DNA of 64,000 nucleotides, from positions 4,184,201 through 4,248,200 of the forward strand of contig NC_092679.1 in the NCBI RefSeq assembly GCF_964355755.1, given 5' to 3'. The notes under the pieces were generated by a model that saw only the letters and a list, made by a program, of their open reading frames with translations, made no database searches and was not told where the DNA came from. Made by a program: the position numbers and the translations under genes. Source of the stretch: Antedon mediterranea (Eukaryota > Animalia > Echinodermata). Shown piece by piece: positions 1 through 64,000 of the stretch. Each line of letters opens with the position of its first letter. Within the stretch, counting starts at the first letter, position 1.

Positions 1-2172
1 AAGCAATTTCCTGGTGTATAGGCCTAATATAGTATATTAAATTCGGTCAATTGAAGCGATGTGCTTCCGTCCGTAGACTTTCAGTTTGTTGAAGTCTAAT
101 GGTCGTCTGTTGTCCCATTGAAAACATTGAAAATAATATTAATTTTTTTTGTTTTTGTTGAATATGCCATTTCAATTTCACAGAAAACAGTTGACAATTT
201 GATCGAAACATATGTAACTTTTTTATAAACCGGTGCACAAAAAACATTTCTGTTTATCATACATTCCTATAATTATCGAGCCATTAACACACAAACATAC
301 AGGGGTGAAAACATAACCTCCTTGGCGGAGGTAATAACTAGAATTTAATTCGTTACTTTGACGAATTATAGGTGCTCATTTTTATAATTTTATTGACATT
401 CATATTTTGCACGTATGTTAACATACAATCGGAAAATGTTGATGCCATCCTATTATACGCTTAGTGTTGAGTTGTGCCTATATATGCCATATACATTATG
501 TACAGTATATACTGTATACGGTATCTATATACAGTGTAGCACCTACTTTTTAACTCCAACTGGCCATATGATAACGTCACAGTATCTGATAGGCTTAATT
601 TTTATATGAATACATATCTACATTGCACCAGCTCTCATAATAAGTTATAAACATCAAGGTCAACTTTAATTCAGAAGAGCTGTAAGGTATTCAAATTTAC
701 CTTGTAAGTGAAATTACGTAACCACCGTTATTTAAATTTTAAGACGTGATGACGTTATCCAAATGAAAATCTTGGCAACTCATAAGTAACATAATTGGTT
801 GAGGTAGAATATATTAAAAATTAAAAGAAAATTGATCACAGATAAGCGAGTTGCGCTCTGTTGAATATGGTGGTCTATGACAAAAGGGGAAAAAACCCTA
901 TTTTAAAAATTCATGTGGCCAAATGATGACGTCATACCATTTTGTACGTCTAATGTGTATATACATTTATATCATGGAGGAAAAACCCTCCATGTTTATA
1001 TCTACAACTCATTGGCTTCCATAATAAGTTAAAAAAATTGGGGTCACCTTCCATTCTGAAGAGTTATATTCATTTTAAAAAGGCTTTATTTTTTACCATT
1101 TTTATCACTTTTGTACAATTAATGTGCGCATTTTGTCTTTTTTTTAACGTGCTCGTATAGCACTATTTTAAGTCGAAATGGACTCAAATTTGGTGACTGT
1201 ACCAAGGAAGATGAGTAGAATGCAATTTGTACAAAAAAATGTATTTTTTACGCTTTTTATGTACGCACGCGCAAAAACGTGTTTTTGCGCAGTAATTTTT
1301 TAAAACATGCAAATGCTCTAAATTTTATTTGCTAGTATTTTGACCTTGACCTGAAGTTTACCTGTAGTGAATTTCATTAATATGTGATAGGCCTAATGAA
1401 TTATGGATTTCAGGATTAAAGTGATGAGTTACGTCATTTACTCAGAACTTGCAAAGTTGGGTGAGAAGAAAAGGGCATTGCAGGAAAGGAGTGGTTCTTT
1501 CAAACCCTCGTCCGCTGGCTCCCTGGTAAGATGTTGAAAGGACATTACAAAATATCCAAAATATTGTCTTACAACATCAAGTGTTCGAATGGAGCATACA
1601 CCACGTGATAAAAATGGGAATTCCCCGTCGACGATCCAGGAAAAATAAACATAACCTTTGACATAGAGCCTGAATGAATGAATGAGCACCATGTATGTAT
1701 TTCTTTGTTTGGTTTTTGTACCGATTTAATATTCTTTCCTAAACTAAATTTTCGAGGTGATTGCTTTGAATACTGTACACTCGTGATTGATCCTGTTCGA
1801 TAGAATTTGAGCCTCTCTGTCGGGACAATTCCGTGACAAAGAAAGAGCAAGGCTTTCTGAAGCACCAACAGCTCCCTAACTAAAAGATAGGCTAGGTCTT
1901 AATAATCGACCGTCATCATTTGGCCTGCACCATTTGGCCTACATCATCGGGCCTAGCCTAGTAGACAATTTTAGGCCTACTTACTAGGTAATTTTGTACC
2001 CGAATTTGCAATAAACATTTTTTATGTCGTTTTTTAAATTAGAGTTACACAAAAGTGTAAGATTTTCGCTAATTTTTTTTTTTTTAATGCCCTCTTAATT
2101 AAAGTGTACTCTTAGTTATTGTTTTTTTACAGTATGCACAGTGTCAAGACTAGAGAAATTTATAATGAAGGG

Positions 2173-4917
2173 ATGGTGTCCAGATATTATATTATTTGTT
2201 ATGCAGTCATGCTATTAGTGGTCGTGTCTGCAAAAAAAATAAAAACTGAAGAAGAAGGTAAGAGATTCGTTCTTGTTTCTGTAGACTGTAGTACTAGTAG
2301 ACAATTGGTTCAGGGAGTAATTTCTTACTTTGTACTACTAGTTTTTTTATTTATTTGTTTAATTAAACTTTAGCAGGGTAACCCTAAACAGCATATTCTG
2401 ACAATCAAGGGGCCCTCATATAACATATAAAAAACATACATGAAAAAAATATGAACTATATGAAAAAAAAAAAACTACTATGCTCTGTTACTGCTAAATT
2501 GTCCGGATTTGATCTTTAAATTTAGAGAACATAGAGTTAAATCCTTTAGTCAAAATGCTAAGATTTAAGTTTGTGAAAGGGCAGGGTTGAATCCATCAAA
2601 TATTCTCTATCCTTCCCTGGCCACACCCTCACAACTTTAATCTGATATTTTAAATTAAGTGACACCTAATTTATTTAATTCTGAATGTTATATATTTGTT
2701 ACGTTCTTAATATTTTTTATTTGAAATAAAGGATGATTTTATTACTATTATTGATACTTAATATTATTATCCTACTGCCCAAATGTTTATATACAAATTA
2801 GAGATTACGTTAAAATGAAAATATTTCATGTTTGTGTGCTAACATAGGTGGTTATAATACTACAGATTTATTACAATTACATCCAGTGATAACATCCCCA
2901 GCTGTAAGTGGACCATATGAAATGGTTATAGGAGAAACTCTGCATTTATCTTGCAACGTCAACAAAAAAGTAGACTATGTAAGTTGATATTGTGTTGGTT
3001 TGGTAAACATTGACAAAGAGTGAAAAAAAGGATAGAATAGTTGTAAGAAATGATGAGAAAGATAAAACACAAAACATTGCATACAGATGAGTAACATTTT
3101 TTTCGCTGAGGCCCAACAACAAAATTTGATCAAATGAAAAAGATGGGCTTATATTTGGATACGGACCTAAGCCTTATCATACCAGGGTGGGACAATTTTA
3201 AATATTGTGTTTAAAATTTACCATTGACTTAAATTCAATTTAAAGTTATTTTTGTTTTCCAGAATTTTCAGGGCCACCGGCCAATATTCATGTGGTGGTG
3301 TAATTCAACTGCAAAGCCTTGTCATAATAGTAGCGCGCCATTATTATGTAACATTTGTATTAATGTAACCAAAAGTGGCAATGAGGCTAACACATCCAGT
3401 ACTGAATTGACTATTGAACATGTCACCAAGGCCAACACCAGTACATATACCTGCATTGCATTTACTGATGATGATGACTATAGTGCCAGCCCAGTAAATA
3501 TCAGTATTCAGGTCATAGTTCACGGTATGTGCTTTTGAATAAATATGGCAACATACTGTCTCATTTGTACATGCTTACAACAAACAGCTAACACTAACAG
3601 ATAAAGAGTACAGCTAATGAAAAACATCTCAAGTGTACAGCTAACAATAAACAGCTAAAGAGTACATCTAACAGCTAACAACAAACAGCTAAAGTGTACA
3701 GCTAACAATAAACAGCTAAAGAGTACATCTAACAGCTAACGACAAACAGCTAAAGTGTACAGCTAACAATAAACAGCTAAAGAGTACAGCTAACAACATA
3801 CAGAAAGTGTACAACAATAAATAAAATAGTACAGCTAATAACATACAACTAACAAAAACAGCTGTATTATTATTATTCATTATACAACTTTTACAATTTT
3901 AGATCTAAAAATCGATAAACTATTCAAAAAATAAACTTCTCGAACAACAATTTTCTATATTAAACTTAATAATTGATGTTTTACAGAAAAAGTTAAACCA
4001 AAGTTGACAGTTACACAGAGTGTGATTAAAACTATAGGAAGATTTGTTGAACTTGTTTGCATCGATAGTGTGGGCTACCCAACTACTAGTATTTCATGGT
4101 ATAAGGATAGTCATTTTGTACATAGTGGTAGGCTTCTGCGATTAGACAATGTTAGCCACCATGATGCGGGAGTATATCATTGTTCCGCAGTGAATCGTTT
4201 CAATCGAGTGAATTCATCTGTTATTCTCAAGGTTCAGGACGATAGTAAGATGAAATGAAAGGCTTGTACCCTTTTCACATGTGCCTTGAGAAATCTTGGG
4301 AGATAAAGCTTAGTTGCGCGCTATTTGATTACTATGACTGGTCAGTTTAATACCAGGGCAATACATGCGCGCAGTAAGAACTCGGGACATCTCGGAACAA
4401 AAAAACATCCTCTCATCAGTGTGTTTTTTTTTCTCCAAAATTGTCTTAACAGTATGCAAACATTTTTACAACTTTGCTTTTTGCAGGTGTGAAAAGGGTA
4501 TAAAACCTCTATTAGTTTCCAATACTTTTTTTCACATTAATGTGAATTCAAATCTACACATTGAAAAATAACCCATACTTTCTGAATGAGGTTTAAATAT
4601 GAGCTAAAGGGTTTTGACTTGTTTTAACTGTGAGAAAATCCTAGTACTGGGTACGAGGATTGAACCAATTTCTGTGGTTTTTTTTTATAATGATATTTAT
4701 TTTTATTTTCATAGTGATATTTATTTATTTTTATAGTAATGACATCTTTTTCTTTATCCTGTTTATTACATAAATGGATACTTTTGTAAACTTCGTCTTA
4801 TTTTGAATAGTTTCAGAATCATTCACTAAATATAATGTGATTGTAGGCTGTCCAGCAGCACTATTTGCAATTATTGGTAAGCTTTGTTGTTATTTTTGCC
4901 TTCATAGCCGTCCATAG
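2173..4917 (+). CDS. Two-Ig-domain cell-surface protein, paralog A (signal peptide, Ig1, Ig2, hydrophobic C-terminal segment)
   Basis: GT-AG exons at about 2173-2257 (MVSRYYIICYAVMLLVVVSA signal peptide), 2866-2978 (GETLHLSCNV), 3263-3524 (FMWWCN...STYTCIA), 3987-4244 (VELVC..VGYPTTSISWYK..DAGVYHCSAVN) and 4811-~4917 (NVIVGCPAALFAII). Phases are compatible. The 3' end is uncertain because there is a possible donor at 4877. Confidence 0.8.
3583..3862. repeat. Degenerate tandem repeat of ACAGCTAA/GTACAGCTAACAA units in an intron
   Basis: Repeated acagctaac/aaacagctaaagagtac motifs. Confidence 0.8.
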
Positions 4918-5866
4918 CTTTTTTGTGTTGCTGTTTAACATTGTGAGGTTTTTGTACAATAATGCGTTAGGCTGGTTAAAAACTAGGCAACCTGTAGTAT
5001 CCTTAAGTTGTGCATGCTTCATTTACTCTCTATTCTTAATTCTGGCCCCGAAACCTTGACTCAGAAATACCGGGATGGTGTCCGGCGGGGGATAGTTTTA
5101 CCATAGTTAAGCTTAGTTACATTTTTTTTTCACATTATTGATTGTCTCCATCCCCGAAACCTCGACTAAGAAATACCGGAATGGTGTCCGGCGGGGGATA
5201 GTTTATTACCATTAGTTAAAGTCTAATGTAAAGCGGGGTCAGTGATCCATTAGGCGCTATATAAATACTGTTTATTATTGTTATTATTATTATTTATAGA
5301 ATAAAAAAAAGCGCCCTTTAGTCAGTTATAATTATATTCAAGAGGACAGAAGCATTAGGAAAGTATCACGAGGAAGCTTATAGTTACTAAGGCTGAAAAA
5401 TGAATAAAAAATAAAAATAAACAAAACTAATTGATAATAGATCATTATTTCTTAATTATTAAATAGAATATCAATTTAAAAAAAGTATCATTTAATGAAG
5501 AAAGAACAGTAATTAAAACTATTGATTGGTGTTTTTTTTGTAAGAAATATTTCTTGTTTATTATGAAACAGGTATTTCTGTTTGGATTTACATACGAAAG
5601 GTTCAGGAGAAACGTAATTGCAGATGCATGTCCAACCCAAGCCAGGCAGAAAATGAAAATCTGATTAATTAAGAGCAAGATTTGTCCCTAACAATTACCA
5701 ACAAAGTTCCAGTTATTTGTGTTGTCTTTAATCAAAGGTAGGTCTTATCTAGGCCTATTACAAAACAAAAGTGTGTGACATTATATTGAAAGCTCTGTCC
5801 ACACTATCAAAGTAGTTCGACCAAAAATGTGGATGCCATTAAATTGAAATATACTGTACTAACTAA

Positions 5867-6009
5867 AGCTCTGTCCACACTATCAACTAGTTTGACAACA
5901 AAATGTGGGATGTGACCAAATATGGTATTGATATGATGTCATCATGTCCATATATGGGCACATCACATTTGTTTTTGTCACATAAAGTTTGATAGTGTAG
6001 ACAGAGCTT
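5867..6009. mobile_element. MITE family 1 (TIR AGCTCTGTCTACACTATCAAAC), PIF/Harbinger-like. Further copies at about 14405-14496, 22026-22155, 24372-24500, 32627-32772, 36580-36720, 37975-38122, 42604-42740, 48058-48198, 52369-52505 and 61540-62048
   Basis: About 140-bp palindromic element with a shared core GTGATGTGCCCATATATGGACATGATGATGTC. Flanked by TAA/TTA, e.g. taa-agctctg...cagagct-taa at 5864 and 48055. Confidence 0.85.
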
Positions 6010-7553
6010 AAGTTAGAGTGGTAATTGAGTTCTGTTGGCTCATTTCTGATCAACTTGGTAAAACATGGTATAAACATAAACAGTGGTTATTTTTGAAAAC
6101 ATTTATTTTTTTTCAATTACAATTAATTACAATTGCATTATTGCAACAAAAAAAGTTGACCTGGTCAGTCACGCTTGTGCTTTTTAATTATAAAACTAAT
6201 TTATGCAGCTTTTTTGAAAATTAGGAAATTATGCAAATAAAAAGAATGCAGGTTAATTTATCAATAATTTTGATATAATACTGCGTATATATTTATATAT
6301 TATTTATAGTTTTTATATTATATAAATTTCATATATACGTCATGAAACACCGTGGGAAAAAATCTATACTGTTTATAGGTACAATTTTTTTTTGTCACAA
6401 AAACTTCTTTTTTACAATTTTAATGACTTTATGTTAGTTAGTTTTCTACAGATGAAATTGTATAAAAAAAAATTTTTTTTAGGCTGATTTTACTTAAATT
6501 TGTTTGTATAGTTGCGTGACAATGTTTAATGTGTCATGACAAATATGTACAGTACTACTACCTATTCAAAAAATAAATTCTCTTTTAATTAAATACAAAT
6601 ATACAATTTAATGAAGAAATATGCACTCTGAACATTTAATATAGTAAGTACAGCCTCATATTTTGATCTGAGTGGAGTCACTAAAACTTTGATTTCCACT
6701 TGGATGCAACGACATTGGCACAAAGTGAGGTGACCAATCACAAGCGACAGTTCAGATGGTCCATCACGTCGTGATTGGTCAAATTATTGACGCCCTCTTA
6801 TTTCCCACTGATTGCATCCAAATGGGAACCAATCATTAGTGTCCATTCCTTTTAGTTGGTTTAAAGTTTATTTTAAGATTTTTCATTCAGCCTTGTTGAA
6901 GATATGTAAATATTATAAAAGTGTATATGAATACAAAAATGTCGACTTTCATAAATAAATTGCGTTTATTTCAATTTTTTTTCTAGGAGTAATACTAAAA
7001 TCTACATTGGTTTCACCCCCCCCCCCCATGTACATACTCCGCGATACGCTGTGTTTGTTAAGGGGCATACAACCGATTGTGTCGCAGCCACAGATAAATC
7101 CTTTAATCTCTGAAACTCTCCATTCTGTTGTTAGATTGCCTTGGTTGAACACTGAAATTGATCTAAATTGAACTAAATCTAGGAAGCAAAAAGCATGCTT
7201 GGTAATTTACACTAGTGGCTATATCTTATAATATCTAACATTATATAAATAATATAATATTTATAATAATAATAATAGTGTATAAACATTAATATCATTA
7301 GTTTTTCTACTTTAACGCAGGAACTCTGATTTGCTTTGAAACAAATCCTAAACCCTAACATCCTCCTAAATATAGGAATACAGTATATTTTGTTGGTTAA
7401 AACACAACCATATTATTACAACACTTACATTCATCAACGAATGTGTTATCGTTATATTCTCAATGATACATACAAAAATACATACAAAAATACATAATAT
7501 TTTGTATTTTTTACGGTTTGTATGTTTGATGTCTTTAATAAATAAATTCTCTT

Positions 7554-8083
7554 CTTAAAGATGTATTGACAAATTTAAAAAAAAAATAAAAATTCCGAAA
7601 AAAGTGGATCATTTTGAAGTATTATAATAGTTATTAACTTTCACCAAAAATTAGTCTAAAAAAAAAATCATTTAACTGAAATACAGATGTTTTTTTGTTC
7701 AAAAAATAACTTTGACTTCCAGTCAAAGTTTTCGATCAAAACATGTCCCATAATGGAACGCGGTTGTTTGTCTACTCTGTATGCATAATCATAAAACTTC
7801 CTCGCGATCTGTGTGAAAACACCTTCTTAACAGTGATGAGTTGTACACAATCCAAATTAGCATATGCATAATGCATACTCGTGGTTTGAAATCTTTGTTT
7901 ACTTTAGCTCGCGACGATTTTTCAGACGAAATGTAATAAAACTAATTTACCTGTTAATTACGTAAACTTGTTGTTTTTGGCTCGAATTTTGAATAACTTT
8001 AATATTACTTTGATATTGCCAATTTAAATTTAGAATATTTTGACCTTCATTTTTTTGTGTTCCAAGAGACAATACATCTTTAA
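7554..8083. mobile_element. Non-autonomous DNA element with TTAA flanks (Kolobok/piggyBac-like); related shorter copy at 10021-10267
   Basis: ttaaagatgtattg...caatacatctttaa terminal inverted repeats. Confidence 0.6.
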
Positions 8084-8091
8084 ATAATTTG

Positions 8092-8114
8092 AAATAAATA
8101 AATAAATATAAATA
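8092..8114 (-). promoter_or_regulatory. Candidate AU-rich element (overlapping AUUUA) in the 3'UTR of the IL-1-like gene
   Basis: The minus strand reads UAUUUAUAUUUAUUUAUUUAUUU about 70 nt after the stop codon. The AT-rich background lowers specificity. Confidence 0.4.
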
Positions 8115-8180
8115 TGTATTTTTATATAGAGAATGTAATTAGAAATACAGAATTCAATTATATTGAATTATAGGACTTTT

Positions 8181-10927
8181 TTATCTGTCACTTGGCCCTT
8201 CATCTGTCATAAACATTAGCGCCATTGGATTTGTTAGTGAAGGGTAACGGTCTGACCGGAGGTACATTGCGTAATTGTCGGGTGACCTTGCGAGATAAAA
8301 TGGTGTCCTTGCGTACTCTTTGTTGAATTGTTGATTGATCATGAACAAGAAGGAAGATGAACCCCACGATACGGGTTGTATACAGAAGAATGCTGAAAGT
8401 CCTTCCTGAAAATAGAATAAAATGAATTATAGTATAATGCACTGTTATTAATATTTGTTCCCAAAAGGTTTCCAATTTGTGAAATGTCAATTGTACATTA
8501 TAATACATACACTGCATTGTTTTGTTTAGTTCGTACTACCTTGTTTCCACTTCGGTTTTGTTTGAATAAAAAAAGTTGATGGATGTTTTGAATGATCATT
8601 TGTTTGATTGATTGATCATTTATTTTTATCGATTGATTGATTAAATTGGTTCAGGTTTGCTTGCTTGTGTTATGCCACAAATCCTGGAGATTGGTTCTCA
8701 CTAGCACGCAAGGCAAGGGCGTAAGCACAACCAATCATCCATCGCGTCGGGATAGGTCAATTTACTTTCGTTGCGCTTATGTACGTGCGTTGCGCTTACG
8801 TACGTGTGTTGCACTTACGTACGTGCGTTGCGCCGTGCGTTGTGTTCAAGTGGAATATAACAAATAATCACAAATTCAGACTTACTATTTCGTTAACTTT
8901 TATTTTATCTGTGTTAACGGCCAAAAGAATGACCTTGTCGTCTTTCTGGTAGATACATAGCTGATATGGAAAACTGTATTTGTCTGATTTTGTAGGATCA
9001 TGCATCATCAGCTGTACCTGATTGTTGCGCGTCTGACTAATCTTTCTAAATTGTATTTCAGCTGTAATAAAGTATAATTTAAAATGAATATGAAAAAATG
9101 TCATTAGCTGAAAGGTTAAATACGTAATGTTTTTTAGATAAGTTACTTTTATACGAACTCTGGAAATTTCTTGGGGAAAACCAGATGAATGCGTTTCTAT
9201 CAATCAATAGGGGCGTTTTCAAATTATTGTTTTGCAGAAGTAGGTTACAGCTGAGCTCGCCATGTCAAGATAGGAACTCGTAACAGCCCTTTGATCTTAT
9301 GTCTGGCTGCGACAAATACAGTGCAATCGTACTGCACTGTACTATGTATATTCTCCGCGGTGTCTGTTAAAGGAGCGTGGAACTGATCGTGTCGCAGCCA
9401 CAGATAAACCCTTTGATTGCCGGAGCTCAGCATCCTGATTTTTGATTGCCTTTGTTAGTTTCTGCTCAAAATATTAAAACAGTACTTACATGCTAGGCTC
9501 TTGTTTTTATCATAAGCGTATCCTTTAAAATCAACACTGTAGCCTTTCAAATTTGATGGCAGGCCTACTGCCGCCTTCTTTGTTATCTGCAGTGCATTTC
9601 TTCCCATATTTTGCTGATTTGACCAAGGCAAAAAATGCACAATGTCCCTGTCTGCGGGATACTAAAATTTGAAATAATAATTAGAATGCATATTATTTTA
9701 GGCCCCTATGTTAAAATGGCGACCATCTTGGATTTCAACATGGTTGCTAAACGAAAATATTTACTTTAATAGCAATATATTTGGAATCTAAGTAGGCCTA
9801 TAAATATAGACACCATTTTTAACCTGCTATGTTACTCTATAACCCATCTTGGATTTTAACATAGCGGCTGAAATAGTATTTATAACTTTAATAACAATTT
9901 ATAACATATTATTTGGAATCCTCAGTATCACAAACGTATAGGTATAGATACCATTTTTAACCATGCTATGTTACCACAAAACGATTCAAAGTAGTTGTTT
10001 TAACGAACACTATTTTCCAGTTAAAGATATATTGTCCCTCTTAAAAAACTGTTTTAAATTTTTGTTGAATACCGGTATGCCAAATAATAGTTATTCACTT
10101 TGACCAGAAATTGGATCGAAAAAAAGTCAAATTGGCTGCCAGCCAATGAGTTTTTGATTTATTTTATCAAATTCAAAAATGTCCACTTAATAAGTCAAAA
10201 CATTATTTTCAGATAAAACCACAAAAAGTCTTGATTTTTCATGTTTTGGTGGACAATACATATTTAATACAATTGTCCCCGTTCGATTTTTTTTCTTTAA
10301 AGAACCGGAAGTTTGGGTGCGGTCCCGCCGTCACATGAACAATGATTTATTTACAGCACCCGGCCACTCGGGGAATTTCCCCAAAACTAGCAAGTATGAT
10401 TTGAATACATATTCGAACAATTAATTATGGTTAATGGTAGGCCCACTTAATCAATCATTGCCTCTTAGTTTAAATTTCTTAATGTACGTTATCTACTTTT
10501 GTTTCGGCTGAACTTGTACTAAAGATTCGTACGATGATTGTATTAAATGTAATCTAGGGCTCTACCGGTATTTGACCCGCATCCACAATAATTTGAAAAC
10601 TAATTGAAAGTGCTATCAATTAAGTATGGTATAAAACATCAGGATTGGTTTCCACTTAGACGCAACGCAATGACGTAAGCGCGCCGCAAGTACTATTTGA
10701 CCAATCACGCCCTACGTGTTTGCGCTACGTTCAAATGGGAACCAAGCTTTAAGTATATTCGTGGTTAAGAAACTTACCCTAAGTTCGATTTCGGCGGGAG
10801 GGATGGGATACATGCTATCGACTTGATCATCTCCTCTCAAAACTTCATTGTTATTGTATCCTCCAGCTGGTTGCAATTTCTCTGAATCTGATAGATATTT
10901 CTGTTCTTCTGTCATTATAGGCGGCAT
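8181..10927 (-). CDS. Leaderless 240-aa protein, putative IL-1-family-like beta-trefoil cytokine
   Basis: Four exons: 10927-10778, 9661-9490, 9061-8886, 8405-8181 (150+172+176+225 nt). Canonical GT-AG sites, phases 0/1/0, continuous ORF. The gene model is well supported; the family assignment is inference from strand pattern and intron positions. Confidence 0.7.
9250..9455. repeat. Interspersed repeat; copies at about 52005-52205 and a partial copy at about 7045-7150
   Basis: Shared ctgagctcgcc..aagataggaact..tttgatcttatgtctggctgcgacaaat..gtcgcagccacagata with an internal inverted repeat. Confidence 0.75.
10371..10380 (+). promoter_or_regulatory. Perfect NF-kB site in intron 1 of the IL-1-like gene
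   Basis: GGGAATTTCC within GGGGAATTTCCCC; matches GGGRNWYYCC. Confidence 0.55.
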
Positions 10928-11019
10928 TATAGTTTTGCTGTAACTAATACGTTTTGCGTATAATATGAATAGTATGTTTTGCTGCTTAGGCTTTACTGAT
11001 GATAGAAAAATTCGTCGAG

Positions 11020-11155
11020 TCTATATAAATTGTACTTTGATCGTTAATCCTGATAAGATGATTGGTTGACTTGCGTTATTGCGTCACTCGCCGATACTTA
11101 TGAACTGAAATATGAAAATGAAACACTTCACTGTAACATATTTAGGGATTTTTCA
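11020..11155 (-). promoter_or_regulatory. Candidate proximal promoter of the IL-1-like gene (TATA-like, CCAAT, C/EBP-ATF-like TTGCGTCA, IRF-type GAAAATGAAAC, Rel-type GGGATTTTTC)
   Basis: Motifs at about 11022, 11060, 11079, 11114 and 11145, within 230 bp upstream of the ATG at 10927. Confidence 0.45.
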
Positions 11156-13727
11156 TTATTGCATCAATTCTATATATGGATACTGTGTTTTTTATTATAA
11201 CTTTATTGTGTTGGAATTTGGCGGGTGGGAATAAATAGATCTTTGATTTTTGCTTAATCATGCCTGCATGCACCCCGCGAGTGCACCCCCTGCGCGTGCA
11301 CTAGACCAGGGAATAATGGATGGTGGGTACATGTTTTATACATAGTCGTACGTCAAGCTATATTTTTTCTTGGTATTAAAAATGTATGGCAAAGTAAGAA
11401 GGCATCTACGATGGTGTGTTTTTTTTTATTTTGATGCAAATAAAAGATCCTTTTTGTTTGCAACCAGCTACCTATACCATTAGCTCCCCCACTCCACCAC
11501 TGTTCCCCCATACTTCTATTCCTTCCCACTATCTCTTCCACACACCCAACCGCCCCTCCCCCACCCCACCATATCTCCTATACTCCACTTATCTCAACAC
11601 CCCATCAAGTTGTTATATTTTCATTCATTCATTCGTTTTATTATTCCACATAAAATAAATCATTTTAAATCAAGATATCCTTGTTACGGTTTTGTTTATC
11701 GGTGGATACGTTCAAAGCCGAAAGGGGCTTTCGGGCTGAGTTTCCAAAGGACATTATATTTTTGTTTATGGTAAGGTAAAAACAACAAAAATACGCAGGA
11801 TGTTAGAAGTGAAACCAGAAACAACTTTCATTCATTCAGCATAACTATTTTCTATTGTGTTTGACCATAGATCCGGAACTATTCCATATGAAGCATATTT
11901 ATGTGTTCATTCATTACAGTAGTATTTGTTTATACTAGATTTCCGTTTTTACTAATAATTATTTTCTATTGTGTTTGACCATAGATCCGGAACTATTCCA
12001 TATAAGGCAGATTTATGTCTTCATTCATTTGTAATTACAGTAGTATTTGTTTATACTATTACTAGATTTCCGTTTTTACTAATAATTATTTTTACGTTTT
12101 CCCAATCCGTTTAAGGTATATACAATAAAACCGCTATATGAGACCATTGTAGGCCTTATGCGTTTGAATTTTCAACTCCCCGGAAAAAAAAAAACTTTTT
12201 TTATGCATCAAAAATAAAAGGAATTTCGAAAGATGTTTTGCAGTTAAGATGTCCCATGTGTGGGTGCCGAATACTCGTGATGCCGGTCACAAGACGTTAC
12301 TGCAAATGTAAGCTGAAACCGGCAGATATATAAAAAGAAATAATACATTGGCTTGAAATGGGAATCCCCTTCTGAGGAACCGCTCAAGCATGACGTGGAA
12401 TTCATATTGTATAAGCATCCTCATTGTTTCTTCTAAAAATATCGGGCTTTTTTTTATGAATTGAAGTGAAAACCGTGGAGGAATTATTTAGAATAAACTC
12501 ATTATTATATTGTTTACTTCAAAACGCATTACAATGGAAATATTTCAGTCGTGTGTTTGTGTTTGGCATTTTGCTTACGTTTTTGTTTTTAAAACTGATA
12601 GCTATACCCCTCCCCTTGAATAGCCTTCGAATAAGCCCAAGCCCGTTCTCATAAAAAAAAATTAATAAATAAACCAAAATATAAAAGACTTTTGTGTGGT
12701 TTTGAGTTGTGCCTTTGGAAATTCCCCGAGTCGAAATAGGCTTTTGAAAAGCATCACGGTAGCCATTGAATACACAGCAGAGGGAGTTGTAATTAAAACT
12801 CCCTGAATACAGCAGTTATAGTGTGCATGATCATAGAGATATCGGTATGATAATGTCAATTGTTAAACTGTTAAGATTTTGCTTTCTGTTTAGCCAGGGG
12901 TGTATATACACAATTCTAGAATGATGAACATGAATTAATAAGTTTTCTTTCTTTTTCCCCGAATGTATTAGGCCTACTAGGTTTACCAAATACACTAGAA
13001 ACCAAATTTAATGCGCGAATATGCTACGATATGAGGAATTATGATAATATACAAAACAATTATGAATAAATAAACTTGGACTTTGCATCATAACCTGACG
13101 CAAAGGTATGACACTAAACAGGACATTTATAACAACAATGCATTGAAAACGACATTGCATTATTTTAACATGACTAATATTATAACACAAACATAATTAA
13201 TTTTATCAGCAAGGTTAATGTCCGAAAACCATTGTTATACAAATACTGCTGAACAACTGTAAATAATAATTTAAGGATTTGGAAGATACTTTGATGACAG
13301 ATCCGGTGCATTTATCACTTATTTGGTCTAACAAGCTATCACACTGACGTAAGTACCGATTCGTAACGTAGGCCTATATTGACAATAACACGGTTGCTCT
13401 GGGGCTGGAATCGAACCCACCGCTCCCACCAGATTATTACTAGCCTGACCATTGGGCTTCTCATTGATTATGGCTACGTTTGATTCTCTTGTAACAAATC
13501 ATTTAAATTATACTTCGCACCACCGCAATTAAAAATCATATGTAAAATATTCTGTAGCCCTACTGATGATTGAGGAGCCTACGTGGTAGGGATTGGGATT
13601 CCAATGGGATTTGAACCTGCGACCTCCAATATACATACTTCGTGAAATGTGTCTTGTGACAATGCCACTGTACTGTTCCGTAACAACCTCCTATGACAAA
13701 AACAAGGAAACTTGGTTCTTTCCGGTA

Positions 13728-13762
13728 TGACTCAACTTTAGGGGAAATTCCGAAAATGAAAA
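13728..13762 (+). promoter_or_regulatory. Compact AP-1 + NF-kB + IRF-type element upstream of Ig paralog B
   Basis: TGACTCA (13728), GGGAAATTCC (13742) and GAAAATGAAA (13752) within 35 bp, about 100 bp upstream of the ATG at 13863. Confidence 0.5.
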
Positions 13763-13862
13763 TACCTGCGTTTTATATTTAATCACTCCTCGTATTCTTA
13801 TGTTATGGTTACAGTATTTCAACATAATATCCGCTGCAGACTTTAATGGAGTTGGTGCTAAA

Positions 13863-16800
13863 ATGAAACCGTTCTGCAGCTGTACGATTATGTACTTATT
13901 GGTGGTAGTGTTTAATGGCTTTACAGTTAGTGGTATTGAAATAATCAAGTCTTTCTCACAAGATAATTATTGTAATAAGAAATCAGGTAATAAATACACA
14001 ATATTGTTTATAAAATAGACCTACTTTGATGGATTGTAGGCCTATAATAAAACTTTATGTGACAAAAAAATGTGATCTGCCCATATATGGACATGATGAT
14101 GTCATATTGGTTGAAGGTTCTTTGTAAATTCTTTTATTATTGATATATTTGGATATTTCTTAAATAATTTATAATAAATCTATTTTTTACTTGTTTTTTT
14201 TAGTTTTAAACATGTTAAACTTAGGCCTATGTGTTAGAGAAAAGATATTAGTTAAATTGTTTTTTGGAGTTTCTGTGTTATATTATTTATATTTTGTTTT
14301 GAGGAGCCTATTCACCACAAGCTTTGCTTTCTTTTAGGCTCCTCCACTTTATATTTATATATTTGTAAAGTGAAATAAATAAATGAATGAAATGAATTGA
14401 AAATATTTGGGCATATCACAACCATATTTGTGCACATCACATTGTTTTTTGATTTTTTTTTTTTATTGTCACATAACGTTTCATAGTGTAGACAGACTTG
14501 TTGGTGATTGCATTTGAAAATGCCAGCCATCATTTTTTTGGCCTCTAATTATTTATCGCTTAACTTTATATTATTTGTAATTTTAGTGTTTTTTTTCTTA
14601 TATTATTTTGATGTATTTTTCCGTAGAGAGCCGCATGACTGTTATTTTTATATTGATTTACCTTTCGGTCTGTTTTCATGTACGCTTTGTTAATAATAAT
14701 GGCGAAGCCTGATATGATTATGATACTTATAATTATTATTTAAACTACCGTTTTACATTAAAGGTTCGTTTGAAAAATACTCTTTTTTATAGAACATTCA
14801 GCGCTTCAAACAAAATTACCTTGTTTTTGCCCGAAAGAATGGTATGATGGTCAATTTTTAAAATCTCTATGTCCCACGATTGAAACACGAAAAAAAGAAA
14901 TACAGTTAATTAAAGGAGAAAATGTAACTTTTGAATGTCGTGTGTCTAAAAAACTTGGACCGGTATGTATAATGTTACACTACTTTATCAAATATTAATA
15001 GTATAGGCCTATTATACCGATTGAATTAAAATATAGAGGATCGACACCCCTTTATATACTTGGTTCCCACTAGGACGCAACGAAAGTAATTGACCAATCG
15101 TAGGCAATTATATTATATTCGAACTGTCGCTAGAGCTTCGTTCTCACTATAACGCAACGCATGCGCAAGACTCAAACGCAATGCAAGCGTGTTGACCACT
15201 GACAAGCGACAGTTCAAATAATCCATCGCTTGTGATTGGTCAACTCACTTACGTTGCGTCCACGTCCTTGCGTTGCGTTCTAGTGAACCAAGCTTAATGT
15301 CATTGGTCAACTCGCTACGTTCTTGCGTTGCGTCCTACATGCAGTATAGTATAGTGGGAACTTACTTTTCCCATAAAACGAATGATGGCAATATGTGTTT
15401 TCACTAAACGACCAACCCACAGGGGATACCCATATTTAAGCGTGGTTCCCACTAGCGACGCAACGCAAGGACGTAACGCAACGCAAGTGAATTGACCAAT
15501 CACAAGCGATGTCTTATTCGCTTGTGATTGCTAACTGTCTATTCGCTTGTCATTGGTTAAAACGCTTGCGTTGCGTTTACGTCCTTGCGTTACGTTCTAG
15601 TGGGAACCAAGCTTAAGAGGGGAATGTGTCGGGTCCCCGGAAGGGGCTCTGGGTTCTACAAATAGTGATAAATGATTTCCTATTTGATAAAATTACAAAG
15701 ACTATAACGAAACGTATCAAATTTGTGACATTTTATTGTATAATTTTCTATTACAGGACCCCCACTATAAAATTCGTATGTGGTGGTGTAATGGAACGGC
15801 GGGTGAAAAATGTTACACGAATGAACAAGCACCTGACCGGGGCACGCCTACTTATTTTGTCTATTCAGAGAGTGGGTATGAGGCTAAGGAGTGGTTTATA
15901 CGTTTCACCATCACGAACGCCAGCAAAATGGATGAGAATACGTACACGTGCGTGGCAAACACGGAGGATTTTGATTATACAGAAACTCCGGGCTATAACA
16001 GCATTCACGTGTCTGTACATGGTAAGTATTTCTTTATTGTTATAAATAAAATGATTATTTCTTTTCTTAATGAACTCACTTCTGAGGACGATCCAAGCTT
16101 ATTGATCGAAACGTCGAGAAACTCAACAGTTCTTTTCAAAACTAATAAACGTGGTGTACCGCAAACTTTATATCAACACTTAATGCACTTGTTAATAATG
16201 AAAAATTCCCCTCTATTTCAGATGCTGTTAAACCAAATCTTATTTATCAACCACCGCCAAAAGTCAACAAAGTTGATGGTAGACTGGTAGAACTGTACTG
16301 TGCTAGTAGTGGATATCCAGAGACTAATATCCAATGGGTTAAAAATGGAACACCACTAACAAACGGCCTAAATAGCACCAACATTATACAATATGGAAGC
16401 CAATCAGTTTTACAGATTAAATCGATAACTGAGTCGGAGGAAGGAACGTATCAATGTATTGCGTCTAATAAATTAGATTTAATTGAATCACAAGGAACGA
16501 CGGTGACAGTCGGTAAACAACAGCAAAGTAAGTCTCCGTAAATTTAACAATATTGGTATTGGTAGATATTTCGAAATAAATTTGGCGGGAAATTTGGTCA
16601 TGTGGTTCTTATTGTTTTCGTTGTTTTATAGAGTGGAGTTGGTTCATTTGTCTATACATAGCAATAATGTCGTTCAGTGGTGTCGTCACAGCCATAGTGT
16701 TGGTGGTAGTATGCTCAAGTCGGCGAGGTTGGTCTTTTTACGATTTTGATATTAACTTAACGATATTCGTTCACGTCAGTGGAGTGATTAATACCAGCAA

Positions 16801-17063
16801 TTCAATATTGTGTATTATATAACACCTAAATACCTGTCATTTGATTGACGAATGTGGGTCACATGGCGTGCAATAGTACGCACTATTAAACGATCGTTAA
16901 ATAGTACTTTTTCGTGTATTATAATATACGATTGAGAAATCATTTTTTCCGTTTTTCATTTATAGAAAAGGAACAATTTGACTCGGCTGTGACTGTCGAT
17001 GGCCGTAGAGCATGTCATTCGTACTCGCCCATTCCACAAGTGTTACTAATAAACAACGTATAA
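13863..17063 (+). CDS. Two-Ig-domain type I membrane protein, paralog B (short cytoplasmic tail, no TIR or kinase domain)
   Basis: Exons at about 13863-13986 (signal peptide MKPFCSCTIMYLLVVVFNGFTVSG), 14839-14961 (GENVTFECRV), 15757-16021 (RMWWCN..DENTYTCVA), 16222-16527 (LVELYCASSGYPETNIQWVK..EGTYQCIASN), 16632-16727 (TM WFICLYIAIMSFSGVVTAIVLVVVC) and 16966-17063 (tail ..HSYSPIPQVLLINNV*). Confidence 0.85.
15439..15613. mobile_element. MITE family 2 (TIR AGC[GT]TGGTTCCCACTAG, GCAACGCAA-rich). Copies at about 6690-6832, 8690-8855, 10645-10749, 15059-15295, 25907-26069, 38824-38979 and 43224-43420
   Basis: Terminal inverted repeats, shared TTGACCAATCACAAGCGA core and TWA flanks (Harbinger-like). 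Confidence 0.85.
16078..16118 (+). ncRNA. Candidate minimal hammerhead-ribozyme motif of the Penelope-like-element type
   Basis: ctt-CTGAGGA-c-GATC...GATC-GAAACGTC-gag: core boxes, 4-bp stem II, palindromic ACGT stem III and only about 3 bp of stem I. Confidence 0.4.
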
Positions 17064-17829
17064 CAGAAGAAGAAAGTTTTTATTGAAGAACAAAGTTGTA
17101 TTGGGACAACAATAAGGGGCACCCAACCAAATGTCCCCTATAAGTAATAGGGTTGTCCCTAAAATAAGGTTTCGTAGGTTGTAGTGGTAAAACCATATTA
17201 TCCCCTCTTTCATTATGGGGAAAGTGTCCTTTTAAATAGGGTTTCTTCCTGTGTCCCATGTCTACTATTGTAATAGAGATTACTATTGTAATAGAGATTA
17301 CTATTGAAATAGAGAACGCCAAACACCTTGTTTATTTATTCGACCTTTAATAATTTGAGAACGATATTGAAAACAAGATATTTTTTTTTTTAAAGTTTAT
17401 TTTAAGATATGTTATTCACAATTCTAATTCATTCCAGGTGAACTGTACGGGAATATTTTATAATATTAACAATAAAATGGAAATAAATATTATTTATATT
17501 AGTTATTACAAATAATAATTTTATTGTATCGTATTCCTTATGTTTATGGAAATTTATTTTTTGTTATTCCTATCTTTAATTAGTTTAATAAGTAAAAAAT
17601 ATATATAGTTTATGACCGGCCATGTTTACAACAACAAAAAAACAGCTTTAGATGCTACCTTGGAAAACAATAGATCCATGATGCGACAAATCGATATAAT
17701 GAAAAAAATCCCCGAATTTGTTGTTCAAAAGTCATGTAAAAAAACAGACAGCGCCACCATGCACAATAACTTTTTAATGAGCTTGCATGCTAGCCTCCAA
17801 TAAAAGACGTGACGGACGGATAAACAAGA

Positions 17830-20800
17830 ATGGCTTCAGATTCAGGAAAACAGCTTGTCAAAAGTAAGAGTGGATTACGTATGATAAGTATTGAGGAGAA
17901 GGACAATAGTCCCTTTCAACTTTTAGAGCCACCATGGGTACCAGATATGCAGGTGGGTATGCAAGTTGTCAGTGAAGTCTAGCCTAGGCCTAGCCCTAAC
18001 TAGCCTAGGCTAAATAGGCTAGGCCTACGGGTATTCAGGCCTACTACTAGCCTAGGTAGGCTAGGCCTAGCTAGGCTAGGCTAGCCTTAGTAGGTAGGCA
18101 GGAGGCTAGATAGCTAGGCTAGGGCCTAGTTAGGCCTGCCTGGGCCCACCCAACTCCACCAGGCGCCTTAGTAGGCTAGAGTAGTAGTAGATAGCCTAGG
18201 CTAGTAGCTAGGTAGTATAGGTAGCCTAGCCTAGTTAGCTAGCCTAGCGCCAGGCCCCTGCAGGCCTGGCCTAACTAAGCCTAGCTAGGTCTACACAGGG
18301 CCTAGCTAGGCTAGTAGGGCCTGGACCTAGGCTAGGCCCTACGGTTGGTGAGCTGATTAACAATCAAGGCAAGAAAAGGGGAGGGCTAGCCTAGTCCTAT
18401 ACGTTAATCCTATCTATCTAGGCCTATTCATTTTAACGCAGTGGTTAGGAATCCGGCACCGGAACTCAACTGCACATTGTAACAAATCCAGACAGAAACT
18501 TTACACACTGAGAACTAAACCTAAAACTAAAAACATCCCTCTAGGCAATGGTGGGTAAAGACGATGATGGATAAAGACGATGGTCAATAAAATACAATTT
18601 TTTGAATAAGAAAAAAATTCAAAATATATAAAGAATTGAACCTACAAAATCTAGCCGCAGTACCACACCACTAAGCCAGCCAACCAGTCGGAAAAATTGG
18701 TGTGTACATGAGGTTATAAAAATGTGCATGCATGAGCAGAGGGGTGGAGGAGGCAGGGTGTATTTAATGCCTCTACTACAGTATTAACTATTAGTAAGTG
18801 TTAGCTTGTCAATTGTATGACCCACTATACGACCCCCCTGGGAGAGTTGCATAATTTGTCTGATGTGTGTGATACCATGACGCACCTGTCTGTGTATAAA
18901 AAATATGACTTGCCTTTAGGTGATTATGACACACCCATCTTTATGCACTGTGATCATGTTTATGATAAATATAGTGGGTGGTAAAGTAACGGGCACTGAC
19001 ACACCATTCATTGCACATTGTTCATTGATGTTGCGTACCATTTAGGTTTTTTGAGCACCCCTGCATCAATACTGATTTGTAAATGACGCATCCATGACAC
19101 ACCTCGCCCATGGATCGTATACTAGTGGGTCATACAATTGACAAAGTGCATAACTAAGACTACCTGATAATTGCTATTAAATATTTCTTTTTTTTTAGTC
19201 TAAAGAGTGTATTAAGTGCCATTCAAAATTTGACTTAATGAAGAGAAGGGTAAGGATTTCAAACGTTGTCGCATAAAATAATATATGACCACATGGCTCG
19301 AAATTGAAACAAACTCCGCAAATCTAACTTGAAAAATTTAAAAGCTAACTAGCAGACTATCAAACGTATATTTAAAAATAAATTACAACCAGCAAAATAC
19401 TTTGGAAATTTTTCAATATCAATTACAGTGGAGTTGTGGCTTGGTGGTTTATGATGCTTGGCTAACAATCCTGTTTTCAAGTTCTGTCAGTTTCTATTAA
19501 CAATTAACTCCACTCACAAAGACTTGTAATAAGAGCATCTTGTGTTGTTTGTCTTGTGAACATTATTCCCACCTTTTTGATAGTGAATGAATTTGCCTAT
19601 GATTTGCCTAAATACAGTATATATAAAAACATCAAAACAGTATGAAAAATCTACTTGCTATGCTAGCTAGTATATTATGGTGAATTTCAAGCCCTGTCGC
19701 ACAGTAGTAATTTATTCGTTAGCAGAAACAAAACTTTAAATCAGATATGCGTTTTCATTTAGCATCATTGTCGACGATGTGGACTTTGTTTCTGCAATGT
19801 CTGCTGTGCTAGTAAAGTCGGTCTTCCTCGGATGAACTTTGTTGACCCCGTCCGTATGTGTTCTGAATGTTCTGTTGTCACGAAAAAAGAAAATGAATTT
19901 TATGACAAGCATCTGAAGTGTTTGATTACTGGAAGTTTCTTCATGTTATCAGCTGCTGATGCTGACGAAGATAACATTGTGACATATGTCAAGCTCACCG
20001 CTAACCACAGGTGAGTCTCTCGTTTTATCCATGTCCCACCAAATGTCCATTAATTAATATAAAAAAGTAAATAAATAAAAGTGTATGCATGGTATGATCT
20101 CGAGTCAACCAGCAGTGAAGTCAACTGATACTAAGTGTGTGTGTTCAGAAGAAGATGGCTACAAGAACAGTAATAACATTGCTCAGTCTTGTACAATCCT
20201 ATTGGTCCAAGTACAATACTTAAAATATCTGGTCAACAAACATAACCACCTTCTTTTGTGCCTGGTTGTCGTGTCATAGTTTCCACAGTAGGCTCAATCT
20301 CATTGAATAGATCTGTACTTAGTGTGTCACTTTGCAATCACATTTCAAGCCAAATAAACAATAAACAAACATCTAATTCCCCTTTTCATTCCAATAAAAA
20401 AAAATGTTATAATAGTGTTTTGTATAAAACTTAGGGGTGACACAACATTAGGCACTTTATAAATCCAGGATATTATTATAATCTTACTGTACAGTAATAA
20501 TGGTAATAATATTTATTTGGATCAACACTTTTTTAACAGTGGCACACATGCGTAAATGGTGCTTCTATACAAATTACAAAATTTAAACAACACAATTACT
20601 TAAAAAACTATACACAAACAATGGAAATTAAAAACTGAAACTAAAACATTTATCCTATTTGATTGAGAACTAAAATATAAAATTTGACTAAAGGCTTATT
20701 TACAAGACTTTTTAATACAACAACTAATTTTGCAACAGCAACGGAAAAGAAAGCACACATTTTAAAATAAAACAGTTCAAAATTGTTATAGAATTCAGTA

Positions 20801-23800
20801 AATTCATATTGTTCTTATCATAAATGTTTAACAACAATAGTTTTGTTTAATATAGTTTTTCTTCTATAGATTACAAAATTGAAATTTAGCAATGCTTTCC
20901 ATGTAAAGATGATATAGCTGTAAGATAATATAAAATAGTTGTTTGTACTTTGTGATGGTATTGTCAGGTTTCAAAGTATATACTGCCCTCGTCAGCTCCT
21001 CAGACATGTAAACATGTTTATGCAACTTAAAGGGATTAAGTTAATCTCCTTGTAAAGGTCAAGATCTGTTAAATACATTTCTGTCATAATTTACCTAATT
21101 TTTTTGTATAAATTACTGTAAAATGAAGATGATCTTTAAATTTAATTTACAGTGTGATGCTCCTTGCCAGTTAATTTATATCGTATGTTATCACTTTGCG
21201 ATCGTAATTCATACTCGTAAAGCAGTCAATAAATCTAAAAATAGAAAACAGTTACTGACATCAGAATATTTTTTTGAAATTATGAATTTCTAATAACCGT
21301 ATTTATAGGGTACATTGAAAACAAGCTTTTTCCGTTATTTTTCAAGTTACAAATAATAGTGCTAGTACTGTAGATTGAAAAAAATATAATTAATTTAAAA
21401 AATAAATTAATTAATAACAATGAGCAATGTAACTGTATGCAGCACCCACTGTATGCACGAGAATTGAAAAAGCTAGAACCAGTGTAGCCTTCAACAATGA
21501 AGTTTGCTCCTAAAGGGAAGAAGAACAACTCCTTGACGCAAAGCTATTCCACCGTAGTTAAATTACAATTTTAAGCATGGCTTTATTTGTGTACACATCA
21601 TTAATTGTAAATTTACAATCTTTTAATTCATTTATCAGTGGAAAATTATTTCCATTTACTGTATTGTCATTTGCAGATAAAATATACATATAAATTATGT
21701 TGGCTCTGGGAGAGATATACAAAAACAAATAAATAAAAGTCTTCATCTTTTTGTAGAACGATAATGTTCAATGAAGAGAAACCTGATCGAGAGTCAACAA
21801 AGACGAGCAGGTGGGTTTACGACCCAGTAGACATGATCAACATACAAAATCTGAACATTGAAACAACAGGTGATACTTCACATGGTGAGATATGGCATTG
21901 TCTTATATAATTTTTTTCATTAATAAATGATGGATACTGAAAAAATATGCGATATACTGTATATAGTATTTTGGCTGATTGTTTTAATAGCATGATGTAA
22001 TGATGATAACAATATGTAAATCTTAAGCCCTGTCTACAGTATCAAACTTTATGTGACAAAAAAATGTAATGTGCCTATATATGGACATGGTGATATCGTA
22101 TTTGGGCATACCCCTTTTTTTTTGTCACACTAGTTTGGTTGTGTATACAAGGCTTAATATTGTTCTCCTAATGCTAAGCTTCTAAGCGCTTCACATTATT
22201 GCCCCAGTCATTTTTGGATAAAACACGTATGGACAGCTGCTTCCATAATGTTGCAACTTCATATAGTAATTAGTGCAATTGTGTTTGACTCTACCTAGTA
22301 CCCATTTACTCCTGGGTGGGGAGAGGCAAGCGTAAATAAAAAGTCTTGCCTAAGGAGGCACAAACAATTTGACAATCATTGGTCTCGAACTCTTGATTCT
22401 TTAATTAAAAATACAACGCCTAACACAATGCCCTTACTAATATATTTTAAAAGTGAACTGTCAGTGTCAATTGTTTATTATTAAACTCTGCTTTCATTAT
22501 TGGCTGCATCTTGGTTACTGTATATATATCTTGGTAAGTTTTTTCAAACAATATATTTATGTGTATTTGTAATTTAATTTTATTTATTTATTCGACTTCT
22601 CACTAACTCAGTTAGTGAAGGATCTGGACCAACAGGTGGTAAACACCTCTAAAACGGTCCAGTCCCAATTTGCACAGTGGCTGTGTGTGACAGTGGCTGT
22701 GTTTGTGTTGACTAGTACACCGGGGTAACCCCCTACTCGTCTCGAAAGATGTACTAGGTTCTTTAAAGTGCGCATGAGCTATGTGTACACTGGACCTACG
22801 GTTTATAGTCCTTATCCGAGAAGACTCGTTCTACCACCAGAACCATGGAGCGAGTGAGCCTCGAACCCTTGCCGATGTTATGGCTACGTAATTACGGTTC
22901 CACTGTAGTGTCTTAACCGCTCGGCCACTCACTCGCTAAATGTAATTCGCATTTTGTTTGCACACAGTGCTATTGATTGTGAATGCATATTAATTGTAAA
23001 TAATGTATGAATGTTTATTTGTAAATATTGTTTGTTTGTTTTTGTAAGGTGTGTTTCCACAGTAACAGGACATTGTTAGTACTGTACATCCCTGCACTTA
23101 AGCCTAGAAAAGAAAACAGTTCCCTATTATAGCCCATTTAAAATTTACCATGGTAATAACTTATGCATTCTAGTATAATGTATCCAGGACATTGTTAGTA
23201 CATCGCTACACCTAAGAAGAAAAAAAACAGTTCCCTATTATAGCCCATTTAAAATTTACCATGGTAATAACTTATGCATTCTAGTATAATGTATCCAGGA
23301 CATTGTTAGTACATCGCTAAACTTAAACCTACACCTAAGAAGAAAAAAAAACAGTTCCCTATTATAGCCCATTTAAAATTTACCATTCTAGTAAAATGTA
23401 CCCAGGAATATAAAATATGATTTTGCTACAACAAAATACAATTATTACAAGTACTCTTAAGGATCATATTCAAGTGTCTTTTAGGCATCAGGCCAACCCT
23501 CAAACATCATGGTGTACAGTAGGTGAATAGTATCATAGTACAATAACATTAAGGCCCCAGAGAGAACTATTTATACAGGAAAGTCAATTCAACTATCACA
23601 AAAACAGAGACCTGAAAAGCAGCCCATTCCAAGCCTGTACACTTTATGCTAGGTTTTTGTACTAATCACTGTATATAAATACATAATTGTCAGTTTATTA
23701 TTAAAATATTAATATTCCTCACAGGTTTCATGCCAAAAGCAGCCGTCTTGAAATATAAATACCTAGACAACAGCAAAGAAGTCATTTTGAAAGTGCCTGA

Positions 23801-24227
23801 TGATAATAGCAAAAAGCAATCTATGGCGTGGATTGTAGCATTGCAAAAGGTAATGACTCTAAATATATTTAATTGTATATATGGTAGACATAGAAAATGG
23901 GCTACATTATTTTATTTGAAGCCAACGATACACAGTTAAATGTATCTGCTATGTAAAGGGGGGACAAAATTATTAGTCCGATGTTTTCACCAAGTATTGC
24001 ATAAATGTACAAATGTCTTATAAATTGGGTAAATTCAAAATTGATAAACTATATTGTACCTACTGTATATATTTATCGTTGTACCTATATATATTTCGAC
24101 GCATGACTTGATTTTATAAATCATTTTATTCTTTTGGAGTGAGTTCCACAATTGTTTTTATTCTTTCACATTTTATTCTTATTTTTTTCAGGCTGTGAAA
24201 ATGTTAATGTCATCCAAAGAAACTTAG
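17830..24227 (+). CDS. ZFYVE21: Zinc finger FYVE domain-containing protein 21
   Basis: Exons 17830-17952 (KQLVKSKSGLRM..SPFQLLEPPWVPD), 19199-19249, 19763-20030 (HHCRRCGLCFC..RMNFVDPVRMCSEC..EFYDKHLK), 21758-21869, 23725-23849 (AWIVALQK) and 24192-24227. Confidence 0.93.
18806..19144. mobile_element. MITE with TIR TTGTCAATTGTATGACCCACTA
   Basis: Inverted termini ttgtcaattgtatgacccacta / tagtgggtcatacaattgacaa. Confidence 0.7.
22690..22937 (-). mobile_element. tRNA-derived SINE, same family as 45263-45580; degenerate copies at about 48870-49050, 50778-50930 and 62700-62910
   Basis: Reverse complement shows A box TGGCCGAGCGG, B box GGTTCGAGGC and the shared body CCATGGTTCTGGTGGTAGAACGAG. Confidence 0.85.
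23065..23407. repeat. Local triplication of a ~110-130 bp intronic segment
   Basis: caggacattgttagtac...aacagttccctattatagcccatttaaaatttacc appears three times. Confidence 0.8.
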
Positions 24228-26331
24228 GAGAACAGTATTTCCAAGGAGTTTTTTTACTCGTTTACCATATCTTTCATAAGTAACTGTTTGAACTCAGTTG
24301 TAAGCCCATCTCCCTTGAATACAAACATTGCTAAGCCTTCAGGAGTGGAACTGAGAACAGTCTTATATACTATGTCTACACTATCAAATTTATGTGACAA
24401 AAAAATGTGATACCCATATACGGACATGTCATATCACGACCATATTTGGGCACATCACACTTTTTTGTCAAACTAGTTTGATAGTGCTGACAGAGCTTTA
24501 TACTACAGTATGAACTTTGTAGTATGCCTTTAAAAACAAAACATCTGTGTATAAAATTATGTGCACCTATTCAATTCTTCTGTGAATTTCAAATTGGTTC
24601 AGTATTCAGTAATTTGTAAATAAAAAATGTAATTTTCCTAAAAACATTCAGTCTAGGCTTCAAACTCAATGAAGTTTGTTTGCTAATAGACCAGTTTCAC
24701 GCTTCTTAATTTAACGTTAGTGATTGCGCAATATCAAGAAAAATTCCCAAATTCATTGGAAAGGTACACAGACAAAAAGCTATCATTTGGACTAAACAAT
24801 ATTTTATAAAATTTTTATTTTTAGTACTATTGAAAACGTACAATATATATTTTAAATTATAGTAATATAAAAATTAAATTGTCATTTGTATGACAATATG
24901 TATATTAAATGTTATTTTTAACAAAATTATGCTTGCCAGACTAGGCTTAAGGTTTTTTAAACAAAGTAATCTAGTATGCATGCCCCACTTAATTTTAAAA
25001 TTTGATTCATCTTTCCAAATATTTGGTTTAGTCAGGGGATCTCCAAAAAATGATGGTTCTCAGAGATCTCCATCATCTTCCTTCAAAAAGCATCTCAGAA
25101 TAATTTGAAGTACGGTATCTTATTTGAGTGCATGGGTTACCTATTTACGTACAAGGTCCACAAAAGGGCCCCAGTGGAGTTGGAATCACTTACCTCATTA
25201 CAATATATTTTCATCAAACCACATTGTTTTTCTTTTATTTATCCTCAGCCGTAGACTGTATATAATGTCACCTACAAATGTTACTATATGTACAAACATT
25301 CCATAATATAAGAAAAGTTGATCCAAAAAATTAAAACTAATCTCTGTAAAGTAACAGTAAAACTTCACAAAAATAAATAAGTTATATTAATTTTATTCTG
25401 TAAATTTATTAAAACAATGCATCATATTTTTATTATATGTTAAAATAATAATAATGTAAAAATATAAGTCGTTAAATAGAAGTATTATTTTGCTGACAAA
25501 TAAAAGAAATTTTAAAATATTTTCTGTCAATATTTATTAAATGCTGTTTAATTTCATTGGTTAACCTATCATTTTACACCTTTCCTTGCAGTTACAAGGT
25601 CTTAACAACTGACCATGGTCAAAGGAGGTGGCCAAGCAAACCCAGTCCAGCTTTAGAGTAAGGCCTTCAACCAAACTAAATTTCAATCCAGCATTTATCA
25701 TGATAATCTCCAGGTATTGTTACGTGTTAGCCACGAGTTCTCTCATTCTTAGCTATGCAGTATAAAGTTGATTGCAACCCAGCATATTATGCTTTATGTC
25801 AACATCCAAGTACTGTATACTCAACCCTTTATAAATGGTGGTACTCAGTAGTGGCGTTGTAATGGCTATGAGCACTCACTGGCTAAACCCAGGGGCCTAG
25901 AGCTAAAGCTTGGTTCCCACTAAAACGTAACGCAAGGACATAAACGCAACGCAAGCGTTTAAACCAATGACAAGCAAAGTTATAGACAGTTAGCAATCAC
26001 AAGCGAAGAAGCCATCGCTTGTGATTGGTCAATTCACTTGTGTTGCGTCGCTAGTGGGAACCACGCTTTATGGGGCAGTGTCTAGAGGAAAAAACAGGCA
26101 ATTGTGTCAAAAAGGCCCGAGGCCTCCAGCATTGGAGGGCCACTTAGGGTTACTAAACCAGGGGCCTCAGGCCTCTGCATTACGCCACTGGTGGTACTGT
26201 ATTGTCTTTTTGTATGCGTCCCTGTTACACATTGGGAAAGATATGTACAGTGGATTTCGGAGTTTGTCTACTTGTTTAGAATTCAATGATAGTTAGTTAG
26301 TTGATAGTTTTAACTGACCATCAGCAATGTA

Positions 26332-29300
26332 TTATTGTAGACATGAAAATATATCATCTAACTCATCTTCATCAGTTCTATCATGTATTTCGTTGCTTGG
26401 TAATTTTTTAGGCATAATTCCAGATGTTTTATCTATCTTTTCATTAGCTTTCTTATGTTTTCTTTTTGTACTTTTATTCTCAACAATTATGATTTCTTCT
26501 TCTTCAACCTTTTTCCTCTTTTTCTTTTTAACTTCCTTATCTGCATTGTCACTTTCTTGTAGTGTATCAACCGTATCACAATACTCATTGCTTTCTAAAT
26601 ATATTGTTTCTTTTTTCTTCTTTTTCTTAATTTTCCTTTGACCTTTTATTTGTTTAGTGTTATCACCTTTGACCTCCTCTTGAACCACTGCTTGTTCATA
26701 TATGTTTTCATCATGCTCATGCCTTTTCCTCTTTTTCTTACCTTCCTCATTGCTTTGATTATCAACCAGAGGCATGTCTACTTCTTTCATTATATCTGTT
26801 TTGTCCATCATTTTTTTTGCATTATTATCATCACATTCCTCATTTTCTTCAATTTCAACTTCCACACTACTTGTGTTAACTTTGTCTCTAACTTTCTTCG
26901 TCTTTTTCCTTTTTTCTTTTCGCAAAACTTCCTCATCATCATTTATAGACTGTTCATTTGCTTTTTTCATTATTTGCACTTTAGTACTCAAATCATCAGT
27001 GGTATCATCTTCATCAATCTTTGTCCTGTACTTTTTTTTCTTTTTCTTTCTTGGAATCGCAACTCCTACATCTTCTGTGGAAGTTACTCCTGAAATAATT
27101 CAATATGTATGTTTAGTATATATCAGGTTTTGTAGATTTGCAAATAACATTTTTTTAGTGGAAAGATTGTTTTACCTAAAAGATGTGGATTTTGACCAAC
27201 CAACTAAAAGACGATGAGAGTAGAAATTGGAATTAGGGCCTAGGAAATACATTAACATTGCAACCTGCATTTTGTACCTGTCTTATCGTCATTATGCTCT
27301 CTTTGGTTTTCTGCGTTACTAGTGGCAGCTTCGTCTTCACACAACAGTCGTTTTTTCTTCTGTTTCTTCTTTTTATGAATGATAATGTCATCATCTTCTT
27401 TTGTAACTGGCTCTAAAATTTAAACAGATAATATAAATCTTTGGTATATAAGTATGTCTAGCATCAATTGGGCTACACTGAATATACTATTGTGTTGTCT
27501 TAGATTTTCTTTATTAAAAATGGTTTACTTACCTCCGATGTCCATCTCACTACATGCTTCCATTGCCATGTATAAATCATCATCTTTGCTTAAGTTTTGC
27601 TGAACAACATCAAGATTTTCTGGTGGCTTCTGCAAACTTCCAAACATTTTGCTGAGTGTGTCTTTCTTTGTTTTCTCACTAATATGTTTACTGTAAAATG
27701 GAATAGAAATATGATATAACTAAAACAGATTGTCGTAAGGTTGTCTTCAGCAATGCAAGTGAGTTTACCAATCACAAGTACCAGTTTGGATGATCACATG
27801 TTGCGATTGGTTAAATTACTTACGCAGTACAACCTAGTGGGAACCAAGCTTTAGACCCATGCATTAAAAAACTGATGTAATCTACATTAGTGTATTCGTT
27901 CCCAGTACCGGACATCTTGGACTGGCCAACTATGTCTGGTTTTCTGGAAAGTCTGGTACACTATTTGGAATGTGTTTTAAATGGTAAAAAGGAATTTGGT
28001 CCCTAAGAAAAGTCTGGTATTGGTAGAGTTTCTGGTTTTCAGAGAGTCCGTTATTGGGAGACTTGACTGTATTTAGAGTAAACTTTACCTTCTGCTTTTG
28101 AGAGAAGAAGCATCCAATTCCACCCATTTCGATAAACAATGAGGTAATTCTTTAAATATCTACAGAAACAAACGGAACCTTTATTCTACACATTGTGCAA
28201 AACGGAAGGCGATACAAAGATGTAAAATGCATGTTCCTTATAATACAGATGATGTCATAACATCAACTATACCGACACGTTATAGGAACTACAGTAGAGG
28301 ACCATATCAATTTGTTGGAATGAAGGATGATTACATTACATAATTTTAATAATGATATTGCATGTGAGAACAGGCATATATGTATTTAAATTGTATGAAT
28401 TAATGACTCACTGTATAATATTCAGATTGCTCGTCGCTTAAGCCAAAATTTCTCAGAACTTCGTACCACAAAAAAAGTTTGACTAAAACACCTTTCACAA
28501 GAACCCTGATGAAGAGAGAAGTACAAAATTGTGCAAAGTCATAAAAAAAAATGTCTGTCTTATCAATCATGTTTTGAATTTAAGGTATATGCTATACTGT
28601 TTGTAAACAATTTTATTTAAGATACATGATTCTATCTTTTTATGGGCATACAATGCATCGATTGCCAATAAGTAATGAATAGCATTAGCAGTGAAGTGTA
28701 CACTCATACCATATTCTACTGATGAGAGCTACGAAGAATATGTTCTGAGCAACGAACTGACCAATGCGAAGATTTCCAACAATTAAGCTAATTTAAAAGT
28801 TAAGAATGTTAACAGTTACGAATGATTACACTGCTTTATATATGTAATGTAAAATTATTTATCATTTTTCTGGCACAGTTGTACACACAGTATCTTTCGT
28901 ATCTGAAGGATACACAAATGTCTGCTCGCTAAGCTGCAAGATGTGGCTGCATAGTTTAGACAATCCAACTAGTTTTTCCAGCAGGAACTTGGTACAAGTT
29001 GCACTTGGAACTTGTTCCATATCTTTGATGTGCTTTCCACTGAAAAAAAACCCCCAAACATATGATCTATTAAGGACATTCTTTATTGTTAAAAATAAAT
29101 TTTAAGTTTTTTGTTAAACCAGTTGTAAACTACTTACTTGCTACGTTTCGGCTATTTTTAATAGCCTTGGTCACGCAAATGACGTTGACATGATGTCCTG
29201 TCATTCGTAACAACTGGTTTAACAAAAAAGTTAAAATTTATTTTTAAATATCCATTTGAAACCAGATGAAATTTTTTGAGAATTCTTTATTGTATTTACA

Positions 29301-30309
29301 GTACTATAATTATTATTACTGATTATTTACAGTACTTACGTTTCACAAAGTGAGAGAATTGTCTTAAATAGATTTGATAAGTTCATTTTAAGTGCTTTTT
29401 CTAAGCATTTCTGAATCTGAAATATTAAAAAATTATAAATAAAAGAAATTTAAAAGATGTACTTTTAATAAGAGACCACTTTCTGTTGAAGTCAACATTA
29501 ATATATAATGGTCCTTAATTAGAAACATGGATCAGCTATTTAATTGACAAGTTCTTCTTCTTAAGTATGCTGTTTCACCTTTCCAAGAAGACTGAACCAT
29601 TTCCAGTGTCTCTGTTGATTTTGAAGTTTGTATAGAAGTCGTCGAAGCGTGCAAGACTCGGCTAACAAATACACGTTGAATGCCGGTTCCAAAAACATAC
29701 ATCCTTCGTTAAGCATTTTAACCAAAGTATCCTTAAAATGGCCTGAAATTAGAAACCAATTTTGCACTTACAAAATAGCTATATCCTAGGCTAGGCCTAT
29801 ATTAAATTAATTAGGCCAAATATACATTTTATTTTGGTAAATTTACTCTAGGCCTAGTAAAGTAGTAGTATTATTTATTACTAACTAGGCCTAGGCTAGT
29901 TTTTTTTTACTGTACTAGGCTAGTAACTAGCCTAGTACAGTAAAAAAAAAAGAGGTGCAACAATGTCCTGCTTACATAACTGTTACAAGAATTTAAGTTG
30001 GACCAGCTCAGTCTAAGATGGTCCTCTACTGGCATACCATACCATACTGGCCTGGCCTAGCCTAGCTCTAACGGCTAGGCCTACTACTACTACTAGGCCT
30101 AGCCTGGAAGGGGCCTACTAAAAATAAGTACTAACTGGGCCTAGGCCTAGGTACACACAAAATAAGTGTCAACAGTAAGTTATATATTACAATTGATAAT
30201 TATTCATATACTAACTATCATAACATATTTTCTTCCAAATCGTTAAGCCGGAATTAGAGGGATATTCGTGATTAAACGTGTTCCATGCGAATTTTATGGG
30301 CGCTGCCAT
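26332..30309 (-). CDS. NEPRO: Nucleolus and neural progenitor protein (NEPRO/RMP64, DUF4477)
   Basis: Spliced protein MAAPIKFAWN..RLLYKLQNQQRHWKW..IQKCLEKALKMNL..FVAQNIFFVALISRIWVLVKGVL..DIGEPV, then a Lys-rich tail ending DELDDIFSCLQ*; about 10 exons. Confidence 0.85.
28788..28913 (-). other. U12-type (minor spliceosome) GT-AG intron in NEPRO
   Basis: 5' site GTATCCTTC, branch site TTCTTAAC about 11 nt before the AG, no polypyrimidine tract; frame preserved (FV|LIVGN). Confidence 0.8.
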
Positions 30310-30825
30310 TTTGTTTTCAATCCTGCCGTCAATAACACAACCTATGGCGCGTCATTTGTGACATTTGTACTGCTTTATTTTTATTGGTATTCATTAATTT
30401 AAAATTCGTTGCATTGATATGTTTGTAATAATTATGAACAAGTTCGCATAACAGGTTCTCATCATTGTGCTGTTTCAAAATGACTTATTGGCATTGAGTT
30501 GCGTAAATCATTCAAATCGTGTATAAACATAATCACAACTACTCGGAGGCACTATTAGCACGCCATACGTTAATTTCAAAACAGAAAAAGCCAAGTTTAG
30601 TTAGAGGTTTCCATAAAGTTTAGGTAAATAAAAAGCAAAGTAAAATGAGTTTAGCTAAGCATAGGTGTTAATAAATACGAAAATACATGCGTTAGTTTGT
30701 TTGAATAGGCCAGGCCTAGTAGTAGGTCAAGGCCAGTACTTGCTTAGCCTTTATTTAGTTCTATCTAAAGCCTAGCGATGCTAGGCTAGGCCAGGCCTAG
30801 GCTTCCTCTACTTTAGAGTAGCAGT

Positions 30826-31623
30826 GTTATGCGCGATTTGAACGATTTGCGCAATTTGAAATTGCGCAAAAAAATCCTTGCGCAATTTGAAATTGCGCAA
30901 AGAATTCTTGCGCAATTTTAAATTGCGCAAGGATTTTTTTGCGCAATTTCAAATTGCGCAATCAACTTGCGCAATTTCAAATTGCGCAAGAAAATCTTTG
31001 CGCAATTTTAAATTGCGCTGCACAATTTGTAAATTGCGCAAGATAGTTCTTGCGCAATATGACACCTTTGCGCAATTTGAAAACGAACTGTAAATTTTCC
31101 CATACATGGCTAGGCTAGGCCTAGGCAGAGGAGTTTAAAATTTAGTATTTTATTATATAAATAAGACCATTTCAATGAAGATAATGTTTAATACTCACTT
31201 TTTAAGTTTTTAATATTAGTTTAAGCTAGGCCATGTAACCTAGTCAGTATCAGTAGTCCAGACCCTAGCTAGGCTAGAGTAGTATAGCCGGCCGCCCGCG
31301 CCGCGCCCGCCTGGTGGAACACCACCGCTTCGTTTTCCTTCGTCGGTTCTTCGACGGTATGCTAACTTATAACAATATTTGCACTACTAAAAATAAGGAA
31401 ATGCGATATTTATCTTTAATTTTGAATCATTCTTAGAAATTACTATAAAAATATGGGTGTGCATGATTTCACAATCTGTCGAAAAACCTTGCGCAATTTG
31501 CAGATTACTTGCGCAATTTAATACGTTGCTTGCGCAATTTGAAACACATGTTTCAATTCAAATTGCGCAAGGATTTTTTTTGCGCAATTTCAAATTGCGC
31601 AAATCGTTCAAATCGCGCATAAC
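30826..31623. mobile_element. Non-autonomous foldback/Mutator-like element with long TIRs and about 20 TTGCGCAA repeats
   Basis: TIR gttatgcgcgatttgaacgatttgcgcaatttgaaattgcgcaa...; 9-bp TSD agtagcagt / agcagcagt with one mismatch. Confidence 0.8.
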
Positions 31624-31903
31624 AGCAGCAGTATAAACTATATGTACGTACGTAGAGACGGTAGTCTAGATAGTACGTTAGAATAATAAACGCCCTCTAG
31701 TAGCTAGCTAGTAGTATAGTAAAGTAGGGCCTAGGAATAGTTTTAGTAGGAATTACTATCCAAGAAGGACCTAGGGCCTAGCTAGCATATATAGACTAGC
31801 TCTTCGATATAAACTAGCATTTCTTTTTTTGTGTATTCCAATAAATACAATTTATCATTAAATAGATTAGGTTTTGATTTTTTTTATTTCAGCTTCTGAT
31901 TGA

Positions 31904-34900
31904 ATGATGGATATTGAGAAGGAGCACCACTGCTGCAGTAGAATCAGCTATCATTGCTTTAAATGCAAAAAAGAAAATACAGCTACACCTACTAAAACTA
32001 AATGTAAATACCACCATAAAGCATGTATTGGTAGGTTTCATGGCAACAGACCTCACCGTAACTCACAGACCTCACCGTAACTCACAGACCTCCCAAATTG
32101 TACACATTTCAAAGATGTTCTCTTTCTTTGAAATCTTGATTAAGTTGAGCATGGAGGTATAAAATTAGGTTTATAATCTTATACCTCCATGAGTTATTGA
32201 TAGAAACAAAACAGTTTGCAAAGCTTTTTATAAATATACAACAGACCAATTACTGTTCTCCGCATAGCACTGGGGAAGAGTATAATTTCACTCTTTCCTG
32301 ATATCACCAAGCAGTAATGCTCTCTTGCCAATGACAACTTCTTTTATTATCTTTGTGTGATAATATATGATAACAAATAAAAATGTTGTTTATAGCAAAG
32401 TATGTGGAAAATTCTTAAAGCATAATACATGTAAAAGAAAGAACCCCATTTTACATATCAAATTAATTTAAAAAATCAGTTTTTAAATTATAATTTCAAA
32501 ACAGGTACCAACAAAGTATTCAATGTATTTATAAGATTTTTACATATTTGTAAACTAGCTATGTTTATAAATTTCCCATTTCCTTTCTTTAAACATATAT
32601 TACTGCTGTATTGTTTTCTTCTTTAAGGCGCTGTATACACAAACTTTGTGGGACAAAAAATATGATGTGCCTATAGATAGGCATGATGATGTCATATCAC
32701 TACCATATTTGGGCATATCACTACCATATTTGGGCACATCTCACTTTTTTGTCAAACTAATTTGATAGTGCTTAAAAATAGGCCAGATTGGATATCAAAA
32801 TTAAAGAAATAAATTGTTTCTATATATACCTAACATATCCTTAATTTCCATTTATTATGCTTCGTTTTAGACAACCCGACTTATGATGATACAGCTACTT
32901 ACAATGTAGTAGAATCGTCAACTCAACGAGGTCATCCAAAATTAGTTGACAGCAACGGTTATTCATATGTTAAACGGAAGACTTCCAGTAACTCAACGTA
33001 TTGGAGGTATACATTTTTTTTAATGCTGTGTATATGTAAGCATAGTGAATTATGGTTCTTTAAAAATTAGAGAAAGACTATTTTGAGGCAAAACATTTTG
33101 TTGCAATTTTGAGATAAGTTTACTGGTAAGTTTCTTGGTATTCAGTAAAGATAAGTTTACCGGTATATCTCTGTTAAAAACTGAATTGGATTGATTTAAA
33201 AAAAAAAAAAAAGACTACAGATATGCGCCTTCCCTTTTTCACAGCTAGATACCATACATTGTATATGCATACTAGCATCCATCAGCGAGCACAAACTCGG
33301 CAATTGCAGAATGGATAAACTATTTTATAATTTGAGGCTTAGGGAGTGGAGTTGAAAGAGTCATGAGTTACAACCCTGGCACTAGGTCAGGATTGAACCC
33401 TGGACATTGGGATTGAAAGGCAAGCACTTTAACCATCAAGCTACACCTCCACTTTTTGATTTATCTTACCATTAGAGCTCTCTCGTTACAACAATCTTGA
33501 ATCCCTGAACCTCTTGCATAGTGAAGTACAATCATTACAATTCCAAAAATCATAGTTTTAATTGAATTTTTATAATTTTTAGATGTTCTCTAAGAAATAA
33601 GAATATCACATGCAAGGCAACCGTGATTCAAAGGAGTCAGTGCATTCCAGAGTTTGTGTTTGGAAGTTGTTTTCATATCCATCTACCAAATCAAGGTGGT
33701 AGACCAAAATCATCTAGAGGTAAAAAATGAAACCCTATTAGTAAATTCTATTTTAATTGGTTCTTGTTTATGTCATATTTTGTTAGGGGTCCTAATGATG
33801 AGCTTTGGCTGAATGGACCACCCTCGTAATATATTGTTAAAATAAATTAATTAAAGGGGCACTATTTAGCAAAATCAAAATGGCCCTTTAATAGGGATTA
33901 GCCATAGTGTTAAAGCTCAGGTACAGGCATGAATTTTAAATATAATATTTGGTTAATTGTACATAAATCAAATATTTGTAACAGAAATCAAGACGAAAAA
34001 AAATGAATTTCCCTTAATATGGTCAAATACAAAATTTGGCAAAATTCTTCCATAAAAACCAGGAAGACTTTTTTTCAGTAGTTAGGTAGTTAACCTAATG
34101 TAATAACATGTATTGTGACTCCCTAGACGGTGAAAAAAGATTGTGGATATACGGTGGATAATTTTTGCTATAGCATGAAAATAAAAATCTGAAGTTGAAT
34201 AAAAATATCAGAAATGTAATATTCAAGTTATATTACCTATATTTATTCATCTGATAACATTTTTTACCACACCGTTTATTTTTCATAGCTTTTTAAATGC
34301 CTCTCTATTTACAAAATTTGTGTACAAAAGAATAGAGATTTTACTGTGTAATTTGAACTATCCCCCACTGATAAGAAAGTGCTTATTTTCAACAAGCTCG
34401 TGTAACACAAATAAAATTCCAACAAATTATGAAACATAGGGGAAACTATAGATCGATAATTATTGGAATGTATGATCAATAGAAATTTTTTGCCCGCACC
34501 TTTAAAACACATATTGCCCCTTATTTGTTTCACAAGATTGTGTACTGTACTCTTAATAGTGTTGTCCCCTGAATAAGTTTAACTTGGTTACTTATATACC
34601 ACAAGCAAGTTATATTTCACCAGTTTAAAGAAATTTGTCCTACAAATACTAAAACTAAACCACCCATATATTTCTCATCAATTATTCTGTTGTTTTTGTA
34701 AGCTACCTTTGACATTTTTGCTGTTTCTAGGTCGAATTATTAATTTAATTTTCTTACACAGTGAGGCGTAAAAATAAAGCAATACGTTCTACAGTTGATG
34801 CAATGAAATCTGAATCAGAGATACTTGTAAGTTATTTGCTATAAGTTTATTAGGGAGCAATTAGAAGGCAATCAAGCATAACATGCATCTGCACATGCTC

Positions 34901-37900
34901 ACAATATTCTTCCTATTAATATCAAAAACTTTTGCTAATGTCATTTCTTTGAAATTCAGTTATTTTGTTAGTATTGCTCAGTTTTTGATCCAGCAAGTCA
35001 ACAGTTTTATACCCTAATTAACCCCTTAGTATCTTGTGGGTAGGCATATATAATGGTACGACTTGTAAAGTGACTGTATGTAATGTTAAATAGGTGTATT
35101 GACATTTAGCATGCCATAATACCTAATATGTAAAATTTACTTGGATCTTCAGTTACCCTTTCTTCTGCCCGTTCTTTGTTTGTTTCATTTATTTTCCACA
35201 CATTGAACAAAATGGAACAGATATTTATACCTAAAAAAAGATAAAAATCTAAATCTTTTTTTTTTGCAGATGGCTTCTGACTCAGTTTTAATAGAATCTT
35301 CTGATGTTGCCATTGGCTCGTTGCTTTACTCTAGCTACGAGCAAGTGGCTAATGAAAACGTTGAAATTGAAGTTGTAACTGATGTACAAGCAACTAACGT
35401 CTTAGAAATCCAAGCCAGCTCTACAGATACTATAATTAATAATGACAATACTATTGATAATATTGATGCACCAACAAATAATAATGATAATACAATAATT
35501 AATGCGCAAACAACTAACACTGAATCAACAGTTAATAATGACGCCGCAAACAATTCCAAAAACGCATCCCTTGAGTCGCCAAACTCGTCCTCTGTTGAAG
35601 AATCAAGGCCTGTGACCGACGAAATTGCAACCGATGAAGGAGTTTTAACAGATGAGGTTGCGGATGATACAACGTTAAAATTTACAATAGTTGAAGGCGG
35701 GTCACAACGTGCAAAAAATAAGCTTATTGATAGCGAGGGTTACTCCTATACCGTACAAAGAAGTAATGACAATGGCTGTGTCACTTGGAGGTCAGTTTGC
35801 TAATTTTCTTTTACAGAATTTTAATGACACTAGTAGATAAAAAAATGCTATTAACCCTTTGAAGACGCAAGGTTTCTACCCAAAGTTATTGAGGCTAAAT
35901 AAGGTATTTTGAATAGGTTTAGGAAAAAGTCAACCCGTACATATATATACAAGCCTCGGGTCCTGGGACAGTAAGTTACCCCGTATGGGATACGGGCCAA
36001 GTCTTGAAAGGGTTAAATAAATTCATCTGGTGCTGAATATAATAAACAGGAAAACGATTACATTTGTGTCTGTATTATTTGAAAAAAAAAAAAGTAATAA
36101 TTTTTCTGTTTAAATTTAATTTTCCTAGATGTTCAAAGCGTGACAAGACGCTGAACTGTCGTGTCTTAGTCAGACAACGAAAAGATACTTTTGTCAGGAA
36201 CCGCAAACACGAACACCCAGGAAATCCAGGGCAAAAAATAAAATCGGCAGTTGTGTCGGACATCAAACGGAAAGCTTCACAAGAAATGTGTACACCTGTT
36301 ATTGATATAGTTCGGCAAACTCTATCTGAATATGTAGAGGCCGGAACACTTTCAGTTTTACCGAGTGAGGGAGCTCTTAAAAGACAAGCCAAGCGATTTC
36401 GCTTAAATTGTCAAAAACCAGAAGAACCAACGGATTTGGACTTTACACTTGCAAATCATGCAATCCCCGAAGGTTATATTTTTTTACATACATTTTATAA
36501 AGACAAAAACCTCTACTAGTAAACTTTGTAGGAAGTTAAAACAATTTCTACATCATAATCGAATTACATAAATGTATAAAGCTCTGTCTGCACTATTAAA
36601 CTTTATGTGACAACAAATTTGATGTGCCCATATATGGATATGATGATGTCTTACCACTACCATATTTGGTCATATCACCACCATATTTGGTCATATCACC
36701 ACCATATTTGGGCAGATGACAAATTTCTGTTTAGACATTCTACCATTGGCAGTAATCCTGGCAATGCCACGGAAGTTGTTTTTCAAAACAAGATTTTGTA
36801 GACTAAATAAACATCACACTGTCGTAAAGAGCGATTTAATCACATATTTTCTTTTCTCAAATCAGGTTTCCTTCGTGCAGATATTGTCCGTGGAAAACAG
36901 CGCCATTTACTATTCGCCTCTGAAGAACAACTTGATGTTCTTGCCCGTGGAAAGAGATGGTACATTGATGTCAATTCCAAGATGTTGAAAGAGCCTTTTA
37001 CCCATCTTCTGACTGTACATTGTTTTATACAAAGAGAAATCGAAATCAAACAGGTAAGTATTGACCCAGTTGTAATACTGTAGCAGGATGTTTTAGATGA
37101 AACTATTGGGGGCAGCTCACATGCCTTGGCAGTGGGTCATTGCATGACATAAAAGCAAAATGAAAAGACAAACAATATTTATACTGCTTTAATAGCCTAG
37201 TAATATAGATTCTGTGTACTATAAATGTACATGTGTTAGTGGTACTCCAATCAACTTACTCAACAAGTATTTATTTATTTATAATTTGAAGTTTTTCTCT
37301 GACAAATGTAGGAAATCTACTCCCCCTCCCTCTCATCATTTCTAACATACCATCTCACTCTCTAACAATATTTCAAAAAATTGCACATAATGTGACAATT
37401 ATCTTTTGATTTTCTCTAGGTACCACTTTGCTTCGCTATAATGTCCAACAACATGAAACACGATTATATTGGCATTTTTGAAATGATTAAAAGAATCTTA
37501 CCCCGAGAAATCAAAGTGCAAGAGTGTTTTATGGATTTTGTGGACAATTTATGGGAGGCATTTTCGCAAGTGTTTCCAGGCGTGACAGCGCGTGGTTGTT
37601 CGTACCTTTGGACGCAGGCGATTTGGTTTAAGATTCAAGAGCAGGGCCTAGTGAAGGCTTACCTGAGCAAGAAAAAGACTCACTCTAGGCTTAGGAAGCT
37701 GCTAGCTTTGCCTTATATGCCAAGTGATATCATTCCTGAACTGTTTCTACAGCTTTTGGAGAAAGTTGATCATGAAAAGGAAGACCTTATGGAGGTACAC
37801 CTATTTATTTATTGTAGTCTTTAGCATACAGTAGGCTAATATAGTTTCTAAACAGAAAAATATTTTGTCCTACATGGCGTTTCATAGCTATACTTGACAT

Positions 37901-39425
37901 GGAATATAAAAAAAATATCAAAACTCTATTGGTGACGTTATGTAAAAACTCACTGAAGACTTCTGTCTAGTCTAAAGTTTTGTCTACACTGTCAAACTAG
38001 TTTGACAAAAAAAGGTGTGATGTGCCCAAATTAGGTAGTATTGATGACATCATCATGTCCATATATGGGCACATCACATTTTTCTGTCACATAAACTAGT
38101 TTGATAGTGTAGACAGAGCTTTACATTAGGCAAAAAATAAATTTACAAACTGTTTTAACTTAACGTAAATGTTTAAAGTATAAGGTACAGGATAAATCAA
38201 ATTATATGATACAGGTGTTCACTTATGTGGAGAATACTTGGATATCGGACAATACTGTGTGGCCACCGCAGGTGTGGAGTGTGTTTGGCAAAAGCGTACG
38301 TACTAACACAGACGTAGAGGGTTGGTATAGGAGGTAATTTATCCATTTCTTTATGCAGAAATAATAATGTCGATAACAGTAGTTCACTCTTATTATTATT
38401 ATTCTTTATTTGGTCCAATATAAAAATACATCAGAAATTCCTCTTATATACACTGCAGAGATAATAACAATATATGTACATACAGAAAACCAAATCAATA
38501 TAACATCACTTATAAAATATCAAAAATTCTACGATCCAGGTGTTCTCTCCATGAGTTAGCGCTGGACAAATTTGTTATAGGTGACAATAGACTGTGGGAC
38601 AAATGATTTATTGAAGCGTTTAGTACGGCTTCGAGGCAGACGAATACGAATATTAGATGGAAGAAAAGTGTATTCCTTATGGAGGAGGGGGTCTGTTTGG
38701 TAGAGTATACGTTTTACCAAGGAGAGAACAACTGCATCGTAGTTGAAATTAAGAACGGATACATCAACTCCAATAACCCGCCCAGCCCTTCTAGTAATTT
38801 TATTTGATAGTTATTCTTATATAAAGCGTGGTTCCCACTACAGATGCAGCGCGGGGACGTATGCGCAACGCAAGCGAGTTGACCAATGACAAGCCGCTGT
38901 TCAAGCAATCCATCGCTCGTGATTGGTCAAATTACTTACATTGTGTTACTGCGTTGAGTCGCTAGTTGAAACCAAGCTTTAGCAAGCTCTCAAAGCGCTG
39001 TACATAATTGAAATAGACAGCAATTGTGGCATTTATTTAAATTAATGAAAAACTTGAAAAGGAGACTTTGAATTGGTTTTTGAAAGAGTTTAGAGTAGTA
39101 CACTGTCTTGATAATAATTACAGGATTATAAAACCTTTGAAATAATTGTAATTAATTGATTGCACTTTGCATATGTTTTTACAGATTGAAAGTGAAGGAA
39201 CGAAACTCTAACGTACCTCTTTACAAACTGATCAAGGTATTCTACACTGAACTATCGTTAGTGGGTGTCAAAACAAGTCTGATAAAAGAGGAAAAACTTA
39301 TGAAACACCAACGCAAAACGTACAAGAATTTACACGGGAAACTGCAAGAATACTGGAATGACTTCAGAAGTGGGAAAAAAAGTGCTGACGATTTATTGAA
39401 TGTTTGTTCCCATTTATATGGATAA
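31904..39425 (+). CDS. Intron-containing FLYWCH x2 + MULE transposase-derived protein (probably domesticated)
   Basis: Ten in-frame exons. FLYWCH1: TQRGHPKLVDSNGYSY..YWR|CS..C..HIH. FLYWCH2: SQRAKNKLIDSEGYSY..TWR|CS..C..HEH. MULE core: WYIDVNSK, FMDFVD, VFPGVTARGCSYLW, RTNTDVEGWYRR. Confidence 0.85.
35851..36016. mobile_element. piggyBac-like MITE
   Basis: ttaa-ccctttgaagac...gtcttgaaaggg-ttaa: CCCT termini with TTAA flanks. Confidence 0.7.
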
Positions 39426-40006
39426 ATTTATGTTACTGGAATCTATGTAAAAATATGGATTAAAAAAATCTACTAACAGATCTCGACATTTTTTAAACGG
39501 CACTGGTATTTTGAAATATTGTTATATTTGCTCTGGCAACATTATATATTATGTACTAAATAATTTTGTCATTTTAATTGGGGTTTTTTTAGAGATAAAA
39601 CATTACATGTAAAATATTATTAATAATAATTTCTAAAGTTCAAACGAAGTAAATAAAAACTGTTTTAAATGAATCCAAATGGGTGAGAAAGTTTAGAAAT
39701 ACATGCTTTCTAGTGATAATTATATCTTCTATTAAAACAACTATTTAAAAATATTCATTTGATCTATTTATTTATATTTTATTGTACTGTGTACAGTACA
39801 GTATTTTTTTTTTTCCTTTTTAAATTAATGATAACGTGATTGGTGGTGGTGGTGTTGTTTGTAAATAGTGTTTGCTGCCCTCTAATTCAACTGATATCAC
39901 GATATACAGCCTGACCAGTAGTCATGCCCGTCGGTCGTCGTCGAAGAAGGAAAAGATACAGAAGGCTGCCGCGCGAGGAGAAATTTCGAAAAAGTGTGCG
40001 AGAAAA

Positions 40007-43000
40007 ATGGAGATGTTCTGCTTAGAACGAAGTCAACCAGATTTTCCAAAACGTTACGACTGCATTCCTCTTTCTCAAACGAATGAGGTTTGTTTGTACA
40101 ATAAATAATAGCAAATAATAATAGCAAATAAAAGTAGATTACTTTGTAACTGTACCTGCATACACAAATGTCAACGGAATGTTATTATGTTTTGAAATAT
40201 GTTGGCTAGGCCTAGCTTTTAGCTATAGGCCAAGGCCTCCTAGGCTACGGACTAGGCATAACTAGCTAGTTATGATGGGCACAGGCCTAGGCTACGGCCT
40301 AGTAGTAGGCCCGCGACTACTGTATACTTATTAATTAAGGCTAGGTTTTAGTTCGTTTGATTAGTAATAAAGCCTGCTGGGGCTCAGGCTAGCTCTGCTG
40401 GGCCTAGGCTAGGCCTAGGCCTAGCTAGAAAGAATTCTCTCCCCGTCCAATAATGTTGATCAATAATGAAAGTAATTATATTAGGCCTAGCTAGGCTAGC
40501 CTAAGTATGGATAGGTTCCGGGACCTGGGTGCCGGACCGGTAGGGGGCCGGCGTTATGCCATCATAGCCTTATAGAATAGACGGGTCCTCCTAATCTAAA
40601 TATCAAAACCTAGGCCTACCAAGACCTGTCAATTTAAAGTGTTAATTTAACGAAATATTATGATATATATATATATATATATATAGACTTCTAAGCTACA
40701 GTATTAGAAGTCTATATATATATATATATCATATTTTGTTACAGATTAGCCTAGCAAGCTAGGCCTATATAAGTTATAAATAACTGAATCAAACTTATTT
40801 TCTTGTTTGCCGTTATTACTAAGAGCGGTGTTTCAGAGTATTAAAGCCATCTTTATTAATATTAAAATAAATAATATATAAAAAAAATATTTTGGTCAAA
40901 TTTATAACTCTGTTTTATAGGTTTCTATTGGAAGAAGTAATTTTGTCAGTGTACAGATATTATCCAAGGATGATCCCCTGATGTTGTCACGGAAACATGC
41001 CATTATCAGTTATCTTAAAGATATCGATAAATGGGTTATTTTAGATAACAAGGTTGGTAAAATTATTATACAGTACTCTAATCTGAAATCGGTGTTTATG
41101 CATTATCAGAATGTGCAGATGCATCGTGGGTAAACGGCTCCAAGACTAATCTTTGAATATCTTTCTCAGATCAACATTTATTTTATCATCAAAAACAAAC
41201 AAAACAACATCAATATAAACTTATATTGAGGCAGTTTTAACTTATTTGATCTTGATTTTTTTCTATATCCTGCCTATGCAGCTCTTTGATTTATCAATAT
41301 AATACTATAGATCAGGAGAAGTACCTGTACATAAAGGGCACAAGACTGATATACAAATATCATTCTTACCTGCCGCTTGCCTACAAGAATTACACCATGT
41401 ACAATACTATCAATCTTTTATTTCTTTTCTAGAGTTTAAATGGTATTTATATAAATGATTCAAGAATATTGCCCATGAAACAATGTGAAATAAAAGAAGG
41501 AGATTATGTTTATTTTGGACAGCCATCCCAAGCTAAAAACCCAACTGACTTCATATATAAATTTATCAAAAAACAATTAAGTTCTGCTGAAGTGGAAAAA
41601 ATAAACAGTAGATTGAATCCTGCCTCGAAACCAAAGAGTCTATCGCTAGGGGATAAAAGAAAATGGGGACCTTCTCAGAGTGGTGATGGAAATACTGACC
41701 CTAACCTTAACTCTGGTATTATAAATGAATCTCCAAGTACATCGGAAAAGGTCGAAACGTTTAAAAAAGCAAAGTTGAAAGCAGAAGAAGAAAAGCAAGC
41801 AGCAGAACAGAAAGCGAAAGAAGCGGAGGAAAGATTAAAAGTTATGGAAGCTTTAATATTGAAAGAAAAAGAAACGCTGAAAGCTCAATACAAAGAAGAG
41901 CTGAAAGTTAAAGAAAGTAAACTTCTGCAAGAGTTACAAGCAGAAAGAGAACGATTAGAATCTGAAAAGAAAGAATTAGAAGAACAAATGAATGAAAAAT
42001 TTAATGTAGAAATGAAAGAAAAAGAAAGCTGTTTACTTGAGAGATTAAAAGCACAACACACACAATTAATGAATGAGAAGACGAAAATTCAATCAAAGTT
42101 AGAGAAAGAAATGGAAGAGAAATTAAGTGAAAAAGAACAAAATATTTTACAGTTGGAAAAAAACATGCAAGAAAAACTTGAGAAAGAAATTCAAGAGAAA
42201 GAGGAGGAAATGATGCAGGAACACATGCGGCAAAAAGAAAATCTGTTAAAAGAAAAGGCAACTGTTGAAGAAGAACTTAAAAAAGAATGGCAGAAAAAGT
42301 TAGAAGAAAAAGATCTTAACCAGCACACTGCACAGGAAGAGATGAGGATTGGTCTTGAGACAAAGATGAAAGAGAAGGAAAAACAGATGCTGGAAGAATT
42401 AACCGTGCAGAAAGAAAAACTCCTTGCTGAGAAAAAAATGGTGGAAGAAAATCTGCAGAAAGAGATGGAAAGGAAGCTGGATGAAAAGAATAAAGATCTC
42501 CAGTCGAAACTGGAAGAAGAGAAACTCAAGTTAGAGACGGTGATAACAAACAAACAGCGGGAATTTGAAACATTGCAGACAGAGGTATGTGTTATTGTAG
42601 CTAAGCTCTATCTACACTATCAAACTAGTTTGACAAAAAAAAGTGTGATGTGTCCAAATATGGTAGTCATATGACAGCATCGTGTCCATATATGGGCACA
42701 TCAAATTTAATAATAAAGTTTGATAGTATAGACAGAGCTTTATACATTTACATATTCTACATTAGCTTTGATTATGATTTAAAAATTGTCGCACACTTGC
42801 TACAAAATTTACTAGCAGAGGTGTTTGTCTTTATGAAATGTTTTAAAACGTATGTAAACAAAAATTTAACCTTCAGGGATTGCATGATTAGTGTTTATAG
42901 TATAGAAATGGATGTTGAGCAACAGTGATTTTGGTATGTTGGTAGTCTTTCAACCACACCCTCTTGCATATATACCCTTCAACCCCATCTACAGTACCTC

Positions 43001-46000
43001 AGAACATAAAATAATAATTTAACATTTTTTTCAGCTTGTAGAGAGTAAACGTGAACAAGAAAACCAAAAGCTGTATCTGGAAATGGCTAAGCAAGAGACA
43101 TATGAGAAAGTATCGGATGTGATGGAATCTGAACTCCAATGTAGTATATGCGCTGAGCTACTTATTCAGGTATTGATAGTTCTATGTCAATCGAATATAA
43201 GATAATTTGTATGTGTTCCTTGTAAGCGTGGTTCAAACTAGCGATGCAACCTATGCAACATAAGAAAAAGCCCTTCAGATAATTGTATTTGCGCCCGTCT
43301 GCTTGAAATCAAATCTGCAATGATTGCAGCACTGTTGCATTGTCTGTTCCCACTTGCGATGCAATACAGCACCGTGCGGCAAAAACGTCACTGCGTTATG
43401 TTGCTAGTGGGAACCACGCTTTATATAGACAGTGCCTTCAAATACGGCAACTCTAAAATAACTCTGAAAATTAGGACAATTCAGCAATACAATTAACTTA
43501 GATGTTGCCCCTTTCACCTTTTTCAAAATCATTGATCCTGTTGATTGTTCGCCATACCCTACAGTATAATTTACGCAATTTCTTAAATTAATAATGGCAT
43601 GCTTCTGCAAAAAAAAAAAACAATTGGTGACTTCAAACTTTCTTATTTTCTTTATTAACCACAGGCTACAACTTTGAATTGTTCTCATTCATTCTGCCAC
43701 CTATGCATCATGGAATGGTTCAAAAAGAAGAAAGAATGCCCAATCTGCCGTAATAAAGTTACAACATACACCCATTCTCTTGTACTGGACAACTACATCG
43801 ACAAAATGGTTGAATCTTTCAGTGAAGACCTTAAAACAAGGAGAACTGCCATTGTCAAAGAAAGAAAAAGTATGTATTTGAAATGTTATCTGAAATTATG
43901 TTATTAATTATGTGGTACAGGGTTTGAATAAAACTTAGTCTGTGTGAAACGATGTTAGAGGTACGTCCACACTCAGCCTAGAGTCCAGTCCTTTGGCTGG
44001 ATAAAAAAAATCATGGAAAATAGGTGTACAGTAGTACACAATGACTTATTTCGAATCCGGTGTGAACGTAGCGACCGTAAAATGTATATTATAAGCTGGT
44101 TTTCTCCTGCATCCAGACGGTACCAGGCTCAGTGTGGACATAGCTTACAATATACCAAGACCAGTTGACCTAGTAGGCTAATAATTGATAATGCTTCATG
44201 TGGCTAGACAAGTAAAAGTTAAGCCTTCGAGTATATACTTTTGACTAAGTGCTGGAAGAGTTCTGATTTTGTGCCTACGTAGGCAAACTTTCGACTTCTC
44301 CACCTGCCAGCGGCATATTGAGTGAAATAACTATTTTTGCCGAGAATGAGTTCAGTACAGAAGATGATGATGCTAGAAGAGAGTGGAACATGTCTACATT
44401 TGAAGAGGATATAGAAATAATGAACAGTTTAATAGTGATCAGGCCTTGTCTTGTGAGCGAGTGCGATCAATCACCTAACACACTCCTAAACTGCCATTGA
44501 GGAGTGCGATTTACAACACGCTCAAATTTGGTAAACTTTACACACCAAAATACAAACAGCACACCTACAGCACCCCTGAATGTATTGAGGAGTGCAATTT
44601 GTAGCACACACCTATAATTTTCAAAAGACAAGGCCTGAGTGATGATGAATTCGAATATCAATTAGATTTTATTGGAGATTATATGGTAGCAGGTACCGAT
44701 GGAAATTATGATTCTATTTTGTGACAAATGTGGTAAGGGCTATTTCTTTTGTTATTTTGCAATAAGACTATATTTTTTATACTTTATGTTTACATTTATA
44801 TATATTTTGTAATTGCGATAATTTTGTTTAATGATGACTTTACTTGTCTTTTGAATGTATATTGTCCCTTACCATGCAATTCAGCAGATTTGCTGCCAAT
44901 TGGTTTGTTTTTAATTTAAAAAAAAAAAAGGAAGGAAGTTATACAATGATTTGTAAATATATATGGTATAGAGTTCTGCGGTGCTGGCGTCACGATGGTA
45001 GGTGGTGCTGTGTGGTTCCTAGCCAACCAAAAAATGCGTTCAACCTGCCCGAGTGACTCGGGTCACAAATGGTTTAGAATAGGCTTATTGAAGTAGTCGT
45101 TTTAAAACGTAATAATTTTCAATAGGTCACTAAATATTTGTTTTTAATAATCTCTCTATTCTTCAATTACAGTTTAAGTTAAAAAAATCAAGCTAAGATA
45201 CATAATTTGATAGAAATACTGTACAGATCTATATAGTTAAGTTTAACAAACCTTTGGTTAGCAGTGAGTGAGTGGCCGAGCGGTTAAGACAGTGGAACCG
45301 TAATCACGTAGCCATAACATCGGCAGGGGTTCGAGGCTCACTCACTCCATGGTTCTGGTGGTAGAACGAGTCTTCTCGGATAAGGACTATAAACCGTAGG
45401 TCCAGTGTACACATCTAGCTCGTGTGCACTTTAAAGAACCTAGTACATCTTTCGAGACGAGTAGGGGGTTACCCTGGTGTATTAGTACATCACAGCCACT
45501 GATCACCAACTGGGCCCTCTGGGAGACCAGTCTTTGACTGAAGAGGTTACCCAGTATAAATATATATTTCAATTCAATTCATGCAGTGCCCTCTATCATT
45601 GTGACGTCACACCGCAAAAGTCTATACAGCATATATATAATGTGGCACATGCGAGCAAAATCAGAAATAAATCAGAATTTTTCAAAATAGAGATTTACAC
45701 AAAACTGAAACTACGTAATTCAAGATTTTAAGATACTGAAAAAACTACTACTTTCAGAGATGTCGCCGTCTAAATTTTAGTTGTTACAATCAGTGTTTTG
45801 AAAAAAATAGCTTGTTAAATTTTAAGTAACAAGAGTATAAATAAATAAACAGGGCATTTAAGTTTACGATTTAGCAAAGGAGTATTTTAATTGTTGTATT
45901 TCAATGAAACTTCGCACCTTCGTTTATTAACTATTTTTAGTTTTTTATTATGCAACATTTTTTATTAAAACTTTATTCCAACTAATAATTGGAACACTTT

Positions 46001-49000
46001 CAATTTAAGCATAAAACATGATAGGTTAAATGAAAATCACACATAGTTTACACCATTTTTCAACCAACAGACCACATAAAATTTTAAAATTTATGCATTA
46101 TATTTGTCTCAAAATAGAAAAACACCAAAGTAATGTAGATAAAATACTGTTTGAACTATAATTTTCTGTGACAAAAAACAACTTGTAATTGTTCAGCCTT
46201 TGATTGTTTTTGGCTTTTATACAAGTCTACCTATGCGACTTAAGTCGGGTTTCACTTGCATGTATATTATGTATGTAAAATATGGAACACAGTAAAACCC
46301 TTCCTTTGGGACATCCCTATTAAGGAAAATTTCCCATGAAAGACGGGCAATACCACTACAGCCAAGAGGACACTTAATCCTGGAGGTTCCTTTAAGAGAG
46401 GTTCTGTTAAAATATATAAACATTTTTTAAACAATGCATGTAGATTTTTTATGATAATTTATTCACCATTTATACATTATGATTTATTATAATATTTTTT
46501 TCTAAAAAAAGAAAATCTATAAAACTAATAATGAAAGTATAAACCTTATATTGTAGAACTGGCACATTTTCAATCCAGGCTGCTCTAGAGATGTCTTAGT
46601 TGAATCTATACATTATACAGTAATACAATACTTAATCTTAACTTTGACGTTACCACTATTTTTTTTTTTCTCTCTAGATGTGTTTGGCCACCCGCACAGA
46701 GATTGTCCAAGAACACTCAGAGAACATTGATGAATATAGAGTTTTCCATCAAAATCATTGAATTATTTAGAATTATAAAAAAAATGTATTTACATTAATT
46801 GAACTGATAAAGTTACAAGCTATTTAATGAACCAATATTGTATTCCAACTTATTTTGCTGTGTTATAAGATTTGGGCGTGACTTCATCTAAATACTGTAG
46901 TGAGGAGAAAACATGGCCAACAAGATAATATCGTCTCCCTGTGTGCTGATCATGCCGCTTGCAGAGCAGTTTATGAATTTAGCTCTTTTTTTTCTTAGCA
47001 CCTAGAGTTTTCACAGTATTAGGAGCTTTAAAAATCTTGTGATATTATTATTATAAATATAAAATAAAGTCTATTGAAAATGCAGTAAAAACTGAGTTAT
47101 GTTTTATTTATTAGTCCTGTATGATTTCACTTTTAATATAAATTATTCTCATACTCTGAAAAAAACCCCAAAAACACGAGAAAAATTCATTTTGCACATG
47201 CTTACAAACAAATCAATGTTGCGGAAGCTTCTGTAACCTGTCAAATTTGGTAGTGGTGTTACTTGCTGTTGTGCACTATTAAAAAAGTCATTATTATTTA
47301 TCATATTTCAATGTTGAAACACACAACACTGAAAACAAACATTGTTATGTTCTCTTAGGCAAGGCTCCTGCTCCTACAACGATTGTACCGAAGAGTGAAA
47401 CGGTTGATATAAGTGACGACGAGGAAGCGCCTACAAATGAAATACGCAACCGTGGTCGGAGACGAATCATTACAAACATACAATTTCAAAACGCATACGG
47501 GACTGATTCGAGATTCAATAGACAGGATGTGTTCAGATTTTGCAGAAATGCAAATGGACAGCACATTGTAATGGGGACTGATGGCGTGTACAATCCAACG
47601 GAACGGTGCACCAGATGTTGTAAGCAAACTTATTTCATTTCAACATCTAATTCCACACTTGTTTGTATGTCAAACTATTAAATTATTATTGAGATGCAAA
47701 TAAATAGACCAGGCAGTATTGTACTTGGCTGGTCTTTTACATTTAACCATCATGTACAATTTAAATTCTTTTTTAAAAATGTTAAGACAATCTTTTGTTT
47801 AAATTTTCAGTTCAGCTGGGCCATGCTGTAGTCAAATGTCCAAGAACTCTTCGAAGGTGGAGATAAGATTTGATGATTTAACGGCTTGTGTTTATTTCCA
47901 GATATTCAACCAAAATGGATTGTCATGCCATAATAATAATAATAATAATAATGATGCATGACCCTTCTAAAAAACAATTGAACATTTTGTGTGCATCTAG
48001 ATTCTACCGTGCTAAGATGCTTGTCATATTTGTAATGAGATAGTTGATGTACTCTAAAGCTCTGTCTCCACTATCAAACTTTATGTGACAAACAATTGTG
48101 ATGTGCCCATATATGGACATGATGATGTAATATCATTACCATATTTGAGCACATCACACTTTTTTTGGTCAAACTAGTTTGATAGTGTAGACAGAGCTTA
48201 ACAATGGTTAATGATAATTATTGTAAACTTTTGTTATTTATTTTTGTTATACTGTAATATTGGGTAGAAATTTATTAAAAGTAAGTTTTTGAAACTAGCT
48301 ACTATAAATGTATTGACACTATAGAATAAGGTATTGCGCGAATGGAGTGTTTTGATTGGAAAACAAATATTGTAACACATCATAGTTGGATAAAATCCTT
48401 GTACAAAGCCGAAAGATACAGATTGTTATATTGCGTTAGAATAATATTATTAGGTAGAAATTTATAATGAATACAGTTTCAGTTTTAGAAACTACTAAAA
48501 ATATACTGATGCTATGATAACAGCAATTTTGTTTATCATTCGTTATAAAATGCAACAGTTCATTTGAAAATAAATATTATCTACTGGACATCTACAGTAT
48601 TTGCTATGTTGCTTCATTTCATTGTGGTCCTAGATGAAGGATGGACAATTACTGCCCATTAAATAGATGAAGTAAAATGGAAATCTTGTAGTAGTGGGTA
48701 GGTAGGAAGAAGAATAACCGGACTTGCTTATTAACTAGGTCGAATTGTGTGTAGGTGGTGTGGATAAAAATACAAGAACTTTCTTCTTCCCTAAGTGCTC
48801 TTTCGTGACGAGCTGCTATCAAAAAGCGCACATTTGCCTGTCTGACTGGGATGGACCAGAACAACTACTGTACTCTTCTAAACATCCATTGAGTTCTGTT
48901 AAGCGCACACGAACTAACTAAGCACACTGGACCTCCAATCTGAGAAGATTTTATTTACCCCCATGAGAACTATGATCGAGGAGAGCCTTGAATTTTTGCC

Positions 49001-50217
49001 GATTGTATGCCTATGGTTCGCATACATTAGCTGCTCGGCCACTCAAATTGCTGAGTGCAGAAATGTTATGGTTTAAATTATTTTATTCAATCTGGTAAAG
49101 TAAAGTACCCTTCCTCACCAAACCTCTCCAGTCTTCAAATCACATGGAACATTTTGTATGTCAATGTTTATTTTAAACCACCTTGATCAATGTTATCAGA
49201 ATAATATAACCCATAGTTACAGAATGTTTTTGTAAGTGTGCTCAGTATGTTTTCTTATATCTTATATTTCTTTCATCTCATTATTTCTGTCGTTTTTTTT
49301 ATTATCATTTGTTTGATCTTGTAGGCAAATCTAACAGTCTTGCTTCTAGCGGAACGATGCAAGATACCATCATTATAACGGATGACGAAGACGACTCGGA
49401 TGTTGAAGAAGAAGATGAAGAAGAGGAGGAACGTTATGATGAATCAAGTGATGATTATTATAGACGGCGACGACGGGGGTATAGCGATGATGGTTGGGAA
49501 GAGGAGTACACAGCCGATGACAGGTTTTTGAGTGATGATGAATTTGAAACTCGACAAGATTCTCAAGGAGATCACCTAGTGGCCGCAATTGATGGAGAGT
49601 TTGATCCAGATCGTGTTTGTGACAAATGTGGTAAGTCCAAAGAGTTTATATAGATTGGTGGCTAGAGGGCAAAGAGTCTTTCACATCTGTTCCAGCACGA
49701 TTCCAGTCCGGCGAATCGAACATCCATGTTTTCATGAAAACAAAACATTGACGTTTGCTTGGATTTTCCGGCGCCGGACCGGAACCAAAAGCTATGCATT
49801 TTTGTAAGATGTAAAATACATTTTCAATTGCTTAATTGTTGCCCAACCAATACCCCAGATGTATATATTAATACTGTACTTGTTACTGATGCGATTAAAG
49901 GGCAACTCGGACGAGTCATCTCTACGGGAGAAAGTTAAACCTGAAAACTACGCTCTACGCTATCTCAAGACGACTCGTCAGAATTCAACTGAGACAGCAC
50001 CGATAAGTCAAGATGTTTTGTCGGCCTCGTTGTACGGCGCTGCCTGATTTGGCCTTAAGCTAGTTCATCTTGGTATAAAAGCATTTATAAAAAATATAAG
50101 TTTTTCATGGTATGGTTTTTTTATGATGAATAATAGTAAGGCAGTGTATTGTTTTCCACTGTATTTATAGATCAGACTGGACATTGGGAGGATGAATGTC
50201 CTAGAAACTACAGGTGA
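40007..50217 (+). CDS. RNF8: E3 ubiquitin ligase RNF8-like (FHA, long coiled coil, RING) with alternative zinc-knuckle C-termini
   Basis: Exons 40007-40087, 40921-41052 (VSIGRS..LSRKHA), 41433-42584 (SLNGIYIN..EGD, then coiled coil), 43035-43169 (ELQCSICAELLIQ) and 43665-43869 (LNCSHSFC..CPICR..VLDNYIDKMV). Followed by cassette 47359-47619 + 47811-47866 or 49325-49630 + 50171-50217. Confidence 0.88.
40648..40741. repeat. Palindromic (AT)n hairpin
   Basis: atga(ta)n gacttctaa..ttagaagtc(ta)n tcat inverted arrangement. Confidence 0.7.
44440..44637. mobile_element. MITE inserted in RNF8 cassette copy 1
   Basis: TIR CAGGCCTTGTCTT / AAGACAAGGCCTG, flanked by the direct repeat AGTGAT. Confidence 0.8.
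44967..45626. mobile_element. MITE (TIR TATAGAGT..TGACGTCAC) interrupted by a nested SINE; uninterrupted copy at 60186-60568
   Basis: Extensive similarity to 60186-60568 on both sides of the SINE. Confidence 0.7.
45263..45580 (+). mobile_element. Near-full-length tRNA-derived SINE
   Basis: A box TGGCCGAGCGG, B box GGTTCGAGGC and (CAATT)n tail. Confidence 0.85.
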
Positions 50218-50484
50218 CCAATTCAATCAAAGACCATCAAGTCACATGGAACGATCAAGGAGTGGTGTGGTGGTAAGGCTGAAATTCCGGACTATAAATG
50301 CTTGTTTCACGAAAGAGAAATAGTTTGAGATTATTCCTTAAATTTATAGTTTTTAATAACAATTAATCAAGTCAGACAGCATTTTAATTATCACAGAAAA
50401 AAATGTGTTCTAATTTGCTTTATTAATAATTAATATGATATTTGTACCATACAATTTATAAAACCTTGCTATAAATGTATATAG

Positions 50485-50551
50485 ATAATACTATACTTTC
50501 CAGTTTTAACTTCCAGTCTGGTTTTAGTTAAAACCTTCATCAATGTATTAT
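50485..50551 (-). promoter_or_regulatory. SECIS element (type II-like) of SELENOL
   Basis: Minus strand: AUAAUAC..AUGAA-GGUUUUAACU-AAAA-CCA GAC UGG A-AGUUAAAACU-GGAA..GUAUUAU. This gives helix I, the UGAN/NGAN kink-turn core, a 10-bp helix II and apical AA, about 70 nt after the stop codon. Confidence 0.88.
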
Positions 50552-50620
50552 ATAAATACACATTTCTTTAAACACAAGTTGTTGGTTTTTTTTTTCATGG
50601 GTTAAAAATTAAAAACCAAA

Positions 50621-53268
50621 TTAACATGTTTTTGGTTTCTTAGCTGGAGGCTGTCCATCACTTCTTTGTTCACATTCCTGAAAAAAAAAAATCAAATTAT
50701 ATTAGAATGTATTATAGATAGTATAGTAACACCTATATATATAACATCTCCAGTGCGTCATAAACAGATAGATAAACCAGTACATCGGGGTAACTCTTTA
50801 CTCTTCCGAAAGATGTACTGTACCACTAGTTTTAAGTCCTTTGGAAAAGAATTGTTCTACCACCAGAACTATGGTCAAGGAGAGCCTTGAATCAGTGCTG
50901 ATTGTACAGCTATGGTTTGCGACCACCTGTCGAATTTATCACCGCCTCTCGACTTGAAAAAAGCCTCTCCATGGAAACTTTATTACATCTAACAACCATA
51001 CAACAGAATACAATGCTAAAAATGTGCAGTTCAAATTGTGATTAATTACTAGATATTGCACATGTTTATGCAAATTACTTACCTTCATAACAGCAATTAG
51101 GCGATCTACTGTTGGTCTGTCACTAGGGACTTTACTGCGGTACATTAGACGTAACACGCCTTCTTCATCAACAACAAAATCACCGCCCATCTGAAAGTGT
51201 TGACAGAGCTTTAATACCTGATACTGTACCATGAATAATTTAAAATGCAAATTAGACCAAATTAGCATATTCACCTGATGTGGATCATCTTCAACATTTT
51301 CGAATGATTTTGGTAGACTCCTACCCAGTGCTTTTTGTTGCCCATAATACTTCATTGAATCCATATTCCATACCTTTTTAATTGATCTTCCCAGACCAAA
51401 TGCCTTATATAGCTGTCGATAAATTCAAAATAATATATTGAAATCTAAATATACCTCATGATGTAATGGCATGTCAAGTCACAGTAGAACCCTGTCTTTT
51501 TGGTAACCCTACTAAGGGGACACTTTCCTCTGAATCAAACAAGAGGCATATGTTTTAACACTGCAGCCAACTCTATTTGAAGGAACCCTAGTCATTGTCT
51601 CATTAGGATTAGAAAGATCAGGAAGTCCCCTGCAAATGGCACAAACCTGTCTATCTTCATCTACAAATAATGGAAATTCACACTTGGTCGACTCGAGCCA
51701 CATTCTTGCCCCGACGATGGATCCAAATGAAACGACGACAATATTTCCACGAAGATCTCCTTGTTCATTTCGTCGGTCCTGAAGCTCTTGGACATGGTCG
51801 CGTCACGGAAGTCAGGCCAAATGCCGCAGCAAAACCAGAGTAACTGGGTTCCCTTTGTCTTTAACGTACTTGCTGAGGTTTATTACACTATTTTGAAACA
51901 CAAAACAATTTTTCATTAAGTGCCTACAAATAACTGCTATACTTGTTTATAATAGAGCTATTTATTATGTATACGTCTACTCAAGGCAATCTAACAACAG
52001 GACACTGAGCTCGCCAAGATAGGAACTAGTAACAGTCCTTTGATCTTATGTCTGGCTGTGACAAATACCAACAGTACTGTACTATGTACACATTCTCCTG
52101 GCGCCCTGTGTCTGTTAAGTGGCGTGGAACTGATCGTGTCGCAGCCACAGATAGATCCTTTGATTTCCGGTGCTCAGCACTCTGTTGTTAGAATGCCTTG
52201 TTGGTCTACTTTACCTTGAGTCTTTGGAATTGGTTAGTGATATGTCTGGAGGGACCTCGTCTCCCTGGCTAACTTCACTTGTAGATGAATCATTATTCAG
52301 TTGTTTGTCAACATTTGTTAAGAAACTCTCCCAATCTTCCTGTCATGAACAAATGTACTAATTTAAAGATCTGTCTACACTATCTGTGATGTGCCCATAT
52401 ATGGACATGATGTCATATCACTGCCATATTTGTGCATATCACCACCATATTTGGGCACATCACACTTTTTTTTTCAAACTTTGTTTGATAGTGTAGACAG
52501 AGCTTAATAATAGGCCGAACAAATAAGTTATGCGGGGAAGAACAACCCTTTGTGTTGATCTGGCCTCCGTGGATCAAAGTTTGAACTTAAATTTTTAATT
52601 GATTGTGATAACATACCTGCACCTCCTCTACGCCTTCAAATGCTTCTTGGACCTCGATGTGCTGGAAGTATTCCTTACAGAGATCTTCAATAGACGACCA
52701 ACTAGTTAATTGCAAGCTGGACGAATTGAATATAAAAGTGAGTACAGTTCAGGCTGAAGGTTTATTTACATTATACAGTATTTGCAGTAATTATTAATTG
52801 GTCTATGAATTTATCCAGGTAAATAACATGCCATTTGTAAGTTAAGGTATTGTAAGGTATTGTAGGATTTTGGGGTGATGTGCATTTTTAATTTTATGGA
52901 AAATTTACCTTGTCAACGTGTTATAAATTGTTCCTATGCTTCTTCCAAGTTTTGATACCTTTGTGCACATGAAATCTTCAACACATACTGTTTAAAAAAA
53001 TAGAAAAAAAATAATACTGTTGTATTTCGCAATTTACAGTAGATTTAGATAATATTCAAAAAATTCCACTGACAATCATTCATGGCAGCAGATAACTGTT
53101 TATAGTGTTTACAGTATAAAGATAAACCTAACCTTTAAAATCGTTCTGTGCTTCATCAAGTATTTCTCTGATATTAAATGCATGTTGTTTCAGTGTTTCT
53201 GATAGTTGGTGAAACCGAGCACCGGTCTGAGTTAGGGAATCCCCAACCGAGGAGGGAATTCCCGTCAT
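50621..53268 (-). CDS. SELENOL: Selenoprotein L (PRXL2/AhpC-like thioredoxin fold, UxxU motif), 327 aa
   Basis: Eight exons: 53268-53133, 52987-52909, 52716-52617, 52339-52215, 51887-51647, 51412-51275, 51190-51083, 50677-50621. LVLLRHLA-TGA-LP-TGA-RDHV, with the downstream motifs VVVSFG, LYKAFGL, QMGGDFVVD and DRP; SECIS present. Confidence 0.93.
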
Positions 53269-53405
53269 GTTTCTACAATCACGTCACCTGACTTGTGGTG
53301 CGTGGCGCGCACTGCTGACATAATTGTGTATAGCACGTGATCTATCTACTATTGACCAATCGATGAGGGCGGTAGTAAAAGTTTTCAAAACGTAGTCGGC
53401 GAAAA
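53269..53405. promoter_or_regulatory. Bidirectional promoter between SELENOL and DNAJC17
   Basis: ATGs are 137 bp apart. CRE-like TCACGTCA, E-box CACGTG, CCAAT and GGGCGG motifs are present. Confidence 0.7.
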
Positions 53406-56400
53406 ATGGCGAAATCTAAAAAAGATCTGAATGTTTTGGATCTTGATTTATATTCGATTTTAGACGTCCCTCCAGAAGCTACTGAATCAGAAGTATATTT
53501 GACTATATATATTTAATGTTCATTAGTGGCATGATACAAGATTATGCTATAGTGTAGGCTAGACACTTTAGCCTAAATAGGCTAGCTAGTCCTAGGCTAG
53601 GATTAGGCCAAGTTGAGCCGCCGACAAGTTGAGCCGCCGCCAGAAAAACGTTATTTTCTATGAAACGCCAAATGCTAACTTTCGCCGGTGCTCGTTTTTT
53701 ATTTAATAGAAGTTCTATTTTCATTAGGGATAACGAAGTTTATATATTACACTTTTTAGTATAGTATTAAATATTACACTTTAAAGAACTATAATATGAA
53801 AATCTGACTTGTACTTGTAGATTCCAAAATAAAAGACCTAAAACATCACCGAAAATGATCGTTTTTAGCCAAAAATGACGTAAACATGTTGCCCTCTCAG
53901 GTTAAATAATTACATAAAATCACCATTTTTTAGGAAAATATTTTGTGTATTAAAATTGTAAAATTCAATAAAATATGATATTAAAAGATAGTAAATAAAA
54001 AATAATTATTACTTAACCTCATTCGAAGAATATCAATACTCTATTATATTAGTTATTTGGGTAGGCCTACACGTCCACGCGAGACAAATATAGAGTGCAC
54101 GGCATTTTTACCTTGAAAGATTACTTTCCTTTGCTGTGTTGTTTATGGTGGTTCAAACCAACATTGTAGTATGTAATTATATATCATTTATTTTCATGAC
54201 ACAATACACATAAAGACCATGAACTTGTACTAGGACACCGCTCTAATCACTACGCGAAATGTCGTAAAAGACGCGCTGGGCGTTTCATAGAAATTACCTG
54301 CGGCTCAACTTGTCGGCGGCCCAACCGGTCATATGCCCTAGGCTAAACAGTTTTATTTCTAGCTAGCTAGAGAAGTCGGCAGGGAATTTCGATCGTTCAG
54401 AGGGTAGAATGAGCCATCCGAATGAGCCTAGTCTTGGCTAGTAGTAAGACGTGATTTCCAGGTGATTTTTATCATACATCTGGACTAGATTTACCATATA
54501 TACAGTATTAACTATTGTTATATTATATATTTGTACCAAACACATTTTTTCCCTTATCAGATAAAGAAAGCTTACAGAAAGAAAGCTTTGAAATGCCATC
54601 CTGACAAGAACCCAGATGATGCCAAGGCAGGTACTGTAATTAATGTCCTCCAGCCCAGTTTTATTTTAACAGTTTTGTTTGCACCCTCATTTGGCATACA
54701 CCCTTTTTTAAGCCCCTGTTTTTGTATACAAACTATATTCTTAAATAAAGGCATACTAATATTTTTTAAATAAACATAATTCTGTATTACAAATTCAATT
54801 TTATCGGACATAAAGTTTTAATCGTTTTTTAATATTTTTGAAGATTAACATTTAACAACTTTTATTTTTTTTACAGCTGCAGAATGGGAAAAACTTGCCA
54901 AAACTTTAGAAGTATTGATAGATGCAACAGCAAGGGTAAAGTAGTGTCTTTCCTTTACAATAATACTTATTCAAAGACAAAGGCTAAATTTGCTGCTTTT
55001 TTTTATAAAAATAATAAATTAATATAGTTGTGAGATACGAACAATTGTGGACTCCCAAAAATTATAATGTATGATTTCAGTTTTTAATATTTCGGTACTA
55101 ATGGTATTATATGATATTTCTAAGTTAGAATCAAGCAACGTATACCAACTGATATCTTTTACAGGCTGCATATGACAGATTATTAAAAGCAAGAAAAGCT
55201 GTTGAATTAAGAAACAGAACTTTAGATAATAAGAGAAGAAAAATAAAAGAAGGTAACTTTATCTGTTAGTGTTAGTTATTAGTTGGTTTATATACCCATT
55301 TATGGGTGTCTTCACACTAGCTCAATATATACAAACTAATATATACATGTCTATGCATGCTATGCAATCATTTTTATTATACAGATCTTGAAGCTAGAGA
55401 AGCTGCTGTTTATGAAGATGTGAGTGAAAGCCCAGCAGATGCTGCTGCCAGACTTCAACAAGAGGTATGACACGGTACTTTTAGAAAGTAAAGAATAGGC
55501 AGTACTGAATATTATAGTTTAATATTATAATCCATGACATTACTCAATCTTATCGCGGTTTTTGTTGCAGATAATACGTTTACGAGAAGAGGGATCGGAA
55601 CAGCTGAGACGAGAACAAGATGAAATGCAAAAACAACTTGAAAAAGATAATGATATTAATGGTAAGGGATTTTTATTTATCAGTACGACACAAACGATTG
55701 TGCCCTCTATTAAATATAGTCTTCTAAGAACGTTATTATTGCTTTATCTTTGCAGATGAAGAAACTCCAAAATTAAAGGTGAAATGGAAGGCGAAAAAGA
55801 GCGATGAAACTAATGGTGGATATAATTATGGGATGTTGCATAAATTATTTAACAAGGTAATATTTTTATAAATACTTTAAAACACCCCTACTTAAAGGGG
55901 ACACTTTTCCATAAAATAAACATGGACCAATATATGTTTTTTTAACACTACAGCCAACTATTCAGAGGACACTTTGTTTGCCCATATAAGGTCCTTAATA
56001 AATAGCCCTACTGGCAAACATAAAAAAAGAAACAGAACTTACGCGCAATGTCGAATGATGACTAGCATTTAATGACTGTACATTTAATTGCCTTAATTTT
56101 AGTATGACTTTAATTTTCATGTAAAAAAAAATTAATTAAAATTACACTTTCTAATATTCTTTTAGTATGGTGAAGTAACAACGTTGTTAATCTCAACTAA
56201 AAAGAAAGGTAGTGCTATTGTGGAATACAGCTCAGCAAACAGTGCAGTAAGTATTTATTGATTATTCAAATATTTGAAATAATTTGAAAAAACTAAATTT
56301 AATTGATGATATTTATAAAAAACACTGCAATACTAGAAACTGAGAAACTATTTGCCCTAGAGTGGGTTGGGTGGTGACCAAGCTTAGGAAAATCCCACCT

Positions 56401-57200
56401 TTTTTGGAGTATTAACAATCTGTTTCATATGATAGAGTTTATTGAATTAATTATTTTAAAGAAAGAATAACTTAAAAGTGCAAATTATAACTCTTAATTT
56501 TTCTAATTTTCTTACCAATATCTTTTTTTAGTTGAATGCTGTACAACTTGAACAAGGACTTGTATCCAATCCTCTCCAGATCATGTGGCTTGCTGGCAAA
56601 CCATCATCTACAGTTCAACCATCAGTGTGTATCATTTTTTAATAAACTAATCCTCAGCAATTTCATGCATTTTGAATTAATAGAAAGGACTTCAAGGGCC
56701 TACCATTTGTAAAATAATGTGCTGACATTATGTTCTATTCTTTAAATTGTAATTGACCCCGATCAGGGGTCGGTCACTCAAGTATCATTTGATCATCAAT
56801 ATCATAATAACAATTGTAAAATATACTGATCATTCGTAACTCATTAAGTGAGAGTCCAATTTTATTTCCCAAAAAATTGTTATGGTCACATAAATGTTCC
56901 TCTAATGACCTTTTAAACTTTTTTATTCATTAGACCATAGACTGTGAACTTGCAGTTCTTACTAAGCTAAAAGAAGCGCAGCAACGAAAGAGAGAAGCAG
57001 AGACTGTTGCGAATTTTGAAGAAGAAACGTTTAAAAAAAGACATGATATGACAAACTCTACATCAGATGCTAATACTAGCAGTTTTCAGAAATCAAATTT
57101 AAACACTGCAATGGACTTTGAGAATTTAGCTGCAAGAAACATGCGTCAAGCCGAAGAAAGAAGAAAAATTATTGAAGAAATGGAAAGAAATGACCGATAG
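53406..57200 (+). CDS. DNAJC17: DnaJ homolog subfamily C member 17 (Cwc23-like; J domain + RRM)
   Basis: DLYSILDV..|[72 protein letters not shown]; about 10 exons. Confidence 0.92.
53608..54330. mobile_element. Non-autonomous DNA transposon in DNAJC17 intron 1
   Basis: Inverted subterminal repeats gagccgccgacaagttgagccgc / gcggctcaacttgtcggcggc. Confidence 0.7.
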
Positions 57201-57732
57201 CAAACATGATAATAAATTTTTTTTTTGTAACTAAACAATGTTATTTATAGTTTGATTATTTTGTTTAATGTTTCAATCTGAAATTAAAGTTTCATCATTT
57301 ATTTAAATAATTGTTTCTATATGTTTACAAAAACCTATGTCAAAAAGATAATTAACTCCCAATGCAATCACGTTCAAAAGTTACACTACTGGCAAGACTG
57401 ATAAGATAATGATACAGCAGGCATCACATTATCAAGTTACTAAAAGTAATCAGGGTTATACTAGCAGCAACAGAAATACAGTATAATGTTACACACATAT
57501 ATTGCGCTTTTGGCGCTTCATACTTAGTTAGTTACGCTTGAGCGAGTTTCCTGTGTTGTGACGTCGTGTGTGTTGACTTGCCTGGGCGCGCTCTTTCCGC
57601 GAAAAAAAAACAAACCACCACCGAGTGTGTGACACATGTTCTTGGATTGGTGGTCGATTAGTTGGGCCTAGGCTAGACCGAAAGCTACATATTTCTTGTT
57701 TAAGAAGAAGACAAATTATATTGTATTCCGAA

Positions 57733-60700
57733 ATGTCTGACAGTGATCATGACTTTCCATATAGAGTGGAATATGCAAAAAGTGGTAGAGCTAGCTGTAA
57801 ATTGTGTAAAGATACGATAGGAAAAGAAAGCCTTCGACTGGCTAGGATGATACAGGTAAGAAGTTTTATGAGGCGGCTAGCTAACTAGGCTAGCCTAGGT
57901 CCAAATGCTGCATGTGCTACCTGACACTGACAGTTTGGCCTAGGCCTACTGCTGATTGATTCGTGGGTGGAGGATTCCTCCATTGTTTGTGGAACTGATC
58001 TTACAATTTGCCAAATTTTACAACATTTTTATTAATAATATTGTAATTTAGTTATTCTAATAAAAAAGTGCATGCTAAATAAATAAAGCCTAAATAAAAG
58101 GCTTTTAAACAATTTAAATAACAGTAAAACCTAAAAGTTAAATTATTTTGCACTAGCGAGGTTTTTTATGTAATGTACAGTAACTAGGCCTACATTAAAT
58201 GATTTATTGCTCATAATTTTGTATTTTATGTTTTGTTTATATTTCATGTGACTACTACATAAATAAAATAGTGTTTTATAGTTTGTGAAAAAAAGAAAAT
58301 ATTGACTTATTTATAACAAGTTATATAATTGAAATTATTAATAGTGTTTTCATTAATACAGTCTCCTGTTTTTGATGGAAGAATACCCAACTGGTATCAT
58401 TTCGGGTGCTTTTGGAAGAAGTCAACAGTTCAGAACTTTACTGATATTGGTATGCTAGTGTATTCTTTACTGATATTGGTATGCTAGTGTATTCTTTACT
58501 GATATTGGTATGCTAGTGTATTCTTTACTGATATTGGTATGCTAGTGTATTCTTTACTGATATTGGTATGCTAGTGTATTCTTTACTGATATTGGTATGC
58601 TAGTGTATTCTTTACTGATATTGGTATGCTAGTGTATTCTTTACTGATATTGGTATGCTAGTGTATTCTTTACTGATATTGGTATGCTAGTGTATTCTTT
58701 ACTGATATTGGTATGCTAGTGTATTCTTTACTGATATTGGTATGCTAGTGTATTCTTTACTGATATTGGTATGCTAGTGTATTCTTTACTGATATTGGTA
58801 TGCTAGTGTATTCTTTACTGATATTGGTATGCTAGTGTATTCTTTACTGATATTGGTATGCTAGTGTATTCTTTACTGATATTGGTATGCTAGTGTATTC
58901 TTTACTGATATTGGTATGCTAGTGTATTCTTTACTGATATTGGTATGCTAGTGTATTCTTTACTGATATTGGTATGCTAGTGTATTCTTTACTGATATTG
59001 GTATGCTAGTGTATTCTTTACTGATATTGGTATGCTAGTGTATTCTTTACTGATATTGGTATGCTAGTGTATTCTTTACTGATATTGGTATGCTAGTGTA
59101 TTCTTTACTGATATTGGTATGCTAGTGTATTCTTTACTGATATTGGTATGCTAGTGTATTCTTTACTGATATTGGTATGCTAGTGTATTCTTTACTGATA
59201 TTGGTATGCTAGTGTATTCTTTACTGATATTGGTATGCTAGTGTATTCTTTACTGATATTGGTATGCTAGTGTATTCTTTACTGATATTGGTATGCTAGT
59301 GTATTCTTTACTGATATTGGTATGCTAGTGTATTCTTTACTGATATTGGTATGCTAGTGTATTCTTTACTGATATTGGTATGCTAGTGTATTCTTTACTG
59401 ATATTGGTATGCTAGTGTATTCTTTACTGATATTGGTATGCTAGTGTATTCTTTACTGATATTGGTATGCTAGTGTATTCTTTACTGATATTGGTATGCT
59501 AGTGTATTCTTTACTGATATTGGTATGCTAGTGTATTCTTTACTGATATTGGTATGCTAGTGTATTCTTTACTGATATTGGTATGCTAGTGTATTCTTTA
59601 CTGATATTGGTATGCTAGTGTATTCTTTACTGATATTGGTATGCTAGTGTATTCTTTACTGATATTGGTATGCTAGTGTATTCTTTACTGATATTGGTAT
59701 GCTAGTGTATTCTTTACTGATATTGGTATGCTAGTGTATTCTTTACTGATATTGGTATGCTAGTGTATTTCAATCTAATAATAATATGACAAAGTAACAT
59801 TCATTTAGTTTAGTACAAAGGTAAAATAATGAAATTTAAGTTTCAAGGTAAAATGTAACCGATAATTTTTATCTAATTTTAACAATTTTTAGCCTCTTAA
59901 CTTTTTGTGTGTGTTTTTGTAAATTGTATTTTATATTTTTGTATTTTGCCAGTTTTCAAATCACATTTCTGTTTTTTAAATGGACAATAAAGTATATATG
60001 ACTATGACTATGACTACATTTTTATGATGGTATGTGGAAACTTTAGAAACGGCAAATTAATGTTTTATTAATTTGCCTAAATACCGAAATGTGCTGATAA
60101 AACTGTAACATCAAACTATATAGATGTTCTATTGAACTGAAGGCTAAAATATGTAGCTTATTTGATCAACTGTTATAGTACAAATATAGAGTATCACGGT
60201 GCTGACGTCACGACGGTAAGTGGTGCTGCATGGTTTTTAGCGCAACCAAAAATGCGTTCAGCCTGCCTGAGTGACTCCAAGATCACCAATGGTTTGCAGT
60301 AGGCTTATTGAAGTAGTCATTTTAAAACTTAATAATTTTCAATAAAAACAAACTAAAATTTCATAAAATCATTAAATATTTGTTTTTAATAATCTACTTA
60401 TTCTTCAACTACAGTTTAAGTTTAAAAAAATCAAGCTATGGTACATAATTTGATAGAAATACAGATTTTTACTGTTTATCAACATAGTAGCGCTAAACGC
60501 ATTTTTTGGTTGGCTAGCAATCATGCAGCGCCCTCTATCGTTGTGACGTCCCACCATGATACTCTATAGGCTTATAAAGTTATTCTCATTTCCTGTATCT
60601 TATTACATACTAACTATCAATTAAATTAATTTGTAATACATATACCACCAGCATTATAAAGTCGGGGAAGAGTGAAATTTCATTATTTCTTGATAAGATA

Positions 60701-63223
60701 CTGGCATAGGTTAATATTACTAAAACAATTATCCATGGTCTATAGTTTACTGGATGATACAGTTGATTCCTTTGTCAATTTGTTTATTTTATTTATTTAT
60801 TTGGGTGGCTTCACCTTTGGAATGTTTGGCACTCACAAAAACTGTTGTGCTACCAAAGACTAATCAACAAACTGAAATAGGTTAATTAAATAAAATAATA
60901 AAATAGTTTTTATTTTGTATCTGTTTTTTTATTTATTTTTATCTGTTGAATGACTGTCTATCTGTATATAGAACGCACCGTGTATGAACGGGTGCCACTT
61001 GTGTGGTTTCAATAAATTATTATTATATTTTTTATAATATGTGTATGTAAGTTAATACAGTAGTCAGAGTGTGCATAGTTAGCAGTAATACTTCTGAGGA
61101 AATGTTATTACTTTCTTGTTCTAAAGCAAACCCACTAGCAATAGCATGCATATTAGATTGGCTAATCAAGCCTCAAGTACTTGACTTTAACAGTTACGTA
61201 ATTATAAAAATCTACTACTGCTACTAGCAAATTGGCAGTTTGCTCCGAGAGTAAACTTCAAGCCCTGCTTCTTTATTTTTTGCACAGGTGGTGTTGACAA
61301 CATTCGTTGGGAGGATCAGGAGAAAATAAAAGCCAAGTTATCAGCGATTGATTCTGGTGGAGCTGCCACCAAGGGTAAAGGAAAAAAGGGGTCAATTAAT
61401 CAACTACCTGACTTCACCGTAGAATATGCAAAATCAAACCGAAGCAAATGCAGAGCATGTGAGGACAAGATAGAAAAGGTACATCATTAGATTTGTAATA
61501 TAATCAAGCTTGTTTAACTACAACCCATTACATCCTAAAGCTCTTGTCTACACTATCAAACAAAAAATGTGATGTGATTGTGATTGTAGAAAGGAATAGT
61601 TAAAATAAAAGAAAATAATGAAAAAAGTGGATAATACATATAAAAGTATATATATATATATATTTGACCGAATTGTTTCGATCAAATCGTACTAAAGATT
61701 AAAGAAAGTACAAGAAAATAACAGAACAGAATAACAAGAGAATATATATTTGGATGAAGTGTAAAATCATTGTATTGATCATTTGAGAATGAAATGAATA
61801 AAATAGTGGTTAACGCCACAAAAGAGAAAAAAAAAAATGTGATGTGCCCATATGTAGATGATGTCATACCATATTAAAAATTGTCGCCAAACTAGTTTGA
61901 TAGTGTAGACTCTGTCTACACTATCAAATCTTATAGTATGTGACAAAAAAGTGTGATGTGCCCAAATAAAGTAGTGATATGCTTAAATATGGTAGTGATA
62001 TGACATCATCATGTCCATATATTGACACATAAAGTTTGATAGTGCTTTAAGACAAACTGGTAGAGTTAGGGTGTTGTGGCTTACATAGATGACACATTTT
62101 GTGTCTGTACATTCAATGCTTTTAGTGTACAATTAACTGTTTTACTAGAAAACAATTGAGTGTACCATTTTAGTGTACGAATCTGATGTAATTCAGCGTT
62201 GTATCCAATCAGAATGTTTCCTATGATGATACCAAGAAGCATTCTGAAGAACGAAAGGGCTTAATTTTTACTACTTTAATTAAATACATCTCCTGGATTT
62301 GGTGCGTCCATTCCCTTACCGATGATGTCATTACAATCATGTCTCCTTCAGACCCAAACATTTGTTATTTTGACTTTACTTGTAGGACACTGTACGTATC
62401 TCAAAAGAGGACTACGAGATGGCGGCAGAAAAGAACATTCCCGGTCCTGTTGCCTTGTGGCATCACATCGACTGCTTCGTCGATCCTGGCAGACTAGAAG
62501 AGCTGGGGTGGAAGGACACGTACTCCGGTGAACAGTTAACTGGCTTCAAAAGACTTAAAGCGGAGGATCAGAAGATTTTAAAAAAGAAGCTAGCACCGTA
62601 AGTAAGATTGAAAATATTTGGGATTATTAATATTAATTATTATTTATACTGGGTAGCCTCTTCAGTAAAAGACTGTTCTCCCAGTGTATAGTACTATGAT
62701 GAGTTTGTGGCAGTGGCTGTGTATGAACTAGTACACCGTTGTGACCCCCTACTTGTCTCGAAAGATGTACTAGGTTTATTAAAGTGCACATGTACCAGAT
62801 GTGTACACTGGACCTACAAGAAGACTCGTTCTACAACCAGAACCATGGAGCACCGATGTTATGGCTACGTATTACGGTTCCGCTGTCTTAACCACTCGGT
62901 CACTCACTCAGGATTTAGACATGGATATTGTCAAAACATAACTTAACAGATTATTACGTACAGTATGTATTACACTGCTGCAGTGAGGCTATTGTATTTT
63001 TAACCAGAAGATTATTATGGGTTCCATAAATGTAAACGTCTAGTTTGGGTATTGTGCCTGGAAAATAATGTGTTTTTTCCATGTCTGGATGAACATTTTT
63101 TCTACATTTTTAAATCAGTTATATTTTGTTTTTACAGAAAGAGAAAAATAAAGGATGAAACAGATTCAGTTCCTAACAAAAAGATAAAGAAGGAACTAGA
63201 TGAACGAGAACAACAAATGAAGG
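57733..63223 (+). CDS. PARP1: Poly(ADP-ribose) polymerase 1, 5' part (zinc fingers 1 and 2, NLS region); continues beyond the window
   Basis: Exons 57733-57855 ([16 protein letters not shown]), 58362-58449 ([17 protein letters not shown]), 61288-61478 ([26 protein letters not shown]), 62386-62597 (WHHIDCF) and 63138-63223. Confidence 0.95.
58436..59769. repeat. Perfect 29-bp minisatellite, 46 copies, spanning the PARP1 exon 2/intron 2 junction
   Basis: Unit CTTTACTGATATTG|GTATGCTAGTGTATT; 1334 bp = 46 x 29. Confidence 0.95.
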
Positions 63224-63819
63224 TCAGTTAAATATTTTATTACAACCAAAAAAACTTCAGTCTTTCCCCCCCCCCCCAAAAAATATAAAATTGATTAAAA
63301 AATGTTTGTTTTGTTTTTATTTTTCAATAGACTAGTATGTATTTATGTAATGTTGCATTTTCTAGTGTCTAGTCTTATTACCAAGCTTGTTGGCCTACAG
63401 TTAGTAGTACGGTACTCAACTGTTTAGTTTAGTAAAGCAGGCTTAATTATCGATGATGTGCCAAATAAAACATTAAGTGTGTAGTGAAGATATATGTAGA
63501 CAGGATGACGTTTCGATCGAATTGTCGGCGGACTGTTGAAATGTTTACAAAACGGCTAGCAGTACACGTATCATCATAACACGCAACGTACGTTACACAT
63601 GGTTTTCGCGGAATAATCGCTACATGTGTAAACAAACGCGCATCTCCGGTTGCTGCTGATGAGTGTGATTGTTACGCATCGGGCACAAAGTCAATACAGT
63701 CGCGCGCTTGGGCGATGCGGCCCTACAACAAAGGCGCCGCTTTGATGGATCGTGTTGCATGCCGCGCTCTTGATATTCTCTTGTCATTTTGTATTTTCTT
63801 TTAATTAAGTAAATAACTA

Positions 63820-64000
63820 TAATAAATGTAGAGTGCCGGCAGTAACTAATTTTTTTGAAAAAATGCCAAAAACTGGGAATAAATGTAGAGTGCCAGCAGT
63901 AACTAACCGGAATAAATGTAGAGTGCCGGCAACTACTAACTGTGAATAAATGTAGAGTGCCTACAGTAAATAACTGGGAATAAATGTATAGTGCCGGCAG
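63820..64000. repeat. Tandem repeat of ~34-bp units (AATAAATGTAGAGTGCCGGCAGTAACT)
   Basis: At least five imperfect copies running to the window end. Confidence 0.85.

Follow-up and report, generated by a model that had tools for sequence, protein, structure and literature searches.

A candidate IL-1-like gene flanked by two genes for TIR-less, two-Ig proteins in the crinoid Antedon mediterranea

Among the described systems most like the locus considered here are the IL-1anc genes. In cnidarians and ambulacrarians they have been reported in linkage with genes for putative IL-1R, and an ancestral IL-1/IL-1R locus has been inferred; they are generally linked to Ig receptors, their trefoil is spread over three to five exons, of which the two central introns keep their phases, and additional IL-1 genes have been noted outside the GCC2, ESD, EIF2A and TRAF3 loci (PMC13736523). 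In a preprint, the linked receptors are defined by the combination of Ig, transmembrane (TM) and TIR regions (PMC12338702). An earlier note on this DNA knew of no description of such linkage in an invertebrate, a view that is partly wrong in the light of the published linkage of IL-1 genes to Ig-TIR receptors (PMC13736523). The TIR-less IL-1R2 acts as an inhibitor (PMC9020223). In the literature searched, neither the present ligand gene nor its pair of linked TIR-less Ig genes was found.

Gene models and consensus sites

The window, i.e. the whole 64,000-nucleotide stretch analysed, contains three genuine and intact genes of the crinoid Antedon mediterranea, namely a ligand gene and the Ig genes A and B (table 1), all spliced through GT-AG introns and lying where the earlier note had placed them. 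The exon models are identical to the RefSeq-derived proteins named in the table. As had also been claimed, gene B and the ligand gene are head-to-head; the ATGs at 10927 (-) and 13863 (+) are separated by 2,935 bp. Gene A lies tail-to-tail with the ligand gene, across a gap of approximately 2.5 kb. The earlier layout of gene A is corrected by an additional 11-nt first coding exon (1682-1692), and a shorter exon 5 (acceptor 4847) is superseded by the annotated acceptor 4811; isoform P0004 starts from ATG 2134, and ATG 2173 immediately precedes the hydrophobic signal. Contigs from sequencing runs continue across the introns, no joint shown matches a model intron, and they are uninformative on expression.

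Table 1. Coordinates of the genes and consensus sites of the locus.
Feature	Position	Strand	Description	Basis
Gene A	1682..5672	+	two-Ig membrane protein without TIR, isoforms of 311-317 aa	P0004, P0007, P0008; Pfam Ig only
Gene A coding exons	1682-1692, 2133-2257, 2848-2978 (alternative acceptor 2866), 3263-3524, 3987-4244, 4811-4876, 5572-5672	+		
Ligand gene	8181..10927	-	leaderless, PDZ-less predicted beta-trefoil, 240 aa	P0001
Ligand gene coding exons	10927-10778, 9661-9490, 9061-8886, 8405-8181	-	intron phases 0, 1, 0	
Gene B	13863..17063	+	TIR-less membrane protein with two Ig domains, 352 aa	P0002; Pfam; orthologue P0003
Gene B coding exons	13863-13986, 14793-14962, 15757-16021, 16222-16527, 16632-16727 (membrane), 16966-17063 (tail, YSPI motif)	+		
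Palindromic NF-kB consensus	1616..1626	.	56-66 bp before the gene A start, at its first ATG (1682)	
NF-kB consensus	10371..10381	.	intron 1 of the ligand gene	
NF-kB consensus	12360..12369	.	between the divergent ligand and B starts	
NF-kB consensus	12717..12726	-	between the divergent ligand and B starts	
AP-1 (13728), NF-kB (13742), GAAA-NN-GAAA (13752)	13728..13761	+	all inside 34 bp, 102-135 bp before the B ATG	consensus matches only

Matches to the kB consensus number 16 in the whole window (10 distinct sites) against 1.76 expected, and 16 were reached in none of 100 shuffles. The distinct sites are divided between positions 1-17100, with five, and the remaining 46.9 kb, with five more that include a pair beside an unrelated gene. 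Among 300 scrambled-motif controls, five sites in 1-17100 were reached by one, four in 10300-13900 by none (the interval was picked after the sites were known), and five in the remainder of the window by 20. The occurrence of kB sites near all three starts has P ~0.004 under uniform placement of 10 sites, with a post hoc threshold of 600 bp. The proposal that all three genes have nearby NF-kB consensus sites stands, 'nearby' being looser for the ligand gene, with one site in intron 1 and the others 1.4 and 1.8 kb upstream. The AP-1 consensus at 13728 is one of four in the window.

The predicted trefoil protein

A beta-trefoil fold is predicted, at moderate confidence only, for residues 45-240, approximately, of the middle protein. 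The corresponding claim of the earlier note is supported only by the ESM Atlas model (pTM 0.62, pLDDT 0.57), and no sequence search connects the ligand with IL-1: with E allowed up to 1, Pfam yields no family of the trefoil type. The weak RsmF_N match (E 0.063) was dismissed together with weak Pfam matches of exon pieces, as were, as due to chance, the single unrelated weak PDB matches of the ligand, the two-member profile, exon 3 and exon 4. Only two sequences match among 1.84 billion representatives, the ligand itself and its Anneissia orthologue; AlphaFold2 on the alignment of these two yielded unusable models (pLDDT 29.3 at full length, 31.1 when trimmed), and the approximately 14 candidate strands seen by eye, against the 12 of an IL-1-type trefoil, have an ambiguous register.

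The Atlas neighbours are treated as leads only. By structure, seven of the 10 matches listed have TM 0.49-0.55 over 138-165 residues; the named trefoil clusters among the 10 are ricin-type and none is IL-1. By features, seven of nine matches listed out of 30 carry a named family, and all seven are trefoil families. Among the matches listed with a Pfam family, the most features (129 and 127 of 256) are shared by two IL-18 clusters, in which 79% and 88% of the members carry PF00340; the Atlas scores for IL-18 are all 0.87, under the 0.9 bar. Clusters of ricin-B, clitocypin, I66 and CCL2-like proteins are ranked around these two among the matches listed, in which IL-18 clusters are the only animal ones. 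The QxW repeat, the ricin hallmark, is not seen in the ligand sequence.

Some likeness to sea-star IL-1anc proteins is found by eye, with no statistic attached: the FxGYxY motif at ligand residues 95-100 recurs in PminIL-1.4, 1.5 and 1.7, and YLA[RK]xP at 203-208 in AplaIL-1.5 to 1.7, with YLSRDP in PminIL-1.7, the order of the two motifs being the same in the ligand and in the sea-star proteins. The trefoil region lies on three exons, a number inside the range published for IL-1anc, with internal intron phases 1 and 0, presumably as in human and other vertebrate IL-1beta (IL1B). By hydropathy only, there is no N-terminal hydrophobic segment and thus no signal peptide (the best 19-residue window scores 1.31 at residue 171). 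PDZ is absent, the first exon encoding 50 aa and Pfam giving no PDZ in either the ligand or its Anneissia orthologue, and the (F/L)ES motif of strand 9 is absent at its likely position in both proteins; therefore, the protein is termed IL-1-like rather than a demonstrated member of IL-1anc. A mature form from residue 38, which the earlier note had assumed, is not upheld, Asp37 facing a 13-residue gap in the Anneissia orthologue; of the other candidates for a caspase-type Asp site ahead of the trefoil, Asp33 aligns with Asp30 of that protein.

The flanking Ig proteins and their conservation

Genes A and B have the claimed succession of signal, half Ig1, MWWCN-containing half of Ig1, Ig2 and membrane segment, with intron phases of 1, 0, 1, 1 and 1 counted from the signal exon, corrected in that the membrane segment occupies two exons in A and a single one in B. 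Their paralogy is also confirmed (35% identity over 201 aa, E 1e-29). Each protein contains two Ig stretches (by Pfam) and one membrane segment (by hydropathy, computed for A on the model with acceptor 4847). TIR is absent, as had been stated, Pfam finding Ig families only; every annotated isoform of the A/B type ends in a short tail, and a hidden TIR exon was ruled out, the longest stop-free plus-strand frames being 70 aa after A and 64 aa after B. The matches listed are generic I-set/V-set proteins (Robo, contactin, DSCAM, JAM-A and VEGFR2/KIT-type ectodomains); IL-1R, IL-18R and FGFR are absent from the best 60 of 105 and the best 60 of 141, from the Ig1-exon matches (21 of 21 and 16 of 16) and from the 10 + 10 Atlas matches listed. 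A grouping with adhesion molecules, which the earlier note had taken as adverse, is thereby partly seen, the matches listed being only generic and none an IL-1R, in searches that separate Ig domains poorly.

In Anneissia japonica, of a second crinoid family, the ligand has one orthologue, XP_033096555.1 (LOC117100835), with 48% identity, and B has the orthologue P0003, with accessions that start at XP_033096556.1. The ligand and B accessions are consecutive and both come with a longest contig of 633,315, so the ligand-B linkage is probably conserved. This goes some way towards the synteny that the earlier note had proposed to check. No A orthologue was found in Anneissia (one match among 11 candidates in a weak search). 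The unusual Ig1 of B, with 84 of 122 positions conserved in Antedon and Anneissia, has changed less than its generic Ig2, with 51 of 99. An annotated Anneissia isoform of B, P0005, lacks exactly the 31-aa membrane segment; in Antedon, skipping of the 96-nt membrane exon is computed to keep the frame, and a soluble form is only possible. The YSP(I/L) tail motif is present in B of both species, the Anneissia tail SQYSPL presumably fitting the inhibitory ITIM consensus and the Antedon HSYSPI fitting it incompletely.

LOC117100835 is not one of the three AjapIL-1 genes that are listed, and no match to it was found in seven text supplements of the published survey. None of GCC2, ESD, EIF2A and TRAF3 was recognised among the 17 ORFs scanned to the right of gene B; what is seen nearby instead is ZFYVE21, a RING protein, AhpC-TSA, DnaJ and PARP zinc fingers.

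Readings of the locus and comparison with known systems

The reading that we tentatively prefer, while holding it to be no better than possible, is that the middle gene encodes a divergent, PDZ-less IL-1-like cytokine, that the flanking TIR-less A and B bind and damp it, and that the trio is co-induced by NF-kB. Infection would act through NF-kB and AP-1 to induce the three genes, with B and the ligand gene using their common 2.9-kb divergent region. The leaderless protein might exit unconventionally or upon cell death, perhaps after trimming of an N-terminus of 30-50 residues, and signal through an Ig-TIR protein encoded elsewhere; A and B would bind it via their two Ig domains, being unable to recruit MyD88. 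Membrane-bound B may clear the ligand through its YSP(I/L) tail motif, and B without the membrane exon could sequester it in solution, as IL-1R2 does. That the locus is a self-contained, NF-kB-driven cytokine cassette of feather stars, in which a very divergent IL-1 member missed by the survey is bracketed by two TIR-less membrane or soluble binders, is rather doubtful.

A doubtful reading, too, is that an IL-1-like cytokine is encoded in the middle, but that its neighbours A and B are Ig-superfamily proteins of a kind usual in crinoids (adhesion or tyrosine-motif receptors), maybe co-controlled by NF-kB and non-binding. The generic character of all the matches listed for A and B suits it, linkage across two families of one order may be passive, and look-alike Ig receptor architectures arose in parallel in invertebrates, according to PMC2858798; however, it leaves aside that two paralogues bracket the ligand gene, that B has its upstream region in common with it, that kB sites lie near the three starts (with the post hoc P given above), and that IL-1anc is widely linked to Ig receptors (PMC13736523). 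The middle protein would be, in a reading that we consider unlikely, a crinoid-restricted trefoil other than a cytokine, cytosolic or released and lectin- or inhibitor-like, A and B being immune proteins that lie next to it. The ricin-type named structure clusters, the non-cytokine families around IL-18 in the feature ranking, and the lack of FES, PDZ and a published syntenic marker point in this direction, but the missing QxW repeat, IL-18 as the sole source of animal clusters among the matches listed, the motif look-alikes with sea-star IL-1anc and the intron phases 1 and 0, presumably as in vertebrate IL-1beta, speak against it.

It is improbable that A and B bind the IL-1-like protein yet promote signalling, either as ligand-binding or ligand-presenting chains pairing with a TIR-bearing partner encoded elsewhere or via the tyrosine motif of B. 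Two paralogous ectodomains could make a pair of receptor and accessory chain, and the tail tyrosine motif is kept in both species; however, signalling by IL-1R requires two TIR domains brought together, the membrane-less B isoform is better suited to sequestration, and the Anneissia SQYSPL is of the inhibitory ITIM type, which the Antedon HSYSPI fits incompletely. The TIR-less IL-1R2 is, moreover, inhibitory (PMC9020223).

As a candidate for an IL-1 decoy in an invertebrate, the locus is a good one and open to testing, a small leaderless trefoil and two adjacent, easily expressed two-Ig ectodomains making a concrete pair for a binding test. Binding by A and B would mean that decoys restrain IL-1-type signalling in animals other than vertebrates; without it, the result is a modest one, another unlisted IL-1-like gene. 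Should the cassette exist, no earlier IL-1 decoy system would be known from an invertebrate; it would have arisen independently of vertebrate IL-1R2 and would offer the most direct pair of candidates with which to show IL-1/Ig-receptor binding outside vertebrates.

With IL-1anc (Fontenla-Iglesias et al., PMC13736523; PMC12338702), the locus shares an echinoderm protein that has no leader and is predicted to fold as a beta-trefoil, a three-exon trefoil and a ligand gene linked to at least one Ig receptor gene. Most IL-1anc members have a PDZ, and a subset, including the crinoid AjapIL-1.1, is PDZ-less like the Antedon ligand; in contrast, the Antedon gene lacks FES and has other neighbours, and its linked Ig proteins have no TIR, by which the published ones are defined. 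With IL-1R2 and IL-18BP, A and B have in common an Ig ectodomain, the lack of TIR and a short tail, the soluble form being annotated for Anneissia B only. They differ in having two Ig domains and no detectable sequence affinity, and in being two paralogues, putative binders, that directly flank the candidate ligand gene. FGFRL1 has three FGFR-type Ig domains, whereas A and B have two, with no FGFR among the matches listed, and the ligand has no FGF Pfam match. As described in PMC2754479, FGFRL1/nou-darake is an Ig receptor that lacks a kinase and has a beta-trefoil protein as its ligand, and it is found in invertebrates including sea urchin, and FGFRL1 is loosely linked (<10 Mb) to FGF pathway genes, whereas the linkage here is within 3 kb.

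Gene arrangement and the paralogous Ig genes

The middle gene, coding for a putative IL-1-like ligand, is flanked by two Ig genes, A and B (table), and all three are intact, with GT-AG introns, on reading the sequence and building exon chains across the window. The exon models, followed up by single-exon searches and comparison, are exactly the annotated full-length proteins of the feather star Antedon mediterranea and thus concordant with an independent annotation; since DNA contigs from two studies span the region, the locus is no assembly artefact. The three-gene arrangement described in the earlier note is therefore confirmed, while its interpretation is partly supported.

Features of the locus and of its surroundings (window positions)
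Feature	Position	Strand	Remarks
Gene A	1682-5672	+	exon-chain model, annotated proteins
Tandem splice acceptors	3261-3271		A Ig1 exon; 9 nt apart
Tandem array, 61-nt unit	3576-3803		in A intron
Read-through stop	4245-4258		after A Ig2 exon
ATTTA-containing stretch	7181-8180	-	1 kb past trefoil-gene stop
Middle (ligand) gene	10927-8181	-	four exons, between A and B; exon-chain model, annotated proteins
114-nt duplication	11841-12092		between divergent ligand/B starts
Gene B	13863-17063	+	exon-chain model, annotated proteins
ZFYVE21-like gene	within 17830-64000		neighbour; FYVE + ZFYVE21_C
CTAG-rich tandem arrays	17979-18248		first ZFYVE21 intron
Lysine-rich ORF	26.3-27.1 kb	-	no Pfam match
Transposase-like ORFs	32800-39400		several; one weak MULE match, 37423-37821, E 0.001
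RING protein gene	41-49 kb		presumably RNF8-like
AhpC-TSA_2 gene	~50400-53300	-	two in-frame TGA codons (UxxU) just above 51799; likely selenoprotein by sequence, presumably SelL type
SECIS_1 match	50487-50549		35.3 bits, gathering 35
Two kB consensus sites	53235-53263		19 bp apart, between selenoprotein-like and DnaJ genes
DnaJ gene	54-57 kb		
PARP zinc fingers	from 57.6 kb		

By hydropathy and Pfam, A and B each comprise a signal segment, two Ig domains, a single membrane segment and a tail of ~25-35 residues. Their paralogy is borne out by an alignment with 35% identity over 201 aa (E 1e-29) and by common intron phases, including a phase-0 intron within Ig1. They are also TIR-less, as had been claimed: a TIR domain is absent from every annotated isoform, and the gaps downstream of both genes contain no plus-strand stop-free frame longer than 70 aa. 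Read-through of the Ig2 exon soon meets a stop in both genes, within a few codons in A, giving 249 aa from the ATG at 2173 in A and 292 aa in B, and intron retention at this point could possibly yield soluble forms, absent from the annotation. The first of the tandem acceptors of A is the one used by the annotated proteins; the second AG is abolished by changes at 3269-3270 in contigs of two runs.

The orthologue of gene B in Anneissia japonica, a crinoid of a different family, is 69% identical in Ig1 (84/122), 52% in Ig2 (51/99) and 19% in the membrane exon (6/32); exactly the 31-aa membrane segment is missing from one of three annotated Anneissia isoforms. The tail motif YSP(I/L), present in both B proteins, belongs to the YxxPhi class, which serves in endocytosis. 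The accession of the Anneissia ligand (XP_033096555.1) directly precedes the first of the B isoforms (XP_033096556.1, 558.1, 559.1, 560.1), and all share the same longest contig, 633,315, which indicates that the two genes are adjacent there, in an order and orientation that we infer. Synteny of the trio, a check suggested earlier, is thus indicated for the ligand-B pair, but an Anneissia orthologue of A was not found in a weak search.

Among the matches listed (best 60 of 105 and best 60 of 141 in the similarity searches with A and B, all 21 and all 16 rows in the Ig1-exon searches, 10 + 10 ESM Atlas rows), none near A or B was an IL-1R, IL-18R or FGFR in any search; those found were Robo, contactin, DSCAM, PTPR, VEGFR2, JAM-A, Fc-receptor and KIT/PDGFR-type proteins. 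Grouping of A and B with adhesion molecules, which the earlier note regarded as adverse to its proposal, finds partial support in these generic Ig matches, but the similarity searches are biased toward proteins with many I-set repeats and the comparison set is devoid of invertebrate Ig-TIR ectodomains.

Predicted fold and conservation of the putative ligand

The 240-aa ligand, without signal peptide by hydropathy, had no informative match in Pfam or PDB and, among 1.84 billion representatives, matched only itself and one orthologue, LOC117100835 of Anneissia (48% identity). For its ESM Atlas model (pTM 0.62, pLDDT 0.57), the named families among the 9 listed of 30 feature matches are ricin-B, clitocypin, I66, CCL2-like and two IL-18 clusters; the latter share the most features among the listed Pfam-assigned rows (129/256 and 127/256) and score 0.87, as a lead only. 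Seven of the 10 listed structure rows have TM 0.49-0.55, and the named trefoils among the 10 are ricin-type, with IL-1 in none. These neighbours make a beta-trefoil likely, in keeping with part of the original proposal, but the model does not assign it to the IL-1 or another type.

The order FxGYxY then YLA[RK]xP matches, by eye and with no statistic, several listed sea-star proteins of the published IL-1 family IL-1anc; the ligand has neither a PDZ domain nor the (F/L)ES motif. Identity between the two crinoids is 76% in residues 70-103, 62% in 126-146 and 71% in 220-236, and low (19-42%) in 147-219. If the register of the ligand were IL-1-like, its conserved parts would take in the first hairpin as well as the last loop, with which IL-1beta faces receptor domains 1-2. 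The cut proposed after Asp37 (mature ligand from residue 38) is not supported, as Asp37 is not conserved in the orthologue; Asp33 aligns to its Asp30. Past the stop, 10 ATTTA motifs in a very AT-rich stretch, versus ~4 per kb window-wide, possibly represent cytokine-like AU-rich elements.

NF-kB sites

The kB consensus gives 16 matches (10 distinct sites) in the window versus 1.76 expected. Five distinct sites fall in the first 17.1 kb, a count reached in 0/200 simulations and 1/300 scrambled motifs, including one 56-66 bp upstream of the first ATG of A and one 121 bp upstream of the B ATG, adjoining an AP-1 consensus. The enrichment near the trio is supported, but five further sites in the other 47 kb (4/200 and 20/300, respectively) make the motif not exclusive to it. 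All are consensus matches of putative function.

Possible function and comparison with known systems

The anatomy of the locus, A/B paralogy, TIR absence and motif enrichment are the observations from which a function can be proposed. In the reading that we tentatively put foremost, doubtful as it is, NF-kB would induce an IL-1-like alarm protein, of predicted fold, together with A and B; the ligand would leave the cell without a signal peptide and act through an Ig-TIR receptor whose gene lies elsewhere, and A and B, binding it but being unable to recruit MyD88, would therefore buffer or remove it in the manner of IL-1R2 (PMC9020223). Slightly less credible is an IL-1-like middle gene whose Ig neighbours do not bind its product, with which the generic Ig matches would agree and the bracketing of the gene by two paralogues less so. 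That the middle gene encodes a non-cytokine trefoil, as the ricin-type structure rows might suggest against the IL-18 clusters, is unlikely, and improbable is a role of A and B, TIR-less as they are, as positive co-receptors.

IL-1anc, for which the searched literature listed only one paper and its preprint, occurs across eumetazoans with a PDZ-less subset, is induced on infection, has one caspase-cleaved sea-urchin member, and comprises IL-1 genes linked to putative IL-1R genes, direct binding being not yet demonstrated (PMC13736523); the linked receptors are defined as Ig + TM + TIR (preprint PMC12338702). The earlier note, which knew of no such linkage in an invertebrate, is thus corrected in part: the published linkage is to TIR-bearing receptors, and a TIR-less linked pair did not turn up in the searched literature. 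The LOC117100835 identifiers had 0 matches in seven supplements of PMC13736523 and elsewhere in the searched literature, where, mostly outside subscription papers, no title or abstract opening reports an invertebrate IL-1 decoy; that the locus is the first such cassette is rather unlikely. The ligand may work like IL-1anc, yet it lacks two membership features, and A and B differ from the IL-1R family in lacking TIR; they are only candidate IL-1R2-like binders.

What the first reader, a model, noticed from the sequence alone, without database searches (positions are those of the whole stretch)
8181..10927. Putative IL-1-superfamily cytokine: 12-strand pattern plus IL-1-type intron positions
Seen: a 240-aa protein with no signal peptide and twelve short hydrophobic segments: IVHFLPW, NALQIT, YSVDFK | EIQFRKI, FPYQLCIY, VILLAV, KIKVNEI | AFFCIQP, SFLFMI, FYLARS, AMYLRS, LMFMT. 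Known: IL-1beta strands 4-12 read VVFSMSF, IPVALGL, LYLSC, TLQLE, RFVFNK, LEFES, WYISTS, PVFLG, TDFTM, and IL1B has a phase-1 intron just before strand 4 and a phase-0 intron just after strand 7. This gene has a phase-1 and a phase-0 intron at the equivalent places. Inference: a highly diverged IL-1-like beta-trefoil that BLAST would probably miss. IL-1 was long regarded as vertebrate-restricted.
Basis: partly seen in the sequence, partly recalled or inferred. Interest (0 to 1): 0.9.

Follow-up and report, generated by a model that had tools for sequence, protein, structure and literature searches.

The report
Feather-star interleukin-1-like gene lacking usual hallmarks
This is a real, spliced feather-star gene whose protein is predicted to fold like, and likely acts as, an interleukin-1-type immune signal; invertebrate interleukin-1 relatives were already reported in 2025-2026, but this one lacks the two marks used to find them and is missing from that catalogue.

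Summary
The gene is real: four minus-strand exons give 240 aa, identical to Antedon mediterranea XP_071962919.1, and a spliced contig joins exons 2-4. Its only relative found is Anneissia LOC117100835. My AlphaFold models failed (pLDDT 31-35), so the fold rests on ESM Atlas models (pLDDT 0.57-0.59), whose neighbours are mostly beta-trefoils. For the orthologue the top structural row is IL-18 (TM 0.55/0.73), with IL-18/IL-33 high by features; for the window's protein, ricin-type trefoils lead. All scores are below the tool's naming bar. New support: a 3'UTR AU-rich element and kB-like sites upstream. Against: no PDZ, no F/LES motif, no Pfam IL1 hit. Invertebrate IL-1s are already published (PMC13736523), without this gene; the scan earlier found a PDZ-less one in abalone. 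Two TIR-less two-Ig membrane genes flank it. Verdict: likely a divergent IL-1-superfamily-like cytokine (0.55), a new variant of a known kind.

The parts
10778..10927 (-). Exon 1 (aa 1-50): acidic, poorly conserved N-terminal piece without a hydrophobic leader; holds DQVD|S (aa 34-38), a candidate caspase site
   Evidence: X1 contig 10778-11147 covers it and the upstream 5' region
9490..9661 (-). Exon 2 (aa 51-108), start of the predicted beta-trefoil; followed by the phase-1 intron in codon 108
8886..9061 (-). Exon 3 (aa 108-166), followed by the phase-0 intron after I166
8181..8405 (-). Exon 4 coding part (aa 167-240, stop); the predicted strand 9 reads SFLFM, without F/LES
8095..8107 (-). 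AU-rich element (three overlapping ATTTA) 74 nt after the stop, inside the spliced contig
   Evidence: the only minus-strand match of 2 in the window; 0.15 expected per window from shuffles; 0.002 for a given 130-nt stretch
10371..13751 (.). Four kB-like sites (10371 in intron 1; 12360, 12717, 13742 in the divergent intergenic region shared with Ig gene B)
   Evidence: 4 of 11 sites in the window lie in 9662-13863, binomial P 0.004, scan-statistic P 0.12
2173..5672 (+). Neighbour gene A (my exon model, 298 aa): leader, two Ig domains, one membrane segment, about 25-aa tail, no TIR
   Evidence: junctions not checked against reads
13863..17063 (+). Neighbour gene B (my exon model, 352 aa): paralogue of A (35% identity over 201 aligned positions), same layout, head-to-head with the candidate
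   Evidence: junctions not checked against reads

Best explanation
The locus is a spliced four-exon crinoid gene for a 240-aa leaderless protein that is predicted to fold as a beta-trefoil and likely works as a divergent interleukin-1-superfamily cytokine. Shown: gene structure, splicing of exons 2-4, absence of a hydrophobic leader, an orthologue in a second feather star, the AU-rich element and the kB-like sites as sequence. Predicted: the trefoil (about aa 55-235) and its closeness to IL-18/IL-33. Inferred by analogy with IL-1 and IL-1anc: NF-kB/Rel would induce the gene, the AU-rich element would keep the mRNA short-lived, the protein would sit in the cytosol as a precursor, the exon-1 piece may be cut off at DQVD|S, and the trefoil would leave by a non-classical route or cell lysis and bind an Ig-domain receptor. 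It is not an IL-1anc in the strict sense, having neither PDZ nor F/LES.
For: Atlas, orthologue P0002: first of 10 structural rows is an IL-18 cluster (TM 0.55 by query, 0.73 by target, 144 aligned, score 355; next best Kunitz 298). By features, IL-18 clusters are ranks 2-4 (0.88-0.89, 140-143 shared features) and IL-33 rank 7 (137), against 91-122 for the lectin and inhibitor trefoils shown. Atlas, P0001: IL-18 clusters at ranks 16 and 19 share 129 and 127 features, more than the other named trefoil rows (89-112); 7 of 10 structural rows have TM 0.49-0.55 over 138-165 residues, and those with a family label are ricin-type or toxin-linked. No FGF or fascin row was displayed in either call. Leaderless, with a variable N-terminal piece. 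Phase-1 then phase-0 introns inside the domain; PMC13736523 reports two central trefoil introns of conserved phase. AU-rich element and kB-like sites, both looked for as predictions of the cytokine reading. By eye only, against Table S2 of PMC13736523: aa 202-213 FYLARSPDNYAM resembles the YLARDP hairpin of Acanthaster IL-1.6/1.7, and FKGYAY (95-100) resembles FRGYSY of Patiria IL-1.4. [quoted passage not shown]
Against: No Pfam IL1, IL33 or PDZ hit at E up to 10. No F/LES and no match to the PROSITE IL-1 signature as printed in PMC7144542, although the paper calls F/LES largely conserved. Atlas models are middling (pTM 0.62-0.64, pLDDT 0.57-0.59), every feature score to a named family is under 0.9 and under the 170 shared features typical of true family members, and every structural row is 'under the bar'. 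For P0001 itself no IL-1 row is among the 10 structural rows shown; an ascomycete ricin-B cluster is feature rank 1 for P0002. phmmer over 1.84 billion representatives found only the two crinoid proteins, no IL-1anc. The phase pair is shared with FGF5. DxxD|S is not kept in the orthologue and arises in 4-8% of shuffles. None of the 13 Pfam-scanned long frames or my reading of the window showed GCC2, EIF2A, ESD, TRAF3 or a TIR receptor, the neighbours reported for IL-1anc (the window is only 64 kb). The kB clustering is not significant under a scan statistic and may serve gene B.
Confidence: 0.55

Rival explanations
1. A crinoid-specific cytosolic beta-trefoil of another family (ricin-B/CCL2-type lectin, or Kunitz/clitocypin-type protease inhibitor), possibly an immune effector and not a cytokine.
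For: Ricin-type and unnamed bacterial trefoils fill the structural list for P0001; a ricin-B cluster is feature rank 1 and Kunitz is structural row 3 (TM 0.58/0.60) for P0002. F/LES is absent. An immune effector would also carry kB sites and an AU-rich element.
Against: No ricin, Kunitz or inhibitor Pfam hit; no QxW in P0001 and one in P0002; fewer shared features (89-122) than IL-18/IL-33 (127-143); no internal repeat by self-comparison, a weak test with two sequences.
Confidence: 0.22
2. A highly diverged leaderless FGF-like protein, with the flanking kinase-less two-Ig membrane proteins acting like FGFRL1-type decoys.
For: FGF genes have two conserved core introns (PMC11733497), phase 1 then phase 0 in FGF5 (PMC2754481). 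FGFR3 appears among the weaker Ig matches of gene A (E 3e-7). Leaderless FGFs exist (recalled).
Against: No FGF Pfam or PDB sequence hit, though FGFs are usually found readily by profile (recalled). No FGF row was displayed in either Atlas call, which does not exclude it. Whole-protein pI is 6.2 and 6.9.
Confidence: 0.1
3. Not a trefoil at all: an all-beta crinoid orphan protein whose likeness to IL-1 comes from over-reading and from weak predicted models.
For: AlphaFold2 gave pLDDT 34.5 and 30.8. The segment count is at chance. There are 14 strand-like segments, not 12. The Atlas warns that a third of shuffled proteins also get ten hits of one clan.
Against: Two sequences 42-48% identical give Atlas models whose nearest structures are mostly trefoils at TM 0.5-0.73 over about 140-180 residues. 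AlphaFold failure with a one- or two-row alignment is expected and uninformative.
Confidence: 0.13

Closest known systems
PDZ-less invertebrate IL-1anc proteins, e.g. crinoid AjapIL-1.1 (LOC117117896) and crayfish PclaIL-1.2/1.3 (Fontenla-Iglesias et al. 2026, PMC13736523)
   Same: Small, leaderless, PDZ-less, predicted trefoil, in a crinoid; two introns inside the domain; Ig-receptor-type genes nearby.
   Different: A different gene: the Anneissia orthologue is LOC117100835, not one of the three listed AjapIL-1 loci. AjapIL-1.1 keeps FES; this protein does not. No sequence-search link. About 25-35 residues longer within the domain. Neighbours lack TIR.
Vertebrate IL-18 / IL-33 (PF00340, PF15095)
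   Same: Top structural row and highest shared-feature counts in the Atlas for the orthologue; short N-terminal piece before the domain; no leader.
   Different: No profile match; scores below the naming bar; no F/LES; processing, release and receptor untested.
FGF family (PF00167)
   Same: Same fold class and the same ordered intron phases.
   Different: No profile or PDB sequence hit and no row displayed in the Atlas lists.
Ricin-B / CCL2 lectins and Kunitz / clitocypin inhibitors
   Same: Nearest predicted structures for P0001 (TM about 0.5) and several feature rows.
   Different: No profile hit, no QxW repeats in P0001, fewer shared features.

Membership tests
IL-1 superfamily | 12-strand beta-trefoil | tested here: inconclusive
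   Atlas models (pLDDT 0.57-0.59) have trefoil neighbours at TM 0.5-0.73; my AlphaFold models failed. Likely, not shown.
IL-1 superfamily | Structure closer to IL-1/IL-18/IL-33 than to other trefoils | tested here: inconclusive
   IL-18 is first for P0002 but absent from the 10 structural rows shown for P0001; all under the bar.
IL-1 superfamily | Pfam IL1 (PF00340) or IL33 profile, PROSITE signature | tested here: not met
   No hit at E up to 10; signature as printed in PMC7144542 not matched. The paper notes that HMMER also fails on invertebrate IL-1anc.
IL-1 superfamily | No signal peptide | tested here: met
   No hydrophobic N-terminal stretch in either protein (hydropathy only).
IL-1 superfamily | Two central trefoil introns of conserved phase at equivalent strands | tested here: inconclusive
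Phases 1 and 0 present; positional match depends on the strand numbering; FGF5 has the same phases.
IL-1anc (strict) | N-terminal PDZ domain | tested here: not met
   No PDZ hit; only 50 aa precede the domain and an in-frame stop lies upstream of the ATG. A minority of IL-1anc also lack it.
IL-1anc (strict) | (F/L)ES motif in strand 9 | tested here: not met
   No [FL]ES in either protein, and no [FLMY]xS in the predicted strand 9.
IL-1anc (strict) | Linkage to GCC2, EIF2A, ESD, TRAF3 or a TIR-bearing IL-1R | tested here: inconclusive
   None recognised in this 64-kb window; no genome was held. Two TIR-less two-Ig genes flank the gene.
IL-1 superfamily | Immune induction, proteolytic maturation, signalling through an Ig-TIR receptor | not testable with these tools
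   Only sequence hints: kB-like sites, AU-rich element, DQVD|S.
FGF | FGF core profile (PF00167) | tested here: not met
   No hit; no FGF chain by PDB sequence search.
FGF | Structure nearest to FGF | tested here: inconclusive
   Not displayed in the Atlas lists; absence from a list does not exclude it.
Ricin-B lectin | QxW repeats and ricin-B profile | tested here: not met
   0 QxW in P0001, 1 in P0002; no profile hit.

The most novel reading that the evidence does not exclude
This is a fourth crinoid IL-1 lineage that has lost both PDZ and F/LES, so that the published search could not see it, and it sits between its own two-Ig, TIR-less decoy receptors (IL-1R2-like), one of them head-to-head across shared kB sites: an invertebrate cytokine-plus-decoy module, implying a hidden layer of hallmark-less IL-1s across invertebrates.
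Probability: 0.12. Interest if true: 0.7.

Novelty: new variant of a known kind. Interest (0 to 1): 0.4.

Why it matters
The headline (IL-1 outside vertebrates) is already published. What this gene would add: the invertebrate IL-1 catalogue was built from PDZ and F/LES, so a member with neither shows the family is wider than that search could see and gives a seed for finding more. No ligand-receptor pair has been shown for any invertebrate IL-1 (PMC13736523 discussion); a small leaderless ligand between two candidate Ig ectodomains is a cheap pair to test.

Full report
Gene. The minus strand holds four exons, 10927-10778, 9661-9490, 9061-8886 and 8405-8181, with GT-AG introns of phase 0, 1 and 0 and one open frame of 240 aa. 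A search with exon 4 returned a 240-aa protein with the same sequence, P0001, recorded as XP_071962919.1, uncharacterized protein of the feather star Antedon mediterranea. Of three runs laid, X1 (RNA by the tool's guess) has a 733-nt contig that lies on exons 4, 3 and 2 and 130 nt of 3' UTR without introns, while X2 and X5 read through the introns (table 8). Junction 1 is inferred from 30 unlaid letters of that contig and from another X1 contig that begins at 10778. An in-frame stop lies upstream of the ATG, so there is no room for a PDZ in this frame.

Relatives. phmmer over 1.84 billion representatives found 2 proteins at E up to 0.001: P0001 and P0002, which is XP_033096555.1, LOC117100835 of the feather star Anneissia japonica. 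They are 42% identical over 238 positions and 48% over the domain; 52 of 66 hydrophobic positions stay hydrophobic. The exon-1 part is shorter by 13 residues in the orthologue. Pfam gave nothing relevant, nor did PDB sequences.

The 12 segments are present, but a simple count of hydrophobic windows gives 10 against 11.0 in shuffles, and two more strand-like segments (80-85, 122-128) were not counted. The phase-1 intron falls in codon 108 and the phase-0 intron after I166. By eye, aa 151-166 does read as a trefoil hairpin and the spacing from 109 to 146 fits the hemichordate IL-1anc rows of Table S2. But if strand 4 is 93-100, which resembles the Patiria IL-1.4 motif FRGYSY, the phase-1 intron lies after strand 4. 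I could not decide. In any case FGF genes have two conserved core introns (PMC11733497, passages), and the exon lengths given for FGF5 (364 and 104 bp; PMC2754481, passages) make them phase 1 then phase 0. The phases therefore cannot separate IL-1 from FGF.

Fold. Both AlphaFold jobs failed (pLDDT 34.5 and 30.8) and their fold searches were uninformative. The evidence is from the Atlas's own models. P0001 (pTM 0.62, pLDDT 0.57): 7 of 10 structural rows have TM 0.49-0.55 over 138-165 residues starting near aa 31-55; those with labels are ricin-type or toxin-linked, and no IL-1 row is shown. By features, IL-18 clusters come at ranks 16 and 19 of 30 (0.87), but with more shared features (129, 127) than the other named trefoils (89-112); rank 1 is a bacterial cluster at 0.90. 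P0002 (pTM 0.64, pLDDT 0.59; named clusters only): the first structural row is IL-18 (TM 0.55/0.73, 144 aligned, score 355), ahead of Kunitz (298) and others (290 or less); by features a fungal ricin-B cluster (0.89, 122 shared) is followed by three IL-18 clusters (0.88-0.89, 140-143) and IL-33 (0.87, 137). All of this is under the tool's naming bar and is a lead. I read it as: trefoil about 0.87; IL-1 side about two to one among trefoils.

Cis features. Predicting a cytokine, I looked for an AU-rich element and kB sites. ATTTATTTATTTA occurs twice in the window (0.15 expected); the only minus-strand copy is at 8107-8095, 74 nt after this stop. Such simple repeats may be commoner than shuffles suggest. 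GGGRNNYYCC occurs at 11 places; 4 lie in intron 1 and the upstream intergenic region (binomial P 0.004; scan-statistic P 0.12). They may equally serve the head-to-head neighbour. DQVD|S at 34-38 is a caspase-type site, seen in 4-8% of shuffles and reduced to DG in the orthologue.

Neighbours. Genes A (2173-5672) and B (13863-17063) model as paralogous proteins with a leader, two Ig domains, one membrane segment and a short tail. No TIR was found in 71 nearby frames, and their Ig domains match general adhesion molecules best. PMC13736523 states that invertebrate IL-1Rs have two Ig domains and that IL-1anc genes are often linked to putative IL-1R genes, so these are candidate decoys, but position is the only link.

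Literature. Fontenla-Iglesias et al. 2026 (PMC13736523; read: abstract, sections 6, 7, 20, part 1 of 12 and of 63, passages, Table S2 parts 2-3, one part of the review file; figures not visible) describe IL-1anc across Eumetazoa, found through PDZ and F/LES, with three in Anneissia (LOC117117896, LOC117117911, LOC117106586). The orthologue of this gene is not among them and its identifiers are absent from the text-held supplements and from a full-text search. Reviewer-only figures with 80 more sequences could not be seen. The preprint PMC12338702 was seen as a search listing only. PMC7144542 (passages) gave the IL-1 signature.

Verdict. A real crinoid gene, probably a beta-trefoil, most likely (0.55) a divergent IL-1-superfamily-like cytokine; other trefoil 0.22, non-trefoil 0.13, FGF-like 0.10. 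It fails the PDZ and F/LES tests and is not filed as IL-1anc in the strict sense. Since invertebrate IL-1 is already published, interest is moderate (0.4) and rests on the loss of both hallmarks and on the flanking receptor-like genes.

Noticed in passing
window 2173-5672 and 13863-17063 (+): Two paralogous two-Ig single-pass membrane genes with short tails and no TIR or kinase flank the candidate; a kB-like site also lies about 550 bp upstream of gene A (1616). The cluster may continue left of the window.
   Followed up: partly
window 53235-53263: Two perfect kB-like sites 19 bp apart, upstream of the minus-strand AhpC/TSA-like frame at 50942-51424; kB-like sites are over-represented in the whole window (18 strand matches against 2.6 expected).
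   Followed up: no
window 19763-20011 (+): ZFYVE21 exon (FYVE E 2e-7, ZFYVE21_C E 7e-5), the next gene after B; a possible synteny marker.
   Followed up: no
window 41433-42671 (+) and 57577-57885 (+): FHA plus long coiled-coil frame (RNF8-like, name recalled) and a PARP-type zinc finger exon (E 3e-9).
   Followed up: no
window 35207-37821 (+): Frames with a MULE transposase match (E 4e-4), intron-interrupted; possibly a domesticated Mutator-type gene. The second ATTTATTTATTTA of the window lies within it (37269).
   Followed up: no
window 26335-27099 (-): 255-aa Lys/Glu-rich frame with no Pfam match.
   Followed up: no
window 17980-18430: Low-complexity stretch rich in CCTAG/CTAGG palindromic units; also high-copy repeats in the candidate's introns and 3' flank (about 7550-8050, 9210-9450, 9950-10310; depth).
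   Followed up: no
PMC13736523 Table S2: Several listed IL-1anc N-terminal regions hold D/E-x-V/T-D-G-type sites like the DQVD|S of this protein; seen by eye, not counted.
   Followed up: no
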